From Candidatus Beckwithbacteria bacterium (lineage in GTDB: Bacteria > Patescibacteriota > Microgenomatia > UBA1400 > CG1-02-47-37): 64,000 nt of DNA. The stretch is from contig JAZDKF010000027.1 in NCBI GenBank assembly GCA_043803225.1, positions 22,406 to 86,405 of the forward strand. The letters run 5' to 3'. Shown piece after piece: positions 1 to 64,000 of the stretch. Position 1 is the first letter of the stretch, and each line of letters opens with the position of its first letter. Both the position numbers and the translations under genes were made by a program. The notes under the pieces are model-generated. The model had not been told where the DNA came from. It was given only the letters and a program-made list of their open reading frames with translations, and did not search any database.

Positions 1-1
1 G

Positions 2-802
2 GCCACTTTAGAAAATGCAGTAAATTATGCATGGAATAAAGGGGTTGTAGTTGTCGCCGCGGCCGGAAATTCAAACGACTCATCTTATACATATCCGGCT
101 GCATACACAAATTCCATGGCTGTGGCGGCGACTGACAATCAGGATAAAAGAGCATATTTTTCAAGTTATGGTTGGCAATGGGTAGATGTAGCCGCGCCAG
201 GCGTTTTCGTTTACTCAACTTGGAAGAATTCCTCAAGTCATTATGACCCGCAACCTGAATGTGATTTAACCGTTTGTTATAAATACGCTTCCGGCACTTC
301 CATGTCAACACCAATAGTAGCCGGAGTTGCCGGATTGGTCTGGACATCCAATTATAACCAGTCAGCAGCTTCGGTTAGAGCACGAATAGAATCAACGGCG
401 GATAAGATTTCCGGAACGGGAACGTACTGGTCAGCCGGCAGGGTAAATGCGGCAAATGCAGTTTTACTATCTACCTCTCCATCTCCCACACCTAGTCCAA
501 CCCCCACTCCCAATCCAGCGGACACTCAACCGCCAACAGTTTCCATTACCTATCCGGCAAACGGCAGTTTGGTTCCCAGAGGCAAAAGAATCACTATTTC
601 TGCAAGTGCAGCTGATAACGTAGGAGTTAAAAAAGTTGACTTTTATATTAATAATAATTTCTTAAGGACGGATACAACAAAGCCTTACACAGCCTCCTGG
701 CGGGTTCCAAACACAAGGGATGTTGTCTATACAATTAAAGCAACAGCATCTGACACATCAAATAACACCGGACAAACAAGTATTTCCGTTACTTCCCGTT
801 AA
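2..802 (+). CDS. Subtilisin-like (S8) serine protease, C-terminal part, 5' partial. Protease core is followed by a Pro/Thr/Ser linker and an Ig-like/bacterial Ig domain.
   Basis: The frame is open from nt 2. 'VVVAAAGNSN' resembles the subtilase Asn/oxyanion region and 'GTSMSTPIVAGVAGLV' is the canonical S8 catalytic-Ser motif. A 'PSPTPSPTPTPNP' linker leads to a beta-rich tail. The ORF track starts at 116 but translation continues upstream to the window edge. Confidence 0.75.
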   Translation, partial: ATLENAVNYAWNKGVVVVAAAGNSNDSSYTYPAAYTNSMAVAATDNQDKRAYFSSYGWQWVDVAAPGVFVYSTWKNSSSHYDPQPECDLTVCYKYASGTSMSTPIVAGVAGLVWTSNYNQSAASVRARIESTADKISGTGTYWSAGRVNAANAVLLSTSPSPTPSPTPTPNPADTQPPTVSITYPANGSLVPRGKRITISASAADNVGVKKVDFYINNNFLRTDTTKPYTASWRVPNTRDVVYTIKATASDTSNNTGQTSISVTSR

Positions 803-1127
803 GAATTTTTTTGGCTTTTGGTTTAATGGTGAGAATTTCTAGAATTTTGTCGAGCTTGCAGTTGATGGATTCAAGCTGTTCGTTTTTTGGCGATTTAAAA
901 TCTGGTCTTCTTGAATGGCCACCGCCACCATTTTGTTCAAAACAGTCACGGCAATAAACCGGTTTGCTGCCGGTTGGTTCAAAGGGAACTTCACAGTCCT
1001 TGCCGCAATTGCTGCAGACAGCATGATGCATTTGCCTGTCTCTAAAACCACCACGGCCAAAGTCTCTTCTTGGACCCGATGGTCGGCTATTACGATTAAA
1101 ATTTCCCATACAGCTGTAGTTTAACAT
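789..1127 (-). CDS. Small zinc-ribbon protein (CxxC...CxxC) with an RGG/RG-rich basic N-terminal region; hypothetical.
   Basis: Shows 'CSNCGKDC...PVYCRDC' paired Cys motifs and an 'RPSGPRRDFGRGGFRDR' low-complexity basic stretch. No recognisable enzymatic motif. Confidence 0.4.
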   Translation of the reverse strand: MLNYSCMGNFNRNSRPSGPRRDFGRGGFRDRQMHHAVCSNCGKDCEVPFEPTGSKPVYCRDCFEQNGGGGHSRRPDFKSPKNEQLESINCKLDKILEILTIKPKAKKILNGK

Positions 1128-1131
1128 ATTA

Positions 1132-1728
1132 TTGATGAAATTTGATATTATGTTTTATATGAATAATATTTTGCAAACCCAAGAAAACTTGCTGAGAGCG
1201 TTTAGCGGCGAGTCACAGGCAAGAAATAAATATAATGTGTTTGCCAAGATGGCGAGGAAAGAAAACTGGGAATGGATTGCCAGGGTATTTGAAGAAACTG
1301 CAGATAATGAACGAGCTCATGCCGAAGAATTGTTCGAGCAAATAGAAAAACCGATATTTAAAGTTCCGACCGAGCTGGAAATTAAACCTTTTAGCCAAAC
1401 TTTAGATAATCTTAAAACAGCGGCTGAAGGGGAGAAGTATGAGTGGACAAAAATGTATCCGGAGTTTGAAAAGATCGCTCTGCAAGAGAAGCAACCGGAG
1501 GCAGTACGGCTATTCGGCCAGTTAAAGAAAGTGGAAGAAAAACATGAGGAAAGATATCTAATTATTGCCAGGAAGTTAGACAACAAAACTTTATATGATT
1601 CGGATACAGAATTGGAGTGGAAATGCGTTAACTGCGGTTATATCCACAAGGGCAAGCGGCCGCCGGAAAAATGCCCGGTATGTAAAAAACCAATGACTTG
1701 GTATATGCCGTTGGGTTTGGTAAGATAA
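1132..1728 (+). CDS. rbr: Rubrerythrin (ferritin-like di-iron domain plus C-terminal rubredoxin-like CxxC...CxxC).
   Basis: ExxH-containing helices ('ERAHAEE') are followed by a C-terminal 'CVNCGY...CPVCKK' rubredoxin-type zinc/iron ribbon. The ~190 aa size is typical. Confidence 0.75.
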
Positions 1729-1732
1729 CAAA

Positions 1733-2374
1733 ATGAATACAGTGCGGTGGTTAATTGATTTTATCTTGCATATTGATGTGCATTTGGGTGAGCTGATTAG
1801 CCATTATGGACTGCTAACTTATGTAATTTTATGGATAATTATTTTTATTGAAACCGGTTTGGTGTTCACGCCGTTTTTACCCGGAGATTCACTGTTGTTT
1901 GCGGCCGGAGCTTTGGCAGCCTTAGGATCGTTTAATTTATGGCTGCTTTTGGGATTATTAATAACAGCGGCAGTGGTGGGTGATACAGTAAATTACTGGA
2001 TTGGCCATTTTTTCGGAGAGAAACTGATAGCTAATCCCAAACTACCGATAAAAAAAGAACATATTGATAAAACTAAGGCCTTTTTTGATAAACATGGAGG
2101 TAAGACGATAATTTTGGCCAGGTTTGTACCGATGGTGAGGACATTTGCGCCGTTTGTGGCCGGAATCGGCAAGATGCATTACCGGAACTTTATTTCATTT
2201 AATATCATCGGCGGGGTTGCCTGGGTGCTGCTGTTTACTTTGGCCGGATTTTTCTTTGGCAATTTACCCGGAGTAAAGCATAATTTTTCTTTGGTAATTA
2301 TGGGAATTATTTTAGTCTCAGTGCTGCCGATGGTAATCGAGGCAGTTAAACATAAGTTATGCAAAAAGGTTTAA
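1733..2374 (+). CDS. DedA/SNARE-associated (TVP38) family membrane protein.
   Basis: Shows the '[26 protein letters not shown]' hallmark of DedA proteins and multiple TM helices. Confidence 0.7.
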
Positions 2375-2802
2375 AGTTAATTGGAGCAATTGTGGTTTGT
2401 CAGCTGGTGGGCGGATTGGGGGCTTTGGTTACAACTCCGGCGATCAGCGGTTGGTATGCGGATTTGATTAAGCCAAGTTTTAATCCACCTAACTGGATTT
2501 TCGGCCCGGTATGGATAGGATTGTATCTATTGATGGGAATAGCATGGTGGCGGGCTGATAAAGCCGGCAATAAATTATTTTTAGGGCAACTAGGAGTGAA
2601 TTGGCTCTGGTCAATGGTTTTTTTCGGTTTAAAGCAGCCGTGGTTTGGGGTCGGGGTAATCGTAATTTTGTGGGGATTAATTTGGTTAACAATGAAAAAA
2701 TTTATGCGGTTAAGCCGGCTAGCGGGTTGGCTATTATTGCCATATTTATTGTGGGTTAGTTTTGCTACAATATTAAACATTGCGGTCGCAATTTTAAATT
2801 AA
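2359..2802 (+). CDS. tspO: TspO/MBR (tryptophan-rich sensory protein) family membrane protein.
   Basis: Trp-rich 5-TM protein with '[33 protein letters not shown]', matching TspO conserved motifs. Confidence 0.65.
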
Positions 2803-2803
2803 A

Positions 2804-3403
2804 ATGAATCAATTTTACAAACCAGATGAGAGTTTACAAGTAATCGAGGGAGTGTATAAGACGGGAATTGGCGGACTGTGGTATTTGGCGCGAAAACAGT
2901 TTGAGGATGAACGGGGATTTTTTGCCGAGATAGCCCATATTTACAAGCTGGAAAAGTTGACCGGAAAGCCATTTATAGTTAAGCAGGTTAACTATTCAAG
3001 ATCACTGACAAATGTAGTCAGAGGTATGCATGCTGAAGAGTGGAAGAAGATGATTATGGTAACGAACGGGCTGGCATTTTGCGCCCTGGCAGATATTCGG
3101 CCAAGATCAGAGACATTTGGAAGAGTGGTTAACTTTGAGTTAGGAGAGGAAAGTTTGGACGGCTCGTTGTTTGTGGAAGAAGGGATTGCCAACTCTTTTT
3201 GCGTGGTAAAAGGGCCAGTGGACTATATATATTTTGTTGACCGATTGTACGCCGAACGGGATCCAAAAGGAGATGTGGCGATTTCGTTATTTGACCCGGA
3301 TTTAAAGATTGAGTGGCCTTTGAAAAAGGAAGAGATGGTTTTATCCCAAAGGGATAAGAATGCGGTGAGTTTAAGAGACAGGTTTCCGGATAAGTTTAAG
3401 TGA
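2804..3403 (+). CDS. Cupin of the dTDP-4-dehydrorhamnose 3,5-epimerase (RmlC)-like family.
   Basis: 'FEDERGFFAE' and 'RGMHAEEW' resemble RmlC motifs ('DxRGxF', 'RGLH'). Size is ~190 aa. Confidence 0.5.
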   Translation: MNQFYKPDESLQVIEGVYKTGIGGLWYLARKQFEDERGFFAEIAHIYKLEKLTGKPFIVKQVNYSRSLTNVVRGMHAEEWKKMIMVTNGLAFCALADIRPRSETFGRVVNFELGEESLDGSLFVEEGIANSFCVVKGPVDYIYFVDRLYAERDPKGDVAISLFDPDLKIEWPLKKEEMVLSQRDKNAVSLRDRFPDKFK

Positions 3404-3781
3404 GATAATAAAGAGAGTGAGCATAATTAACTGGCAAGCCAGGCAGACCGGGCAGTAAACTTTTTCAACCAATAGTTCCAGCAAAGTGAGCCGGAGACAA
3501 AAAATCATCCCGAAAGTTGACATAAATAGATGGAGTTTTTTAAAGCGCATTAGGGAGGCGTAAAGGATAAAGATGTAGCCGATGAGGCCGATCAGGGAAA
3601 CAGGAATAGAAAGGATTTCAGCTAAGGCCCCTTTGGTAACGGCATCACAGTTAACCGTCGGGCTGATATCGCACAGGCCGGAAGGATTGGGAGAAAGATA
3701 GGAATAAAAAAGATAGATCGCCAGAACAATGCCGATTGAAGAGAGGACAGCAGAAGTTTTCCAAATATTTTTAGGTGACAC
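3371..3781 (-). CDS. Vitamin K epoxide reductase (VKOR) family thiol-disulfide oxidoreductase, membrane.
   Basis: 4 TM segments. A loop Cys pair ('CDISPTVNC') plus a TM-embedded 'CPVC' motif match the VKOR CxxC redox centre architecture. Confidence 0.6.
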   Translation of the reverse strand: MSPKNIWKTSAVLSSIGIVLAIYLFYSYLSPNPSGLCDISPTVNCDAVTKGALAEILSIPVSLIGLIGYIFILYASLMRFKKLHLFMSTFGMIFCLRLTLLELLVEKVYCPVCLACQLIMLTLFIISLKLIRKPVS

Positions 3782-3924
3782 GGATTGATTATGCTAGATT
3801 TATTTACTGCTGGCAAGTGGGAGTTAATTCCTGTACAATCGGGGAGTAAGTTTTTTGTGCAGTAGTCAATTGGTCGCCAGTTAGGTCGCCCATGAGATTC
3901 TGCGGGAAGGGGGGTGAGTAATAA

Positions 3925-4206
3925 ATGAATAAATTATATGTAGGCAATCTTAGCTATGATGTAACTGGAGATCAGTTAGGTACTTTATTTGCCCAAGCCG
4001 GGCAAGTGGTTAGCGCGATTGTAATTTCTGATAGAAATACCGGCCGGTCTAAAGGCTTTGGTTTTGTGGAAATGAGTTCAGCTGAAGAAGCGAAAAAAGC
4101 AATTGAAATGTTTAACGATCAAGATTTTGAAGGCAGAAAATTAAGAGTTAACGAAGCCCGACCGCAAGAACCCAGACAAGATTTTGGTCCAAGAAGGGAT
4201 AATTAA
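3925..4206 (+). CDS. RRM-type RNA-binding protein.
   Basis: RNP-2 'LYVGNL' and RNP-1 'KGFGFVEM' motifs; ~90 aa single RRM with an RG-rich tail. Confidence 0.8.
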   Translation: MNKLYVGNLSYDVTGDQLGTLFAQAGQVVSAIVISDRNTGRSKGFGFVEMSSAEEAKKAIEMFNDQDFEGRKLRVNEARPQEPRQDFGPRRDN

Positions 4207-4208
4207 TT

Positions 4209-4598
4209 GTGACTGGAAAAACTAAAGTATTATTAACTTTAGCCACGCTTGGTTTAGCTGTTTTGCCGGTAATTATCTGGGCGAAGTTAAGTTTTCGCCC
4301 AGAGACGGCAGGCCAATATAATAATCTAGCGAAATGTTTGGCGGAAAAAAAGGCAGTAATGTACGGAGCTTATTGGTGCAGCCACTGTCAAGCGGTGAAA
4401 AAAGAATTTGGCCAATCCTGGCAGTATATAAAGTATGTAGAGTGTTCGGTTACAGGCAGCCAGGAACAAGCGCCAGCATGCAAGGAAGCGGGAATTAAGA
4501 GTTATCCGACCTGGGTGTTAAGTGATGGAGAGAGATTGGAAGGTCAAGTTAAAATAACAGATTTAGCAAATAAAAGCGGGTGCCAGGAGGCATTATGA
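4209..4598 (+). CDS. Membrane-anchored thioredoxin-fold protein (CxxC = 'CSHC'); likely extracytoplasmic disulfide oxidoreductase.
   Basis: N-terminal TM or signal anchor, 'YGAYWCSHCQAVKKEFG' thioredoxin-like active site and a second Cys pair. The stop overlaps the next start (ATGA). Confidence 0.55.
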   Translation: MTGKTKVLLTLATLGLAVLPVIIWAKLSFRPETAGQYNNLAKCLAEKKAVMYGAYWCSHCQAVKKEFGQSWQYIKYVECSVTGSQEQAPACKEAGIKSYPTWVLSDGERLEGQVKITDLANKSGCQEAL

Positions 4599-5107
4599 AA
4601 AAATTTTTAGTAATTTTAGCAGCCGGAGTGTTACTGACAGGTTGTGTGAAGAAAACCGGGACAATTGGAACCGGGCAAAATAAAGTGGAAGAGTTTACCG
4701 GTAATTTAAAAGAAGCGATGGCAAAGAATTTACCGATGAAGTGCGAGTGGAAACAGAACAATAACAGCGGTGCGTCATATGTTAAGGGCGACGATATTTA
4801 TGTGGAGACTATAGTCGACGGTAAAAACGGGTTTATAATTATGAAAGATAACTGTATGTGGAGCTGGGGTGACCAGATGGAGCAGGGAGTGAAGTTTTGC
4901 AGCGAACCGACAGAGGTTGAGGTTAATGAAGATATTAAAAATCAGACAGGCGAGGATAAAGCCGAAGGGGTGGATTGGCAGATGGAATATAAATGCGCGC
5001 CAGCGATCTTTGGCGAGGAGAAGTTTACTCCACCGGCTGGAGTGAAGTTTACGGATATGGACGAGATGCTGCAGGGGTTGGGTAATCCTGGCTCAGACCA
5101 AGAATAA
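4595..5107 (+). CDS. Lipoprotein, hypothetical.
   Basis: Start moved to 'MKKFLVILAAGVLLTGC' (lipobox L-T-G-C). No known domain recognised. Confidence 0.45.
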   Translation: MKKFLVILAAGVLLTGCVKKTGTIGTGQNKVEEFTGNLKEAMAKNLPMKCEWKQNNNSGASYVKGDDIYVETIVDGKNGFIIMKDNCMWSWGDQMEQGVKFCSEPTEVEVNEDIKNQTGEDKAEGVDWQMEYKCAPAIFGEEKFTPPAGVKFTDMDEMLQGLGNPGSDQE

Positions 5108-5114
5108 AATAATC

Positions 5115-5522
5115 ATGAAGAAATGGTTATTTGGTTTGGGGTTGGTAATTTTAGTGGGGATGGTTTTAGGGAGAGAATTAACCGTAGGAAAGGTTAAACT
5201 GGCAGTGGAAGTGCGCGACACAGAAGCGGAGAGAAGCCAAGGTTTATCCGGACGAGAAAAGCTAGGAGAAGATGAGGGGATGCTGTTTGTGTTTGAGAGT
5301 CCGGGAATCCACGGGTTTTGGATGAAAGAGATGAAGTTTGACTTGGATTTTGTCTGGATTTTGGATGATCGCGTGGTAGAGGTGACGGAAAAGGTGGCAG
5401 CGCCAAAAGCGGGCGAGGAACCAATAAACATCAAGCCAAGCCAGCCTGTCAACAAGGTACTGGAAGTAAACAGCGGGTTTGCGGCCAGGCACAAAATTAT
5501 GGTTGGGGATGAGGTAAAATGA
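5115..5522 (+). CDS. DUF192 (COG1430) family protein, secreted.
   Basis: Signal anchor, then 'GLSGRE...EGMLFVF...FWMKEMKFDLDFVW' matching the DUF192 signature. Confidence 0.6.
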   Translation: MKKWLFGLGLVILVGMVLGRELTVGKVKLAVEVRDTEAERSQGLSGREKLGEDEGMLFVFESPGIHGFWMKEMKFDLDFVWILDDRVVEVTEKVAAPKAGEEPINIKPSQPVNKVLEVNSGFAARHKIMVGDEVK

Positions 5523-5526
5523 GGAG

Positions 5527-6330
5527 ATGAATTTATTTCAAACAGCAGAATATTTACAGATATTTACCAGGCATTTTTGCCAAGAAAAAGACATTGTTGA
5601 GGAGGTATGGGAAAAGTACCAAGGAGGATTAATTTTACTAGGAATGAAGCCGGTGCTTAATGGCCAGGAAGTCAGCGATTACGCTAAGACGGATATAAAA
5701 GATTTACCGAAAGGATTTAAAACAATTCAGCTGGATTATGTCAGGGAGGACTGCCAGACTTTTAATAGCCTACGAGGAGACTCCTTGAAGGTTGAGAAAC
5801 AAGAGGTCGCACCTTTTATTAATTTACCCAAGACCTTCGAGGAGTATTTAACTTCATTAAAGAGAAAGTATAGAAAAGAAATAAAAAGAAAGATAAAGCG
5901 GCTGGAAGAGGTGAAGTATGAAGCGGTGAAAGAAGACAACTTGGCTGAATTTATCCGGCTGCACCGGTTGTCTGATCCGGCTAAGGATAAGTTTATGAGC
6001 GAGCAGATGGCAGATTTTTTTAAGGATATGTTTGAAGCGAAAATTCCCGGCTGGGAGCAGCGACTGGATTTTTTAAAGATAGAAGGAAAGTATGCGGCGG
6101 GAATTTTAAGTTTTGTAAACGAGACAGAGTGGTGGTTGTATAACTCAGGTTTTGATCCGGCTTACAGCTACTTTAGCGCCGGAGTGAATTTAAAGGCATT
6201 AAGCATCAAGCAGGCAATTGAGACGGGGAAGACAAAGTATGATTTTTTAAGAGGCAATGAGCGGTATAAGTATGAACTGGGGGCGAAGGACTTACAGCTA
6301 TATAAGCTTTTACTGAAAAAAGTGATATAA
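5527..6330 (+). CDS. FemAB/BioF2/CelD-like GNAT-fold acetyltransferase (Acetyltransf_6-like).
   Basis: C-terminal 'YDFLRGNERYKYELGAKD' resembles the conserved BioF2/CelD-like motif. Size is ~267 aa. Confidence 0.45.
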   Translation: MNLFQTAEYLQIFTRHFCQEKDIVEEVWEKYQGGLILLGMKPVLNGQEVSDYAKTDIKDLPKGFKTIQLDYVREDCQTFNSLRGDSLKVEKQEVAPFINLPKTFEEYLTSLKRKYRKEIKRKIKRLEEVKYEAVKEDNLAEFIRLHRLSDPAKDKFMSEQMADFFKDMFEAKIPGWEQRLDFLKIEGKYAAGILSFVNETEWWLYNSGFDPAYSYFSAGVNLKALSIKQAIETGKTKYDFLRGNERYKYELGAKDLQLYKLLLKKVI

Positions 6331-6340
6331 TCGCTTTTAT

Positions 6341-6366
6341 CCTGCCTTAAGAAAGCAGGTTTTTTA
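6341..6366 (+). terminator. Rho-independent terminator.
   Basis: Stem 'cctgc' / 'gcagg' with loop 'cttaagaaa', followed by 'ttttttat'. The T-run abuts the next start codon. Confidence 0.55.
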
Positions 6367-6866
6367 TGGGAGAACAAGAGAGAACAAGAGTTAAAACAGG
6401 TTTAGCCAGAAGGGTGGATTTAAGCCAGGGAGGTTTATCGTATTCAGAAAGGCAGAGATTTGAACAGGCGGTGGGATTGCTTCAGCTAAATTCTACCGGG
6501 GATATCCAGGACTGGCTGCAAGTAATATTTAGATTGAACAAAGATAAAAGACAATGGTTCACGCTTGATGGAGATATTAGTGTAGAAATGACTCAGTGGG
6601 AAGATCTGAGCCAATCAGGAACTTTTTCGACAATAATTAGGATTCATAATATTTTACTGCCAAGACAAGATAGCAATGTTGTTTGGAAACATTTAGTCAG
6701 GCCAAAGGCAGAAGACCCTAACAAAGGCACTTTAAAATTTATTATTAATTCTAGAGGAGGTTACTGGGCGGCAGTGGAAAAGGGCGTAGTTGAGCAACAA
6801 GGATATAAAACCGACGGTATCGCCACTGTTGAAAATCTAGCGGCAATACTGGCAAAGGTAGAATAA
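6366..6866 (+). CDS. Hypothetical protein (cysteine-free).
   Basis: 166 aa ORF with consistent codon usage and no recognisable motif. Confidence 0.35.
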   Translation: MGEQERTRVKTGLARRVDLSQGGLSYSERQRFEQAVGLLQLNSTGDIQDWLQVIFRLNKDKRQWFTLDGDISVEMTQWEDLSQSGTFSTIIRIHNILLPRQDSNVVWKHLVRPKAEDPNKGTLKFIINSRGGYWAAVEKGVVEQQGYKTDGIATVENLAAILAKVE

Positions 6867-6870
6867 AATT

Positions 6871-8016
6871 ATGGTTTATGAAATATTGGCTAAATCAGAT
6901 AAACCAATGGAAGCCAAGTTAGAGTATTTATCGGCGATTCAGTCTGTTTTAGTGCCAGTTGGTGTTCAGGTAGGGGAAGGTTTAAAGCGTTATGGTTTGG
7001 AATTTGAGGTCGGGAGAACAGAAAAATTCGGTTTAGGTTTAGAAATAATAACCGCATCTCGATATAGAACGTGGCAGGAGTTTGGGGAATGGAAAGGGAA
7101 GGTAGTTGAAGGCAATAGTTGGCCGATTTTGTTAGTTTTGGGCGAAGGGATAAGCAGGGAGGCGGTAGGGAGTTTAAAGATAGACGAGTATGAAAGGTTT
7201 GCTGGAGAACAAGTTCCGGGAGGCCTAAATATTGAAAGGACAAACGATAGGGGAACAAAAAATACTTTATTATCGGCGAGCGTTGAAGCGAGAAGTGGAG
7301 AAGAATGGCATTTAAGAAGAAATGACAGGAATGGATTTTATGCAGTGTCGGTTAACCCTCGGTTGCTCGGAGACAGGAATGAAGTGAGGGTGTTGGCTTT
7401 GCTGTATCAACGAAAAGGTGACGGTTTGCAAATTATTCCATTTTCAGTGGAGACAACCGGCCAATTATTATGGCGATTGAAGACTATTAACTTATTTACC
7501 AGTTTAAATGAGGTGAAAGCAAGAATAGAGGTAGAAACAAAACCAGCAACTGTAAAAGCAAACAGGTTGGTGGATTTGAGCGAAGTCTGGTTGCCTGAAG
7601 GGTATGAATTTTTTGAAGCGGTTAGAGAAATTTTAAAAGCGGGTCCAGATGAATGGGTAAGAGACGGGGTGGTAGGAGAAAAATATAATGTTTCATGGGT
7701 GGATGCTCAAGGTCAGCCGGCAGTAACAGGAAAAGCGCATAAGGCGGGATATTTTGATAAAGAAAAAGTAGTTACCACTCATATTGCAGTGGAGATCGAG
7801 CAAGTTTCAGGATCGGCATTAACGGAAAGAAGGTTGAAATTGGCGGATTCCAAAGATGAGACGGTTAGGGTGAAAATTTTCCTATTGACAGATGGAACGA
7901 TAAAGATGGGAGTAGGCGAGTCTATGAGGGAAATTAAAGAGGTTGGGGAGAAAAAGTTTTGGAAAGCGGTATTAATGCAAATGAGGATTAGTAGTATTAG
8001 TCGAAACCGGCGGTGA
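6871..8016 (+). CDS. Hypothetical protein (381 aa, cysteine-free).
   Basis: Long ORF immediately downstream of the previous one, with an RBS-like 'aggag' upstream. No known motif recognised. Confidence 0.35.
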   Translation: MVYEILAKSDKPMEAKLEYLSAIQSVLVPVGVQVGEGLKRYGLEFEVGRTEKFGLGLEIITASRYRTWQEFGEWKGKVVEGNSWPILLVLGEGISREAVGSLKIDEYERFAGEQVPGGLNIERTNDRGTKNTLLSASVEARSGEEWHLRRNDRNGFYAVSVNPRLLGDRNEVRVLALLYQRKGDGLQIIPFSVETTGQLLWRLKTINLFTSLNEVKARIEVETKPATVKANRLVDLSEVWLPEGYEFFEAVREILKAGPDEWVRDGVVGEKYNVSWVDAQGQPAVTGKAHKAGYFDKEKVVTTHIAVEIEQVSGSALTERRLKLADSKDETVRVKIFLLTDGTIKMGVGESMREIKEVGEKKFWKAVLMQMRISSISRNRR

Positions 8017-8028
8017 TATACTGATTTT

Positions 8029-8226
8029 ATGTGTTTGGTGGTGCCGTTGAAGGTGATAAAAAAACAAAAAGATTTTTGGTTGATGGAAGACGGGAGAAGG
8101 GTAAGAAGTTTAGTCAAAAAAGTCAAGGCCGGGGACTATTTAATCTGCCAGCAGGATTTGGCTATTGAAAAAGTACCGGTCAGTAAGGCACAATTGATAA
8201 GAAATGCATTACAACAAGGGATTTAA
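8029..8226 (+). CDS. hypC: HypC/HybG/HupF family [NiFe]-hydrogenase maturation chaperone.
   Basis: N-terminus 'MCLVVPLKVI' (invariant Met-Cys-Leu/Ile-x-x-Pro of HypC). A central 'GDYLICQQDLAIEKV' aligns with HypC 'GDyvLvHvGfAie'. Size is 65 aa. Confidence 0.55.
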   Translation: MCLVVPLKVIKKQKDFWLMEDGRRVRSLVKKVKAGDYLICQQDLAIEKVPVSKAQLIRNALQQGI

Positions 8227-9115
8227 ACTAGCGTTGATAACGGCCGGATTTTCCGGAGTGGCGGTATTTTTAAACTCGCTGACAGTTAAGGTAGTTGGAG
8301 ATGCTTTAGTGTTTACGACGATAAAAAATCTAGGGGTAGGACTGCTTTTGCTGGGAGTGTTAATAAGAAAGAAAATTAACTGGGTGGAAGTGAAACAAAA
8401 TTGGAAACAGTTGGGACTGATCGGCATCATCGGCGGATCTTTAGCGTTTTACTTATTTTTTAAAGGTTTGATGCTAACTAGTCCAGTGATGGGAAGCATG
8501 ATTCATAAAACTCTGGTGCTGTGGGTGGGGCTGCTGGGATTTGGAGTATTAAAAGAACGGTTAAACTTAAAGCAGGGAATTGCGCTTGCGGGAGTGTTTG
8601 GGGCCAGTGCCTTAATGGGCGGGTTTAACGGTTGGAGCTGGGGCAAAGGAGAGACAATGATTTTAGCAGCAACGATTCTTTGGGCAGTAGAAAATATTTT
8701 AGCTAAAAAAGTATTGAGGAAAGTAAGTGTGGAAACAGTCGCCGGATCCAGGATGATAGTCGGGTCAATAATTTTATTGGCGGTGACTGTCAGCAGCGGG
8801 AAATTGGGCTTAATTTTAAACTTAAACGGCTGGCAGTGGGGAATGACTTTGGTGAGCATTGGGCTGCTTTCTGGCTATGTTTTAAGCTGGTATAAAGCTT
8901 TGTCATTGGCACCAGTGAGTTTAGTAGGGACGGTGCTTTCTTTAGGGAGCTTGATAACTTCGGGTTTAAATTCGGTCTTTATTACTCATTCTTTATCAAT
9001 CGAGTTGATTTATCAGACTTTGTTGCTGAGCATATTTTCTTACATTTTTGTAAAAGAGGCGCAAAAAAATGCAAGGTTTGTTAAGGTGCAGCCGTTACGG
9101 ATTAGCGCCAAATAA
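8204..9115 (+). CDS. EamA/DMT superfamily transporter (10 TM).
   Basis: Two repeated 5-TM halves typical of DMT/EamA; hydrophobic throughout. Confidence 0.55.
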   Translation: MHYNKGFKLALITAGFSGVAVFLNSLTVKVVGDALVFTTIKNLGVGLLLLGVLIRKKINWVEVKQNWKQLGLIGIIGGSLAFYLFFKGLMLTSPVMGSMIHKTLVLWVGLLGFGVLKERLNLKQGIALAGVFGASALMGGFNGWSWGKGETMILAATILWAVENILAKKVLRKVSVETVAGSRMIVGSIILLAVTVSSGKLGLILNLNGWQWGMTLVSIGLLSGYVLSWYKALSLAPVSLVGTVLSLGSLITSGLNSVFITHSLSIELIYQTLLLSIFSYIFVKEAQKNARFVKVQPLRISAK

Positions 9116-9860
9116 GTTAAAGTATTGCGGTCCGGATAAGAATAAAGAACTAGAAGGATATTTAAAAACCAAGACGACTGATTGGGGTTTGGAAAGGATT
9201 TTAAAAGAGTTTAAAGCAATGCAGCCATACTTGAAATTGATTGCCCGGGAAAATGGGATAGCGGATGAGTTTGATGAGCGGGTAGTAGAAGCATATTGGT
9301 TGGGAAATGAGCTGCTGGATAAAGTGAGTTTGAAAGGGTTTTTTGATCACGCTTTAGGCAAGCTGGATAGGAAAAGTTTAAAGTGGTTTGAAGTAAAACT
9401 GGGACGAGGCGCGAAGCCAAACCACAGTTTCCATGTGTTTAATTTTTGGAAGCGGACAGGATATGTGGCAAGATTACACACAATTGAAACTATGGATAAT
9501 TGCAGGATTTCATGCGGTAAAGTTATTCGGCCTATGCTTGGCAATACGAAATTTTTGCGTGCTCACAGCTATCTGACTGAATCAGATGAGACGCTGCGCG
9601 CGCAAAAATCTGTATTTGCCATCGCTGGCCGAAATTCACACAGCCTACTGGTTAACACAGATAGATTGGTTTATAAGAATGGCAAGCTGGGCTTTGAGCC
9701 GGCGGTTAAAGAAATCAGTTTTTTGGAAGGGAAGTATCATCCGGAGGAGTTAGTGACGTTTCACTGGAATATGGTGTGCGAAAAGATTAATAAAACCCAG
9801 AAGGAAAATTTAGACAAATACACCAGATTGGCTTTGAACCTAGCGAATTTAACGGTATAA
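9069..9860 (+). CDS. Hypothetical protein; its reading frame runs straight through copy 1 of the repeated element at 9547-9610.
   Basis: Continuous 263 aa ORF. The segment 'KFLRAHSYLTESDETLRAQKS' is encoded by the repeat element. No known domain recognised. Confidence 0.3.
   Translation: MQGLLRCSRYGLAPNKLKYCGPDKNKELEGYLKTKTTDWGLERILKEFKAMQPYLKLIARENGIADEFDERVVEAYWLGNELLDKVSLKGFFDHALGKLDRKSLKWFEVKLGRGAKPNHSFHVFNFWKRTGYVARLHTIETMDNCRISCGKVIRPMLGNTKFLRAHSYLTESDETLRAQKSVFAIAGRNSHSLLVNTDRLVYKNGKLGFEPAVKEISFLEGKYHPEELVTFHWNMVCEKINKTQKENLDKYTRLALNLANLTV
9547..9610. repeat. Copy 1 of a ~65-75 nt conserved hairpin element (MITE-like or structured-RNA-like), inside an ORF.
   Basis: 'aaatttttgcgtgctcacagctatctgactgaatcagatgagacgctgcgcgcgcaaaaat'. 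The same flanks are at 20335-20404 and 45948-46025. The central stem is 'atctga'/'tcagat'. Confidence 0.7.
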
Positions 9861-9870
9861 TAGCGCCAAG

Positions 9871-10290
9871 ATGAAACAGAAAGTAGAAACAACCAAAGCG
9901 CCGAAAGCAATGGGGCCTTATTCCCAGGCGATAACCGTGGGTAATTTGGTGCTGACTTCCGGGCAGATTCACTTAACCGCAGAGGGGAAATTGTTAAAGG
10001 GGACAATTGAAGCACAGACGCATCAAGTAATGAAAAATTTAGGAGCGGTTTTAGACGCAGCCGGAGTGAGTTTTAAAGAGGTGGTGAAGGCAACAATTTA
10101 TGTGACGGACATGGCGATTTACGGAAAGATTAACGAAGTTTATGGCAGTTATTTTTCGGAGCCATTTCCGGCCAGAGAAACAGTTCAAGCAGCAGCTTTA
10201 CCATTAGGGGCAGAGGTGGAAATCAGCTTGGTAGCGGTGAAGAAAGATTGTTGCAGTGAAGATAATCAAGGAGGCTGTTGTTGTAGTTAA
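9871..10290 (+). CDS. ridA: RidA/YjgF (reactive intermediate deaminase) family protein with a Cys-rich C-terminal tail.
   Basis: 'KAPKAMGPYSQAI...TSGQI' and the overall YjgF pattern. An extra C-terminal 'KKDCCSEDNQGGCCCS' is present. Confidence 0.7.
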   Translation: MKQKVETTKAPKAMGPYSQAITVGNLVLTSGQIHLTAEGKLLKGTIEAQTHQVMKNLGAVLDAAGVSFKEVVKATIYVTDMAIYGKINEVYGSYFSEPFPARETVQAAALPLGAEVEISLVAVKKDCCSEDNQGGCCCS

Positions 10291-10312
10291 ATAAATTAAT
10301 AAATAACAATTT

Positions 10313-10338
10313 AACCTCCTTAAATAGGAGGTTTTTTT
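10313..10338 (+). terminator. Rho-independent terminator whose 3' arm doubles as the Shine-Dalgarno of the next gene.
   Basis: 'aacctcc' / 'ggaggtt' stem with a 7-nt loop and a 'ttttttt' run. 'aggagg' lies 8 nt before the ATG at 10339. Confidence 0.5.
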
Positions 10339-10692
10339 ATGATCAAAATTATTGAAATTACCAAATTAAAACCGCATGAGCGGATTAGAAAAATTCATGC
10401 CAGAAAATTATTAAGGCAAATTATTATTGACGGCCGGTTAAAGAAGCCGATTATTGTTGATGGGAAAACAGGGGTAATTCTTGACGGCCATCACCGTTTT
10501 TGGGCAATTGGGCAGTTGGGTTTAAGCGGTATTCCTGCAAGAATAGTGAATTATCAAGATAAAAATATACAAGTAATTGCGTGGAGAAAAGGAGAGAAAA
10601 TTTCCAAAAGTGAAGTAATCAGAGCCGGAATGACAGGAAAGTTGTTGCGGCCGAAAACTTCCAGACATTTAATTCCTAAGGAACGATTATGA
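10339..10692 (+). CDS. Small ParB/Srx-fold protein (ParB-like nuclease/sulfiredoxin superfamily).
   Basis: 'KLKPHERIR...DGHHR' is a ParB/Srx-type motif (compare Srx 'GCHR', DUF262 'DGQQR'). 117 aa. The stop overlaps the start of the following cysteine synthase gene (ATGA). Confidence 0.45.
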   Translation: MIKIIEITKLKPHERIRKIHARKLLRQIIIDGRLKKPIIVDGKTGVILDGHHRFWAIGQLGLSGIPARIVNYQDKNIQVIAWRKGEKISKSEVIRAGMTGKLLRPKTSRHLIPKERL

Positions 10693-11561
10693 AAAATTTA
10701 TTACAAACAATCGGCAAGACGCCTATGGTGAAACTGGAAAGATATTCCACTAAGCGAGTTAAGATTTTTGCCAAACTGGAAGGCAATAATCCGGGCGGGT
10801 CAATTAAAGACAGGATTGGTTTGCGGATGGTCGAAGAGGCGGAAAAGAAAGGAATAATTCAGGGAAGGGAGTTATTGGAGGCGACCAGCGGCAACACCGG
10901 AATTGCTTTAGCGATGATTTCGGCGATTAAGGGATATAAATTTACCGCAGTAATGCCGGAGAGCGTGAGTTTAGAAAGGCGGAAATTATTGACCGCCTAT
11001 GGGGCGAAAATTATTCTGACAGACGGAGCCAGAGGTACTAATTATGCTATTAAAGTGGCTAAAGAAATAATGAAAGAGAATAAAGATAAATACTTGATGC
11101 TGAACCAGTTTGAAAATAAGGCAAATGTTTTGGCTCACTTTGAAACTACCGGCAGGGAGATTATTGAACAGCAGCCGGAAATAACTCATTTTGTGGCGGG
11201 AATGGGCACGGGCGGGACATTGATGGGCGTGGGGAAAAGATTGAAAGAGTTTAAGGCAAATATTCAAATAATCGGAGTTGAACCAAGAGCCGGGTCCAAA
11301 ATACAGGGCTTAAGAAATATGAAAGAGTATGTGCCCAAGATTTTTAAGGAAAAAAGGCTGGATAAAAAACTAGTAATAAAAGAAGATAAGATTGCGTTTG
11401 AGTTAATGAAGGATTTATTTAAAAAAGAAGGTTTATCGGTAGGAATTTCTTCCGGGGCCGGGCTTTGGGGAGCGATGGAGACAGCGAAAAAAATTAAAAA
11501 AGGAATAATTGTGACTATTTTTCCAGACAGGGGAGACAGGTATCTAAGCAATTGGCTATAA
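10689..11561 (+). CDS. cysK: PLP-dependent cysteine synthase family (CysK/CysM; O-acetyl- or O-phosphoserine sulfhydrylase).
   Basis: 'NPGGSIKDRIG' carries the PLP-Lys. 'SGNTGIALA' and 'GTGGT' loops are typical of the tryptophan-synthase-beta superfamily CysK/CysM. Confidence 0.75.
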   Translation: MKNLLQTIGKTPMVKLERYSTKRVKIFAKLEGNNPGGSIKDRIGLRMVEEAEKKGIIQGRELLEATSGNTGIALAMISAIKGYKFTAVMPESVSLERRKLLTAYGAKIILTDGARGTNYAIKVAKEIMKENKDKYLMLNQFENKANVLAHFETTGREIIEQQPEITHFVAGMGTGGTLMGVGKRLKEFKANIQIIGVEPRAGSKIQGLRNMKEYVPKIFKEKRLDKKLVIKEDKIAFELMKDLFKKEGLSVGISSGAGLWGAMETAKKIKKGIIVTIFPDRGDRYLSNWL

Positions 11562-11569
11562 TTTAACTA

Positions 11570-11923
11570 ATGAAAGTATCAGTGTTTGGGAATAAAGATT
11601 TAATCGAAGACAGGGCGGCAGTGGAGTTAATTCCGTGGCTGAAAAATAAATATCCGAAGGCGGAGATTAAAATTGAAGATCCAACTGAAGGATTGAAGCC
11701 GCCGGAAGACGGCAATTGGGTAGTGGTGGATGCGTGCCAAGGAATTAATAAAATAACCGAGTTTGATAATTTAGACCAGTTTGAAGCGAAAAGAAGAGTT
11801 TCGGTCCATGACTATGAAGTGGTGATGGAATTGAAGTTGATATTGAAGCTAGGCAAAGTGAAAAGCTTAAAGGTAATCGGGGTGCCGATGAAAGTTATTC
11901 GTCCGGGGTCTGGCCAAAAATAG
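11570..11923 (+). CDS. [NiFe]-hydrogenase maturation endopeptidase-like protein (HycI/HybD family, short form).
   Basis: 'VFGNKDLIEDRAA' (GN...[DE] metal ligand), 'VVVDAC' (DA motif), 'SVHDY' (His ligand) and a C-terminal 'VIGVP' (compare 'lIGVe'/'GIQP'). Spacing is similar to HycI/HybD. Confidence 0.45.
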   Translation: MKVSVFGNKDLIEDRAAVELIPWLKNKYPKAEIKIEDPTEGLKPPEDGNWVVVDACQGINKITEFDNLDQFEAKRRVSVHDYEVVMELKLILKLGKVKSLKVIGVPMKVIRPGSGQK

Positions 11924-12524
11924 TAATGGTGGTGCCGGGGTTGTCAGCTGACGCATAGATGCTGCGCTGGCCCTGCAGATCGGGTTGGGCCCAATAAAAG
12001 AGCTGGGCAACTTCTTCGGTTTTCATATTAATACAGCCGTGAGACATGGGGTGGCCGAAGTTGTCATGCCAGTAAGTGCCGTGAAGACCAAAACCGCGGG
12101 ACTTGGGAACTTCATCGCTATAAAAGAACATGGTGTAGGGGACATTGGGGAGGTAGTAGTAGGTATTTAGGGCTTTGGAACCGCCTTCCATTTTAGTATA
12201 GCGAAGCTTGGTCCAGATTTGAAAAGTGCCGGTGGGAGTCCGACCCCATTTTCCGGAAGAAATCAGAAAGTTATAAACAAGATTATTGTCTTCGTAGGCA
12301 TAGAGGCGTTGATTAGTCAGATCGATCTCGATTCTTTTATCAGCAGTGTTTTGACCCAGAACTATAGGTGGAAGGGTGTCGGTTTGAGCCAGGGGAGAAG
12401 ATACAGTCAGATTATTGAAAATTGCCTGAGGCGGAGTGGGATCAAAATCAGCGGAGAGGTGATTAAGGTCGAGGTTTTTTTGGCGGGAAAAAAGCAGGGT
12501 TAAAAAGACGATGAAGAGTTTCAT
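11895..12524 (-). CDS. L,D-transpeptidase (YkuD domain), secreted.
   Basis: Catalytic 'HGTYWHDNFGHPMSHGCINM' (His...SHGC). Start placed at 'MKLFIVFLTLLFS' (signal peptide). The ORF track allows 12569. Confidence 0.7.
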   Translation of the reverse strand: MKLFIVFLTLLFSRQKNLDLNHLSADFDPTPPQAIFNNLTVSSPLAQTDTLPPIVLGQNTADKRIEIDLTNQRLYAYEDNNLVYNFLISSGKWGRTPTGTFQIWTKLRYTKMEGGSKALNTYYYLPNVPYTMFFYSDEVPKSRGFGLHGTYWHDNFGHPMSHGCINMKTEEVAQLFYWAQPDLQGQRSIYASADNPGTTITIFGQTPDE

Positions 12525-13828
12525 TGCTTCCAGTTTATCTTTAAAAAGTGGGAGGCACAACTCATACAAGGATCATAAGCCCTGATTAAGACTTCGATTT
12601 CGTGTTCAAGTTCGGCCTTGAGGTTAGCGTTAAGGGTTTGGTTTTTGAGTTTGTTTTCAACCAGAATTTTGATGTCGTTTTGGATGTTTAGCTGGTTTTG
12701 GCCGGTGGGAACCAGGATTTCTGCATCTTTAACCAGATGATTTTCAATCGAGAGGTGGTGGTAGAGAATTCCCCGGGGAGCTTCAACTACACCGAAGCCT
12801 TCTCCGGAAGAGAGCTGGGATTTAACTAGGGGTTCGGGTTGGAATTTAGCTGAGGGGAGAATGGATAAAGTGTCGTCGATGGCATTTAAGATTTCAATAG
12901 CTTGGGCGAGATTGTTGTGATAGAGGTTGTGGGAGGGAAAAAGTTTTAAAGCAGCAGCAGCGCCGACTTTGGTTTGAGAATTTAAGGAGTTTTTATTGAG
13001 ATTGATTCGAGCCAGAGCGCCAGTAAAGTAAGGTCGGTCTTTATAGGTATAGGCAGAAGCCTGGGAGTACGGCAGGGCAAGGTGGTGGAGTTGGGAGCGG
13101 TAGTTATTTTGATGAATGCAGAGGCCGTCAGAACTGCAGATTTCACCGACAAGGTAAGAATAGTCGGGGTTTTTGTGGGATAAGTAGGGAGTGGAATGAG
13201 TTTGGGTTAAAGGGCAGTCGGCAAAGATGTGGATTAATTTTAAGACGGCCGGTCTGACAGCCTGGAATTTGGCAATGACTGGTTGGATGGTTTGGGGGTT
13301 GGGAAGCTGAGTAAAGCCGCCAACCTGGGGCAGGGGGGCATGGACCGAGCGGCCGCCGGCAAGGATAGAGAGTTGGTTGCCGGCATCTTTGACGTCAAAA
13401 GCATCGTGGACCAGCTGATGTTGTTTAGGGTCAGAGTCGTTAAAGTCTAAAAGGGAGTTCTTTTGAAATAAATCGGGAAGGACAAAGAGGTAAAGATGGA
13501 GGGCATGGTCGCGGATGATCAGGCCGTTGATAATCAGACGACGCAGGAGCATAGTTTGAGCCGAGGGGGTAATTTTTAAAGCGTTTTCCACGGCTTCAAT
13601 CGCGGCGAGGATATGGGCGTTGCTGCAGGTGCCGCAGATGCGGGCGAGAAGGGTAGGGGCGGCCAGGGCGGCTTTGCCGACAACTGCCTGAGTGTAGAAG
13701 CGTTTGTATTCGGTAATTTTAAAGTGGCATTTGGTGACTTGGCCATCCTGGATGGATAGGTCCAAACCAGCAGCACCCTCGATTTTGGAGATTTCTTCAA
13801 GTGATAGGTCTAAATTTATTTGATGCAT
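12521..13828 (-). CDS. [NiFe]-hydrogenase large (catalytic) subunit.
   Basis: N-terminal 'RICGTCSNAH' (RxCGxCxxxH) and C-terminal 'DPCMSCASH' (DPCxxCxxH) Ni-Fe ligand motifs. An 8-residue extension ('FLKINWKQ') follows the His, consistent with endoproteolytic maturation. Confidence 0.75.
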   Translation of the reverse strand: MHQINLDLSLEEISKIEGAAGLDLSIQDGQVTKCHFKITEYKRFYTQAVVGKAALAAPTLLARICGTCSNAHILAAIEAVENALKITPSAQTMLLRRLIINGLIIRDHALHLYLFVLPDLFQKNSLLDFNDSDPKQHQLVHDAFDVKDAGNQLSILAGGRSVHAPLPQVGGFTQLPNPQTIQPVIAKFQAVRPAVLKLIHIFADCPLTQTHSTPYLSHKNPDYSYLVGEICSSDGLCIHQNNYRSQLHHLALPYSQASAYTYKDRPYFTGALARINLNKNSLNSQTKVGAAAALKLFPSHNLYHNNLAQAIEILNAIDDTLSILPSAKFQPEPLVKSQLSSGEGFGVVEAPRGILYHHLSIENHLVKDAEILVPTGQNQLNIQNDIKILVENKLKNQTLNANLKAELEHEIEVLIRAYDPCMSCASHFLKINWKQ

Positions 13829-14286
13829 AATTTATTTATTAATTCGATAAATTTTATTTCGTCCATGGGGCAGCCAGGGACAGAGTAGTCAACGGTAACC
13901 AAGTCGGAAAGTTTATGAACCTGATCGCTGTATTGAAATTTTTCTAAGATTGGTTGAATTTGGGCTTTTTGGTCGGGATTGAAAAGATTTCTTTGAGCCG
14001 AGGGGTGACCGGTGACAGCACAGGAACCGATGGCGACTAAGGTTTTAGCCAAAGAACGGATGATTTTTAATTTTTCGGCATCTTTATCCGAGGAGATAGC
14101 CCCCTCAATAAAAGCAACATCCATTAGGTCTAAAGGGGGAGATTTTCTTAAAGCCTTGGCGTATTTAAAGTCAATTTTAGAAGTCCAGTCCTGCCAATGC
14201 TGGTTTAAAATTTCGAGCATTAAAATGGTTGAGTCTTCAGAACAGGTAAAAGTAAACCAACCAACAGTGAGCTTTCTCATTGACAT
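13816..14286 (-). CDS. [NiFe]-hydrogenase small subunit, short NuoB-like form (proximal 4Fe-4S only).
   Basis: 'GSCAVTG' (GxCAxxG) and 'VPGCPM' (GCPP) motifs. The N-terminal ligand motif is 'TCSED', where NuoB-type subunits have 'CCxxE' and groups 1-3 have 'CxGC'. 156 aa. Overlaps the large-subunit start by 13 nt. Confidence 0.55.
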   Translation of the reverse strand: MSMRKLTVGWFTFTCSEDSTILMLEILNQHWQDWTSKIDFKYAKALRKSPPLDLMDVAFIEGAISSDKDAEKLKIIRSLAKTLVAIGSCAVTGHPSAQRNLFNPDQKAQIQPILEKFQYSDQVHKLSDLVTVDYSVPGCPMDEIKFIELINKLCIK

Positions 14287-14338
14287 AGTGTAACAAATTT
14301 AGTAGATTTAAGCACCTGCCGGAGAAAGGCAGTTTTTT

Positions 14339-14911
14339 ATGAGGAGAGAATATTTATCACAGGATCAGTTAAGGGGATTGTGGGATGGAGTCTATAAACT
14401 GGCATTAGAATCGGTAACCAGTAATATTTTTGGAGAGTCCGGTTTAGTGACAGAATTAGTAAAATTACATGGATTGGGAATAAGATTGGTTAGGCCAAAA
14501 GCGGTCCAAACGAATGAGTTAGAATTATGGCAGAAAGATCCAGGGTTAGTCGATGAATCAGGTCATCTAATTTCCCGGATATTAATAGCGGGAGTTGATG
14601 AAAGAACAGTAAGGAAAGGGAAAGCTATAGCTTATTTAAGAATGGATAGGCGTGATAATAAATTAATAACTTTAGTTTGGAGTGATCAAGAGATAGGAAA
14701 TGTGGGACTAGAACATCATATTGGGGCGGAAGACGATTCTTGGTATGTAAGAGCACCAGATAGTGAAAGTCGAGTGGAAGTAGTTAAAAACAACGTTCTT
14801 TTTACAGCAGTTTTATTGCCAAAAGTTAATTTATTAATGCCGGCGGGGTTGCCAGCAGGATACAAACAGGTATTTGATCATAAAACCGGGATGATGATTG
14901 CGAGACCATAA
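14339..14911 (+). CDS. Hypothetical protein (AT-rich gene).
   Basis: 190 aa ORF, divergent from the hydrogenase genes. No known motif recognised. Confidence 0.3.
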   Translation: MRREYLSQDQLRGLWDGVYKLALESVTSNIFGESGLVTELVKLHGLGIRLVRPKAVQTNELELWQKDPGLVDESGHLISRILIAGVDERTVRKGKAIAYLRMDRRDNKLITLVWSDQEIGNVGLEHHIGAEDDSWYVRAPDSESRVEVVKNNVLFTAVLLPKVNLLMPAGLPAGYKQVFDHKTGMMIARP

Positions 14912-14957
14912 CTTTGGCTTGACATCGGGATTTGCTTTTAAGTATAAAGAAAGGAGA

Positions 14958-16205
14958 ATGTTACTACATAAAATCATGGATTTAATCAAAGAAATGGTGG
15001 AAGTCCGGGAGGGAAAAGTCACGGCGGTAGTGGAGAATAACTTGAAAGAAAGATGGGATGAATTAGCGGAAAAGGCGGTGTTTGGAGATGAAGAAGAGAA
15101 GCGGCAGGCGGGGTGGGTAATTTGGGAAGTAGGCCAGTTTGTCGGAGTCAGACCGGCCTCAATTAATGATTTATACATGGCCAGAGGCAGAGGCGAGGCG
15201 CCCTTAAATTTTACCGTACCGGCGATTAATGTCCGGGGGATGGCTTATGATTTTAGCCGGGCGATATTTAAAAGTGCCCAAGAGAGCCGGGTGGGAACCC
15301 TGATTGTAGAGATAGCTAAAAGCGAGCTTGATTATACCGGGCAAACACCGGAAGAGCTGGTAACAGTGGTATTGGCGGCGGCGATTCGGGAAGGTTGGCG
15401 GGGAGGGTTGGCATTTCAGCTGGATCATTGGGAAAATCCAGACGGTGTGGCGGAAGCCATAAAGGCAGGATTTTTAAACATTGATATTGATAAATCATTA
15501 TTACCTTTAAAAGCAAATATTAATCAAACAGTGAAAATGATCGAGCTAATCCGGGGAATAGAACCGGAAGGAGTGACAATGTCTTTGGGCGGAGAAATCG
15601 GCCATATCGGCGATAAAAATACGACGACGGCAGAAGTGGAAGCTTATATTAACGGAATTAATCAGAGTTTGAAAAAAGGGATAGTAGGTTTAAGTAAGAT
15701 TAGTGTGGCGACCGGAACCCATCACGGCGGAGTAATGTTGGCTGACGGGACTTTAGCAGAGGTAAAAGTAGACTTTAAAGCATTAGGGGAGATATCCAGA
15801 ATTTGCCGGCGATCAGGAATGGCGGGAGCGGTCCAGCACGGAGCTTCAACTTTAAGAGAGAAATATTTTAAAGAGTTTGTAAAATCTGAAACAGCGGAAG
15901 TTCATTTAGCCACAGAATTTCAAAATATTATTATGGATCATCCAAGTTTTCCTAAAGATTTATTGGAAAAGATGTACCAGTGGCTGGACAGTGAAGATGT
16001 TGAGCCAGCTCACTATAGTTTAAGGAAAAAGGCTTGGGGGAAGTTTAAAAAAGAGTGTTGGCAGATAGACAGCGGAGTCAGGGAAAAGATCAGGGAGGCG
16101 CTGGAACAGAAGTTAAAGTTTTTCTATAAAGAGTTAGGGGTGGAAGGAACAGGATTGCTGGCAAAAAAGTGGCTGAAACCGGTTGAACGGCATAAAGAAT
16201 TATGA
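14958..16205 (+). CDS. Class II (metal-dependent) fructose/tagatose-bisphosphate aldolase family, long form.
   Basis: 'NFTVPAINVRGMAYDFSRAIFKSAQESRVGTLIVEIA' parallels FbaA 'vPAfNv.N.E...Ai.eaA.e..sPvIlq.s'. A later 'HGAS' region is present. Start chosen at the Met with 'aaggag' RBS (14951-14956). Confidence 0.5.
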   Translation: MLLHKIMDLIKEMVEVREGKVTAVVENNLKERWDELAEKAVFGDEEEKRQAGWVIWEVGQFVGVRPASINDLYMARGRGEAPLNFTVPAINVRGMAYDFSRAIFKSAQESRVGTLIVEIAKSELDYTGQTPEELVTVVLAAAIREGWRGGLAFQLDHWENPDGVAEAIKAGFLNIDIDKSLLPLKANINQTVKMIELIRGIEPEGVTMSLGGEIGHIGDKNTTTAEVEAYINGINQSLKKGIVGLSKISVATGTHHGGVMLADGTLAEVKVDFKALGEISRICRRSGMAGAVQHGASTLREKYFKEFVKSETAEVHLATEFQNIIMDHPSFPKDLLEKMYQWLDSEDVEPAHYSLRKKAWGKFKKECWQIDSGVREKIREALEQKLKFFYKELGVEGTGLLAKKWLKPVERHKEL

Positions 16206-17215
16206 ATAAAAAAACAGTGAGAGACATAAATTTAAGAGGAAAAAAGATTTTATTGCGGGTGGATTATAATGTGGTTTTAGAGAATGGGCAGGTAGCAGAG
16301 GAATTGAGAATAAAACAGACAGTTCCGACAATAGAATATTTATTAAAGCAGGATAGCCAGCTGATTTTAATGTCGCATTTAGGCCGGCCGGAGGGAAAAG
16401 TGGTGGCAGAATTATCTTTGCGGCCGATAGCCGAGTATTTACAGAAGTTATTAAAAAAAGAAGTTAGTTTTATTGAACCACAGGGGCAAATTACGCTTTT
16501 GGAAAATGTCCGATTTGATCCCGGAGATGAAACTAATGACCCGGGGTTTAGCCAGCAGTTGGCCAGTTTGGGAGAGATTTTTGTAAATGATGCTTTCGGA
16601 GTTTGCCACCGGGCGCAGGCATCAACGGTAGGCATAACCAAGTTTTTACCGGCTGTGGCCGGGCTGCTGCTGGAAAAAGAAGTGGAGATGATTATGAAAG
16701 TAATGGAAAATCCGCTAAGGCCGTTGGTGGTAATAATCGGAGGGGCAAAGCTGGAGACAAAAATCGGAGTGATTAAGAAGTTATTAATCAAAGCGGATCA
16801 AATATTAATCGGCGGAGCAGTAGCCAATAAGTTGTTGGAAGAACCGGCCGGGGATAAAAAAATAATCCTGCCAGTCGACGGGGTACCACAGTTTTTCCAG
16901 ATGAAAGATATTGGATTAAGAACTCGAGAGCGGTTTGGCCAGATTATCAGTAGGGCAAAAACGATAATTTGGAACGGGCCGATGGGAATGTTTGAAGAGC
17001 TGAAGTTTAGCGGGGGAACGGATTTTATTTATGAGGCAATTAAAAAGAATAAACAAGCATTATCAATAGTCGGCGGCGGGGATACGCTAGGGGCATTAAA
17101 TAAAAATAAAGATTTTGAGACAAGTTTTACCCACGTGTCTACCGGCGGCGGAGCAATGCTGGAGCTGATTGAAAAAGGGACTCTTCCCGGCATTGAGGCG
17201 CTTGAAGACAAATAA
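16202..17215 (+). CDS. pgk: Phosphoglycerate kinase.
   Basis: 'LLRVDYNVV', 'SHLGRPEG', 'WNGPMGMFE' and 'GGGDTLGA' PGK motifs. Compact 337 aa form. Confidence 0.8.
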   Translation: MNKKTVRDINLRGKKILLRVDYNVVLENGQVAEELRIKQTVPTIEYLLKQDSQLILMSHLGRPEGKVVAELSLRPIAEYLQKLLKKEVSFIEPQGQITLLENVRFDPGDETNDPGFSQQLASLGEIFVNDAFGVCHRAQASTVGITKFLPAVAGLLLEKEVEMIMKVMENPLRPLVVIIGGAKLETKIGVIKKLLIKADQILIGGAVANKLLEEPAGDKKIILPVDGVPQFFQMKDIGLRTRERFGQIISRAKTIIWNGPMGMFEELKFSGGTDFIYEAIKKNKQALSIVGGGDTLGALNKNKDFETSFTHVSTGGGAMLELIEKGTLPGIEALEDK

Positions 17216-17243
17216 TTTGACTTATAGGTTATAATTTTGGCAA

Positions 17244-17840
17244 ATGAATCTTCGAGAAGTATTTATTCCAGCAGAGGTTAAACCAGGGGAAGAAATAAAA
17301 GCTTTCCAACTAGAATTAAACAAGTGGTCATTTGGGGGAACTAATTTTAGTGAATATTCGATTGGAAAGATACGCTGGCTGGATTATTTTAGATTTTTAT
17401 CAGAAAAGGGATTATTAACCGATCAAGACGGGCAAGGTTTTCAGGAATACAAACCGATTACCGGGATTAATTTTGTTTATTCAGGTGGACCATTGAAGTT
17501 GGCGGTGGGTATGGGTGATGGTTCTGTGACAATATTCAATGAAAGAACTTCGGAAAATTCACCATCTTTTTGCGCCTGGCCGGCGGCTTATTTACTGGAA
17601 AGACACTTAAGAGATAAAAAGACAAGTTTGACTGAATTGACTAAATTAGGCAAATGGTTTGTGGAAATCAGCAAGATAAACTATCAAGGTAAAGAATTTA
17701 GAGCCGGAGCCTATCTGTGGCAGGGAGAAAAAGGAGAGTTAAGAATAATGGCAACCGGAGCTAGGCTGGAAGAACTGGCATTTATTGGAGATTGGAAAAG
17801 ACCTGATTTTAAACTTGATTTTGGGATTAGAATGGATTAA
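17244..17840 (+). CDS. Hypothetical protein.
   Basis: 198 aa ORF. No known motif recognised. Confidence 0.3.
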   Translation: MNLREVFIPAEVKPGEEIKAFQLELNKWSFGGTNFSEYSIGKIRWLDYFRFLSEKGLLTDQDGQGFQEYKPITGINFVYSGGPLKLAVGMGDGSVTIFNERTSENSPSFCAWPAAYLLERHLRDKKTSLTELTKLGKWFVEISKINYQGKEFRAGAYLWQGEKGELRIMATGARLEELAFIGDWKRPDFKLDFGIRMD

Positions 17841-17863
17841 ACTCCTACCAGAAAGGTGGGAGT

Positions 17864-18244
17864 ATGTTAAAGATTTCCAGAGAGTTAGATTTGGGGCTGC
17901 TGTTAATGAGCGAGCTTTATGGAAAAAAAAGCTTAAGTTTGTCAGGGTGGGCAAAAGAAAAAAAACTGCCTTATAGATTTTTATGCAAGATTGCCGGGAA
18001 GTTGAAGCGAGCTGGACTAATTAAGAGTCGGGAAGGAAGAAGCGGCGGCTATTATTTAACCCGGAAGATAGGAGTGGGGGAGATTTTTAAGGCGATTGAA
18101 GGAGAGATAGCACCAGTGGCTTGTTTACAGGGAAAACAGTGTGCGGCGGCGAAGTTTTGCAAGCAGAAGAAGCTGCTAGAGTTTTTAAGCCGGGGAATAG
18201 AGAAGGAGTTAAATAACTTAAGCTTGGAGCAACTATGCTGTTAG
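17864..18244 (+). CDS. Rrf2-family (IscR/SufR-like) transcriptional regulator.
   Basis: 'MLKISRELDLGLLLM' plus 'LCKIAGKLKRAGLIKSREGRSGGYYLTR' winged-HTH typical of Rrf2. Cys residues lie downstream ('VACLQGKQCAAAKFC'). Confidence 0.65.
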   Translation: MLKISRELDLGLLLMSELYGKKSLSLSGWAKEKKLPYRFLCKIAGKLKRAGLIKSREGRSGGYYLTRKIGVGEIFKAIEGEIAPVACLQGKQCAAAKFCKQKKLLEFLSRGIEKELNNLSLEQLCC

Positions 18245-18999
18245 AGGTTGTCAACTTAAAAGTTAAGGCAGAAGGGAAAGAAGTATTAAAAGGGGTAAAT
18301 TTACAGGTGGGGGTTGGGGAGACGGTGGCTTTAATGGGGCCAAACGGCAGCGGGAAAAGCAGTTTAGCTTACAGTTTGTTGGGACTGCCTAATTATCAAG
18401 TGAGTGAGGGAAGGGTGAGTTTGGAGGGAAAGGATTTGTTTAAAATGTCAGTAACCGAACGAGCCAAAATAGGTTTGTTTTTGGGCTGGCAGCAGCCAAT
18501 CGGAGTCAAGGGTGTCAGTTTGGAGCAGTTGCTGAGAACAGCGGTAATGAGCTGCAAGAATGCGGCTTGTGAGCGGACGGGACAGGCGAAAAAATGTTTC
18601 CAACTGGATGAGTTTAGAAGAGAGTTGAACAGGAAAGTTAAGCTGTTAAAGATTGAACCAAATTGGTTAAACCGGTCGATAAATGTGAAGTTTTCCGGCG
18701 GGGAAAAGAAAAAACTGGAAGTACTGCAGCTGTTAATGTTAAAGCCAGCTTTGGCGATCTTAGATGAGCCGGATTCAGGCTTGGACATTGATAGTTTGCG
18801 GGTAGTCAGCCGGGGGATTGTTGAGGCAAAAAAAGAAAACCCAAAACTAGGATTATTACTGATTACTCATTATCAACGGCTGTTAAAGCAGGTAAAACCA
18901 GACCGGGTGGTGGTAATGAAGGCGGGGCAGATAGTTAAAGAGGGAGGGTTAGAATTGCTGGTGAGGTTGGAAAAGGAGGGGTATGCAGGGTTTGAATAG
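18235..18999 (+). CDS. sufC: SufC Fe-S cluster assembly ATPase.
   Basis: Walker A 'GPNGSGKSSL', signature 'FSGGEKKK' and Walker B 'ILDEPDSGLD'; ~250 aa. Confidence 0.8.
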   Translation: MLLEVVNLKVKAEGKEVLKGVNLQVGVGETVALMGPNGSGKSSLAYSLLGLPNYQVSEGRVSLEGKDLFKMSVTERAKIGLFLGWQQPIGVKGVSLEQLLRTAVMSCKNAACERTGQAKKCFQLDEFRRELNRKVKLLKIEPNWLNRSINVKFSGGEKKKLEVLQLLMLKPALAILDEPDSGLDIDSLRVVSRGIVEAKKENPKLGLLLITHYQRLLKQVKPDRVVVMKAGQIVKEGGLELLVRLEKEGYAGFE

Positions 19000-20308
19000 A
19001 GCAGTAGTTGAAGTGATTTCTAAACAAAAACAAGAGCCGGCGTGGATGAGGCAGAAGCGGTTTGAAGCCTTAGAGGTGTTTGAAAAAGCGGCTTGGCCGA
19101 GGTTTGGGATTGATCAAAAAGAGCTTGATTTGGAGAAAATAAATTATTTTAACAGTCCAAAAGATTTAAAAAAGAAAAACTGGAGTCAAGTCGATAAAAA
19201 GATAAAAAAAACTTTTGAGCGGCTGGGAATTCCCCAGGCAGAAAGACGGGTGTTGGCCGGAGTCGGAGCCCAATGGGACAGTACAATGGTTTATCAGAAT
19301 TTTAAGCAAAGACTAAAAAAGCAGGGAGTGGTTTTTGGCGATATGGATGAAGCAGTAAAAAAGTATCCGCGGCTGGTTAAAAAATATTTTATGACCCAAG
19401 CGGTAACCATCAATAACAACAAGTTCAGCGCGCTTCACGGAGCAGTGTGGAGCGGAGGCAGTTTTGTTTATGTGCCCAAAGGGGTAAAGGTTAAAGAGCC
19501 GGTGCAGGGATATTTTTGGCTGAATTTAGAGCGCGGCGGACAGTTTGAACATACTATAATAATTGCCGAAGCAGGGGCGCAAATTCATTATATTGAAGGC
19601 TGTAGCGCGCCGAAGTATTCGAGCCAGGCGTTACACAGCGGAGTGGTGGAGATTTTTGTGGGAAAAGGGGCGAAAGTCAGGTATTCAACCATACAGAACT
19701 GGACTAAAAATATTTACAATTTGGCAACCAAGCGGGCAATCGTGGAAACAGACGGAACAATGGAGTGGGTGTCGGCTAGTTTGGGAAGCAAGCTAACCAT
19801 GGTTTATCCCTGCAGTGTGTTAAAAGGCGACCGGGCGAAGAGCGACCATTTAAGTTTAAGTTTAGCGGGCAAGGGGCAGGTGTTGGATACAGGCGGCAAG
19901 GTAATTCATGCGGGTAAAGATACCGGTTCGAATATTGTATCTAAGTCGATCAGCCAGGCCGGTGGCAAAACTGTTTACCGAGGATCAGTGAAGATTTTAC
20001 CAGGGGCAAAAGGGGCTAAAAGTTCTGTTTCCTGCGAGTCATTGATTTTAGATAAACGAAGCCAGGCGGTGACAGTTCCTAAAATGGAGGTTTTAGAGAA
20101 CGAGGTGGTAGCCATGCACGAAGCGAAAACCGGAAAGATAGCTGAAGAGGAATTAAATTATTTAATGAGCCGGGGGTTAGCTGAAGCCGAGGCGATGGCA
20201 ATGATTGTGAACGGGTTTATGGAGCCGGTGGTGAAACAGCTGCCTTTAGAATATGCAGTGGAAATGAACCGGCTGATTGAGATGGAGATGGAAGGGAGCG
20301 TGGGATGA
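18983..20308 (+). CDS. sufB: SufB/SufD family Fe-S cluster assembly scaffold (single sufBD-type gene).
   Basis: Beta-helix-type repeat region with conserved 'GSF...VPKG' and a C-terminal helical domain. Lies immediately after sufC. Confidence 0.65.
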   Translation: MQGLNRAVVEVISKQKQEPAWMRQKRFEALEVFEKAAWPRFGIDQKELDLEKINYFNSPKDLKKKNWSQVDKKIKKTFERLGIPQAERRVLAGVGAQWDSTMVYQNFKQRLKKQGVVFGDMDEAVKKYPRLVKKYFMTQAVTINNNKFSALHGAVWSGGSFVYVPKGVKVKEPVQGYFWLNLERGGQFEHTIIIAEAGAQIHYIEGCSAPKYSSQALHSGVVEIFVGKGAKVRYSTIQNWTKNIYNLATKRAIVETDGTMEWVSASLGSKLTMVYPCSVLKGDRAKSDHLSLSLAGKGQVLDTGGKVIHAGKDTGSNIVSKSISQAGGKTVYRGSVKILPGAKGAKSSVSCESLILDKRSQAVTVPKMEVLENEVVAMHEAKTGKIAEEELNYLMSRGLAEAEAMAMIVNGFMEPVVKQLPLEYAVEMNRLIEMEMEGSVG

Positions 20309-20334
20309 TAGAATATAACTTGTTTATTACTCGA

Positions 20335-20404
20335 CAAACAAAATTTTCTGCGTGCTCACAGCTATCTGACTGAATCAGATGAGACGCTGCGCGCGCAAAA
20401 ATTT
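20335..20404. repeat. Copy 2 of the conserved hairpin element, in the sufBD-sufS intergenic spacer.
   Basis: 'caaacaaaattttctgcgtgctcacagctatctgactgaatcagatgagacgctgcgcgcgcaaaaattt'. Nearly identical to copy 1. Confidence 0.7.
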
Positions 20405-20426
20405 ATTTGTCTCGTTAAACCTACCT

Positions 20427-21638
20427 ATGCTAAACATTAAACAAATTAAAAAAGATTTCCCGATTCTTTCCAGAAAAATTAACGGGAAGCGGTTGGTGTA
20501 TCTGGACAATGCGGCGACGAGCCAGCGGCCGATTCAAGTAATTAAAGCAGTGCAAGATTTCCAAAAAAAACATAATGCCAATGTCCATCGGGGATTACAC
20601 AGTTTATCAGAAGAGGCCAGCGAGCGATATGAAAAGGCCAGAGAGATAGTGGCAGAGTTTATTGGCGCCAGGGCAGACGAGCTGATTTTTGTTAAAAATA
20701 CGACTGAAGCGATTAACTTGGTTGCTTGGGCTTGGGCAAGAAAGCAGGTGAGAGAAAAAGGAGAAATTTTAACTACCATAATGGAGCATCACAGCAACCA
20801 ACTGCCGTGGCAGCAGCTGGGCAGGGAAGTGAAATTTGTCAATGTAACTGAAGAAGGAATTTTAGATATGAAAGACCTGGAAAGAAAGTTAAGTAAAAAA
20901 ACTAAGCTGATAGCCGTAGGGCAGATGTCCAATATGACCGGAACGATTAATCCTCTGGAAAGAATAATTAAATTGGCTAAAAAAGCCGGGGCGAAAGTTT
21001 TGATTGATGGAGCTCAAGGCGTTCAACATGTGGGAATAGATGTTAAAAAAATCAACGGTGATTTTTTGGCTTTTTCCGGACATAAGATGCTGGGGCCGAT
21101 GGGAATCGGGGCTTTGTATATTAAGAAAGAGCGGCAGGAGGAAATGGAGGTATTTTTAACCGGTGGGGGAATGATTTCAGAAGTTTATATTGACAAGCCG
21201 GCAGTTTGGGCCAAGGGGGTGGAAAAATGGGAAGCGGGAACGCCGAACGTGGAGGGGGCAGTGGGGCTGGCGGCGGCCTGCGAGTACCATCAACGCCTGG
21301 GTATGAAATATATCCGGCAGCATGAAAAAGAATTAACGGCTTATGCTTTAAAAGAATTGTCAAGATTTAAAGAAATTAAAATTTACGGACCGAAAAACGT
21401 GGAGATAAGAGGCGGAGTAATCAGCTTTACTTTTAAGGGTATTCATGCCCATGATGTGGCTCAAATTTTGGACAGCGAAGGGGTGGCGGTCAGATCCGGA
21501 CATCACTGCACTCAGCCATTGCACCGGAGGTTTGGATTGGCGGCGACAACCAGAGCCAGTTTTTATATTTATAATGATAAAAAAGACGTGGATAAATTAA
21601 TCGAAGGATTATTAAAAGTTAAACAGGTATTTAAATAA
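20427..21638 (+). CDS. sufS: Cysteine desulfurase (SufS-type, class V aminotransferase).
   Basis: 'SGHKMLGPMG' (PLP-Lys) and 'RSGHHCTQPL' (SufS active-site Cys loop). Start set at 'MLNIKQIKKDF'; the ORF-track start at 20379 lies inside the repeat element. Confidence 0.8.
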   Translation: MLNIKQIKKDFPILSRKINGKRLVYLDNAATSQRPIQVIKAVQDFQKKHNANVHRGLHSLSEEASERYEKAREIVAEFIGARADELIFVKNTTEAINLVAWAWARKQVREKGEILTTIMEHHSNQLPWQQLGREVKFVNVTEEGILDMKDLERKLSKKTKLIAVGQMSNMTGTINPLERIIKLAKKAGAKVLIDGAQGVQHVGIDVKKINGDFLAFSGHKMLGPMGIGALYIKKERQEEMEVFLTGGGMISEVYIDKPAVWAKGVEKWEAGTPNVEGAVGLAAACEYHQRLGMKYIRQHEKELTAYALKELSRFKEIKIYGPKNVEIRGGVISFTFKGIHAHDVAQILDSEGVAVRSGHHCTQPLHRRFGLAATTRASFYIYNDKKDVDKLIEGLLKVKQVFK

Positions 21639-21664
21639 ACAAGGTTCGTAACCTTGTTTAATAT

Positions 21665-22030
21665 ATGGATATATATAGGCAAGAAATACTGGATCATTTT
21701 AAACATCCGCGGAACTTTGGAGAATTAACCAAAGCGACGCATAAAGCAATGGATCGAAATGCCAGTTGCGGGGATGTTTTGGAGATGAGTTTGAGGGTAG
21801 AAAAAGGCAAGGTGGTAGAAGTTAAGTTTAAAGGCGAGGGTTGCGCAGTGTCGATGGCCGGGGCAAGCATGCTGACAGAAATGATTAAAGGTAAAAAAGC
21901 AGTAGAGATAATGAAGCTGGGGGATAAAGATATCGAAAGAATGTTGAAGATAAAAATTAGTCCGGCGAGAAAAAAGTGCGCCGGGTTAGGATTAGTGGTA
22001 TGTCAAAAATCACTCTTAACAGCAATTTAG
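21665..22030 (+). CDS. sufU: SufU/IscU-like Fe-S scaffold or sulfur acceptor.
   Basis: 'HFKHPRNFG', 'ASCGDVLEMSLRV' and 'KGEGCAVSMAGASM' match the NifU/IscU/SufU signature with three Cys. Confidence 0.7.
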   Translation: MDIYRQEILDHFKHPRNFGELTKATHKAMDRNASCGDVLEMSLRVEKGKVVEVKFKGEGCAVSMAGASMLTEMIKGKKAVEIMKLGDKDIERMLKIKISPARKKCAGLGLVVCQKSLLTAI

Positions 22031-22227
22031 GCGAGATAGTAGAGAAGTATCCAGAGTTGGGAGAGATTTTGCGGGAGGAGTATGGGTTGCACTGCGTCGG
22101 CTGTATGGCGGCCAGTTTTGACAGTTTGGAACAGGGGGCAAAAGCCCATGGTTTTGACGACGGGGAGATTAAAAAGATGGTGGAAAGATTAAATCAGGTT
22201 TTCAAGAAGAAGCGCCGAAAGAAGTAA
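22000..22227 (+). CDS. DUF1858-like small redox disulfide protein (CxxC).
   Basis: 'LGEIVEKYPELGEILREEYGLHCVGCMAA' resembles the DUF1858/hybrid-cluster-associated disulfide domain. Start set at 'MSKITL'. Confidence 0.45.
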   Translation: MSKITLNSNLGEIVEKYPELGEILREEYGLHCVGCMAASFDSLEQGAKAHGFDDGEIKKMVERLNQVFKKKRRKK

Positions 22228-23011
22228 TTTTTTTAGCCGCGGCTTGAGTGGCGATTTTCATTGATGCAAGAATGTTATTGGTTTTATAGTAGCTGATTAG
22301 AAAGTTGGCAAGATAAGTGTCGCCGGCGCCGGTAGTGTCAACGGATTTAATCTTTTGAGCCGGGCAGAAGTAGTTGTTTTTATCAGTAAAAACTTGGCTG
22401 CCTTGATGTCCATGAGTAACCAGGCAAAGTTTATGATGTTTAACAGCTAATTGTTTTAATAGAGCAAGGGCAGTGGAGTCAGTAAGTTCTTGGCTAGTGA
22501 TAATAAAGTCAACAAAGGGGAAGTAAGTTTTAATAGTAGATAAGGAAGGGCTGTAAATTGAACCGCCGGCAAAGTCAGCGACTTTAATGGCTTTGGTTTT
22601 CAGCTGGCAAAATTGTTTAAAGATTGGCAGAAGAGGTTTAAGGCAGATAGCCCGGATGACAGATTGAGTAGTAAGGAACTTGAGCTGGGATTGATTGAGA
22701 CGGAAAGATTTAAGGACGCCCAGCTGCCAGCCATGGAAGATCGGCCGATGCCGGGAATCAAGATCAATCTCAACCTGGCTGGTTTTTCCGGGGAGGACGG
22801 ATAAGTAGTCAGTATTAATATGTTGCTTTTTGCAGGCGAGCAGATATTTTTTACCCCAGTCATCCTGGCCGACAGCAGAAACAAGGCTGGTTTTCGTACC
22901 CAGACGGGAGGCGGTTAAGCAAAAATTGTAGCTGGTGCCGCCAAGAAAGTATTGATCTAAGCTTGGATAAATATCAACGCAAATATCGCCAAGAGCCGTT
23001 AATTTAAGCAT
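22202..23011 (-). CDS. PfkB-family carbohydrate/nucleoside kinase (ribokinase-like).
   Basis: C-terminal 'DTTGAGDTYLANFL' is the PfkB signature. The N-terminal GG dinucleotide region is present. Confidence 0.65.
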   Translation of the reverse strand: MLKLTALGDICVDIYPSLDQYFLGGTSYNFCLTASRLGTKTSLVSAVGQDDWGKKYLLACKKQHINTDYLSVLPGKTSQVEIDLDSRHRPIFHGWQLGVLKSFRLNQSQLKFLTTQSVIRAICLKPLLPIFKQFCQLKTKAIKVADFAGGSIYSPSLSTIKTYFPFVDFIITSQELTDSTALALLKQLAVKHHKLCLVTHGHQGSQVFTDKNNYFCPAQKIKSVDTTGAGDTYLANFLISYYKTNNILASMKIATQAAAKKITSFGASS

Positions 23012-23036
23012 AGCTTTGCTATAATATCACACGTTT

Positions 23037-23606
23037 ATGATAAGTAATGAAATAATTAGGGCTGCAGAAGGTCAATGTGATTGGCACCGCGCTGATCATG
23101 GTTTTCGAACAATGTTTTTAGGAGGGGAAATATTTGAATTAGAGCTGGTTACAGCTCCGGAAGAAGTGAAACAAAATCCGAATTATTTTAGAGAAGTATT
23201 AAATTGGACGGCGGTATTACATGATCGGGAGATGCCAATGACAGATAAATATGATTTTACTCATGGGAAAAAAGCTGCCGACCGGGTGGATGAGATTATT
23301 GGGGAAGCGGTTAGCCCAGAGGGGAGAGAGTTAATAAAGTTTTTGTGTGAATTTCATGTTCCGGATGATAGCGAGATTACGGGGTTAACTGACACACAAA
23401 GGTGGTTGCTAAGCGTGTTTAAAGATGCAGATGCTTTAGATCGGGTGAGATTTGATAATGGCGACACTTTGGATAAAAGTCATCTTAGGTTTGGCAGTAG
23501 TAGAGAATTGATTCCACAAGCCCAGGAGTTATGGGAAAGAACTAAACAAGGGCTTGATTCACCTCAAGCAGCTTTTGACGCTGTGTTTGGAAATAGGGTA
23601 GAATGA
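23037..23606 (+). CDS. Hypothetical protein (possible HD-like hydrolase).
   Basis: 189 aa with scattered H/D residues ('VLHDRE', 'FHVPDD') but no clear motif. Confidence 0.3.
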   Translation: MISNEIIRAAEGQCDWHRADHGFRTMFLGGEIFELELVTAPEEVKQNPNYFREVLNWTAVLHDREMPMTDKYDFTHGKKAADRVDEIIGEAVSPEGRELIKFLCEFHVPDDSEITGLTDTQRWLLSVFKDADALDRVRFDNGDTLDKSHLRFGSSRELIPQAQELWERTKQGLDSPQAAFDAVFGNRVE

Positions 23607-24310
23607 TTTTTATGGCAGCAGTGCAACAATACTTAGCCAAAGTAAATGAACACTTTGCTTATAATGAGAAGTACCATTGTTTTAAGTTTGAATTAGTGAA
23701 ACCAGCTTTACTGGAGTTCTTGGCCGGACAATATATTTCCATTGAAGTCGGGGAGGGATTGAGGCGGTCATATTCAATAGTGAATCAGCCGAGCGTGAAT
23801 CACATGGTGGAGCTGTGTGTGGATGTTTTGCCAGATGGGAAAGGAACTGGCTACTTAAAGAATTTAAAACCAGGCGATGAGGTTAAGTTTTTAGCACCTT
23901 TGGGTATTTTCAAGGCAGAGCAGGAAAGCAAGCTGTTGTTTATGGCAACCGGCTGCGGAATTGCACCGATTAAAAGCATGCTGTTTGATTTGTTGGAAGA
24001 TAAAAAAGATACAAGACAGATGGTTTTGGTTTGGGGATTAAGACACGCAGAGGAGATGTTTTGGGAAGAAGAGCTGAGGCGGCTGGAAGAGTATTATAAA
24101 AATTTTAAATTACAGATAATTTTAAGCCAACCGCCGGAGAAGTGGCCGCTTCCAGCCGGGCATATAACCGATTATATTAAAACTGAAATGAGTTTGGATA
24201 AAGGTTGGGGAATATATCTTTGTGGCAGCAGGGAGATGGTGGAGGAAGGGAAGGTGTTGGTTGAGAGTTTGGGCGTACCTAAAGAACAAATTCATTTTGA
24301 AAAATTTTAA
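23603..24310 (+). CDS. Ferredoxin-NADP reductase (FNR)-like FAD/NAD(P)-binding oxidoreductase.
   Basis: 'RRSYSIVN' (RxYS FAD motif) and 'MATGCGIAPIKSM' (NAD(P)-binding GxGxxP). No C-terminal 2Fe-2S Cys cluster. Confidence 0.6.
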   Translation: MIFMAAVQQYLAKVNEHFAYNEKYHCFKFELVKPALLEFLAGQYISIEVGEGLRRSYSIVNQPSVNHMVELCVDVLPDGKGTGYLKNLKPGDEVKFLAPLGIFKAEQESKLLFMATGCGIAPIKSMLFDLLEDKKDTRQMVLVWGLRHAEEMFWEEELRRLEEYYKNFKLQIILSQPPEKWPLPAGHITDYIKTEMSLDKGWGIYLCGSREMVEEGKVLVESLGVPKEQIHFEKF

Positions 24311-24324
24311 GGAGGTGTATTTTT

Positions 24325-24552
24325 ATGGCAAAGTATAAGATTAAAATCATCAAGGATAAGTGCATTGGTGCGGCCGCCTGCGCGGGAATTGCGCCGAATA
24401 CTTATAAGCTGGATGAGAATAACATTGCTTATGTCTTGAGCGAAGACGGGGACTCGGCAGAGAATGTTTTACTGGGGGCGCAGAGCTGTCCGACGAATGC
24501 AATTGAGATCTATGACGTTCAAACCAATGAGAAAGTTTGGCCGAAAGAGTAA
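24325..24552 (+). CDS. Small single-cluster ferredoxin.
   Basis: 'DKCIGAAACAGIAP...SCPTNAI' resembles Pyrococcus-type 3Fe/4Fe-4S ferredoxins (CxxxxxC...CP). Confidence 0.65.
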   Translation: MAKYKIKIIKDKCIGAAACAGIAPNTYKLDENNIAYVLSEDGDSAENVLLGAQSCPTNAIEIYDVQTNEKVWPKE

Positions 24553-24612
24553 TTATCCTATAATCTTCTTGAGGTGTTCCTCTTGACAATCGGGTAAGGA
24601 TTAGTCTAGGCT

Positions 24613-24861
24613 ATGCTTAAGATAACAAATATCTGTATAGCAAATCAAAAGGGGGTGAGCAGCATGGCTTATTCATTCAAAAACTCTAAAGGGGTAACTT
24701 ATTACCTTCACTTCAAAGATGTTAATCTTCGCGGCGGCAAAAAACAAAGAATTTATTTCTTTGCCCGCGACGTTAGAAGTGGATCTTTAGATTCAGTTCC
24801 TGCTGGTTATAAAGTGATGGAAACATCAAGAACCGGCATGCCAGTTTTAAAGAAAGCTTAA
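24613..24861 (+). CDS. Small hypothetical protein.
   Basis: 82 aa ORF with a terminator downstream. Confidence 0.3.
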   Translation: MLKITNICIANQKGVSSMAYSFKNSKGVTYYLHFKDVNLRGGKKQRIYFFARDVRSGSLDSVPAGYKVMETSRTGMPVLKKA

Positions 24862-24881
24862 AGATAAGTAAACTTTAAACT

Positions 24882-24912
24882 AACCCGCCTCTTTTTAGGG
24901 GCGGGTTTTTAG
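24882..24912. terminator. Bidirectional intrinsic terminator between convergent genes.
   Basis: 'acccgcc' ... 'ggcgggt' stem followed by 'ttttt'. Sits between a + gene ending at 24861 and a - gene ending at 24909. Confidence 0.55.
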
Positions 24913-26039
24913 GAGAGAAAAGAGTGGATTAACTTAAGGGTTTTTTGAGGGGTGTTAAGGTACTTCCGGCGGTGGCGGCTAATCCCTGGTTGAAAGGATT
25001 TAAGCATGGCGGGGTTTTTAATGATTTGTTTTAAGACAGATAAGGTCCGGAGGGGTCGATGGGTAACAATGCCTAAGTGGCGGCGGGTAATGTAGCGGTA
25101 GTTGCCGAGTTCCTGGCACAGCGGTTCGCTAGTGGCAATAAACGGTTTATTAAGCATTAGGCTTTCGAAGAGAATGTTGGGGCCAGGTTTGCCAACCACG
25201 AAATCACTGGCAGCAATTAATTGGGGGATTTGGTCGGTGTAACCAAAAGCGTTTAGAGGTAGTCGTTTAAGACGGGTTAAAAGAGAGCGGTTTTTGCCGG
25301 CAACGACTATCAGTTGGTTGTGAGTGGAGAAGTTTGACAGCTTAAGAAGGCTGGTAATTAGTGGGTAGATTTGGCCATGGCCTTCACCGCTGCCGCCGAT
25401 AAACAGGGTAAGTTTATTAGGATTAAGGCCGAGTTTTTTACGGACAAGGCTGACCTGAGAAAGCGGTTGATAGAAAGCCAGCCTTAAGGGAAGGCCGGTT
25501 AAGCTGATCCGATTGGCTGGGATATGGCGGTAAATTAATGTTTGTTTGGCTTCAGGGGTCGGAACCAAGTAGTGGTTGGCTTGTTTGTAGGTGGTCCAGC
25601 CATGATGAATAGTAAAAGGGTCAGCTAAAACAACCAAGTGGGGCAGTTTAAGATTAAGATAATCCAGGGCAGATCGAAGTTCAAAGGTAGCAAAACCGGA
25701 AGTAGAAATAATTAGATCTGGCCGGGTAAGTCTAATTTCCCGAACGATTTTTGACAGAGTAAGTTGAGTGTTAAATAAATGAGCAAGATAGGCAGATTTG
25801 GGATTGTTGCTTTTCTGCCATTGCTGGTGATGAAGCTTAATAAAGTGTTCACCAATTAAGCGGTAAGCGGGAGAGACGATTTTAGGAGTGGTAATAAAGG
25901 TGACTGGTTTAATTGGCAGGGAAGAGGTTCTTAAGTATTGTTCCAGAGCTGAAGCAATAGCTAGGTGGCCGCCGCCGGCGGCTGAGGCAAGGATTAAGAC
26001 TTTTTTTTGGGTTGATTTCACGGTTTGCGTATAATACAT
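24909..26039 (-). CDS. GT28-like glycosyltransferase (MurG/MGDG-synthase/UgtP family).
   Basis: N-terminal 'KVLILASAAGGGHLAIASAL' (GGH motif of the MurG/MGDG-synthase N-domain). C-terminal GT-B half is present. Confidence 0.5.
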   Translation of the reverse strand: MYYTQTVKSTQKKVLILASAAGGGHLAIASALEQYLRTSSLPIKPVTFITTPKIVSPAYRLIGEHFIKLHHQQWQKSNNPKSAYLAHLFNTQLTLSKIVREIRLTRPDLIISTSGFATFELRSALDYLNLKLPHLVVLADPFTIHHGWTTYKQANHYLVPTPEAKQTLIYRHIPANRISLTGLPLRLAFYQPLSQVSLVRKKLGLNPNKLTLFIGGSGEGHGQIYPLITSLLKLSNFSTHNQLIVVAGKNRSLLTRLKRLPLNAFGYTDQIPQLIAASDFVVGKPGPNILFESLMLNKPFIATSEPLCQELGNYRYITRRHLGIVTHRPLRTLSVLKQIIKNPAMLKSFQPGISRHRRKYLNTPQKTLKLIHSFLS

Positions 26040-26087
26040 TATAACTGAAGGTTTAATTAATTAAATTTAATAATAAAAGGGGGAGGT

Positions 26088-26621
26088 ATGAATAAAAATA
26101 AAATAGCTTTAGGGTTATTAGTCGCCGCCGCAGTGATGGGAATAATTATCGGAGTCAGCCGGAGTAAAAAACCAGAGGAAGCAGTGAATCCGGAAATTAC
26201 TTTAGAGTCAAATAAGATGATGGATAGTGATGCGGGGTTAGTGCCGGCGATGAGCGAGGCAGAAAAACGGCAGATCGAAGACACTTTTGCTAAGGATGGA
26301 GCCGAGATGACGATGTTAAAAGATGTGGCTGGTGGTCAGGCGGTCGGAACAGCTTGGAGAAATTTTGATGGGAACAGTTTTGCCCACAAAGTGGAAGTGA
26401 ATAATCTGCCGGCATTAGAGAAGGGATATTTTTTTGAAGGCTGGTTGGTAGGAGCAGAAGGGTTTTTTTCAACCGGCAGGATGGCGGCAATCGATGGTCA
26501 GGGAAAACTGTATTATAAAGCTGGAGAAGACAAGAGCGCGTTTAAGGGTGTAGTGATTACTTTAGAGCCTGAAGATGGGATTGAGGCTCCTGATAAACAT
26601 ATTGTTGAAGGAAGTTTTTGA
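26088..26621 (+). CDS. Secreted or membrane-anchored hypothetical protein.
   Basis: N-terminal signal anchor 'IALGLLVAAAVMGIIIGV'. No known motif recognised. Confidence 0.3.
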   Translation: MNKNKIALGLLVAAAVMGIIIGVSRSKKPEEAVNPEITLESNKMMDSDAGLVPAMSEAEKRQIEDTFAKDGAEMTMLKDVAGGQAVGTAWRNFDGNSFAHKVEVNNLPALEKGYFFEGWLVGAEGFFSTGRMAAIDGQGKLYYKAGEDKSAFKGVVITLEPEDGIEAPDKHIVEGSF

Positions 26622-27226
26622 TGCTGAAAAACATTGCTTTTTTTGGCTACTCGGATTTTAAGAAAACAGATGATGAATATGTGGAGGCGTTTGAGACAGC
26701 CAAGTTGCTGGCTCAAAAAGGCTATACGATAGTGAATGGCGGCGGGGCAGGAATAATGAATGCGTCAACTCAGGGAGCCGAGGCGGTCGGAGGGGAGACG
26801 ATCGCAATTACGTTTTCGCCTTCAGATGCGCCGGGATTTGAGGGCAGGTATCTTGCCAATCGGGTGGACAAAGAGATTAAAACCAAGAACTATATTGAAA
26901 GAATGTTTAAGTTAATGGAACATGCTGACGCTTATATTATTTTCAGGGGCGGAACCGGAACCGTGTCTGAGTTTAGTACGGCCTGGGCTTTGGCAAAACT
27001 ATACTATCCGCATCATAAGCCGTTTATTCTCTATGGCCGGTTTTGGCATAAAATTGTTCAGACAATTCAAGAGAAGATGATGATTAGAAAAGAAACCATG
27101 AAGGTGTTTAAAATAGTCGAAACCAAAGAAGAAATATTGGATGCCCTGGTTGACTTAGACCGGGAAATGGCCGAATATGATCATAGCCATTGTGCAATTT
27201 GCCAGGATAAGGCTTTCATGACATGA
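26618..27226 (+). CDS. LOG family (TIGR00730; cytokinin riboside 5'-monophosphate phosphoribohydrolase-like).
   Basis: 'VNGGGAGIMNA' and 'IIFRGGTGTVSEF' (PGGxGTxxE) motifs. Confidence 0.7.
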   Translation: MMLKNIAFFGYSDFKKTDDEYVEAFETAKLLAQKGYTIVNGGGAGIMNASTQGAEAVGGETIAITFSPSDAPGFEGRYLANRVDKEIKTKNYIERMFKLMEHADAYIIFRGGTGTVSEFSTAWALAKLYYPHHKPFILYGRFWHKIVQTIQEKMMIRKETMKVFKIVETKEEILDALVDLDREMAEYDHSHCAICQDKAFMT

Positions 27227-27669
27227 TTTATTTAGGGAGCGACCATGGGGGGTTTGAATTAAAAGAAAAAATTAAGGTATGGCTTAATACTCAAAATATT
27301 GAGTTTGAGGATTTGGGCAATACTATTTATGATCCGGTGGATGATTTTGTTGATTTTGGCGTGAAGGTGGCGGAGAAAGTGAAGGGGAGTCAAGATAAGG
27401 GAGTGTTGTTTTGCCGGGCTGGAGGAATGGCTTTGGTAGCTAATAAATTTAAAGGAGTTCATGCGGTTGAAGTTTGGAGCCTGGAAACTGCCAGACACGC
27501 AAAGGAACATCGTGATGCTAACATATTAGGAATTCCGGCAGATTATGTGGATGAAAAATTAGTGAAAGAGATGATTAAAATTTGGTTAGAGAGTAGTTTG
27601 CTAACCGAGGAGAAATATCAAAGAAGAATTGATAAAATAAAAGCTATTGAAGAAAGGAATTTTTTATGA
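27223..27669 (+). CDS. rpiB: Ribose-5-phosphate isomerase B (RpiB/LacAB family).
   Basis: 'MIYLGSDHGGFELKEKI' N-terminal motif and 'RAGGMALVANK'. 148 aa. Confidence 0.75.
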   Translation: MIYLGSDHGGFELKEKIKVWLNTQNIEFEDLGNTIYDPVDDFVDFGVKVAEKVKGSQDKGVLFCRAGGMALVANKFKGVHAVEVWSLETARHAKEHRDANILGIPADYVDEKLVKEMIKIWLESSLLTEEKYQRRIDKIKAIEERNFL

Positions 27670-28664
27670 AGAAAGTGGCGATTAACGGTTTTGGCAGAAT
27701 TGGGAGATTGGCTTTAAGGGCGGCACTGATGAAGCATAAACAGGGTTTAAAAATCGTGGCGATAAATACTTCCGGCAATATGGAGACAGCCGGCTGGGCA
27801 CATTTATTTGAGTATGATTCAACCTATGGCCGGTATCAGGGGAAGGTAGAGGCAAGCGGCCAATATATAATTGTTGACGGAGAGAAGATTTTGGTCCTTT
27901 CAGAGCTAAATCCAAAAAAACTGCCTTGGAAAAAATTGGGAATTGATTTAGTAATTGAGAGCACAGGTATGTTTCGAAAAGCAGAAGAAGTTGATGACCA
28001 TTTGGAGGCCGGAGCCAAACAAGTATTGTTGTCAGCGCCGCCTAAAGGGGGAAAGGTTAATATTTATATCCGCGGGATAAACTGTAAAAATTTAAGGGGC
28101 GATAAAGTATTTTCCAATGCTTCGTGTACAACCAATTGTGCGGTGCCGGTAGCCCAGGTGATTTCGAGTAGTTTTGGAGTGTTAAAGGCAGGAATGACGA
28201 CAATTCATGCTTACACTTCGGACCAAAGGTTATTAGATAATTCGCACAAAGATTTAAGACGAGCCAGAGCGGCGGCGGTAAATATTATCCCGACTTCAAC
28301 CGGAGCGGCTGATGCGGTCGGAGCGGTCCTGCCGGAATTGACAGGAGTTTTTGACGGAATCGCGATCAGAGTGCCGGTGGTAACCGGCTCTTTGACAGAT
28401 TTTACTTTTTTAGTAAAAAGAAAAGTGACGGCTGAAGAAGTTAATCGGGCTTTAACTCAAGCGTCTGAAACCTATTTAAAGGGAATTTTGGAAGTAACCG
28501 ATAAACCAATAGTTTCCAGTGATGTGATTGGCTGTGAAAACTCGGCCTTAGTAGATCTGGAAATGACCAGCGTCATTGACGGCGATTTAGTCAAGATTTT
28601 AGCCTGGTATGACAATGAGTGGGGTTATGTTATTAGGATGATGGAGCTGGCTAGCCAAGCATGA
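27666..28664 (+). CDS. gap: Glyceraldehyde-3-phosphate dehydrogenase (type I).
   Basis: 'INGFGRIGR' NAD-binding motif, 'SNASCTTNC' catalytic Cys region and 'WYDNEWGY' near the C-terminus. Confidence 0.85.
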   Translation: MKKVAINGFGRIGRLALRAALMKHKQGLKIVAINTSGNMETAGWAHLFEYDSTYGRYQGKVEASGQYIIVDGEKILVLSELNPKKLPWKKLGIDLVIESTGMFRKAEEVDDHLEAGAKQVLLSAPPKGGKVNIYIRGINCKNLRGDKVFSNASCTTNCAVPVAQVISSSFGVLKAGMTTIHAYTSDQRLLDNSHKDLRRARAAAVNIIPTSTGAADAVGAVLPELTGVFDGIAIRVPVVTGSLTDFTFLVKRKVTAEEVNRALTQASETYLKGILEVTDKPIVSSDVIGCENSALVDLEMTSVIDGDLVKILAWYDNEWGYVIRMMELASQA

Positions 28665-29305
28665 TTGTAATTACCCCGACAATTTTTGTGAGAAACTCTC
28701 AAGTTTTAGAGGAAAGATTAGAGTTGTATGAGGAGATGGTAGAGAGAGTTCAATTGGATGTGGCGGATGAAGAGTTTACTTTAAAACCAACATTGGGGGT
28801 GGAAAAATTGTTAAAAGCTCCGACAACTTTGGAAAGGGATATTCATTTAATGACGGTGGAGCCGATTGATTGGCTAGATTACTGTCAGGAGGAGGGAGTC
28901 AGGACAGCGATTGGCCACATTGAATATATGGGCAGCCAGAAAGAGTTTGTAGAAGAAGCGATAAGATTGGGTTTAAAGGCAGGCTTAGCGGTGGATTTAG
29001 AAACTGATTTTAAAGAGCTGGATTGGCCGATAGCCAAGACCGCAGACATGATATTAATTATGGCAGTTAGAGCCGGGAAAGAAGGCCAGCAGTTTAATGG
29101 GGAAAGTTTAAGGCGGGTAAAAGAGTTAAGGAGATTAGGCTTTAAAAAAGAGATTTGCATCGATGGCGGAGTGAATGAGGCGACGATCGCTAAGTGTGTT
29201 AAAGCCGGAGCTGATGTGTTAGCGGTCGGCAGCTGTTTATGGCAGGCGGAAGAAGTGGAAAAACAGTGGCAGAGATTAACTCGGCTGGCAGAGGGGGCGT
29301 TATGA
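28661..29305 (+). CDS. Ribulose-phosphate 3-epimerase-like TIM-barrel protein (divergent).
   Basis: C-terminal 'ICIDGGVNEATIAKCVKAGADVLAVGS' matches RPE 'vDGGvn...aGAd..VaGSa'. The N-terminal metal-binding His/Asp positions look substituted ('QLDVADEEF'). Confidence 0.45.
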   Translation: MIVITPTIFVRNSQVLEERLELYEEMVERVQLDVADEEFTLKPTLGVEKLLKAPTTLERDIHLMTVEPIDWLDYCQEEGVRTAIGHIEYMGSQKEFVEEAIRLGLKAGLAVDLETDFKELDWPIAKTADMILIMAVRAGKEGQQFNGESLRRVKELRRLGFKKEICIDGGVNEATIAKCVKAGADVLAVGSCLWQAEEVEKQWQRLTRLAEGAL

Positions 29306-30258
29306 AATTTGAGGTGGTGACATTCGGCAGCAGCTTTGTGGATGTTTATTTGTCAAGTAAAGAATTTAAAATGGTCAGAACCGGCAGCAGCCCAACCGGG
29401 GTGGCAATGTGCGAGGTTTACGGAGGTAAGATCGGAGTGGATAAATTGGTAATCACTACCGGCGGCGGAGCAACCAACACTGCCGTAGGTTTTGAGCGGC
29501 TGGGAATGCAGACCGGCTGCGTGACTTGCGTCGGTAAAGATCATTGGGGTTTATTTATAAGGCAAGAGTTAAGGAAAGAAGGGGTAAGTCCGCTTTACAT
29601 TCAGCAGGTTAACGAGCCGACCAGCTATTCAACGATTTTAGTAGGAGAAGACGGCGGCCGGTCGGCTTTAATTTACCGCGGGGCCAGCAGCAAATTATCC
29701 TGGCACAAGGTTGATTGGGAAAAGCTTGAAGCTGATTGGTATTACATTTCATCTTTAGGCGGCGATTTAAATTTATTAACTAAAATAGTAAGAACGGCTA
29801 AGGAAAAAAAGATTAAGGTGGCGTTTAATCCCGGCACAAGCGAAATTTCCGCGCAGGAAAAATTAAAAGCATTTTTACCAGAAGTGGAAGTGTTAATTGT
29901 CAATCGCCAGGAAGCGGCTAGGATCACGAAGCACGAATTTAAGAACAAAGAAGAGATTCTGACGGATTTAAGAAAGTTGGGACCAAGGCTGGTGACAGTA
30001 ACTGAGGGGAGAAAAGGGGCAACTTTAATGGAAGGCAGAAAAATTATCAGTTTGCCGGCGATTAAGAGGGAAGTAGTAGAAGAAACCGGAGCCGGCGATG
30101 CTTTTGGCTGTGGTTTGGTGGCCGGATTAATTCGTTACTCGAGTTTGGAAAAGGCTTTGAAACTGGGACTTTGCAACGGCGCATCAGTGGTAGAGCACTT
30201 TGGACCGAAACAAGGTTTGCTGTTCAGTCCGGAGGTAGAAATATGGATGAAGATTTAA
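29302..30258 (+). CDS. PfkB-family sugar kinase.
   Basis: 'GGGATNTAVG' and C-terminal 'TGAGDAFGCGLVAGL' signatures. Start set at 'MKFEVVTFG'. Confidence 0.6.
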   Translation: MKFEVVTFGSSFVDVYLSSKEFKMVRTGSSPTGVAMCEVYGGKIGVDKLVITTGGGATNTAVGFERLGMQTGCVTCVGKDHWGLFIRQELRKEGVSPLYIQQVNEPTSYSTILVGEDGGRSALIYRGASSKLSWHKVDWEKLEADWYYISSLGGDLNLLTKIVRTAKEKKIKVAFNPGTSEISAQEKLKAFLPEVEVLIVNRQEAARITKHEFKNKEEILTDLRKLGPRLVTVTEGRKGATLMEGRKIISLPAIKREVVEETGAGDAFGCGLVAGLIRYSSLEKALKLGLCNGASVVEHFGPKQGLLFSPEVEIWMKI

Positions 30259-31292
30259 GAAGCAGGGATTTTGTTAATCAAGGCGACGAGTCAGAGCAAG
30301 TTAAAAAAAAACGAATACGCAAGACGATCGGTGAAGAAGGCAACCGGAAGCAGACCTTGATTGGTTTACTAGTAACAGTTGGACTGGGACTGGCTTTTTA
30401 TTTACCGCCACAGATTAAACAGTGGTGGCAGGGAATGGATTTAAATATTAATTTGGGCAAAGAAAGTGAAGTCATCAGGATTGAAAAACCAGTAGGCGAT
30501 AAAAAGAATGTTTCGGAAGTGGTGGGGTTTAAAGTGGAGATTAAACAGAAAGAGGATGCCGAGACGGTGGTGAAACAGATGCTGGGAGATTTGGCGGGCA
30601 GTTATGGACTGTATGTAGAAAAGTTGGCTGGGGGAGAGAAGTTTGGGATTAATGAGGGAGAAGTGTTTACGGCAGCATCAGTGATTAAGCTGCCGATTTT
30701 AGTTGTTTACTATCAGGCAGTCGATAAAAATCAGCTTGACCCTAAAACAAAATATGTTTTAGCCGAGGAAGATAGATTGGTTTATGGCACCGGCAGCATG
30801 CAGAATCAGCCGAACGGAACTAAGTTTAGTTATCAGCGGATTGCTTTACTAGCGGCCAATGAAAGCGATAATATGGCAGCTGAGCTGTTAATTAAGTTTT
30901 TAGGCGGAGAAACCAAAGTGCAGGCGAAGTTAACCGCCTTGGGTTTAAAAGACACTAAGATTAAAGAAAATAAAACCACCCCGAAAGAAATAGCTGATTT
31001 ATTGAAGCGAATTTATCAAGGTGGGTTGTTAAGCCAGAACAGCAGGGAAGAATTAATGGATAATTTAACCAAGACAATCTTAGAAGATAGAATTACTGCC
31101 GGAGTGCCCAGTAATATCAAAGTGATTCATAAGTTTGGCAGCGAAGGCGGGGTAGTGAACGACTGCGGAATAGTTGAGGCTAAAAATCCTTATACAATCT
31201 GCGTATTATCAACAGGAGTCAACGACGGCGAGGCGATGGAGTTATTGCCTAAGATCAGCCGGGTGATTTGGGAGTGGGGTAGTAGAGACTAG
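30243..31292 (+). CDS. Class A beta-lactamase-like serine hydrolase (PBP/beta-lactamase fold), membrane-anchored.
   Basis: N-terminal TM, then 'FTAASVIKLPIL' (SxxK), 'ANESDNMAAELL' (SDN) and 'HKFGSEGG' (KTG-like K[TS]G). Confidence 0.55.
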   Translation: MDEDLRSRDFVNQGDESEQVKKKRIRKTIGEEGNRKQTLIGLLVTVGLGLAFYLPPQIKQWWQGMDLNINLGKESEVIRIEKPVGDKKNVSEVVGFKVEIKQKEDAETVVKQMLGDLAGSYGLYVEKLAGGEKFGINEGEVFTAASVIKLPILVVYYQAVDKNQLDPKTKYVLAEEDRLVYGTGSMQNQPNGTKFSYQRIALLAANESDNMAAELLIKFLGGETKVQAKLTALGLKDTKIKENKTTPKEIADLLKRIYQGGLLSQNSREELMDNLTKTILEDRITAGVPSNIKVIHKFGSEGGVVNDCGIVEAKNPYTICVLSTGVNDGEAMELLPKISRVIWEWGSRD

Positions 31293-33649
31293 TTTGTGGT
31301 GGCGCCGGTAAGGATTTTATCGCGCTCTTCCTGGTCTTTTTTAGCTTTTTCTTCCTGAATGGCCTTAATTTGTTCAGCTGAGCAGGCTTGTTTCGGCTCA
31401 GTGCCGGGAATAAAGTATTCAAGCTTAGAGGGGCAGCCTTCGCAGCTGAGTTGACCGGTAATTGAGCAGATGTTGACTTTAATTAAGTCAGTTGGAGGAG
31501 TAAAGACATGGGGAGGCTGGTCATTAAGTAAAAGAGTCATGATTTTATTCCAGATAGGCGAGGCGCCGGTGATACCGGAAGCAACTTGGGACATCGGAGT
31601 ATTATCATTATTGCCAACCCAGACAATGGTGAGAAAATCAGTGGTATAGCCAATAGTCCAGTTGTCCCGCTTATCATTAGTAGTGCCGGTTTTAACCGCA
31701 ACTTGATGGTTTAAGACATTAAGATAGCTGCGGCTGCCGAACGCGGGAATGCGGGCGATCGGATCAGCCAAAATATCGGTTAAGATAAAGCTGGTAGCAG
31801 GGAGGAGAATGGTTTCCGGGTTGCAGTAAAGATGTTTTTGGGCGGCAAAGGCATCAGGTTGGAGATCAGCTTGACGGTCAGGAAGATTGATGGCAGGGAA
31901 GTCGTCGCAGTTAAAGTCCAATAGGACTTTGTTTTTAGCATCAGTGACTTTAAGAATCGGGTGGAGATTAACCCGTTTTCCCTGATTGCTTAGGGTAGCG
32001 TAGACTACGGCCATATCGGTCATGGTGACTTCAGCGCCACCCAGAGTCAGAGACAGGCCGTAGCGTTCCGGCTGATTCCAGGTAGAGATGCCCATTTTTT
32101 TACCTTGTTCGATCATTTTTTCGACGCCATAGCTGGCTAATACTTTAACCGCCGGAACATTGTAAGAATTAGCCAGAGCGTTTCTTAAGGTAACCGGGCC
32201 ATTAAAGTTGCCGCTGTAGTTGACCGGAGAGTAAGGTTTGGAACCGGGAATATCGTAAGTAACCGGACTGTCTTGGATAATTGAGACGGCAGTAAAACCA
32301 TGTTCTAAGGCGTAGGCATAGTTAACCGGTTTAATGGAAGAACCGGGTTGGCGGAGAGCCGTAGTTAGATTAACCTGGCCGTCCCGGTCGACGTCAAAGT
32401 AGTCCCGGGAGCCGACCATGGCCAGGATTTCGCCGGTTTTGGGATTAGTGATCAGGGCGGCACCATTAGTAATATGTAAGGGAAAAAGTTGGTTGATTTC
32501 TTGGGTAACAATAGTCTGAACCTGTTCTTGTAGATTAAGATCAAGCGAAGTGATTACGGTCAGGCCGCCTTGCTCAACCGTAGTTTCGCCAAATTCCTGA
32601 GCGAGCAGGTCTTTAATATACATAACAAAGTGAGGGGCGCGGATGTTTTGATATTGGGGGGCGAGGCGAATTTTTTGTTGTTTAGCCAGTTCGGCTTCCT
32701 GCGGAGCAATAAATTTTTCTTCAACCATCCGGTTTAAAACTTGGTGTTGGCGGTAAATAGAAAGATAGGGATTGGGTCCGAAAGGGGAGTAAGTGGTCGG
32801 CGAAGCTGGTAAACCGGCAAGCAGAGAGGCTTCGGCCAAGCTAATGTTTTTAATAGATTTGCCAAAGTAGGTTTGGGCTGCCTGCTCAGCACCATAAGCG
32901 GTGCCGCCGTAGGAGACCTGGTTAAAATACATTTCCAGAATTTCGTCTTTAGAAAAAAGCAGTTCAGTTTCTATGGTTAAAATTAGTTCTTTGAGTTTGC
33001 GAATTAGGGTCCGTTCAGGGGTAAGCAGGGCATTTTTAACCAATTGTTGGGTAATGGTAGAACCGCCTTGGAGTTGTTGGTTAAAAATAATTTGATTTAA
33101 GGAGCGAAGAATACCGGACCAGGAAATACCTTGGTGATGATAAAAACGGCTGTCTTCGATAGCCAGGGTCGCTTGGATAAAGTGCTGAGGCAGTTGGTTT
33201 AAGCTGATTAAGGATCGGTTTTGATCTTTGTAAAAAGTAAACAGGAGATTTTCATAACGGTCATAGATTTTAGTGGAGAGGCTGGGCGGACGATTGATCA
33301 GATCAGTAGGGCTGGGAAGGTCTTTTACGATAAAGAAGTAGAAAAAGCCGGAGAAAATTAAAATCGACGAACCAATTAGGACAGTTCGTTTAGAGAAAGA
33401 CAAACGGGGCAGTTGAAAGCGGGGTAGTTTAATGCCCGGAAGTTTTAATTGCCTAGTTTTAACTTTAGGCAGTTTGAGTTTGATTTCCAGAGAGGTAAGA
33501 AAACGATAGGCAGAGCGAAAGTTTTTGATAAATACCACAAGGCTGTTGAAAAACAGCTTGATTGCAAAAAAGATTGATTGGTAAGTGGTCCGACCGATAG
33601 TTTCCAGAATCAGGCCAGGCCAGCGCCAGAATTTGACCATGGGGGGCAT
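31289..33649 (-). CDS. Class A penicillin-binding protein (PBP1A-type: GT51 transglycosylase plus transpeptidase).
   Basis: GT51 'AIEDSRFYHHQG' and 'GGSTITQQLVKN'. Transpeptidase 'PGSSIKP' (SxxK), 'NSYNVP' (SxN) and 'KTGTT' (KTG). N-terminal TM. Confidence 0.8.
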   Translation of the reverse strand: MPPMVKFWRWPGLILETIGRTTYQSIFFAIKLFFNSLVVFIKNFRSAYRFLTSLEIKLKLPKVKTRQLKLPGIKLPRFQLPRLSFSKRTVLIGSSILIFSGFFYFFIVKDLPSPTDLINRPPSLSTKIYDRYENLLFTFYKDQNRSLISLNQLPQHFIQATLAIEDSRFYHHQGISWSGILRSLNQIIFNQQLQGGSTITQQLVKNALLTPERTLIRKLKELILTIETELLFSKDEILEMYFNQVSYGGTAYGAEQAAQTYFGKSIKNISLAEASLLAGLPASPTTYSPFGPNPYLSIYRQHQVLNRMVEEKFIAPQEAELAKQQKIRLAPQYQNIRAPHFVMYIKDLLAQEFGETTVEQGGLTVITSLDLNLQEQVQTIVTQEINQLFPLHITNGAALITNPKTGEILAMVGSRDYFDVDRDGQVNLTTALRQPGSSIKPVNYAYALEHGFTAVSIIQDSPVTYDIPGSKPYSPVNYSGNFNGPVTLRNALANSYNVPAVKVLASYGVEKMIEQGKKMGISTWNQPERYGLSLTLGGAEVTMTDMAVVYATLSNQGKRVNLHPILKVTDAKNKVLLDFNCDDFPAINLPDRQADLQPDAFAAQKHLYCNPETILLPATSFILTDILADPIARIPAFGSRSYLNVLNHQVAVKTGTTNDKRDNWTIGYTTDFLTIVWVGNNDNTPMSQVASGITGASPIWNKIMTLLLNDQPPHVFTPPTDLIKVNICSITGQLSCEGCPSKLEYFIPGTEPKQACSAEQIKAIQEEKAKKDQEERDKILTGATTN

Positions 33650-33680
33650 TATAACCTATAATGTCAGAAAAAGGGAGAGG

Positions 33681-35855
33681 TTATTTTAGATTAATAGTGT
33701 AGGCAGGTTCGGTGATTTTGCCTTTATCGTCGATGGGTTTGGGACAGTCGAGACAGTAATCGGTTTGCACCGGATCGGAAAGCAGAAGATGATCCTGCAT
33801 TTCTAAGTTTTCCGTGACCCCGGGAAGAGGCGGATGGTTGGTGGTTTTATCAATCCAGACGCCTTTTTTTAACTGAGGTTCAATTCCCGGCTCTTGGCCT
33901 TTAATAAAGTATTCAAAGCGAGTTTCGCAAGGGGAGTCGGGGTTAGGGCGGTAACCAGTCAAAGAGCAAACAGATAGACCGACAACAGTTTCCGGTTTGG
34001 CCGGCCATTCGTCCGGCTGATCAGCCAGCAGATAGGTCATCAGGTCGTGCCAGATAGGGGCGGCGCCGGAGACACCGGAAACCAACCAGGGAGACATCGG
34101 CGTATTATCGTTGTTGCCAGTCCAGACAGCGATTAAAAATGAGGGAGTATAGCCGATAGTCCAGTTGTCCCGAAGATCGTCAGTGGTGCCAGTTTTAACT
34201 GAGACAGCATGGTTTCTAATGACTAGTTCTGAGTTAGAACCAAAAGCTTGAGACCGAGCATTGTTGTCTAAAAGTATATGAGAGATAAGGTAGGCAATTT
34301 CCGGAGAAATAGCTTTAGTACCGCTGGGCAGTTGGTTTTCCAGATCAATTTGTTCCAAGACTTCGCCAGTGTAGGTCTCGACTTTTAGGATCGGAGTCAA
34401 GTCGACTTTTAAACCGGCATTGGCAAAGACGCCAAAAGCTACGGCCATGTCAACCATTTTAACTTCACCGCCGCCAAGGGTTAAAGACAGGCCGTAGCGG
34501 GACGGGTCGGTAAAGGTGGTAATGCCCATAGCTGAAGCAGTGGCAATCATTGATTCAACTGAGTTGGCGGCGAGCATTTTCACTGCGGGAATGTTAAAAG
34601 AGTTGCCGAGAGCAAAACGCATTTGGACCGGGCCGTGGAAAGTAGCGTCATAGTTTTTGGGACAGTAGCTTCTTTGGCCGGGCACATTAAAACAAACCGG
34701 AACATCCAAAAACATAGTCGATGGGGTAAAGCCTTTGGCTAAACCGACAGCGTAGTTAATCGGTTTGATAGATGAACCAGGCTGGCGCAGGCGGGTAGTA
34801 ACGTTAACATTACCGTCGATAGATTCATCGAAGTAATCTTTGGAGCCGACCATGGCCAGAATTTCTCCGGTTCTGGGTTTGGTAATCAAAGCGGCGGCGT
34901 TGGTGACATTGGCTTTGGCTAACTTAGCGGTTTCGGTGGCAATAGCCGCTTCGGCAAACTGCTGGAGGTTTAAATCCAGGGAAGTGGTAACCCTAAGGCC
35001 GCCTTTTTCAACTAAGGGCAGGCCGTATTTATCGACTAAGATTTCTTTAATATAAAGAGAAAAATGGGGGGCAAGGATCGATTGAGTCGGGGGCTTAAGC
35101 TCAAGCGGTTGGTTTATAGCTGAGTCAAATTCTTCCCTAGAAATGTATTTATCTTCCAACATCCGACTTAAGACTTGCTGCTGGCGGCTTTTAGCCAGAT
35201 CCGGGTTAGCGCCAAAAGGGGAGTAGCGCGTGGGGGCTTGGGGCAGTCCGGCCAGCAGGGCGGCTTCAGCCAAAGTCAGCGCTTGGGCGCTTTTGCCAAA
35301 GTAGGTTTGAGCGGCCTGTTCAATGCCATAACTGGTGCCGCCGTAAGGGATGTGGTTTAAGTACATTTCCAGGATTTCTGTTTTGGAGTAGCGGACTTCG
35401 GTGGCAAAGGAAAGAATGGCTTCTCTTATTTTTCGCTTAATGGTCCGTTCCGGGGTAAGCAGGGTGGTTTTGACCAGTTGCTGGGTAATGGTGGAGCCGC
35501 CCTGGAGTTTTTGTTTAAAGATGGTGTTTAAAAAAGCCCGGGTGATGCCTTCCCAGGCAAAACCATGATGTTTATAAAAGTTTTTGTCTTCAATGGCGAT
35601 GGTGGCTTGTTTAATATAGTCGGGAAGGTCGGTTAACTTGATTGGAGTGCGGTTTTGGTCAGCGTAGATTTCATAAAGCAACTGGCCGTGGCGATCCAGG
35701 ATTTTGGTGGAAACGGGAAAAGCATCAGAATTGAGTTTTCCCGGAGAAGGCAAGTCATTGAAAATAATGATTAAGCCGACGAGAAAGATTAAAGCAGCGC
35801 CGATGATAAAGACCGCCTGGCGGGGGTGAGTTTTAAAAAAGGGTTTTTTGACCAT
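33681..35855 (-). CDS. Second class A penicillin-binding protein paralog (PBP1A-type).
   Basis: 'AIEDKNFYKHHG', 'GGSTITQQLVK', 'PGSSIKP', 'NSFNIP', 'KTGTT'. N-terminal TM. Confidence 0.8.
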   Translation of the reverse strand: MVKKPFFKTHPRQAVFIIGAALIFLVGLIIIFNDLPSPGKLNSDAFPVSTKILDRHGQLLYEIYADQNRTPIKLTDLPDYIKQATIAIEDKNFYKHHGFAWEGITRAFLNTIFKQKLQGGSTITQQLVKTTLLTPERTIKRKIREAILSFATEVRYSKTEILEMYLNHIPYGGTSYGIEQAAQTYFGKSAQALTLAEAALLAGLPQAPTRYSPFGANPDLAKSRQQQVLSRMLEDKYISREEFDSAINQPLELKPPTQSILAPHFSLYIKEILVDKYGLPLVEKGGLRVTTSLDLNLQQFAEAAIATETAKLAKANVTNAAALITKPRTGEILAMVGSKDYFDESIDGNVNVTTRLRQPGSSIKPINYAVGLAKGFTPSTMFLDVPVCFNVPGQRSYCPKNYDATFHGPVQMRFALGNSFNIPAVKMLAANSVESMIATASAMGITTFTDPSRYGLSLTLGGGEVKMVDMAVAFGVFANAGLKVDLTPILKVETYTGEVLEQIDLENQLPSGTKAISPEIAYLISHILLDNNARSQAFGSNSELVIRNHAVSVKTGTTDDLRDNWTIGYTPSFLIAVWTGNNDNTPMSPWLVSGVSGAAPIWHDLMTYLLADQPDEWPAKPETVVGLSVCSLTGYRPNPDSPCETRFEYFIKGQEPGIEPQLKKGVWIDKTTNHPPLPGVTENLEMQDHLLLSDPVQTDYCLDCPKPIDDKGKITEPAYTINLK

Positions 35856-35893
35856 GGCATAATTGTAACAAATATGTAAAAATAGCGGTTAAG

Positions 35894-36505
35894 ATGAAGT
35901 ATAGAAATGTAACTATTTCCGGCTTGCCTGGTTCAGGGTCATCAACTTTGGCTAGAAGTTTAGCTAAAAAGCTTGGTTGGGAGTATTTTGGCGGCGGCGA
36001 GTTTATGAGGCAGTATGCAATTGAAAAAGGCCTGTTTAATAAAGAATTAAAAATCCATCATTTAGCGACAGTTTACGGGGATGATTTTGACAGGAAAGTG
36101 GATTATGGGATGAGAGACTGGCTAAAAGAAAAATCCGGCCGGGTAGTGGATTCATGGCTGTCAGGGTTTGTCGCTCAGGGAGTTAAGGGAACTTTAAAGG
36201 TTTTAATGTTTTGTTCAATGGATGAGTTAAGGATTGACCGATTGGTAAACCGGGATGGAATTTCGATAGAAGAAGCCAAAAAACATATATTTGAAAGAGA
36301 AGAAAAAAATTTAGGAAAATGGACAAGATTGTACGGGAAAGAATGGCGGCTTTGGGTGCCAAAATCCAGCCAGGGTTTCAGACGGGGCAAGTATTTTGAT
36401 TTTTACCACCCGAGTTTGTATGATTTAGTGATTGATACATATTCTTTGGATAGAGACTCTTGTTTAAAAAAAACTTTGGAGGCTTTATGTTTAAAAAAAT
36501 CTTGA
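35894..36505 (+). CDS. P-loop NTPase, cytidylate-kinase-like.
   Basis: 'ISGLPGSGSSTLARSLAKKLG' Walker A near the N-terminus. ~200 aa. Confidence 0.4.
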   Translation: MKYRNVTISGLPGSGSSTLARSLAKKLGWEYFGGGEFMRQYAIEKGLFNKELKIHHLATVYGDDFDRKVDYGMRDWLKEKSGRVVDSWLSGFVAQGVKGTLKVLMFCSMDELRIDRLVNRDGISIEEAKKHIFEREEKNLGKWTRLYGKEWRLWVPKSSQGFRRGKYFDFYHPSLYDLVIDTYSLDRDSCLKKTLEALCLKKS

Positions 36506-37317
36506 TTAGCTTAGCAATGTTAATGCTGTTGATGACTACGGGTGTCGGAGCTGTGGCAGAAAGCATAGAGAGCAGTAAACCGGTTGATTATTATCTGTCT
36601 TATCCGGGAGTGTTACCGGACAGTCCGCTTTATTGGCTGAAAATGATCAGAGACCGGGTTCAGCTGATATTAACCTCGGCGACATTACCAAAAGCAGAAA
36701 AGCTGTTACTATATGCCGATAAACGGTTGGGAGCCGGCTGGACTTTGGTTGATGGGAATAAGCTGGCATTAGGGGTAAGCACCTTAACTAAAGCAGAGAA
36801 GTATTTAGACCAGGCAGTCAATCTAAGCCAAGGGTTGGGAGAAACAGAGCCAGAAAAGCAGTTTAAGAATCGATTAACTTTAGCGACAAAAAAACATTTA
36901 GAAGTGTTGAATTTATTAAAAGAAAAAGTGAGTGATGAGTCTAAAGAAGTGATGGAAGAAATGATAGAAGGGTTAAAGTTAAAGGTGGAAAGCAGGGGTG
37001 AAACAGAAGCGGAAAAGCTGTTGGAGGAAGTGGAGCTGGGAATAGATTTTGGCGATGGCAAGGAGGCAATGGAGTTGGTTCAAGCCGGGACGGTGCTTGA
37101 GGCCTTGCAGGCGGCGGCCAGCAATCGGGGATTTGAAATAACTCTGAAAGAGTCTGATTTCGGAAGTTTAGTGGAAAGCATTAACGGCTATAGCAACCGG
37201 ACTGATAAAGCCTGGATTTATTTTATTAATGGCCAATCAGGAACCGTAGCGGCGGATAAGCAAGGATTAAACTCAGGGGATTTAGTTGAGTGGAAGTATA
37301 TTAAACCAGCGTTCTAA
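36487..37317 (+). CDS. Secreted protein with a C-terminal DUF4430-like (transcobalamin/intrinsic-factor beta-domain-like) region; candidate cobalamin-binding protein.
   Basis: Signal peptide 'MFKKILISLAMLMLLMTTGVGAVA', then a helical region. The C-terminus 'WIYFINGQSGTVAADKQGLNSGDLVEWKY' is recalled as the DUF4430 signature (x-NG-x...GD-x-[IV]-x-[FW]-x-Y). Assignment is from memory and not searched. Confidence 0.35.
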   Translation: MFKKILISLAMLMLLMTTGVGAVAESIESSKPVDYYLSYPGVLPDSPLYWLKMIRDRVQLILTSATLPKAEKLLLYADKRLGAGWTLVDGNKLALGVSTLTKAEKYLDQAVNLSQGLGETEPEKQFKNRLTLATKKHLEVLNLLKEKVSDESKEVMEEMIEGLKLKVESRGETEAEKLLEEVELGIDFGDGKEAMELVQAGTVLEALQAAASNRGFEITLKESDFGSLVESINGYSNRTDKAWIYFINGQSGTVAADKQGLNSGDLVEWKYIKPAF

Positions 37318-37844
37318 TGATGAAAAAGATTTTATTGGCTTTAGTTTTAGTGTCGGCGGCAGTGGCCGAGAGACTGTGGTTTGATTTGGGGCCGAATATT
37401 GAGCTAATAACGACCGTAAGCGTAATCGCTTCAATTTATTTAGGCAAGCGCTGGGGGGCGGGAGTAGCAGTAATGGCTTTAGTCTTGTCAGACTTAGTGA
37501 TCGGCAATACAATGATACTGCTTTTTACCTGGAGTGCATTCGGACTGATTGGTTATCTGGGACGATGGTTAAAAGGTAAGGCTTGGTGGGTGGCCGGGGG
37601 TTATGGTTTGGGAGCATCGTTGTTTTTTTACTTTTACACTAATTTTGGAGTTTGGCTGATCAGCAGTTTATATCCGCATAATTTAAAGGGTTTAGTGGAT
37701 TGTTATGTGATGGGATTGCCGTTTTTACGCTTACAGGCAGTGAGCAACCTAATAATATTGACAGGAACATTAGCAATTATTAAATATTTAACTTCAAGTA
37801 TTTGGGTAAGCCGGTGGAAGTCCGGCACTGTGCCGCAACTGTAA
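37317..37844 (+). CDS. Small polytopic membrane protein (5-6 TM); possible ECF-type substrate-capture (S) component.
   Basis: 175 aa, hydrophobic throughout. TGATG start overlaps the preceding stop. No ATPase or T component is adjacent. Confidence 0.3.
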   Translation: MMKKILLALVLVSAAVAERLWFDLGPNIELITTVSVIASIYLGKRWGAGVAVMALVLSDLVIGNTMILLFTWSAFGLIGYLGRWLKGKAWWVAGGYGLGASLFFYFYTNFGVWLISSLYPHNLKGLVDCYVMGLPFLRLQAVSNLIILTGTLAIIKYLTSSIWVSRWKSGTVPQL

Positions 37845-37909
37845 ATCGTTTTAAACGATAAGTCAGAAAACCAGATTTGAAGTAGTTTTCTCCCGAGCAG
37901 GAGGCGAAT

Positions 37910-39493
37910 GTGGTTGGACATGAAGTTTTTGATCAGATAGCTGAAGTGAATTCTTTTAAAGGGTATAGGGCGAAGTTAGCAGCGGAAAATCCGGATTTAA
38001 GCCCAGAAATTATTTTTAAGCAGGCTTTAATTGGATTTAATACAATGATGTTTCCCAGGCAGGTGGAAACGTATTTGGCTGAGAAAGCCGGAGAGTTGGT
38101 CAGCCAGGTTGAACAAAAATATGAAGTGGTTGACGGCCGGTTAGTTGATCCGTTTTACGGTCTATTTCAAAAGATGATTGATTTTGCCAGCAGCGATGAG
38201 GAAAGAGAAACGTTAATCGCTTTTGAGAAGGAAGCAATTGGAGCAAAGCCCGGAGAAATTATCAATGTTTTGGATGCCAGCGCTTTGGGTAGAGGCGGGG
38301 GAGTGAAATATATGGATACATTTGAGAAGGAGATGGACGGATCGGTCAGACATAAGGATAGAATTGATTTAACCGGCGAGGGAGAAGACTTAAGTTTTGA
38401 GGAGGCAAAGTTGAAACTGGAGTTTCTAAAACAAAGTCAAGACTTTGAAGAGATATTAGTTCGACCGACGAGGTCTCTCCTTGAAGGCAAGGGACTACAA
38501 CCGTTAGCAACAGCGGCTAGCAGTTGGGATGCAGTTGGGCGGGCAAAACCCGCAAGGTTGAATCCTGAAGTCGAAGTTAAAATTGGATTAGTGTTTCAGT
38601 CGGAGAATAAAAATGAAGAGAAAGAAATGAAAACAGTTGAACCAGGAGCAGAATCGAGAAGACCTACAAGGACAGACCTCGTAGGTGAAATCAGAACTGT
38701 TTCTGATGTAGCCCTGGTGGTGAAAACATCAGAGTTAGATACAGAAACGACACCATTAATAATGAAAGCGGCAAAGCCGGAGGAGCCAACTTTTAGAATA
38801 GAAGAGATTATTGAAGCGCCGGCGACTTCAAAGATAGTCCCTAAAGTCACATTGCTGGAGATTCAACCGGCAATGACGGCAAAGCAAAGTATTCGACCTA
38901 CGAAGTTTGTCTTTGGAGTAATTGACCCTAAAGCAACAGTAACACCAGTGGTAAAGACATCAGAATTAGAGACAGAAACGACACCATTAATAATGAAAGT
39001 CGTAAGGCCTGAGGCGGTGATAGAGCCAGCAGAAGAAGAGGGGGAAAGTTTGGAAGCGAGAGTTGAGCTAGAGGTTAAAACTTCAAGGACTGTCCTTGTA
39101 GGCCCTGAAAAACAGGAAATAGCTGCACCAGCGGCAGGCAAGCCTACAAGGAGAGACCTTGTAGGTATTAAAGAAGAAGGGATTGTTTATCAAGCAGGTG
39201 AAACAGAAATACCAGAGATAATAACACCGGTAATAAGTGAAGAAGATAAACCTATTCCAATTTACCAAGTGCGGTGGCCGAAGCTGCAACCGTTAATAGG
39301 CATTCCGGAGTGGGTTTGGCAGCCGCAGGCAGCGAGTATTGATGAAGCGGTTGATTGGAATTTGTTTTTAGTAATAGTGTTTTATGCGTTATTGAACACA
39401 AAATCACTACTAAGAATAGATAGAGAAGATCAAATAAATGATTGGCCGGGGGAGGGGGTGAAGGAAAAAGTTAAAAGCAGACCGGTTTCTTGA
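37910..39493 (+). CDS. Repeat-containing acidic protein with a C-terminal TM helix; hypothetical.
   Basis: Internal duplicated blocks: 'VVKTSEL[DE]TETTPLIMK' twice with ~90% nucleotide identity, and a short 'PTR[RT]DLVG' motif four times. C-terminal 'LFLVIVFYALL' hydrophobic segment. Confidence 0.4.
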   Translation: MVGHEVFDQIAEVNSFKGYRAKLAAENPDLSPEIIFKQALIGFNTMMFPRQVETYLAEKAGELVSQVEQKYEVVDGRLVDPFYGLFQKMIDFASSDEERETLIAFEKEAIGAKPGEIINVLDASALGRGGGVKYMDTFEKEMDGSVRHKDRIDLTGEGEDLSFEEAKLKLEFLKQSQDFEEILVRPTRSLLEGKGLQPLATAASSWDAVGRAKPARLNPEVEVKIGLVFQSENKNEEKEMKTVEPGAESRRPTRTDLVGEIRTVSDVALVVKTSELDTETTPLIMKAAKPEEPTFRIEEIIEAPATSKIVPKVTLLEIQPAMTAKQSIRPTKFVFGVIDPKATVTPVVKTSELETETTPLIMKVVRPEAVIEPAEEEGESLEARVELEVKTSRTVLVGPEKQEIAAPAAGKPTRRDLVGIKEEGIVYQAGETEIPEIITPVISEEDKPIPIYQVRWPKLQPLIGIPEWVWQPQAASIDEAVDWNLFLVIVFYALLNTKSLLRIDREDQINDWPGEGVKEKVKSRPVS

Positions 39494-39542
39494 GGGAAAA
39501 GAAAAGCTGATCTAGTTTGACTTAGATATTGGTAGTTGACGA

Positions 39543-39558
39543 CACTATTAGTAGTGTC
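39543..39558 (+). promoter_or_regulatory. NrdR box 1 (operator).
   Basis: 'acactattagtagtgt': the palindromic arms 'acacta'/'tagtgt' fit the NrdR-box consensus acaCwAtaTaTwGtgt. Preceded by 'ttgac'. Confidence 0.6.
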
Positions 39559-39573
39559 ATAAATTTTATGTTG

Positions 39574-39589
39574 ACACTAGCTATAGTGT
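39574..39589 (+). promoter_or_regulatory. NrdR box 2 (operator), 31 bp downstream of box 1.
   Basis: 'acactagctatagtgt' has the same arms. The 31-bp centre-to-centre spacing matches typical tandem NrdR boxes. Overlaps a 'ttgaca' -35-like hexamer at 39571-39576. Confidence 0.6.
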
Positions 39590-39623
39590 TTTTATTTTTC
39601 ACGAGTTTGGAGGTTAATTTAGT

Positions 39624-40070
39624 ATGAAATGTCCTTTTTGCGAACATGGTCAGTCGTCAGTGCTTGAGTCTAGAGATAGTGAAGATAATCAGGTGACTCG
39701 AAGAAGACGGAAGTGCGAGCAGTGCCAAAAAAGGTTTACCACTTATGAAAGAGTGGAAGGGCCGCAGTTGGTGGTAATTAAAAAAGACGGCAGCCGGGAA
39801 AACTTTGACCGAGAAAAAGTCAGACGGGGAATTAACCGCGCCTGTGAAAAAAGACCGATCAGCACCGATTTAGTGGAAGATATTTTAGATAAGGTTGAGC
39901 AGGAGATGCTGAAGAAAAAAAGCAGCGAAGTTTCCAGCCAGCAGATTGGGAACTCGGTATTAAAGCAGTTAAAAAAAATTGACAAGGTGGCTTATGTGCG
40001 GTTTGCCAGCGTTTATTTAGATTTTGACAATATTGAGGATTTTACCAGTTTAATAAAGGAGATTTTGTAA
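39624..40070 (+). CDS. nrdR: NrdR transcriptional repressor (zinc ribbon plus ATP-cone).
   Basis: 'MKCPFCEHGQSSVLESRD...RRRRKCEQCQKRFTTYE' Zn-ribbon, then ATP-cone 'VIKKDGSRENFDREKVRRGI'. 148 aa. Confidence 0.85.
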   Translation: MKCPFCEHGQSSVLESRDSEDNQVTRRRRKCEQCQKRFTTYERVEGPQLVVIKKDGSRENFDREKVRRGINRACEKRPISTDLVEDILDKVEQEMLKKKSSEVSSQQIGNSVLKQLKKIDKVAYVRFASVYLDFDNIEDFTSLIKEIL

Positions 40071-41975
40071 ATGGGCCGGCCGAAAAAGATTAAATTAACT
40101 GATAATGCGATAACGGTTTTAACCAAACGGGATTATTTAAAGCGGGATAAGGACGGCCGGGTGGTGGAAACAGCTGAACAGATGTTCAGGCGGGTAGCCA
40201 GAGCAATAGCGGCAGTGGAGAAAAACTATGGCGGAAATAAAGCGGTAAAGGAGTACGAGAAAAGATTTTATGAGGCCATGGTGAGTTTAAATTTTTTGCC
40301 AAATTCACCGACCTTAATGCATGCCGGCACCAAATTTAATCAACTATCAGCTTGTTTTGTACTGCCTTTAGAGGATAATTTGGCCAGTATTTTTAAAACT
40401 ATGGAACAGGCTGCGGTAATTGCCAGAACCGGCGGCGGAGTAGGAATTCCCTTGTCGAACTTACGTCCCAGGGGGGCAAAAATCCGCTCAACCGGGGGCA
40501 TTACTTCAGGACCGATTTCTTTTTTACAACTGTTTAATCAAGTAGCCAATGTAATTAACGAGGGCTCGAGCCGCCGGGTAGCGCTGATGGCAGTTATGGA
40601 TGTTCACCATCCGGATATTTTGGACTTTATTTTTAGCAAAGGAGTCGAGGAAGAAGTATCGAATTTTAATATTTCAGTCGGGGTCAGCGATGAATTTATG
40701 AAGGCGGCTTTGAGCAATAAGGAGTATGAGCTGAGAATGCCAGTAAGTAATGAAGTAGTGAAAAAGACTTCGGCCAGAAGGGTGCTGGATATGATTACCT
40801 TTCAGGCCTGGAAGACGGCTGATCCGGGCATGGTGTTTATCGAGCGGATGAATGATAGCAGTCCGGTAAATCATTTGGGCAAGATTGAGACGACTAATCC
40901 CTGCGGGGAGCAGCCACTGTTGCCATATGAAAGCTGTAATTTAGGCAGTATTAATTTAAGAGAGTGTTTAAAGGTAAACAACCGGGACAAGCTGGAGGTG
41001 GATTGGGATAAGCTGGAGCGCTTAATCAGGCTGGCAGTCAGGTTTTTAGACGATGTAATTGATGTCTGCAAATATCCGATTAAAGAAATTGAAACAATGA
41101 CGCGAAGAACCAGAAAGATCGGTTTGGGAGTAATGGGATTTGCGGATATGTTAATTCAATTAAAAATTGCTTATGCTTCAAACGAGGGTTTAAGAATGGG
41201 AGAGAGGCTGTCGAAGTTTATCCATGATACGGCGGTGAGCGAGTCAAAGGCTTTGGGGAAAGAGAGAGGTTCGTTTCCAGGATTTAGCGGCAGTCAGTGG
41301 GAAAAGCAGGGATTTAAGACTATGCGCAACAGCACGGTTAATACGGTAGCGCCAACCGGCACGATTTCAATCATTGCTGACTGTTCTTCGGGTATTGAGC
41401 CATTGTTTGCCCTTTCTTATATGAGAAAAAATATCTTAGATGTTAATAATACTCAGTTGGTGGAGAGTAATTGGTGGTTTGAACAGGCAGCCAAACGGGG
41501 CGGATTTTATTCTAAGGAACTGATTCGCCAGATCAGCGAGACGGGCGGAATTGACGGGTTGAAAGGAGTGCCGAATGAGATAAGGGAGATTTTTAAGGTT
41601 AGCCACGAGATTGATTGGTCCTGGCATGTGAAGATGCAGGCGGCCTGGCAGAAACATATTGACGCGGCGGTGTCCAAGACGATTAATATGTCGGCAAGCG
41701 CGACCCCGGATGATGTCAGAGAGGCTTATGAGTTAGCTTATGAATTAGGCTGTAAAGGAATTACGGTTTACCGGGACGGCAGTAAAGCCAGACAGGTATT
41801 AAACGTAGGGATTAACAAAGCAGTCAGCCAGCCGATTGTGGATGATAAACGCAAGTGGGTGGGCAATGGCCATCGGGAGGAAGAGTTGTGTCCGGAGTGC
41901 GGCGGCGAATTAACATTTAAAGAAGGGTGCGCGACCTGCTTGGGTTGCGGCTATTCAAGATGTTCGGTCAGTTAA
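40071..41975 (+). CDS. nrdJ: Class II (adenosylcobalamin-dependent) ribonucleotide reductase, paralog 1 (no ATP-cone).
   Basis: 'SACFVLP', thiyl-radical 'TNPCGEQPLLPYESCNLGSINL' and C-terminal 'CPECGG...CATCLGCGYSRCS' zinc ribbon. Abuts the nrdR stop. Confidence 0.8.
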   Translation: MGRPKKIKLTDNAITVLTKRDYLKRDKDGRVVETAEQMFRRVARAIAAVEKNYGGNKAVKEYEKRFYEAMVSLNFLPNSPTLMHAGTKFNQLSACFVLPLEDNLASIFKTMEQAAVIARTGGGVGIPLSNLRPRGAKIRSTGGITSGPISFLQLFNQVANVINEGSSRRVALMAVMDVHHPDILDFIFSKGVEEEVSNFNISVGVSDEFMKAALSNKEYELRMPVSNEVVKKTSARRVLDMITFQAWKTADPGMVFIERMNDSSPVNHLGKIETTNPCGEQPLLPYESCNLGSINLRECLKVNNRDKLEVDWDKLERLIRLAVRFLDDVIDVCKYPIKEIETMTRRTRKIGLGVMGFADMLIQLKIAYASNEGLRMGERLSKFIHDTAVSESKALGKERGSFPGFSGSQWEKQGFKTMRNSTVNTVAPTGTISIIADCSSGIEPLFALSYMRKNILDVNNTQLVESNWWFEQAAKRGGFYSKELIRQISETGGIDGLKGVPNEIREIFKVSHEIDWSWHVKMQAAWQKHIDAAVSKTINMSASATPDDVREAYELAYELGCKGITVYRDGSKARQVLNVGINKAVSQPIVDDKRKWVGNGHREEELCPECGGELTFKEGCATCLGCGYSRCSVS

Positions 41976-41976
41976 T

Positions 41977-43725
41977 ATGAAGATAATTGAACCGAAACAA
42001 TCAGCAGTCGCCTTAGAGATAACCCGGAAACGGTATTTGATGACTGACCGGCGGGGTCGGGTGATCGAGACAGTCGGAGAGATGCTGTGGCGGGTAGCCC
42101 AGCATATGGCCAAGCCGGAAGTAATTTGGTCGGATAACGGCGAGATGAAGGAAATCGCCGAGAGGTTTTATGAGCGGATGGTGACGAAGAAGTTTGTGTG
42201 TTCAGGCAAGGCAATGTTTGAGGCGGGCAATCCGGACGGGATAGGCCAATTAGCGGCTTGTTTCGTACTGCCGATCGAAGATAGCATTGAGCGGATTTTT
42301 AAGACTCTAGGCGAGGCGGCAGTGATTCATAAGAATAATGGCGGAACCGGATTTAACTTTTCTAAAATTAGGCCGCATGGAGACAAGGTAAAAAATGTTT
42401 TGGGGGCAGCTTCGGGCCCGGTTGATTTTATTAAGGCTTTCAGCGCGGCTTTGTCCAAGATTTTACAGGGAGCCAAAAGACAGGGCGGCAATATTGCGAT
42501 TTTAAACGCGGATCATCCGGACGTGGAAGAGTTTATCAGGATGAAGACTGAAGACGGGACGATTAAGAACTTTAATATTTCCGTGGGAGCCACCGATGAG
42601 TTTATGAAGGCGGTTTTAGATAAAAAAATGTGGGCTTTAATTAATCCGAGAAACAAAGAGGTAATAAAAAAGATTAGGGCGGATAAGTTGTTTGATCTGA
42701 TCGTGGATTATGCCTGGAAGACGGCTGATCCGGGAATGGCATTTTTAGACACCATGGAACAGGATAATCCAACACCAAGTTTGGGTCGGTTGGAAGCAAC
42801 TAATCCTTGTGGAGAAATTCCTCTTTTACCCTATGAATCATGTAATTTGGGGTCGATTAATTTAAGCCTACATATAAAAGACGGCCAGATTTTATGGGAG
42901 GAGTTAAGGAAAACTGTCCAGTTGGGAGTGAGGTTTTTAGATAACATGGTGGAGGTGAATAACTATCCGTTAGAACAGATCAGCCGGATGGTAAAAGAGG
43001 GCAACCGGCGGATCGGTCTGGGAGTGATGGGGTTGGCTCATTTGTTTTTTAAACTGGGAATTTGCTATGACAGCCAGGCGGCGGTGGAGTTGTCAGAAAA
43101 GCTGGCAAAGTTTATCCGCCAGGAAGCAGACAGGGAAACAGAGAGACTGGGAAAGGCAAGAGGAAATTTCGGGAATTTTGACAGCAGTATTTATGCTCAA
43201 ACCGGCAAAGCCAGGCGGAATTGTGCGACAACGATGATTGCGCCAACCGGAACAATTTCTTTGTTTAGCGATTGTTCTTCCGGAATCGAACCGGTGTTTA
43301 GTTTGGTAACCAAGCGGCGGACGTTTTTTGAAGACAGTCGGAAGAACAGCGCAACCAAAGAAATAATAATGGAAGACCCGGTTTATAAAGCGTATAAAAA
43401 CAAGTTTGATAAAAAGGTGTTTGTCACCAGCCGCGAGATTGATTGGTCCTGGCATGTGAAAATGCAGGCGGCCTGGCAAAAGCACTTTGATAACAGCGTT
43501 TCCAAGACAATTAATTTTCCGGCTCAAGCTACAAAAGATGAGGTTAGGCAAGCATTCCTTTTGGCCTGGAAGTTGAAGTGCAAAGGGATTACGGTTTACC
43601 GGGACGGCAGTAAGAATGATCAGGTGCTAAATGCTGTTAAATGCCTGGAGTGTGGGGTGGAGTTGGAAGTTAAAGAAGGGTGCGCGACCTGCAAGACTTG
43701 TGGATTTTCGAGGTGCTCATTATGA
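41977..43725 (+). CDS. nrdJ: Class II ribonucleotide reductase, paralog 2 (no ATP-cone).
   Basis: 'AACFVLP', 'TNPCGEIPLLPYESCNLGSINL' and C-terminal 'CLECG...CATCKTCGFSRCS'. Starts 1 nt after the paralog-1 stop. Confidence 0.8.
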   Translation: MKIIEPKQSAVALEITRKRYLMTDRRGRVIETVGEMLWRVAQHMAKPEVIWSDNGEMKEIAERFYERMVTKKFVCSGKAMFEAGNPDGIGQLAACFVLPIEDSIERIFKTLGEAAVIHKNNGGTGFNFSKIRPHGDKVKNVLGAASGPVDFIKAFSAALSKILQGAKRQGGNIAILNADHPDVEEFIRMKTEDGTIKNFNISVGATDEFMKAVLDKKMWALINPRNKEVIKKIRADKLFDLIVDYAWKTADPGMAFLDTMEQDNPTPSLGRLEATNPCGEIPLLPYESCNLGSINLSLHIKDGQILWEELRKTVQLGVRFLDNMVEVNNYPLEQISRMVKEGNRRIGLGVMGLAHLFFKLGICYDSQAAVELSEKLAKFIRQEADRETERLGKARGNFGNFDSSIYAQTGKARRNCATTMIAPTGTISLFSDCSSGIEPVFSLVTKRRTFFEDSRKNSATKEIIMEDPVYKAYKNKFDKKVFVTSREIDWSWHVKMQAAWQKHFDNSVSKTINFPAQATKDEVRQAFLLAWKLKCKGITVYRDGSKNDQVLNAVKCLECGVELEVKEGCATCKTCGFSRCSL

Positions 43726-45935
43726 CTGATTTAACCAAGATTATTAAAAGAGACGGCCGGGTGGCGGCGTTTGAGGAGGAAAAGATTATTAAGGCAATTG
43801 TGGCGGCGTTCGCGGCTGTTGGAGAAGTTAGCGGTGAAATAAAACGAAGAAAAGAAGCTGAACGATTAACCAAGATTGTGATTAATATTCTGAAGCGGGG
43901 AGTGAATGGGGAAATTCCGACCGTAGAACAAGTCCAGGACGTAGTCGAACAGGTATTAATGGCCGCCGGCCATTATGAAGTGGCTAAGGCCTATATTTTA
44001 TACCGGGAGCAGCATGAGATGGTAAGAAAAACCAAAGAGTGGCTAGGAGTTAAGGATGATTTAGGCTTGTCGATTAATCAGATAAAAGTTTTAGAAAACC
44101 GGTTTTTACGGCATGATGAATCAGGGCAAGTAATTGAGACTCCGAGACAACTGTTTAGACGGGTGGCCAAGTTTATAAGCGGTCAGGAAAAGCCAGCCAG
44201 CCAGCAACAGTGGGAAGATAAGTTTTTTGAAACAATTTCAAGACTGGAGTTTGTACCCGGAGGCACATACTTTCGCGGAGCCGGAACCAAGTCGGCGATG
44301 CTGGCTAATTGTTTTGTGCTGCCGGTTGAGGATCAAATGGGAGAGATATTTGATGCGGTTAAGTGGCTGGCTTTGATTCAACAGGCCGGGGGAGGAACCG
44401 GCTTTAATTTTTCCAAGTTGAGGCCAAAAGGCGATTATGTAAAGAGTTCGGGCGGGTTTGCGACCGGGCCGGTTTCATTTATGAAAGTATTTGATGCGGC
44501 GACCGGCCAGGTGATGCAGGGCGGTTACCGGATGGGAGCGAATATGGGGATTTTAGACGTTGATCATCCGGACATCCTCGAATTTATCACTTGTAAAACT
44601 GAAGAGGGGGAGATCTCGAACTTTAATATTTCGGTAGGGACGACGGATAAATTTATGCAGGCAGTGAAGGAGAATAAAGAATTTAATTTAGTTAATCCGC
44701 GAACTGGGGAAATGGTACGGACGGTTAAAGCCAGGCAGTTGTTTTCCCAGATGGTTAATTTGGCTTGGCGGACCGGGGATCCGGGAATGATTTTCTTAGA
44801 CACAATTAATAAAAAGAATCCGGTATTAAAAACTTTAGGGCCATTAAAAGCCACCAATCCCTGCGGGGAACAACCATTACATCCGTTTGATGTGTGCAAT
44901 TTGGGTAGTATTAATTTAGCGAAGATGGTGGTCTTAAGCCAAGGCCGACACGAGGTGGATTGGCGGCGACTTGAGGAAGTAGTGCGAATTGCAGTGAGGT
45001 TTTTGGATGATGGGGTGGATGCGAGCCGATATCCTTTGGAACAGGTGGAAAAGATGGCCAAGGCTAATCGTAGAATCGGCTTGGGAATTATGGGGTTTGC
45101 AGATATGCTGTATCAATTAGAGGTGGGGTATAACACTGACGAAGGAGTAAGGTGGGCGGAGAAGGTGATGAAAGCGGTCAACCAAGCGGCAGTAGATGAG
45201 TCGGTAAAGTTGGCGAAAGAAAAAGGTTGTTTCAAGAATTGGAAGGGGAGTGAGTACGAGACAAAAGGAATCAAGCGGCGAAACTTGGCGGTAACCACGA
45301 TTGCACCGACGGGAACGATTTCCATGGTGGCGGATTGTTCGTCCGGAATTGAGCCAAACTTTGCTTTAGCTTACATTAAAAACGTAATTGATGATCAAGG
45401 TTTGCATTATGTTAATCCTTATTTTAAAGCGGCAGTAGAGAAGAGCAATTTAAGTTTAGAGCAGAAAAATGATGTCTATCAAAGGGTGGCTAAAACAGGC
45501 CAATGCAGTGATATTGAGTACTTATCAGCGAAAATTAAAGAGATTTTTGTAACCGCTTATGGGATTAAGCCGGAGTGGCATGTAAAGATGCAGGCCGGGT
45601 TTCAAAAGTATACGGAAAATGCTGTCAGCAAGACAATAAATTTTCCCAATACGGCCAGCCAAACGGATATTGAAAAAGCCTATATTTTAGCTTGGGAATT
45701 AAAGTGCAAGGGAATTACGATTTACCGTTCCGGAAGCCGCGAGGGTCAGGTACTGCAAGCGCCGGAAACAAAAAAGACGGCGCCGAAAAAGAAAGAACAA
45801 ATTATGCAAAGCAAGATTAGAATTAAGCCGTTAAAGCAGAAGAAGGATGTTTGTTCGGAATGCGGGGAAATGATGGAAATGGTTGAAGGCTGTGCGACTT
45901 GCAGAAAGTGCGGATTTTCCAAATGCAGTATCTAA
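43722..45935 (+). CDS. nrdJ: Class II ribonucleotide reductase, paralog 3, with N-terminal ATP-cone.
   Basis: ATP-cone 'IIKRDGRVAAFEEEKIIKAIVAAF', then 'ANCFVLP', 'TNPCGEQPLHPFDVCNLGSINL' and 'CSECGE...CATCRKCGFSKCS'. ATGA overlap with paralog 2. Confidence 0.8.
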   Translation: MTDLTKIIKRDGRVAAFEEEKIIKAIVAAFAAVGEVSGEIKRRKEAERLTKIVINILKRGVNGEIPTVEQVQDVVEQVLMAAGHYEVAKAYILYREQHEMVRKTKEWLGVKDDLGLSINQIKVLENRFLRHDESGQVIETPRQLFRRVAKFISGQEKPASQQQWEDKFFETISRLEFVPGGTYFRGAGTKSAMLANCFVLPVEDQMGEIFDAVKWLALIQQAGGGTGFNFSKLRPKGDYVKSSGGFATGPVSFMKVFDAATGQVMQGGYRMGANMGILDVDHPDILEFITCKTEEGEISNFNISVGTTDKFMQAVKENKEFNLVNPRTGEMVRTVKARQLFSQMVNLAWRTGDPGMIFLDTINKKNPVLKTLGPLKATNPCGEQPLHPFDVCNLGSINLAKMVVLSQGRHEVDWRRLEEVVRIAVRFLDDGVDASRYPLEQVEKMAKANRRIGLGIMGFADMLYQLEVGYNTDEGVRWAEKVMKAVNQAAVDESVKLAKEKGCFKNWKGSEYETKGIKRRNLAVTTIAPTGTISMVADCSSGIEPNFALAYIKNVIDDQGLHYVNPYFKAAVEKSNLSLEQKNDVYQRVAKTGQCSDIEYLSAKIKEIFVTAYGIKPEWHVKMQAGFQKYTENAVSKTINFPNTASQTDIEKAYILAWELKCKGITIYRSGSREGQVLQAPETKKTAPKKKEQIMQSKIRIKPLKQKKDVCSECGEMMEMVEGCATCRKCGFSKCSI

Positions 45936-45947
45936 GGAATAACTCGG

Positions 45948-46025
45948 CAAACAAAATTTTCTGCGTGCTCACAGTTATCTGGCTAGCTAAAGCTACCAGA
46001 TGAGATGCTGCGCGCGCAAAATTTG
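45948..46025. repeat. Copy 3 of the conserved hairpin element, downstream of nrdJ paralog 3.
   Basis: 'caaacaaaattttctgcgtgctcacagttatctggctagctaaagctaccagatgagatgctgcgcgcgcaaaatttg'. Same flanks as copies 1 and 2. The central stem sequence differs but base pairing is preserved. Confidence 0.7.
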
Positions 46026-46044
46026 TATACTGAGTTATTAATTT

Positions 46045-46662
46045 ATGAAAATTATACTGGCCTCGGATTCGCCACGGAGAAAGCAGTTACTGTTTTTGCT
46101 GGGATTAAAATTTACAGCCGTCAGCCACAAAATTAAAGAGGAAGAGTATGTGGGTTCAGATGCCGAAGACTTAGTTGGACAGTTAGCAATTGCAAAAGCG
46201 ACTTCGATCGAGCCGCCAAAAGGAGGAATAGTCATTGGTTCGGATTTAGTGGTGGTAAAAAGAGATAGATTCATGGGTAAGCCAAAAGATTTGCAGCAAG
46301 CAAGAGAATATTTAAAACTTTTGTCTGGCAAAACTCATTCGGTTTTTTGCGGCGTTGCCGTTGCCTCTAAAAACAAAGTTTTGATGAGTGTGGCGAGAAG
46401 CTGGGTGGGGATGAAACGCTACAATGAAAAAATTATTGAGGCATATATTAACAAATTTCAGGTATTGGATAAGGGTGGGGGATATGCCATTCAATTTGAG
46501 CTGCCGGGGTATGGCAGTTTAGTCGAAACTTTTGGAGGTGGAATTACCACGATTATCGGTTTGCCGTTGGAGTATTTAGTTAATTTACTCAAAGAGTTTG
46601 GAGTCAAAGTTGATTCTAACTGGCGGGAAAAGTGTAAAATAGAAACAGGTTATGAGAACTAA
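46045..46662 (+). CDS. maf: Maf-family nucleoside triphosphate pyrophosphatase.
   Basis: 'MKIILASDSPRRKQLL' N-terminal Maf motif. ~200 aa. Confidence 0.75.
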   Translation: MKIILASDSPRRKQLLFLLGLKFTAVSHKIKEEEYVGSDAEDLVGQLAIAKATSIEPPKGGIVIGSDLVVVKRDRFMGKPKDLQQAREYLKLLSGKTHSVFCGVAVASKNKVLMSVARSWVGMKRYNEKIIEAYINKFQVLDKGGGYAIQFELPGYGSLVETFGGGITTIIGLPLEYLVNLLKEFGVKVDSNWREKCKIETGYEN

Positions 46663-47173
46663 ACAGGGATTAGTTTATGTGTTTACCGGCGAGGGAAAAG
46701 GTAAAACCTCGGCGGCCCTGGGAGTAGCAGTTAGGGCGGCCAGTACGGGAGTGAAGGTGGGCTGGGTGAGCTGGTACAAGGAAAAGAAATGGCCGATCAG
46801 TGAAATGAAATTGAAACTTAACAACTTAAAGATGTATTTTATAGGGGAGGGATTTTATAAGTTGCCGACAGACCACGCAACGCCGGCTCAGCATCACAAA
46901 GCGGCTCTGGCAGGACTGAAGCTGGCAGAAAAATTAATCGATAAAGTTGACGTGTTGGTTTTGGATGAAATCAATAATGCGATTAGTGATAAATTAATTA
47001 AACTTGAGCAGGTGATGAAGTTAATAAAGAATCGAGGCAAAACCCATTTAATTTTAACCGGCAGAGGGGCTACGAGGAGACTCCTTGTAGGCGCAGACTT
47101 GGTGACGGAGATGAAAAAAATCAAGCACCCGTTTGACAAAGGAGTGAAGGCAGTGAAGGGTTTAGATTATTGA
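46652..47173 (+). CDS. cobO: ATP:cob(I)alamin adenosyltransferase, BtuR/CobA/CobO type.
   Basis: 'VFTGEGKGKTSAALG' P-loop, 'VLVLDEINNA', 'LILTGRGA' and C-terminal 'KHPFDKGVKAVKGLDY' align with the E. coli BtuR 'KHAFDAGVKAQMGIDY' end. Confidence 0.7.
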   Translation: MRTKQGLVYVFTGEGKGKTSAALGVAVRAASTGVKVGWVSWYKEKKWPISEMKLKLNNLKMYFIGEGFYKLPTDHATPAQHHKAALAGLKLAEKLIDKVDVLVLDEINNAISDKLIKLEQVMKLIKNRGKTHLILTGRGATRRLLVGADLVTEMKKIKHPFDKGVKAVKGLDY

Positions 47174-47207
47174 CTTGAAAGATAATAGTGCTATATTACA
47201 GGTTATT

Positions 47208-47235
47208 AGTCTGCCATTTGAGCAGACTTTTTATT
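47208..47235 (+). terminator. Rho-independent terminator after cobO.
   Basis: 'agtctgc' / 'gcagact' stem, 7-nt loop and 'tttttatt'. Confidence 0.55.
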
Positions 47236-47250
47236 ATAAAAGGAGAAAAA

Positions 47251-47724
47251 ATGGCTTTAGATTTTATAAGAGATAGGAGAGCTGAGGAACTGGAAAGTCA
47301 AGAAGAAATTGATATACAAACTTTAGCATTACAGAACATTAAAGATAAGTTTGTACAATTATTAATTCGGGAAGGAAAAGAGACAAAAAAACACACTTTA
47401 ATTAATAGATTAATCGCAAATTACGAAACCAAAGTAACATTTGAGGGTAAGTGGCAAGAGGAAGATGCTCAAGTGGAAATATCGGCCTCTGTTTTTATGG
47501 ATAAATTAATTTCTGAGAATAAACATTTTCCGATTTATGTACAGCTTAATATGGGTCATTTTAGCTCTCAATACTCTTTAAACTCAGATGTCAGTACAAG
47601 CCATGCTTTTTTATATGAAAATGGCGAAATTAGAGATTTTTATCCCAGTAATTTTTGTTTAGGATTGGAACAAGTGTTGGAGGCAATCCACAGCGGACAA
47701 TTTGTTGCTGTTCAAGCAAAATAG
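47251..47724 (+). CDS. Hypothetical protein (AT-rich).
   Basis: Start at 'MALDFIRD' with 'aaaggag' RBS. No known motif recognised. Confidence 0.3.
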   Translation: MALDFIRDRRAEELESQEEIDIQTLALQNIKDKFVQLLIREGKETKKHTLINRLIANYETKVTFEGKWQEEDAQVEISASVFMDKLISENKHFPIYVQLNMGHFSSQYSLNSDVSTSHAFLYENGEIRDFYPSNFCLGLEQVLEAIHSGQFVAVQAK

Positions 47725-47751
47725 AAGCGGATGTTGTGCTAATATTACGGT

Positions 47752-48030
47752 GTGGATAAGCAAACGGTTTACTTGCAGTTAAAAGAATTAGAAAAAGAGC
47801 TAGTGGAGGCGTTTGCCCATTTTCGAAGGGTGTTTAATGAAGTGGCTGATCCGAGAAAACAGTTATCTAACCAGGAAATTTACGATAAGCTTCAGGGAGA
47901 TATTAAGGAATACCATGAAGAAATTGAGGAGATTAAGAAAAAAACTTTGGAGATTATGAATAAGATCCAAAGAGAGTATGATCAGCTAGCCTACCAAAAA
48001 ATATTAAGTAATTTGGAAATAAAGCCCTAA
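47752..48030 (+). CDS. Small coiled-coil hypothetical protein.
   Basis: 92 aa, heptad-rich and K/E-rich. Confidence 0.3.
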   Translation: MDKQTVYLQLKELEKELVEAFAHFRRVFNEVADPRKQLSNQEIYDKLQGDIKEYHEEIEEIKKKTLEIMNKIQREYDQLAYQKILSNLEIKP

Positions 48031-48054
48031 CAAAAATTGTGTTATCATTAACTC

Positions 48055-48492
48055 ATGACAGACCTGCCCGATGATTCACAACAGAAACCGCCAGCGCCAC
48101 CGATAATAACCGGCCAGCCGGTAGGAGGGAAGGAAAGAGTTGATAATAAGCCCGCCGCAGCTGAGAGCTCTGGCGAGGCGAAGCAAGAAGAAACGCCGGT
48201 AACTGAGTTTACCCGGAATATAGATTTGGAACCGGAAGTGGAGGGCTGGCTGGAAAAGGTGGAAAAAGAAGACAGCCAAGCGCCTCAAGCGATCAAAGAT
48301 GATAAAGGTCAGGTAGTGCTGGATGATACGGCTCAGCCAGGGGCGGGTTTTAAAGTCGTGTTACCTTTGACTAAAGATGAAGTCGATAAAGGGTTGCAGC
48401 ATAAAGTGCTGGATAGCATCAGGTGGCTGGCAGAGTGGTGTATCAGAATGGTAAAGATGTTTGGCAGTAAAGTTGCCTACAGGAGAAAATAA
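48055..48492 (+). CDS. Pro/Glu-rich hypothetical protein, translationally coupled to the downstream ATPase.
   Basis: 145 aa with a low-complexity N-terminal half. TAATG overlap with the next gene. Confidence 0.3.
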   Translation: MTDLPDDSQQKPPAPPIITGQPVGGKERVDNKPAAAESSGEAKQEETPVTEFTRNIDLEPEVEGWLEKVEKEDSQAPQAIKDDKGQVVLDDTAQPGAGFKVVLPLTKDEVDKGLQHKVLDSIRWLAEWCIRMVKMFGSKVAYRRK

Positions 48493-50822
48493 TGGATAAA
48501 GTAACCATATTAATTGAACAAGCCAAGTATTTACTCTTAATTGCTTTTCTCTTAGGAATAGGCATGGTGATGTTGGCGGGTTTAGGTTATGTGGTGATCC
48601 ACTGGCTGAAGTTTAAGGATCGGGAGAAAAGATCTTTGGAGTTTGTCGTCTTGCAAATAGCCGTACCCAGAGATAATGAAGTGAAAATTGACGGTGCCGA
48701 GCAAATGTTTGCCTCGCTTTTCAGCGTGAAGAAAGGCGGCGGCCTGTTTAAATTTTTAAAGCCCCAGGATCATTTAAGCTTTGAGATTGTGGCTAAAAAA
48801 GAAGATATCAGGTTTTATGTATCGATTCCTAATAAATTGAAAGATTTGGTAGAAAAACAAATTCACGGAACTTACCCGGGTGCAGATGTCAGAGAAGTGG
48901 ACGAGTACAATATTTATGCCGACCACGGCAAGGTGGCGTTTGCGGCGATGAAACTAGGCAGCGCCTCGCATTTTCCGATTCAGATTTACAAGGATTTGCC
49001 GACGGATCCGTTAAGCTCAATTACTTCCGGACTGGCGAAAATGGGGGAAAACGAAGGGGCGGTAATGCAGGTGTTGATTTCGCCGGCGGATAACAAATGG
49101 CAGAAGTCCGGCCGGTCGTATATTGCCAAAACGAAAAAAGCCGAGGCAGATCCGGAGACGGCTAAATACACAGTGGACCCGAAAACTTATGAAGAAATTG
49201 AGAATAAGTGTTCAAAGCCGGGGTTTGAAACCACGATCAGAATGGTGGTGTCGTCCACGACCAAAGAATCAGCCGAGGCGCATTTGTCCAACCTGACTTC
49301 GGCTTTTTCCCAGTTTAATTCTGACCATAACAGTTTTACCAAGATGAAGATCAGGCTGAAAAAACTATTTATGATTGATTTTATTTACCGGTATCAGCCG
49401 CTGTTCGGATCAAAAAGCATTTTGTCGACCGAAGAATTGGCAACGATTTATCACTTTCCCAATAAGAGTATTGAGACGCCGCATATTTATTGGTTGAATG
49501 CCAAACGGGCGCCGGCGCCGGCTTTGATTCCGAAAGAAGGTTTATTTTTAGGCAAGAGCGTTTACCGGGGAGTGACCCGGCCGGTATATATTAGCGAGGA
49601 CGACCGGTTGAGGCACACCTATATTATTGGGAAGACCGGGGTGGGAAAGTCGGAGCTTTTAATTGAGATGATTATGCAGGATATCCGGGCCGGCAAGGGA
49701 GTGTGTTTTATTGACCCGCATGACACAGTCGAAAAGATTTTGGAAATGATTCCGCCGGAACGGGCAGAGGACGTAATTTACTTTAATCCTTCAGATACAG
49801 AAAGACCGCTGGGGCTTAATATGCTGGAGGCAAGAACTGAAGAAGAAAAACACTTTGTGACGACTTCAATCGTGGGTTTGATGTACAAGCTTTATGATCC
49901 GCACAAAACCGGAATTATCGGGCCGCGGTTTGAACACGCGATCAGAAATGCAATGCTGACAGTGATGAGCGAGCCGGGGAATACGTTTGTGGAAGTGGTC
50001 CGGGTGTTAACCGATGCCAAGTATGTGCAGGAGCTGCTGCCGAAAGTGACTGATCCGATGGTCAGACGATACTGGACTGACCAGATTGCCCAGACTTCGG
50101 ACTTCCATAAATCAGAAGTGTTGGACTACATTGTTTCCAAGTTCGGCCGGTTTGTGACTAATAAGATGATGAGAAATATAATCGGCCAGTCAGAAAGTGC
50201 GTTTAATTTTAGAAAAGTAATGGATGAGGGGAAGATTTTACTGATTAATTTAGCCAAGGGGAGAATTGGGGAAGAGAACAGCCAATTTTTAGGCCTGATT
50301 TTAGTGCCGAAGATTTTGATCGGGGCGATGAGCCGGCAGGATATTCCGGAAGAGCAGAGAAAGCCGTTTTATTTATATGTAGACGAGTTTCAGAATTTTG
50401 CCACGCCGGATTTTGCTCAGATTTTATCCGAGGCGAGAAAGTTTGGTTTGGCGTTGACAGTAGCGAATCAGTTTATCGGCCAAATGGAGGAGGAAGTCAA
50501 GAACGCGATTTTTGGCAACGTGGGAACTTTAATCTCCTTTCGGGTCGGAGTAAATGATGCTAATTATCTGCAGCATGAGTATCAACCGGTGTTTTCCGAA
50601 ACAGATTTGATTAATATTGAACGGTTTAATGCCTACATTAAAACTTTGGTTCATAATGAGCCGGCGCAGCCGTTTTCTTTGGATCTGACAAAAGATATGA
50701 GCAAGGCAAAAGAGGAGAGAAGCCTGAAGATGGCAGAGATGGTGAAACAGCTGTCCAGGTTAAAGTATGCCCGGGACTTGCGGGTGATTGAGGCGGAAAT
50801 TAGCCAGCGGTCGAAGTTGTAA
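48492..50822 (+). CDS. Membrane-anchored FtsK/HerA-superfamily P-loop ATPase of VirB4/TraC- or VirD4-like (T4SS/conjugation-type) architecture.
   Basis: N-terminal TM 'LLLIAFLLGIGMVMLAGLGYVVIHWL', a ~330 aa middle domain, Walker A 'HTYIIGKTGVGKS' followed by 'CFIDPHD', and Walker B 'FYLYVDEFQNF'. 776 aa, in the VirB4 size range. Confidence 0.45.
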   Translation: MDKVTILIEQAKYLLLIAFLLGIGMVMLAGLGYVVIHWLKFKDREKRSLEFVVLQIAVPRDNEVKIDGAEQMFASLFSVKKGGGLFKFLKPQDHLSFEIVAKKEDIRFYVSIPNKLKDLVEKQIHGTYPGADVREVDEYNIYADHGKVAFAAMKLGSASHFPIQIYKDLPTDPLSSITSGLAKMGENEGAVMQVLISPADNKWQKSGRSYIAKTKKAEADPETAKYTVDPKTYEEIENKCSKPGFETTIRMVVSSTTKESAEAHLSNLTSAFSQFNSDHNSFTKMKIRLKKLFMIDFIYRYQPLFGSKSILSTEELATIYHFPNKSIETPHIYWLNAKRAPAPALIPKEGLFLGKSVYRGVTRPVYISEDDRLRHTYIIGKTGVGKSELLIEMIMQDIRAGKGVCFIDPHDTVEKILEMIPPERAEDVIYFNPSDTERPLGLNMLEARTEEEKHFVTTSIVGLMYKLYDPHKTGIIGPRFEHAIRNAMLTVMSEPGNTFVEVVRVLTDAKYVQELLPKVTDPMVRRYWTDQIAQTSDFHKSEVLDYIVSKFGRFVTNKMMRNIIGQSESAFNFRKVMDEGKILLINLAKGRIGEENSQFLGLILVPKILIGAMSRQDIPEEQRKPFYLYVDEFQNFATPDFAQILSEARKFGLALTVANQFIGQMEEEVKNAIFGNVGTLISFRVGVNDANYLQHEYQPVFSETDLINIERFNAYIKTLVHNEPAQPFSLDLTKDMSKAKEERSLKMAEMVKQLSRLKYARDLRVIEAEISQRSKL

Positions 50823-50862
50823 AGAGTTGATTTTCTTCTGGATTATCCTATAATGTCCGAAT

Positions 50863-51852
50863 ATGAATTTGGAAAATGAGGTGCTACTGCCGCAGCCTGA
50901 AGTAATTAAACAAGAAAGAGCCGAACAGTTGGTAATAGGTGGAGAGTTTTGTGGAGTTAGTGAGGTAAATAAACTACTGGGAAAATTGGGTTTTACGACT
51001 GTTTCAGCGGGTAAGTTACTCAACATTTTTGATAGTGATGAGTTGGTTCAATCAGTGATAAGATATCCGAGAAATGAGTTTGTTCAATTGGGGAGAACAA
51101 TTATTGTTAGAGTAGATATAGCCCCTAGCGTATTAAAAAATGAACTGACATTAAGACTTAAGCAAATGAATAAAAATTCTGAAAAATTAACGGTTGTCCG
51201 AGATGAAATATTGGGTAATGGCGGTCAGTTTATGGCAGAGTCAGGTTTGATTATTGGCCCGGAGATATATTTTGATGAACGGGTAAATAAAGTTTTAGAT
51301 ACAACCGATTGCCATGATTGGAAAAGAGTGGCTTTGCCTACTCCTTCGATGAATGATTATTATTCTTGGTTGAATAGCCAAAGATCAAAGAAATACTTTC
51401 AAGAGTTAGGGGAAAAGTTGTCGGAAACGGAAGTAACTTATTTAAAAAATTATTATAATCAGAAATCATTAGGAAAATATCCGGATTTGGACCTTTTTGC
51501 CAATATTGGTACAGATAATCAGGTTCGGCCGAGGGTTTTATTAGACGATCTTTATGCGGAGATTTATCCTGTGGCAGAAGAAAGGGTAACTAGCCACAAT
51601 GTGACAGTTCATCGGATAAGTGCTTGGGAAGCCAATCGTTTTCTAGCTGATAACTTTTTGTCTTTGGGGAGGTCAGCGGCTGGCAGAGTGGTTTTTGTCA
51701 GTGAAGGCAGCACCGAGACGCAGCAATTATTAAGAGAAGAATTAAATTATAAAGAAATTGTTGGAGGGCAGCTTGATTTAGTAGTAGACAGACAACATGG
51801 GGCGGGATGGCACTGCCGGTTTAATGTGATTGACCTAAGCGTGTTTAAATAA
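50863..51852 (+). CDS. Hypothetical protein (AT-rich, soluble).
   Basis: 329 aa ORF. No known motif recognised. Confidence 0.3.
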   Translation: MNLENEVLLPQPEVIKQERAEQLVIGGEFCGVSEVNKLLGKLGFTTVSAGKLLNIFDSDELVQSVIRYPRNEFVQLGRTIIVRVDIAPSVLKNELTLRLKQMNKNSEKLTVVRDEILGNGGQFMAESGLIIGPEIYFDERVNKVLDTTDCHDWKRVALPTPSMNDYYSWLNSQRSKKYFQELGEKLSETEVTYLKNYYNQKSLGKYPDLDLFANIGTDNQVRPRVLLDDLYAEIYPVAEERVTSHNVTVHRISAWEANRFLADNFLSLGRSAAGRVVFVSEGSTETQQLLREELNYKEIVGGQLDLVVDRQHGAGWHCRFNVIDLSVFK

Positions 51853-51870
51853 TGGTAAAATACAGTTTAC

Positions 51871-51944
51871 AGGCCGGTAGCTCAGTTGGTTAGAGCGTCA
51901 AGCTTATACCTTGAATGTCGGAGGTCCGACTCCTCCCCGGCCTA
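51871..51944 (+). tRNA. tRNA with anticodon UAU (tRNA-Ile reading AUA); atypical T-loop.
   Basis: Manual cloverleaf: acceptor 'aggccgg'/'ccggcct', D-arm 'gctc..gagc', anticodon stem 'tcaag'/'cttga' with loop 'cttatac' (anticodon tat), T-stem 'ggagg'/'cctcc' with loop 'tccgact' (C at position 55). No encoded CCA. Confidence 0.6.
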
Positions 51945-51975
51945 CTCGTTTAATAATTTTCCTGCCCAAAAATTT

Positions 51976-52926
51976 ATGACGCAGGAATATTTAGCAAATT
52001 TAGGGGTGAATTGCGAAGGCAAGCCAATTACGCCTTGGGTAGAGCGGAATTTAATCTTTGGTTTGGGGCTACCGGAACCGGACAATGAATTAGTATTACT
52101 TCCCGAAGACAGGTTTAAAATCGATTGGCCTGGAAGGGAAATTAGCAATAGTGGCGCTTTTTCGAAGATTATTCTAGGCTTTGACTGCAAATTGAATCGG
52201 GAAGTGGCCATTAAAGTCCAAGTCATGAAGGACGAGGTTAAGGTTGCGCCAGAAATAATGATTCAGGATTTTGCCAGGGAGGCGAGGTTGATGATGATAC
52301 TTGATCATCCGAACATTCCGGAAGCATTCGGTTTAAGCGTGATTAAAGACAGGGGTGAATTTATCCCGGCAATCGTTATGGAGAGGGCTGATGGCGATCT
52401 TGAGGGCCAGCGATGGCTTGATCCAAAAAAAGTCAGTGAAATGGTTATGACTATTGGTGGAGTTGTAGACTATGCCAGAAGTAGAGGGGTGGTTCATTCA
52501 GATATTCGTCCGGCAAACATCCTGATTAAGGGAGACAAGTTTTTCTTAGGTGATTGGGGAGCGGCAGTAGATTTTAAAGGTAGAGATGAATTAATAGGTT
52601 TTTATACTTATGCGGCTCCGGAATTATTGCGATTAGCTAAATTACATCGATGGATTTATCCCGGGGAGATTCTAGCAGTTGACCAGCATGCTTTAGCGGC
52701 GACAGCCTATGATATACTGACTCTTTTTACCTCAACTTATATTTGGACAGAAGCTGGCGAAAATAGAGATGATCATCAGGATGAGGATGTTGTTTTAAGC
52801 CCACATAAGAAGATAAATGAAGAGGTTTATCAGGTTTTAGCAAGGGCGACAAGTTTTAAGCCAGAGGATAGGTTTAGCAGTTGTATAGAATTCGGTTTGG
52901 CGTTAAACGAAGCGATTAGGGCTTAA
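51976..52926 (+). CDS. Eukaryotic-like Ser/Thr protein kinase-like protein.
   Basis: 'VAIKV' (beta3 Lys), catalytic loop 'HSDIRPANIL' (HRDxKPxN-like), 'DWG' (DFG-like) and 'APE'. Start moved downstream of the tRNA to 'MTQEYL'. Confidence 0.5.
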   Translation: MTQEYLANLGVNCEGKPITPWVERNLIFGLGLPEPDNELVLLPEDRFKIDWPGREISNSGAFSKIILGFDCKLNREVAIKVQVMKDEVKVAPEIMIQDFAREARLMMILDHPNIPEAFGLSVIKDRGEFIPAIVMERADGDLEGQRWLDPKKVSEMVMTIGGVVDYARSRGVVHSDIRPANILIKGDKFFLGDWGAAVDFKGRDELIGFYTYAAPELLRLAKLHRWIYPGEILAVDQHALAATAYDILTLFTSTYIWTEAGENRDDHQDEDVVLSPHKKINEEVYQVLARATSFKPEDRFSSCIEFGLALNEAIRA

Positions 52927-53786
52927 AGTTCTTCCAGGGTGGTGGGGGCGGAGTCGGGTTTTTTAACGACCAATAAATATTTTTCCGTGGTAGAGAGGCG
53001 TTTGTGACCGACCAGTTTAGAGATTAAAGTTAAAGGCGTACCGGATTCGAGCTGGTGGGCGATAAAGGTATGGCGCAGATCATTGACTTTGGCATTTTTA
53101 ATATCAGCCAGTTTAAAGTAGCGGTCGATAGCAGTGCGGATATTCCGGATTAAAAACGGTTTACCGGTTTTAGTGATGAAGACTTGGTTGGTCCGGCTTT
53201 TGGGCCGGCTTTTTAAATAAGTGGTTAAGGCGACCTGAGCGGCTTTGTTTAAAGGGACTTCGCGCTGGGAGTGGGATTCGTAGGGTTTGATGTTGATTTT
53301 ATCGGTGTCGATATCATTTAAAGTTAAGTTAGCCAGTTCGCCGATGCGGATGCCGGTTTGCAGCAGCAGTTCCACAATAGCACAGAGACGGATATCTTCC
53401 CGGCAGACGTCGCGTAAACTGCGGTATTCCATTTTAGTTAAGATCCGAGGCGGCTTAACGTCGTATTTGGGGTGAGTGATATCAACGGCCGGGTTAGTTT
53501 GAATCAGGCCTTGACTGATAAGAAAACGGCAGAAAGTTTTAATGGAATTGAGCTTTCGGGAAACTGATTTGGCAGTGTAGTTGGTTTGGCTTAAGTGAGT
53601 TTTAAAATTTTCAATCTGCTCCGGAGTTAAATTTTGAGGAGAGGTAATTTTATCTTTGGCAATAAAATCAAAAAGTTGGGAGACGTCTTTAGAATATGCT
53701 AGGATGGTAGAAATAGAACGGCCTTTTTTCTTAAGGTCAGCCACAAAGGTTTTATGAGCAGCAGTCAGGGTTACATTATCAATCAT
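52923..53786 (-). CDS. Tyrosine site-specific recombinase, XerC/XerD-like.
   Basis: C-terminal 'LRHTFIAHQLESG...LVGHKRLSTTEKYL' (R..H-x-x-R..Y catalytic residues). N-terminal SAM-like 'TLTAAHKTFVADL'. Start set at the internal Met (288 aa); the ORF track allows 53936. Confidence 0.65.
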   Translation of the reverse strand: MIDNVTLTAAHKTFVADLKKKGRSISTILAYSKDVSQLFDFIAKDKITSPQNLTPEQIENFKTHLSQTNYTAKSVSRKLNSIKTFCRFLISQGLIQTNPAVDITHPKYDVKPPRILTKMEYRSLRDVCREDIRLCAIVELLLQTGIRIGELANLTLNDIDTDKINIKPYESHSQREVPLNKAAQVALTTYLKSRPKSRTNQVFITKTGKPFLIRNIRTAIDRYFKLADIKNAKVNDLRHTFIAHQLESGTPLTLISKLVGHKRLSTTEKYLLVVKKPDSAPTTLEEL

Positions 53787-53829
53787 ATCATGAGGTAAAA
53801 GTGTCTTATAATAACAATTAGGGGGATAG

Positions 53830-54198
53830 ATGTCAACGAGTAAAAAACGATTATTAGCGTATACCGTATTGGTTTTGAGTATATTAATGTCAATTAAGCT
53901 GGTTAAAGACATTGTTAAATTAAAGTCGGCTGACACCAGATTAACTGAGGCAGAAACAGAGTTTCAAGCAGCACAACAGGAACAGGCAGAATTGAAACAG
54001 CAGCTAATTGAGATTGAAGATAAAAGTTGGTGGGAAAAGCAAGTGAGAAATATTTTAAAAATGGCCAAACCGGAAGAGATTATTGTAGTAGTTCCGGACG
54101 AAGTGAAGAATAGCCGGGAGAGTCCAACAGAAGCTCAAAGTGAGGCAGTAACGGAGTTGCCAAATTGGCAGCAGTGGTGGCAGGTGGTAGTTGACTAG
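53830..54198 (+). CDS. FtsB/DivIC-like septum-formation initiator (TM plus coiled coil).
   Basis: N-terminal TM 'LLAYTVLVLSILMSI', a leucine-zipper-like 'QQEQAELKQQLIEIE' and 'WWEKQVRNILKMAKPEEII' resembling the FtsB gamma-domain. Confidence 0.4.
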   Translation: MSTSKKRLLAYTVLVLSILMSIKLVKDIVKLKSADTRLTEAETEFQAAQQEQAELKQQLIEIEDKSWWEKQVRNILKMAKPEEIIVVVPDEVKNSRESPTEAQSEAVTELPNWQQWWQVVVD

Positions 54199-54216
54199 AT
54201 GGTATAATAGTTTGAT

Positions 54217-54921
54217 ATGGGGTTATTTGATAAGTTAATTTTTAAGCAGGTAAAACGTAGGGAAATGGTGTTGAAAGTAGTGCCAAGCTTTGACAAGGGT
54301 TATAAGAAGTTTAGAATGAAGCCGTTTATTACGATTTCCCGTGAGGCAGGCAGCGGGGGGAAGCCGATAGCGAAGATTGTAGCCAAAAAGCTTAAATATA
54401 ATTTTTACGATAAACAGCTGATTAATTTAATTGCCAGGAAAGCAAACAAGCGGAAAGCCTTAATTGAGTCTTTGGATGAAAAAGAGCGGGGGATGATCGA
54501 AGATATTGTGCATTCGTTTTTTAACCCTGATTATGTAGCCGAAGAAACGTATTTTAAACATCTTTGTCAGATTACCATGACTTTGGCGAGAAAAGGCAAT
54601 TGCGTTATTGTGGGCCGAGGAGCAAATTTTATTACCAGTGATTATGGGGGGCTGCACGTCAGGATTGTGGCGCCGTTTTTAGTCCGGTCCGGCTATACCG
54701 CCCAATATGAAGGTTATTCGATTTATGAAGCCAGGGAAAGAGTGCAACAGCATGATAAGGAGAGAAAAGAGTTTATTAAAAACCATTTCAGCAAAGATCC
54801 GTCAAATGCCAATTATTATGATTTAGTGATCAATACGGCTGATTTGAAACAGGAGACTGTGGTAGAAATTATTATTACGGCCTTTAAAAAGAAGTTCCCT
54901 AACTGGAAAAACTTTAGATAA
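54217..54921 (+). CDS. Cytidylate-kinase-like family P-loop protein.
   Basis: 'ITISREAGSGGKPIAKIVAKKL' matches the cytidylate-kinase-like family N-terminus (ISRExGSGG). Confidence 0.5.
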   Translation: MGLFDKLIFKQVKRREMVLKVVPSFDKGYKKFRMKPFITISREAGSGGKPIAKIVAKKLKYNFYDKQLINLIARKANKRKALIESLDEKERGMIEDIVHSFFNPDYVAEETYFKHLCQITMTLARKGNCVIVGRGANFITSDYGGLHVRIVAPFLVRSGYTAQYEGYSIYEARERVQQHDKERKEFIKNHFSKDPSNANYYDLVINTADLKQETVVEIIITAFKKKFPNWKNFR

Positions 54922-55032
54922 ATTGGTAAAATAAGGGTTGTTCTTTGACTTTTAGCGGGTGGGAGGTAAGTATCTCGTGAGGCTCATAATCTCACTTAAC
55001 CTAGGAGCGTTACCTAGGACCCGCTACAAATT

Positions 55033-55056
55033 CCCCGTCATTATTGGCGGGGTTTT
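55033..55056 (+). terminator. Intrinsic terminator immediately upstream of tRNA(CAU).
   Basis: 'ccccg'...'cgggg' stem followed by 'tttt'. Confidence 0.45.
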
Positions 55057-55072
55057 GGTAAAATAGAAGCAT

Positions 55073-55145
55073 GGCAGGGTAGCTCAGTTGGTAGAGCACG
55101 GGATTCATAAACCCGCGGTCGCGAGTTCAATTCTCGCCCCTGCTA
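55073..55145 (+). tRNA. tRNA with anticodon CAU (elongator Met or lysidine-type Ile2).
   Basis: Acceptor 'ggcaggg'/'ccctgct' (G1-U72), D-arm 'gctc/gagc', anticodon loop 'ttcataa', T-arm 'gcgag ttcaatt ctcgc'. The 11:24 pair is C:G (elongator-like). A31-A39 mismatch. Confidence 0.65.
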
Positions 55146-55202
55146 CTAAAAAAATAAGTTTGTGATATACTTTATTTTATTAAACTGCCCTGTGGCAGTT
55201 TT

Positions 55203-56069
55203 TTGAAAAATATGGCAAATACTGAACAAGTTAGAGAATTAAGCCGAAATGCATTTTATAGCAATGCAAAAGCGCAAAAAGAGCTGACTAATTTATTTGG
55301 TCGTGTAGTTGCTAGCAGCGAGATGGATAAGTTTAAGGAGATGGTTTGGTCTTTGCAGGTAGAAATATATAATGGTATTGGTCAAGGGGAGCAATTACAG
55401 CAACTATGCCGCTGGCTGCCCGAGGATCAAAAAGAAGGGTTTAAAGTCATGCTGGCCAAGCTGATTGAACCGGAAAATCTACCAGTGTTTTCGGATAAAC
55501 CATTTAATGAAGTTGATTTACAGGAACAAGAAGCTAGATTGACTGCCGGCCAAATTTTTTCAGCGATTTGCTGGTTGCCAGGAGAAACAGTTGAGTCCAG
55601 GCAAGCGATCACCACTTCAGCGACGAAGTTTACAGAAAGCAATAATCCAGGATTGATGCTGGGAAGAAATAGAGGCGATAATGGTGAAGCTCCAGCGTGG
55701 ACAATAATTATCAATAATCAAACGGATAGGCGGTTAGAAGATTTTTGGAGAGATCGACTTAAAAGAGGATATGAGATAGGGTTTAAAGGTTTGATGTGTT
55801 TGCCTTCACTGGAAGCTAGAGACAGTAATGATTGGGTTTCTCTGCCGATGGATATAGCACCTGGGGTTATGAAAGAATATATCAGAATGTTTGGCGATGT
55901 AGGGGATTTAAACATAAGAAACAGGGTTATTGATAATATATTGACGTATTTTAACGATAAGAAGCCAGGGGAATTTAAAGAGCTGATAGAAAAGGCGGAT
56001 TTTTCAAACTGGTCAGGATGGATTAAAGATGGAGTTAATTATTGGTTAAAGGGTGTGTTGAAAACTTGA
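55203..56069 (+). CDS. Hypothetical protein (AT-rich).
   Basis: 288 aa ORF. No known motif recognised. Confidence 0.3.
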   Translation: MKNMANTEQVRELSRNAFYSNAKAQKELTNLFGRVVASSEMDKFKEMVWSLQVEIYNGIGQGEQLQQLCRWLPEDQKEGFKVMLAKLIEPENLPVFSDKPFNEVDLQEQEARLTAGQIFSAICWLPGETVESRQAITTSATKFTESNNPGLMLGRNRGDNGEAPAWTIIINNQTDRRLEDFWRDRLKRGYEIGFKGLMCLPSLEARDSNDWVSLPMDIAPGVMKEYIRMFGDVGDLNIRNRVIDNILTYFNDKKPGEFKELIEKADFSNWSGWIKDGVNYWLKGVLKT

Positions 56070-56388
56070 TAAGTTTTTCGTGATTGTCGTTTTTGGAGGC
56101 TTTGTTGCGGGTGATTTTGCCACAAGTTTCGCACTGGTGGAAAATAATATATTTGCCGCTTTTAATTTGTAAGCCAATGGGTTTCATTAAACCAAGACAG
56201 GGGGAATTTCGGTCACCGGGGATGAGTTCGTCAACGTGTTTGGAGTAGAGACAATGGGGGCAGTGGTTGGTATAGCCGTTACCCCAGACCGGCTGGCGGC
56301 AGTGAGCGCAGAAAAAATCTTCGCGGACTTTAATAAAGTGTCTGGGCATAAATTTGACTAAGTTAATTTTAGTGCTAAAATACAACAA
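56035..56388 (-). CDS. RNHCP-domain zinc-binding protein.
   Basis: 'NGYTNHCPHC' carries the name-giving R/N-H-C-P motif plus additional 'CAHC' and 'CETCGK' Cys pairs. 117 aa. Confidence 0.4.
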   Translation of the reverse strand: MLYFSTKINLVKFMPRHFIKVREDFFCAHCRQPVWGNGYTNHCPHCLYSKHVDELIPGDRNSPCLGLMKPIGLQIKSGKYIIFHQCETCGKITRNKASKNDNHEKLIKFSTHPLTNN

Positions 56389-56540
56389 TTGACAATTTAA
56401 ATAAACGCAGTGAACCGGAGGGTTGGAACCGGTGAGCGGACTCTAATCAAGTACGGAGGCAAAACCGTAAAAAGACAGCAGCGAGTGTCGTAAACTAACG
56501 GAGCTCGTCATAAATGAGGTTAAACTCATTGGTTTTGACG

Positions 56541-56563
56541 ATCCGCCGTGGGCGGATTTTTTT
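56541..56563 (+). terminator. Intrinsic terminator 2 nt upstream of tRNA-Trp.
   Basis: 'atccgcc' gtg 'ggcggat' followed by 'ttttttt'. Confidence 0.55.
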
Positions 56564-56565
56564 GT

Positions 56566-56638
56566 AGGGATGTAGCTCAGCTGGTAGAGCGTCTGTCTCC
56601 AAAACAGAAGGTCGTAGGTTCGAAACCTACCATCCCTG
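56566..56638 (+). tRNA. tRNA-Trp (anticodon CCA).
   Basis: Acceptor 'agggatg'/'catccct', D-arm 'gctc agctggta gagc', anticodon stem 'tctgt'/'acaga' with loop 'ctccaaa', T-arm 'gtagg ttcgaaa cctac', discriminator g. Confidence 0.75.
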
Positions 56639-56641
56639 CCT

Positions 56642-57352
56642 ATGATTAAAACTAATCATCAACCAATTGCGATTTTAGGCGGGATGGGTCCCGATGCTTC
56701 AGCGCGGCTTTATCAGTTGATGATAGAACTAGCTAGAAGCGAGTTTGGCGCGGTTCAAAACCATGACTATCCGGAAATAGTGATTGATTCAGTCCCGGTA
56801 AGAGAGTTTTTTTCTTCTCCTCAAAAAGCAACGGAAGCGATTATTAGCCTGCAAGACAGGATAAAAAAACTTGACGGTTTTCAACCTAGCTGTTTGGCTT
56901 TGGCCTGCAATACGGCTCACACAATTCTGATGGATTTGGCACAGGAAACTAAGACGCCGTTTGTGTCAATTATTGAAGAAGTGGTAAAAGAGACGGTTAA
57001 GAGAGGATATAAAAAAGTAGGATTATTAGCTTCGCCGACAACGATTTTTTCCGGCGTTTACCAGACAGAATTTATAGATAAAGGAGTGGAGTTAGTTTTG
57101 CCGGAAAATGGCTATATCGAACAGCTGGGAGAGATTATCGGCCAAATAGTCGGCGGCGAGTTTAAAAAGCCAAAAGCCAGATTATTAAAAATCGCCAATA
57201 GTTTGAAAAAGAAAAAAGTTGAGGCAATGGTTTTGGGTTGTACTGAGCTGCCGTTAGTTTTTCCCATGAACTATAGTTTGCCAATTATAAATAGTTTGGA
57301 AGTACTAGGAAGAAGTCTATTAACAAGATATTATAAAGGAGAGGATATATGA
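56642..57352 (+). CDS. Aspartate/glutamate racemase family (aspartate racemase-like).
   Basis: 'IAILGGMGPDASARLY' N-terminal motif and a 'LGCTELP' second catalytic-Cys region. Confidence 0.65.
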   Translation: MIKTNHQPIAILGGMGPDASARLYQLMIELARSEFGAVQNHDYPEIVIDSVPVREFFSSPQKATEAIISLQDRIKKLDGFQPSCLALACNTAHTILMDLAQETKTPFVSIIEEVVKETVKRGYKKVGLLASPTTIFSGVYQTEFIDKGVELVLPENGYIEQLGEIIGQIVGGEFKKPKARLLKIANSLKKKKVEAMVLGCTELPLVFPMNYSLPIINSLEVLGRSLLTRYYKGEDI

Positions 57353-58377
57353 AAGATAAATATTCGATTTTGACAGGGATAACGCCGTCGGGGAGCGGGG
57401 AGATTCATATTGGCAATTATTTCGGGGCAGTAGTGCCTTTTTTAGAGCTGCAGAAAAAGGCCGATAAGGTTTACTTTTTTATGGCTGATCTGCATGCTTT
57501 AACCACGGTTCAAGATAAAGCGCAACTGCAAAGAAATGTTGAAAATCAAATATTGGCTTATTTAGCCTGTGGTTTGGATCCGAAAAAAGTGGTGTTCTAC
57601 CGCCAGTCGGATATTGGTTTACATCCGGAATTGCAGTGTATTTTAAATAATGTGACGCCTTTGGGACTGATTAAGCGCTGCCATGCATATAAGGATAAGC
57701 TGCAAAAAAACATTGATGAAGAGAGTGTAAATATGGGATTATTTAATTATCCAATTTTAATGGCGGCAGACATTTTATTATATGAGCCGGACTATGTGCC
57801 GGTCGGGGATGATCAAAGACAACATATTGAGGTGGCTCGGGATATTGCCGGTGCTTTTAATAAAATTTACGGACAAACTTTCAAGCTTCCGGATATATAT
57901 AATGTCAAAGAAACAGCGCGGTTAATCGGTACAGACGGCAAGAGAAAGATGAGTAAAAGTTTGAATAATTATATTTCGGTGTTTGAAAGCGAGGCCAAAA
58001 TTAAGCAGCAGATAATGAGTTGTTTTACTGACCCGAATAGGATTAAATTGACTGATCCAGGCCGGGTAGAGGGCAATCCGATATTTATTTACCACGATTT
58101 AGTGAATAAAGATAAAGATGAAGTGACAGAGCTAAAGATAAGATATCAAGAGGGGAAAGTAGGAGATGTGGAAGTGAAAGAAAAACTTTTAAAGGCATTG
58201 TTAAAAAGATTTAAGGATGAAAGAGTTTGTTATCAGGAATTGCAAGATAATCCAAAAAAGATTACTAAAATATTAAAAGACGGGGCGGAGAAAGCCAGAA
58301 AACAGGCAGAAAAAAAGATGATCGAGATCAGAGAAAAAATCGGCATCACTAATAAGTATTCATTTTTTAAGTATTAA
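57349..58377 (+). CDS. trpS: Tryptophanyl-tRNA synthetase.
   Basis: 'TGITPSGSGEIHIGNY' (HIGH-type), 'KMSKS' ('GKRKMSKSL'). 342 aa. Adjacent to tRNA-Trp. Confidence 0.85.
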   Translation: MKDKYSILTGITPSGSGEIHIGNYFGAVVPFLELQKKADKVYFFMADLHALTTVQDKAQLQRNVENQILAYLACGLDPKKVVFYRQSDIGLHPELQCILNNVTPLGLIKRCHAYKDKLQKNIDEESVNMGLFNYPILMAADILLYEPDYVPVGDDQRQHIEVARDIAGAFNKIYGQTFKLPDIYNVKETARLIGTDGKRKMSKSLNNYISVFESEAKIKQQIMSCFTDPNRIKLTDPGRVEGNPIFIYHDLVNKDKDEVTELKIRYQEGKVGDVEVKEKLLKALLKRFKDERVCYQELQDNPKKITKILKDGAEKARKQAEKKMIEIREKIGITNKYSFFKY

Positions 58378-58458
58378 TATGAGATTTTTTAACTGGTGGC
58401 AGGGACGATATTTATGGCGGGCTAGAAATTAGCTTTTGTGTTTTTATTAATTTAATTA

Positions 58459-58483
58459 CCCCCGCCAAACAAGCGGGGTTTTT
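58459..58483 (+). terminator. Rho-independent terminator after trpS.
   Basis: 'ccccgc' caaacaa 'gcgggg' followed by 'ttttt'. Confidence 0.55.
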
Positions 58484-58486
58484 CAT

Positions 58487-59143
58487 ATGTTTCAAATTGC
58501 AGATTTTATTGACCGAATAGTGGTTAGAGAGCCGCGGTCAGGAGAAAACTTAATTAAGACAGAACGGTTGATAACTCAGACCTTAAAGTGTTGTGGTTTA
58601 AAGTATCAAAAACAGCGGTTGAGTGAGGTTGATACCATAAATATTCTGGCGGGCAATTTAGTTAAACCGTGGTCAATTCTGCTGACTCATTTTGATGCGA
58701 TCGGGCCGGGAGCTTTAGACAATGCTTCTGGGGTGGCTGTGTGTCTGAAAATATTAATTGAACGGTCTGATTTTGCCCAAGATAATTTAGCGGTTTTTTC
58801 CGGGAGCGAAGAAACCTCAAAGGAAAGACCGATATATTGGGGTTATGGTTACCGTCGGTTTGAACAAAAGTACGGCCGGTTATTGAAAAACTGCCGGGCA
58901 ATTTATGTGGTTGATTGTGTCGGTAACGGTCGGTTGCATTTTTTCCAAGGCGACTACTACTTTCATGAGGCGGTACCGTTGCAAAATTTAGCGGCGGTTA
59001 AAGATAAATTGTTTGTGTTGACAGGGTCGGTAAAGAAATTACTGGCGGTTTGCCATACCCGAAAGGATACGGCCGAGAAGCTAGATAAGAAATATTTGGA
59101 GGCCAGCTATAACCAGTTGGTAAAAAAATGTTGCCGGAATTAA
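58487..59143 (+). CDS. M28/M20-like metallopeptidase-fold protein (short).
   Basis: 'LLTHFDAIGPGALDNASGVAVCL' resembles the Zn-ligand region (HxD...DNxSG) of M28 aminopeptidases. Confidence 0.35.
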   Translation: MFQIADFIDRIVVREPRSGENLIKTERLITQTLKCCGLKYQKQRLSEVDTINILAGNLVKPWSILLTHFDAIGPGALDNASGVAVCLKILIERSDFAQDNLAVFSGSEETSKERPIYWGYGYRRFEQKYGRLLKNCRAIYVVDCVGNGRLHFFQGDYYFHEAVPLQNLAAVKDKLFVLTGSVKKLLAVCHTRKDTAEKLDKKYLEASYNQLVKKCCRN

Positions 59144-60081
59144 GAACCCTGGAGGGTTTGGAGGCATTACGCGAGGCGGGATATGGTTTCAGTGCGTTTG
59201 ATTTACCGCGGCAATTTAAAATGCAGGCGGAGATTGTAGCATCAGCAGTTAAGGTTATTCAGAATTTAACGGATGAGCCGAAGATAGTTTACGATACCGC
59301 CTACCTGATTTTAGACAGTTTGTTAGCCGCCCCCAACGGTTTACAATTTTTCTCCCGTTTTCCCAAAGAAGAGATAGCACAGTTTGGCTATTTGGCAGTT
59401 GCCAGCCGGTTAAACCATCAACCAGTGCCGGTGGTTTGTCCGGTTTGTCCTGACTACCGAGGCCATTATCAGATTGGTGACGGAATCAGCCGGACGGCTG
59501 AGGCAGTGATGGTGAAGATACCGACGATTAAAGAGTTTTTTGAAAAGAGAGGGTTGTCAGTGTTTATCGCCATACAATTGGCAGACGTAGAAGCATACGA
59601 TCAGTTTATTCTGGAGGCCTCCGGGGAGACAGAGGCAGGTTTTTTAGGAAAAACAAGGACTTCAATTGAGAAGATTCAAACACGGATAGATGAGTTAGGA
59701 TTAGCCGGGATAGTCCAAGCAGAGTCGATGTCAGAGGCGCTAGGGCGTTCGGGGATTGATTATTTTTACTTAAAAGAAGTAAAGGCGGAGCAGATTAGTA
59801 AAAGTGAGAATAGAAAAGTGAGAAGGGCAATTGAAGCATTAGTGACTGAGAGGCAAAAGTTGGGGGACTTTGAGACGATCAGTAAGCCAGACAGGAGAAG
59901 TATGGTGGTGAGAGAGTTGGCAGATTATAGTGTTTATGGAGATTATGTTGGCGGCCGGGCGGTAATTTTGTCTGCGGACGCACTGAGCGCCGTGCCGGCT
60001 TATAACTTTTTACGCGGCAAGGAGAAGGCTATAAGTCCAACGGTATATTTAAAAGATGTTAAAATTGCTTATGACAGATAA
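59128..60081 (+). CDS. Hypothetical protein.
   Basis: 317 aa with a 'VVCPVCPDY' Cys motif. No family recognised. Confidence 0.3.
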   Translation: MLPELRTLEGLEALREAGYGFSAFDLPRQFKMQAEIVASAVKVIQNLTDEPKIVYDTAYLILDSLLAAPNGLQFFSRFPKEEIAQFGYLAVASRLNHQPVPVVCPVCPDYRGHYQIGDGISRTAEAVMVKIPTIKEFFEKRGLSVFIAIQLADVEAYDQFILEASGETEAGFLGKTRTSIEKIQTRIDELGLAGIVQAESMSEALGRSGIDYFYLKEVKAEQISKSENRKVRRAIEALVTERQKLGDFETISKPDRRSMVVRELADYSVYGDYVGGRAVILSADALSAVPAYNFLRGKEKAISPTVYLKDVKIAYDR

Positions 60082-60397
60082 AATCAGCATCCAAGATTTT
60101 GCCAAAGTAGAGATAAGAGTGGGGAAGGTGGTGGAGGCAGAGGGGGTTGAAAAAAGCGAAAAATTGATCCGGCTGACTGTGGATTTTGGGGATTATGAAA
60201 GGACGATTTTTACCGGAGTAAGGAGCTATGGTTACATGGTGGAGGATTTTGTAGGGAAGCAGTTTTTATTTGTGACTAACCTGGAACCGAAAAAGATTAT
60301 GGAAGAGGAAAGCCAGGGGATGATTTTGGCGGTGGGAGAAGATAGGCCAATCTTTATTGAGGTTAAAGATATGCCCATAGGGGCAAAAGTAAGATAG
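60056..60397 (+). CDS. tRNA-binding domain protein (CsaA/Trbp111/EMAP-like OB fold).
   Basis: 'DFAKVEIRVGKVVEAE...KLIRLTVDFGD...LFVTNLEPKKIMEEESQGMILA' matches the MetRS-C/CsaA tRNA-binding domain pattern. Confidence 0.6.
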   Translation: MLKLLMTDKISIQDFAKVEIRVGKVVEAEGVEKSEKLIRLTVDFGDYERTIFTGVRSYGYMVEDFVGKQFLFVTNLEPKKIMEEESQGMILAVGEDRPIFIEVKDMPIGAKVR

Positions 60398-60403
60398 AAT
60401 TAT

Positions 60404-61405
60404 ATGATGGGTAACGAGTGGAGCGCCAGATTTGAAGCAGTAAACCCCATGGATTTTTACCGGTCTGTAGTTGAACAAGCGCTGCATTTTGTTCCGACAC
60501 AAGACGCTTTCCGAAAAACGAGAAATAAAGCGCTAATTTTCGCCCAGAAAAAAGCGCAAGATAAATTTCCCAACGACGAAGTAAGTTTAACGCAAGAAAT
60601 AAATCAGGAGCTAAGGGAGGTTCAGAAGAGATTACAGCAAGGCAGGACGGTGATAGAAACACAGAGCTTTGGTGAAAGAATTTGGCCGGTAGCCCCGGTT
60701 GAACTGAAATTGACCAGCAAAATAAAAAAGCGCGCTCTGTGGTGGAATCAGCGGGCAATGGTGGTACTGGAAAGCAGCGGCATTGAGGGGTTGATTAACG
60801 ACCCGTCTTTTGTCTGTTTAGCATTAGGAACAGGGCAGTGGCTGGATGCGGGAAATTTTATGGTAGAGCCAAGGTTTGTGGGTGACAGCTTAGAGATAGC
60901 GAAAAAAAACGGAGTGGATTTATATAAGGAATTTGGCTTACAAAAAGAAGATTTTGTGTTTTTCCCTCATATGAAACACAAGCCGGGATTTTATAATGAA
61001 ACATATTCCCATTTATTATTTGGCGATCGAGTGACAGAAGTAAGTTTTAAAAAATCATACCGTTTAATTCTGGAGTTGATGGAAAAAAATGAGCAAAATG
61101 TTTTATTGGTGCCGGGAACTTGGTTTTACGATCCAAATTTACCTAAAGTCGATTCAAAGTTTTTCTGGGTTCCTCAGACAGCGGAGAAGATTGTGCTTCT
61201 CGGTAAAGCCGCTAAGATCGACCCGATCCAGTTTGAGTTTGCCGTTGATCAAAGCGCAAGAAGAAAAGAGTTAAACAAAACCGGGGAGTATGAACCTCAG
61301 ATAGCGGCGGCTTACAGCACGCGGGAATTTTTAAGAACTATGATAGAATCAGATTATCATGAAAGTGAAAAAACCAAAGCAACAACCTCAGCCGGAATTG
61401 GATAA
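60404..61405 (+). CDS. Hypothetical protein.
   Basis: 333 aa ORF. No known motif recognised. Confidence 0.3.
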   Translation: MMGNEWSARFEAVNPMDFYRSVVEQALHFVPTQDAFRKTRNKALIFAQKKAQDKFPNDEVSLTQEINQELREVQKRLQQGRTVIETQSFGERIWPVAPVELKLTSKIKKRALWWNQRAMVVLESSGIEGLINDPSFVCLALGTGQWLDAGNFMVEPRFVGDSLEIAKKNGVDLYKEFGLQKEDFVFFPHMKHKPGFYNETYSHLLFGDRVTEVSFKKSYRLILELMEKNEQNVLLVPGTWFYDPNLPKVDSKFFWVPQTAEKIVLLGKAAKIDPIQFEFAVDQSARRKELNKTGEYEPQIAAAYSTREFLRTMIESDYHESEKTKATTSAGIG

Positions 61406-63257
61406 GATTAAGAAAGTTTTGGAGCAGCAGACCGGCGGGCCGGTAAATATAAAACAGATTAAGTTTAATCCGAAAAGGATTATTATTTGGCTGATCGTGG
61501 TGTTTTTTGTACTGCCGTTTTTCCTGTCTTTGTTTAGCGGCCCCTTGCCGGTGGATAAAGTGGGTTTAAGCCAGCTGTTAACTGATATTAAAGGGGCAAA
61601 GGTGGAAAAGATTTCGGTGGAAGAAGAAAAGCTGATGGTGAAGTATAAAGACAAGGAAGGGTTGTATGAGTCCAGGAAAGAAGCGAGTGAAAGTTTTGTC
61701 GAGGTGCTGTCTAACGCGGGGATTGATCCGACGACGGTGAATTTTGAAACTAAGGATACATCAGCGACTCAAGCTTGGGCGAATATTTTGGAGATTTTAC
61801 TACCGGTAGTGTTAACCGGAGCAATTTTCTTGTTTATTTTCAAACAAGCCAGAGGGTCGCAGGACGGGCTGTTTAGTTTTGGGCGATCGAGGGCAAAACT
61901 ATTTATGAAAGGTAAACAGGATGTAACTTTTAATGACGTGGCCGGCGTAAATGAAGCGAAGAAAGAGCTGGAAGAAATTGTGGATTTTTTGAAACATCCG
62001 AAAAAGTACAAAGCAATGGGAGCAAGAACACCGAAAGGCGTGATTTTGGTCGGTCCGAGCGGAGTAGGGAAAACTCTTTTGGCAAGGGCAGTCGCCGGCG
62101 AAGCCGGGGTGACTTTTTTCTCGATGGCCGGGTCGGAGTTTATGGAGATGCTGGTGGGTGTCGGGGCTTCCCGGGTCAGGGATTTGTTTGACAGCGCGAA
62201 AAAGAAAGCGCCGGCGATTATTTTTATTGATGAAATTGATGCGATCGGCAGGCAAAGATCACGGTCTTTAACCGGCGGCCATGATGAGCGGGAACAGACA
62301 TTAAATCAAATTTTGGTGGAGATGGACGGATTTACGGCTAATGAACAAGTGATTGTTATGGCAGCGACCAACCGGGGTGATTTATTGGATCCGGCTTTAA
62401 TCAGGCCGGGACGGTTTGATCGGCGGATTGTGCTGGATATGCCGGACATTGAGGGCAGGAAGCGGATAATGGCGATTCATGCCAAGGGCAAGCCGTTTGC
62501 AGCCAAAATGGATTGGGAAAAGATCGGCAAGCGGACAGTAGGTTTTTCCGGAGCAGATCTGGAAAACATGCTGAATGAAGCAGCGATTGCCGCCGCCAGA
62601 GAGAGTAAAAAGGCGATTGAGATGAAGGATTTGGAAGAAGCGGCTTTAAAGGTAAAACTGGGTCCGGAAAAGAAGTTAACCCAGAGCCAGGATGATTTAA
62701 AGATGACGGCTTACCATGAAGGCGGGCATGCAGTCGTGACTTACTATCTAAAGGATATGGATTCGGTCCACCGGATCAGCATAGTGTCTCGCGGCACTTC
62801 CTTGGGCCACACGTTGATTCCGCCGAAAACCGACCGGTACACTGAAACCAGATCGCATTTAATCGCGGAGATTACTTCGCTGCTCGGGGGAAGAACCGCG
62901 GAAAAATTGGTGTTTAATGAGTTAACCGGCGGAGCCGCCTCGGATATTGGCAGAGCCACCGAGATAGCCAGGGCAATGGTAGTCAAGATGGGAATGAGCG
63001 AGCTGGGGCCGTTGAATTTGGGGCCAAGAGTGGATATTTCCGAACTAGGAATGAACTGGTATGAACCGGAGCAGTTATCAGAATCAATGCGGTCTAAGGT
63101 GGATGAACAGATTAAAAAGATTATTGATAAAGCTTTAGTCAAAGCAGAGCAAATTATTACTAAAAACAGGGGAAAGTTAGATTTACTAGCTAAAGAATTG
63201 TTGGAAAAAGAAACAATAGAAGCAGAAGAATTTGAAGAAATAATGAAACGAAAATGA
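61359..63257 (+). CDS. ftsH: FtsH ATP-dependent zinc metalloprotease.
   Basis: N-terminal TMs, AAA 'GPSGVGKTLLARAVAGEAGV', Walker B 'IIFIDEIDA', SRH, and Zn site 'HEGGHAV'. Confidence 0.85.
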   Translation: MKVKKPKQQPQPELDKIKKVLEQQTGGPVNIKQIKFNPKRIIIWLIVVFFVLPFFLSLFSGPLPVDKVGLSQLLTDIKGAKVEKISVEEEKLMVKYKDKEGLYESRKEASESFVEVLSNAGIDPTTVNFETKDTSATQAWANILEILLPVVLTGAIFLFIFKQARGSQDGLFSFGRSRAKLFMKGKQDVTFNDVAGVNEAKKELEEIVDFLKHPKKYKAMGARTPKGVILVGPSGVGKTLLARAVAGEAGVTFFSMAGSEFMEMLVGVGASRVRDLFDSAKKKAPAIIFIDEIDAIGRQRSRSLTGGHDEREQTLNQILVEMDGFTANEQVIVMAATNRGDLLDPALIRPGRFDRRIVLDMPDIEGRKRIMAIHAKGKPFAAKMDWEKIGKRTVGFSGADLENMLNEAAIAAARESKKAIEMKDLEEAALKVKLGPEKKLTQSQDDLKMTAYHEGGHAVVTYYLKDMDSVHRISIVSRGTSLGHTLIPPKTDRYTETRSHLIAEITSLLGGRTAEKLVFNELTGGAASDIGRATEIARAMVVKMGMSELGPLNLGPRVDISELGMNWYEPEQLSESMRSKVDEQIKKIIDKALVKAEQIITKNRGKLDLLAKELLEKETIEAEEFEEIMKRK

Positions 63258-63667
63258 ATAATTTAATCAAGAAGATTCCCAGAGACAATCATTTTAAAAA
63301 ATATTTACTGGCTTTAGTTATATTATCTTTGTTGTTGAGTATTTTGATTGTACCGGTGGAATTGGGGAACAAGATTAATGACATCGGCGATGGGTTGTGG
63401 TGGGCAATTACTACCGTGACCGGGGTGGGTTACGGCGATTTAGTGCCGGTAACCGGTTTGGGCAGGGCAATCGGGGCAGTACTGATGACGGTAGGGCTGG
63501 TGCTGTTTTCGTTGATTGTAGCGATTTTATCCGGACAGATAATGAAAAAAGAAGAGAAGTATTGGCGGTTGAGAATGAAAAAAGATTTGGAATCAATCAA
63601 TAACAAACTGTACCGGCTGGAGGAAAAAATTGAGTTTCTGATTAAAGAGAAGACTCGACTTGGCTGA
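63254..63667 (+). CDS. Small 2-TM potassium channel (KcsA-like) with a C-terminal coiled coil.
   Basis: Selectivity filter 'TTVTGVGYGDLVP' between two TM helices. Confidence 0.7.
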   Translation: MNNLIKKIPRDNHFKKYLLALVILSLLLSILIVPVELGNKINDIGDGLWWAITTVTGVGYGDLVPVTGLGRAIGAVLMTVGLVLFSLIVAILSGQIMKKEEKYWRLRMKKDLESINNKLYRLEEKIEFLIKEKTRLG

Positions 63668-63691
63668 GGAAAGTGATATTATTAGGATTAA

Positions 63692-63720
63692 CCTGCCAAA
63701 AAATTTATGGCAGGTTTTTT
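63692..63720 (+). terminator. Rho-independent terminator.
   Basis: 'cctgcca' aaaaatttat 'tggcagg' followed by 'tttttt'. Confidence 0.55.
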
Positions 63721-64000
63721 ATGATGGATTTGGAAAAGTCAATTATTCCAGCGGTTCCTGATTATAGTCCGGAACTTTCAGTGACTGAAAGTTGGGGAGG
63801 ACGGGCTAGGAGTTTATGGGGAGATCGATTGGGAAGATTGGCAGAGTTAGCTTCAAAAAGTTGCGAATTATTTTTTACAGAAATAGGCATGTCGGTACCA
63901 GGGATTAGGGAACCAGGCAATAGATTAATAGTCCATAAAGACGGGTCGGTTTTACCTGATTTGGGGAAGTTAATGGAGTTTAATAAGCTGTCTCAATTGC
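63721..64000 (+). CDS. Hypothetical protein, 3' partial (runs off the window).
   Basis: ORF starts 'MMDLEKSIIPAV' and has no stop before the window end. Confidence 0.3.
   Translation, partial: MMDLEKSIIPAVPDYSPELSVTESWGGRARSLWGDRLGRLAELASKSCELFFTEIGMSVPGIREPGNRLIVHKDGSVLPDLGKLMEFNKLSQL

Follow-up and report, generated by a model that had tools for sequence, protein, structure and literature searches.

A likely corrinoid capture-and-import gene pair, DUF4430–DUF6580, beside B12-dependent RNR genes in a Candidatus Beckwithbacteria genome

CPR bacteria are very small symbionts, most of them uncultured. In the stretch of Candidatus Beckwithbacteria DNA analyzed here (64 kb, called the window throughout), the only visible route to DNA precursors consists of three B12-dependent RNRs, so that B12 entry may make the cell dependent on its neighbours and limit its growth. 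How, then, might such a cell take up the vitamin? A first-pass annotation, made from the DNA letters, had proposed that two adjacent genes upstream of the RNR genes, here called ORF A and ORF B, form a cobalamin-scavenging pair. That proposal is largely supported by the domains, predicted folds, homology to the B12 carrier CbrT and gene context described below, from which we infer B12 binding and transport. Searches of a literature library returned no paper mentioning DUF6580 (the family of ORF B), nothing on uptake for CPR bacteria and cobalamin, and nothing for Patescibacteria, B12 and riboswitches.

A putative exported protein and a membrane protein encoded beside B12-dependent genes

The features of the locus, in order along the window, are as follows.

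35894–36505, + strand: cytidylate-kinase-like gene (Pfam Cytidylate_kin2, 62.3 bits)
36487–37317, + strand: ORF A, a CbrS-like, exported, putative B12-binding protein (276 aa; from the ORF, its translation and Pfam)
36487–36558, + strand: putative signal peptide or signal anchor of ORF A (MFKKILISLAMLMLLMTTGVGAVA, AVA-E site, read from the sequence)
36607–36939, + strand: DUF5667 domain of ORF A (Pfam PF18915, 50.1 bits)
37090–37302, + strand: DUF4430 domain of ORF A (Pfam PF14478), with a predicted transcobalamin beta-domain fold
37317–37844, + strand: ORF B, a DUF6580 membrane protein (175 aa; Pfam PF20221) and probable remote homologue of CbrT
37779–37910, + strand: predicted AdoCbl riboswitch aptamer (Rfam RF01482, 58.5 bits, cut-off 50)
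37910–39493, + strand: 527-aa ORF behind the riboswitch (ORF call)
39624–40070, + strand: NrdR repressor gene (Pfam Zn_ribbon_NrdR and ATP-cone)
40071–41975, 41977–43725 and 43680–45935, + strand: three tandem class II (AdoCbl) RNR genes (NCBIfam TIGR02504, NrdJ_Z)
46652–47173, + strand: BtuR/CobO ATP:corrinoid adenosyltransferase gene (Pfam CobA_CobO_BtuR, 162.9 bits)

The genes for NrdR, the three NrdJ proteins and BtuR all lie within 10 kb of the pair. Each RNR scored above the TIGR02504 cut-off of 400 bits (684, 594 and 698 bits), in agreement with the earlier count of three AdoCbl-dependent enzymes, and the Pfam match likewise upheld the BtuR/CobO gene where it had been placed; against TIGR00708 the latter scored 138 bits, under that model's cut-off of 167.75 bits. 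In the annotated part of the window, where Pfam screening covered about a third of the ORFs, we saw no genes for BtuC, BtuD or BtuF. A scan of the window for promoters and terminators gave consensus-level hints only, among them a promoter-like site at 39571–39598, near the NrdR gene.

ORF A starts with an ATG at 36487, preceded by a Shine-Dalgarno sequence (GGAGG, 36478–36482), and ends with a stop codon at 37315–37317. An NCBI record holds a 276-aa protein that is 100% identical to it, with a Candidatus Beckwithbacteria MAG as its source. To judge by its residues, the N-terminus is probably a signal peptide or signal anchor, and a similar hydrophobic segment is found in stand-alone DUF5667 paralogues. 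Pfam, whose residue numbering here refers to the 285-aa maximal ORF, places DUF5667 at residues 50–160 (50.1 bits). This helical module is a highly conserved extracytoplasmic module of CPR bacteria: 49 columns are invariant when the ORF A domain is aligned with the stand-alone paralogues, and no relative was found for it in the PDB.

The C-terminal domain is DUF4430 (residues 211–281 of the same 285-aa ORF; 44.0 bits against a Pfam gathering cut-off of 23.8 bits; E = 3e-11), so that an HMM search bears out the DUF4430 signature recognized at first pass; the protein ends in ...AWIYFINGQSGTVAADKQGLNSGDLVEWKYIKPAF, as had been quoted. The further claim that this is a beta domain like that of transcobalamin and intrinsic factor agrees with structure prediction. 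In the AF2 model (pLDDT 94), the top 19 Foldseek matches of the domain are all 3U7Z, a bacterial crystal structure of DUF4430, or beta domains of transcobalamin, intrinsic factor or haptocorrin (TM 0.72–0.82, E from 3e-5 to 2e-3, rmsd 2.2–3.1 Å). A DUF4430 profile also found 3U7Z (E = 3.7e-5) and the transcobalamin beta domain (E = 0.02) in the PDB. For both ORF A and ORF B, single-sequence phmmer searches of the PDB gave nothing useful, whereas the profile searches succeeded.

ORF B begins within the stop codon of ORF A, the final A of TAA serving also as the first base of ATG (TAATG); this 1-nt overlap confirms the earlier observation that the stop of the secreted protein overlaps the start of a 175-aa ORF. 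The protein matches Pfam DUF6580 (PF20221) with 95.1 bits (cut-off 27; E = 7e-27) and ECF_trnsprt (PF12822) weakly, with 16.1 bits, under the cut-off of 30.7. Its AF2 model (pLDDT 90) has the predicted six-helix fold of an ECF S-component, and RibU, FolT, ThiT, PanT and CbiM account for 11 of its 12 best Foldseek matches. The S-component matches have TM values to the query of 0.45–0.64 and probabilities of 0.72–0.99, with the exception of 5EDL (TM 0.34, probability 0.38). The Foldseek E-values are weak (0.4–2.2); these values and the ECF_trnsprt score count against reading the pair as an uptake system.

When the DUF6580 profile was compared with the whole PDB (E ≤ 10), its sole match was 6FNP_A (E = 4e-4). 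This is CbrT, an experimentally proven cobalamin and cobinamide S-component of Lactobacillus (ECF-CbrT, PDB 6FNP; PMC5997447). Alignment of DUF6580 with the CbrT family by hhalign gave a probability of 97.5% (E = 7e-12, 152 columns), the two families have the motif R...PNV(E/Q) in common, and certain relatives of CbrT are labelled by Pfam as both DUF6580 and ECF_trnsprt. Identity between ORF B and CbrT is only about 18%, and on these profile alignments ORF B is judged to be a remote homologue of the B12 S-component. Thus, the first-pass suggestion that ORF B may be an ECF-type capture component holds for fold and for kinship with CbrT, but not for the ECF_trnsprt model, whose cut-off was missed. 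DUF6580, annotated in Pfam as of unknown function, gains a concrete, testable function and a tie to CbrT.

Conservation of the pair and the riboswitch behind it

We compared 80 DUF6580 loci from CPR bacteria, DPANN archaea and Actinobacteria, with ORFs called mechanically; the loci were fetched with a single motif, [YW]TNFGVW[LA], so the sample represents a subfamily of DUF6580. A DUF4430 ORF lies directly 5' of the DUF6580 gene on the same strand in 64 of the 80 loci, with gaps of −44 to +86 nt. Neighbouring genes include those for NrdJ (30 loci), BtuR (18), NrdR (17) and PduO (7), and an adenosyltransferase gene of either the BtuR or the PduO type is present in 25/80. Linkage of the pair to nrdJ and adenosyltransferase genes is seen in CPR bacteria, in a DPANN archaeon, in a MAG labelled Pirellulales and in Lactobacillus. 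Among the CPR sequences that contain the pair are some from complete or nearly complete genomes (CP064960.1, JACPKY010000002.1 and CAZVTT010000001.1). Of the 77 loci scanned for cobalamin riboswitches, 16, from several lineages, have one immediately before the pair or before DUF6580, on the 5' side. At two of these loci (L010 and L018) the riboswitch precedes a DUF6580 gene that has no adjacent DUF4430 gene, which makes DUF6580 the apparent core component. At the loci from Actinobacteria, the pair adjoins gyrB and has no nrdJ, adenosyltransferase gene or riboswitch beside it; the missing riboswitch and nrdJ count against the uptake-pair reading. At one locus (L014), a gene for an alpha-alpha toroid protein adjoins the DUF4430 gene. 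Neither btuCDF nor btuB was seen in the compared loci.

The cytidylate-kinase-like gene, which shares its last 19 nt with the start of ORF A, is the conserved gene upstream of the pair in the Beckwithbacteria clade, where the order cytidylate kinase, DUF4430, DUF6580 recurs (L001–L007). More widely, the coupling of a DUF4430 partner to CbrT/DUF6580 carriers is almost universal across CPR bacteria, DPANN archaea, Actinobacteria and Lactobacillus, and this prompts one to ask whether an extracytoplasmic binding protein can serve transporters of the S-component type.

The predicted riboswitch of the window, absent from the first-pass annotation, overlaps the final 66 nt of ORF B, and the same layout is found at five of the compared loci (L001, L002, L003, L005 and L006). 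A Shine-Dalgarno sequence (AGGAGG, 37899–37904) lies within a CUCC/GGAG hairpin just 5' of the GTG at 37910 and is paired in the MFE fold of the region; the fold energy alone is not distinctive (z = −1.3). This predicted AdoCbl riboswitch controls the 527-aa ORF. It is the only riboswitch of the window and lies 3' of the pair, with none 5' of it. That the pair is not itself behind a riboswitch here counts against the uptake-pair reading.

The 527-aa protein has a conserved N-terminal region of about 180 aa, low-complexity repeats and a C-terminal hydrophobic tail with a motif. It has no Pfam match and no PDB profile match, and it is restricted to its clade (39 representatives among 1.84 billion proteins). 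Kinship with the riboswitch-controlled proteins of Woesebacteria-type loci was considered and rejected (hhalign probability 2.6%). Clade-specific proteins behind a conserved B12 riboswitch, right after transporter genes, are new candidates for B12-related biology.

A proposed route for B12 and the readings that compete with it

Homology to CbrT and the transcobalamin-type domain together make it most likely that the pair scavenges vitamin B12 for the three B12-dependent RNRs of the cell, and we consider it probable that ORF A and ORF B form a CbrS/CbrT-type pair that captures and imports corrinoids. ORF A would be exported by means of its N-terminal signal sequence and kept at the cell surface, probably docked or spaced there by its DUF5667 module. 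Its beta domain would bind cobalamin from the environment or a host and hand the vitamin to ORF B, the six-helix, S-component-type membrane protein, which would carry it across the membrane by the toppling motion typical of that fold. In the cytoplasm, BtuR/CobO would adenosylate the imported cobalamin, the AdoCbl would feed the three NrdJ reductases, and metabolic trapping of this kind would sustain uptake.

Might the pair instead handle a ligand other than a corrinoid, such as another tetrapyrrole, a metal or a nucleoside, its link to B12 genes reflecting the synteny of small genomes? The PDB entry 3U7Z bears the label 'putative metal binding protein' from its deposition, and the Actinobacteria pair, beside gyrB and away from nrdJ, adenosyltransferase genes and riboswitches, would fit such a role. 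Yet CbrT, a B12 carrier, is the sole characterized relative detectable for ORF B, and all three mammalian B12 carriers contact B12 through a beta domain with the fold of DUF4430. The cobalamin riboswitches that directly precede the pair, or DUF6580 alone, at 16 loci in several lineages point the same way, as does linkage to nrdJ and adenosyltransferase genes in organisms as listed above, from CPR bacteria and the DPANN archaeon to the Pirellulales-labelled MAG and Lactobacillus; we regard a non-corrinoid ligand as very unlikely. It is also highly improbable, in our estimation, that the pair is a surface store or sensor of B12, with ORF B anchoring or receiving ORF A and another transporter importing the vitamin. 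The stop/start overlap and strict co-occurrence of the two genes would suit proteins that physically form a complex, attachment to the surface is suggested by DUF5667, and no energizing component was found in the window or within 5 kb of the loci. But ORF B is homologous over its full length to a proven B12 translocator (PMC5997447), the riboswitches at L010 and L018 stand before DUF6580 with no DUF4430 gene adjacent, and the loci show no btuCDF or btuB that might serve as the other importer.

On how import might be energized, two accounts compete. ORF B may be an ordinary group II S-component, binding B12 with or without the help of ORF A and driven by ATP after docking to a shared EcfA–EcfA'–EcfT module encoded elsewhere, as in ECF-CbrT. 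Homology to CbrT and the predicted S-component fold favour this account, as does the dependence of CbrT on an ECF module for uptake: alone, without the module, CbrT gave no uptake of B12 in E. coli (PMC5997447). This result, with the lack of an ECF module in the window and the loci, is also an observation against the uptake-pair reading as such. A dedicated (group I) module beside the pair was rejected, any ABC ATPase being found within 5 kb at 5/80 loci, none of them conserved; within the 64-kb window there is no EcfA or EcfT, and the only ABC ATPase is SufC. These absences speak against the group II account as well, but group II S-component genes normally lie apart from those of the module, as at the L. 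helveticus locus, so that missing ABC neighbours are not informative.

The docking surface bears on the same choice. The AxxxA motif of TM1 is said to mediate the docking of S-components to EcfT, a result ascribed to Erkens and colleagues in 2011. The CbrT family keeps this motif (A16 and A20), whereas it is absent from TM1 of DUF6580 in an alignment of 81 sequences: at the positions aligned with A16 and A20, small residues are present in 11/81 and 29/81 sequences, and the only conserved small residue, A15 (80/81), is flanked by L11 at i−4 and R19 at i+4. Conserved residues of the family include R19, N27, E29, D59, N64, FTWS and YTNFGVW. A literature search for CPR bacteria and ECF found nothing. 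Since TM1 lacks the motif and ECF genes were seen near none of the loci, we lean slightly towards the pair working without an ECF ATPase module, like BtuM; the group II account is a serious possibility that falls somewhat short of an even chance.

More tentatively, and with a confidence that stays below one half, we suggest that DUF4430 and DUF6580 form a self-sufficient, ECF-independent importer, in which a tethered, transcobalamin-like receptor loads a solitary, toppling S-component and adenosylation pulls the vitamin inward, and that this is the main entry route for B12 in DPANN archaea and the ultra-small CPR bacteria. S-component carriers are textbook examples of transporters that have no extracytoplasmic binding protein. 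Were the suggestion true, such carriers, Lactobacillus CbrS systems included, would routinely use one.

Comparison with known B12 systems

Like the type II ABC importer BtuCDF with its binding protein BtuF, the proposed system joins an extracytoplasmic binding protein to a membrane translocator for B12, but the folds of BtuCDF and BtuF are unrelated to those of ORF A and ORF B. Bacteroides BtuH, considered as a possible DUF4430 protein, was dropped from the comparison; the BtuH paper mentions neither the DUF nor transcobalamin. Transcobalamin, intrinsic factor and haptocorrin, together with 3U7Z, have the beta-domain fold predicted for the C-terminal domain of ORF A, which also has the invariant Trp of the family in a W-x4-N/G-G motif. 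The alpha domain, an alpha6/alpha6-barrel that in the transcobalamin-type carriers clamps B12 jointly with the beta domain, is, in contrast, missing from ORF A, which has DUF5667 instead.

BtuM of Thiobacillus denitrificans is a solitary, S-component-like B12 transporter that may work without an ECF module (PMC6072759). It resembles ORF B in being a small membrane protein of S-component fold whose gene lies near an adenosyltransferase gene (btuR), which supports metabolic trapping. Unlike the DUF6580 proteins, however, it lacks a DUF4430 partner and is found, together with BtuB, in Gram-negative bacteria; it is also absent from the PDB matches of the DUF6580 profile (E ≤ 10) and from the Foldseek top 50. 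The axial cobalt ligand of BtuM, Cys80, has no counterpart in DUF6580. At no position of the DUF6580 alignment does a conserved Cys or His reach 40 of the 81 sequences (position 129 holds Ser in 46/81 and Cys in 31/81), and ligation by cysteine as in BtuM was rejected for DUF6580 because no such residue is conserved.

The closest parallel is the CbrS–CbrT system of Lactobacillus. The gene for CbrT lies within an nrdJ-cbrS-cbrT-pduO cluster (PMC5997447), and cbrS and cbrT were named by Rodionov 2009, according to the citation in Santos et al. 2018 (PMC5997447). The two systems differ in several respects. ORF B belongs to DUF6580 and CbrT to ECF_trnsprt; CbrS of L. helveticus is 136 aa long, as against 276 aa for ORF A with its extra DUF5667; the adenosyltransferase of the Lactobacillus cluster is of the PduO type and that of the window of the BtuR/CobO type; and the S-component gene of the window, unlike cbrT, has an AdoCbl riboswitch at its 3' end. 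DUF6580 also differs from CbrT of ECF-CbrT in having no AxxxA motif, and no ECF module was found in the window. In both systems, nonetheless, a DUF4430 gene stands directly 5' of an S-component gene on one strand, with stop and start codons abutting or overlapping, and the two genes are clustered with those for class II RNR and a corrinoid adenosyltransferase, as in the L. helveticus order of NrdJ, DUF4430 (136 aa), CbrT and PduO.

The exported protein and its DUF4430 domain

The candidate cobalamin-binding protein (ORF A) and the membrane protein that follows it (ORF B), together referred to as the pair, are laid out as follows.

36478-36482 (+), GGAGG, Shine-Dalgarno sequence of ORF A
36487-37317 (+), ORF A, 276 aa by translation (ATG at 36487, stop codon at 37315-37317)
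37317-37844 (+), ORF B, 175 aa, joined to ORF A by a TAATG junction

ORF A, to which a protein in a Beckwithbacteria record is 100% identical, begins with MFKK, 20 hydrophobic residues and AVA-E, which probably form a signal peptide or signal anchor. Pfam places DUF5667 (50.1 bits) and a C-terminal DUF4430 domain (44.0 bits vs. a gathering cut-off of 23.8) in this protein; no NCBIfam model matches ORF A or ORF B. The first-pass annotation had quoted the C-terminal peptide and recognized it as DUF4430; translation returned exactly that peptide, and the Pfam score bears out the assignment.

Modeled with 15 homologues, the C-terminal 95 residues of ORF A gave a predicted structure with pLDDT 94 and pTM 0.85. 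In a Foldseek search of the PDB, the top 19 matches were solely 3U7Z, a DUF4430 structure from a bacterium, and beta domains from transcobalamin, intrinsic factor and haptocorrin (TM 0.72-0.82, rmsd 2.2-3.1 Å, E = 3e-5 to 2e-3), followed by MoaD and ubiquitin-like proteins at TM of only ~0.45. The resemblance to the transcobalamin beta domain proposed at first reading thus holds at the level of predicted structure. The DUF4430 sequence profile matches 3U7Z at E = 3.7e-5 and, less strongly, the isolated transcobalamin beta domain (0.02) and haptocorrin (0.04), and the invariant Trp of the family aligns in all three.

In vertebrate carriers the B12 clamp is made up of the beta domain and an alpha6/alpha6 barrel, whereas ORF A lacks this barrel and has DUF5667 as its N-terminal part. 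DUF5667 (36607-36939; proteins P0212-P0240) is very strongly conserved, with 49 invariant columns across paralogues and the motif VDYYLPYPGILPDHPLYWLKMIRDR...ADKRLGAG, and also occurs in CPR as stand-alone, N-terminally anchored proteins of ~200 aa. We found no solved structural relative of it in the PDB.

The membrane protein and its kinship to CbrT

The final A of the ORF A stop codon (TAA) is the first base of the ORF B ATG, confirming the overlap reported earlier as one shared base; this is the classic layout for translational coupling. Pfam assigns ORF B to DUF6580 (95.1 bits), and its nearest relatives are Beckwithbacteria proteins. DUF6580 is absent from the papers searched, and Pfam annotates the family as of unknown function. 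Modeled with 23 homologues (pLDDT 90, pTM 0.82), ORF B retrieved ECF S-components as 11 of its 12 top Foldseek matches (RibU, FolT, ThiT and CbiM), with PanT further down; TM to the query was 0.45-0.64 and the probability 0.72-0.99 for most, at weak E-values of 0.4-2.2. The suggestion that ORF B could be an ECF-type component is therefore upheld by its predicted fold but not by Pfam, where ECF_trnsprt scores 16.1 bits, under the 30.7-bit cut-off.

Searched against all PDB sequences (E ≤ 10), the DUF6580 profile had a single, full-length match (E = 4e-4), chain A of 6FNP, the Lactobacillus delbrueckii ECF-CbrT complex (PMC5997447). CbrT has nanomolar affinity for cobalamin and cobinamide and imports both in concert with an ECF module (PMC5997447). 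Profile-profile comparison of DUF6580 with 20 CbrT-family members gave a probability of 97.5% and E = 7e-12 over 152 columns, and the invariant residues in common include R19/R26 and P26-N27/P34-N35, within a TM1-loop 1 motif R...PNV(E/Q). Because some relatives of CbrT, itself an ECF_trnsprt protein in Pfam, are additionally labeled DUF6580, this family is a divergent sister of CbrT.

DUF6580 loci and surrounding genes

We surveyed one genome per species and retained 80 DUF6580 loci from 166 confirmed matches, all retrieved via one peptide motif and with mechanical ORF calling. The hosts span many CPR classes, Saccharibacteria, one DPANN archaeon, one Pirellulales-labeled MAG and cultured Actinobacteria (Promicromonospora, Oerskovia, Luteimicrobium and Isoptericola). 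The 'Gammaproteobacteria' and 'Pseudomonadales' labels of some third-party MAGs are doubtful, since their loci are syntenic with Beckwithbacteria. When all ORFs were scanned with local HMMs, a DUF4430 ORF lay directly 5' of DUF6580 on the same strand in 64/80 loci (gap -44 to +86 nt) and within 5 kb in 75/80. An archaeal contig, identified as such by its MCM gene, likewise has a DUF4430 ORF (a faint match) preceding DUF6580. Neighbors, annotated by one representative per cluster, included class II RNR (30 loci), BtuR/CobO (18), NrdR (17) and a PduO-type adenosyltransferase (7), most frequently in the order NrdR, NrdJ, BtuR, DUF4430, DUF6580.

Genes for B12 uptake or biosynthesis are typically marked by riboswitch control. 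Among 77 loci searched with Rfam, 16 carry a cobalamin-clan riboswitch immediately upstream of the pair or of a DUF6580 gene on its own (L008, L010, L013, L014, L018, L026, L031, L036, L037, L044, L051, L054, L060, L062, L068 and L077); the Actinobacteria loci have neither riboswitch nor nrdJ adjoining the pair. At L014, behind the riboswitch, a 444-aa prenyltransferase/squalene-cyclase alpha-alpha toroid protein (L014:3621-4955) sits between the DUF4430 gene and DUF6580. The alpha domain of transcobalamin has a fold of this toroid class, and L014 may encode a transcobalamin-like binder, either split or complete. In several CPR genomes, group I introns (L031:9952-10155, L038:7349-7569, L060:6717-6960, L063:9692-9882) or LOOT RNA (L040:10271-10382) occur within a few kb of B12 loci.

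In the window, a riboswitch overlaps the 3' end of the pair and the RNR genes lie downstream.

37779-37910 (+), AdoCbl riboswitch RF01482 (Rfam 58.5 bits, cut-off 50)
37910-39493 (+), 527-aa ORF, adjoining the aptamer and riboswitch-controlled
39541-39558, terminator-like hairpin (consensus-level evidence only)
39571-39598, promoter-like site (consensus-level evidence only)
40071-45935 (+), three tandem class II (AdoCbl) RNR paralogues, after NrdR

The riboswitch and ORF B overlap by 66 nt at the 3' end of the gene, and the conserved C-terminal peptide of Beckwithbacteria DUF6580, W-KSG(T/A)VPQL, is the translated riboswitch core GGAAGUCCGGCACUGUGCCGCAACUG. Its 3' end is the GTG start (37910) of the 527-aa ORF, whose AGGAGG Shine-Dalgarno sequence sits inside a CUCC/GGAG hairpin, and this layout is kept in L001, L002, L003, L005 and L006. 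With the riboswitch thus placed, the pair itself is not riboswitch-controlled in this clade. Neither Pfam nor the PDB yields a match to the 527-aa protein, and a search of 1.84 billion representative proteins returned only 39 relatives. The protein lacks a signal peptide and comprises a conserved N-terminal domain of ~180 aa, low-complexity repeats (two copies of VVKTSELxTETTPLIMK) and a conserved hydrophobic tail, IPEWVWQ..DW.WFL..MFYALLNTK; relatives keep the tail and swap the N-terminal domain. Woesebacteria-type loci carry a second cobalamin riboswitch directly after DUF6580 (L030:5627-5752, L037:5519-5591, L060:5583-5702), preceding proteins of ~280-340 aa with no Pfam family, which were ruled out as relatives of the 527-aa ORF (hhalign probability 2.6%).

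The promoter-like site and terminator-like hairpin suggest, at the level of consensus matches, that nrdR-nrdJ is transcribed separately. All three NrdJ paralogues keep the NPCGE thiyl-radical motif and redox cysteines and end in a CxxC...CxxC ribbon; the third alone has an N-terminal ATP-cone. Upstream, a cytidylate-kinase-like gene precedes the pair in this clade with a 19-nt overlap; in the window it diverges, across only 38 nt, from a tandem pair of class A penicillin-binding-protein-like genes (encoding 786 and 724 aa; 31289-35855, -). Some 10 kb beyond the pair lie genes for a 145-aa protein with no Pfam match (48055-48492, +) and a 776-aa VirD4/TraG/HerA-like ATPase (48492-50822, +). The same two genes are directly 3' of DUF6580 in Gottesmanbacteria-type loci (L014, L020, L023, L031, L045 and L052; ATPase 65-68% identical), a recurrence that could reflect conserved synteny or a functional link. 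The otherwise minimal-looking genome also encodes a TspO/MBR family (tetrapyrrole-binding) membrane protein (2359-2802, +; 147.7 bits). Strand bias is very strong across positions 1-64000, where the + strand has a GC skew of +0.29. At third codon positions the skew is +0.39 for genes on the + strand and -0.50 (coding strand) for those on the - strand, and intergenic DNA shows +0.26, which makes the bias a strand-wide, mutational one rather than an effect of coding.

Proposed uptake route and known B12 systems

In the best-supported model, in which binding and transport are predicted, the exported DUF4430 protein would capture cobalamin, the CbrT-like carrier would take it across the membrane, BtuR would adenosylate it, and the three NrdJ enzymes would use the resulting AdoCbl.

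Such a carrier might require an ECF ATPase module, a reading to which we give slightly less than an even chance. The AxxxA motif of TM1 is a contact with EcfT, and the CbrT family retains it as an A16xxxA20 pair; in DUF6580, however, the aligned positions are small residues in only 11/81 and 29/81 sequences, and the sole conserved small residue, A15, is flanked by Leu at i-4 and Arg at i+4. Solitary CbrT gave no uptake in E. coli (PMC5997447), which speaks for an ECF module, but the 64-kb window contains no EcfA or EcfT (its sole ABC ATPase is SufC), no conserved ABC ATPase lies near the 80 DUF6580 loci, and BtuM sets a precedent for solitary S-component-like B12 transport. BtuM is co-localized with btuR, and metabolic trapping has been proposed for it (PMC6072759); DUF6580 is similar in its predicted S-component fold and BtuR neighbors. 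Identity of DUF6580 with BtuM was rejected, there being no detectable similarity and no conserved Cys/His ligand. On balance, ECF-independent operation of ORF B seems slightly the more probable. That the pair is an ECF-independent two-component importer, its S-component using an extracytoplasmic binding protein, is a reading that we hold somewhat less likely than not.

The closest known system is CbrS-CbrT, with cbrT in an nrdJ-cbrS-cbrT-pduO cluster (PMC5997447). In Lactobacillus helveticus, whose CbrT orthologue is 65% identical, the order is class II RNR, DUF4430 protein (136 aa), CbrT and PduO-type adenosyltransferase, and the DUF4430 gene stops 2 nt ahead of cbrT. Because the two gene orders match, CbrS is a DUF4430 protein. 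ORF A and ORF B thus reproduce the CbrS-CbrT pair, which, in the window as in the known system, occurs with nrdJ and a gene for an adenosyltransferase. Although this type of system is already known, the present instance departs from it in that its carrier falls in a different family, DUF6580, its binding protein bears an additional DUF5667 module, the 3' end of its carrier gene harbors a riboswitch, and the hosts are CPR and DPANN organisms.
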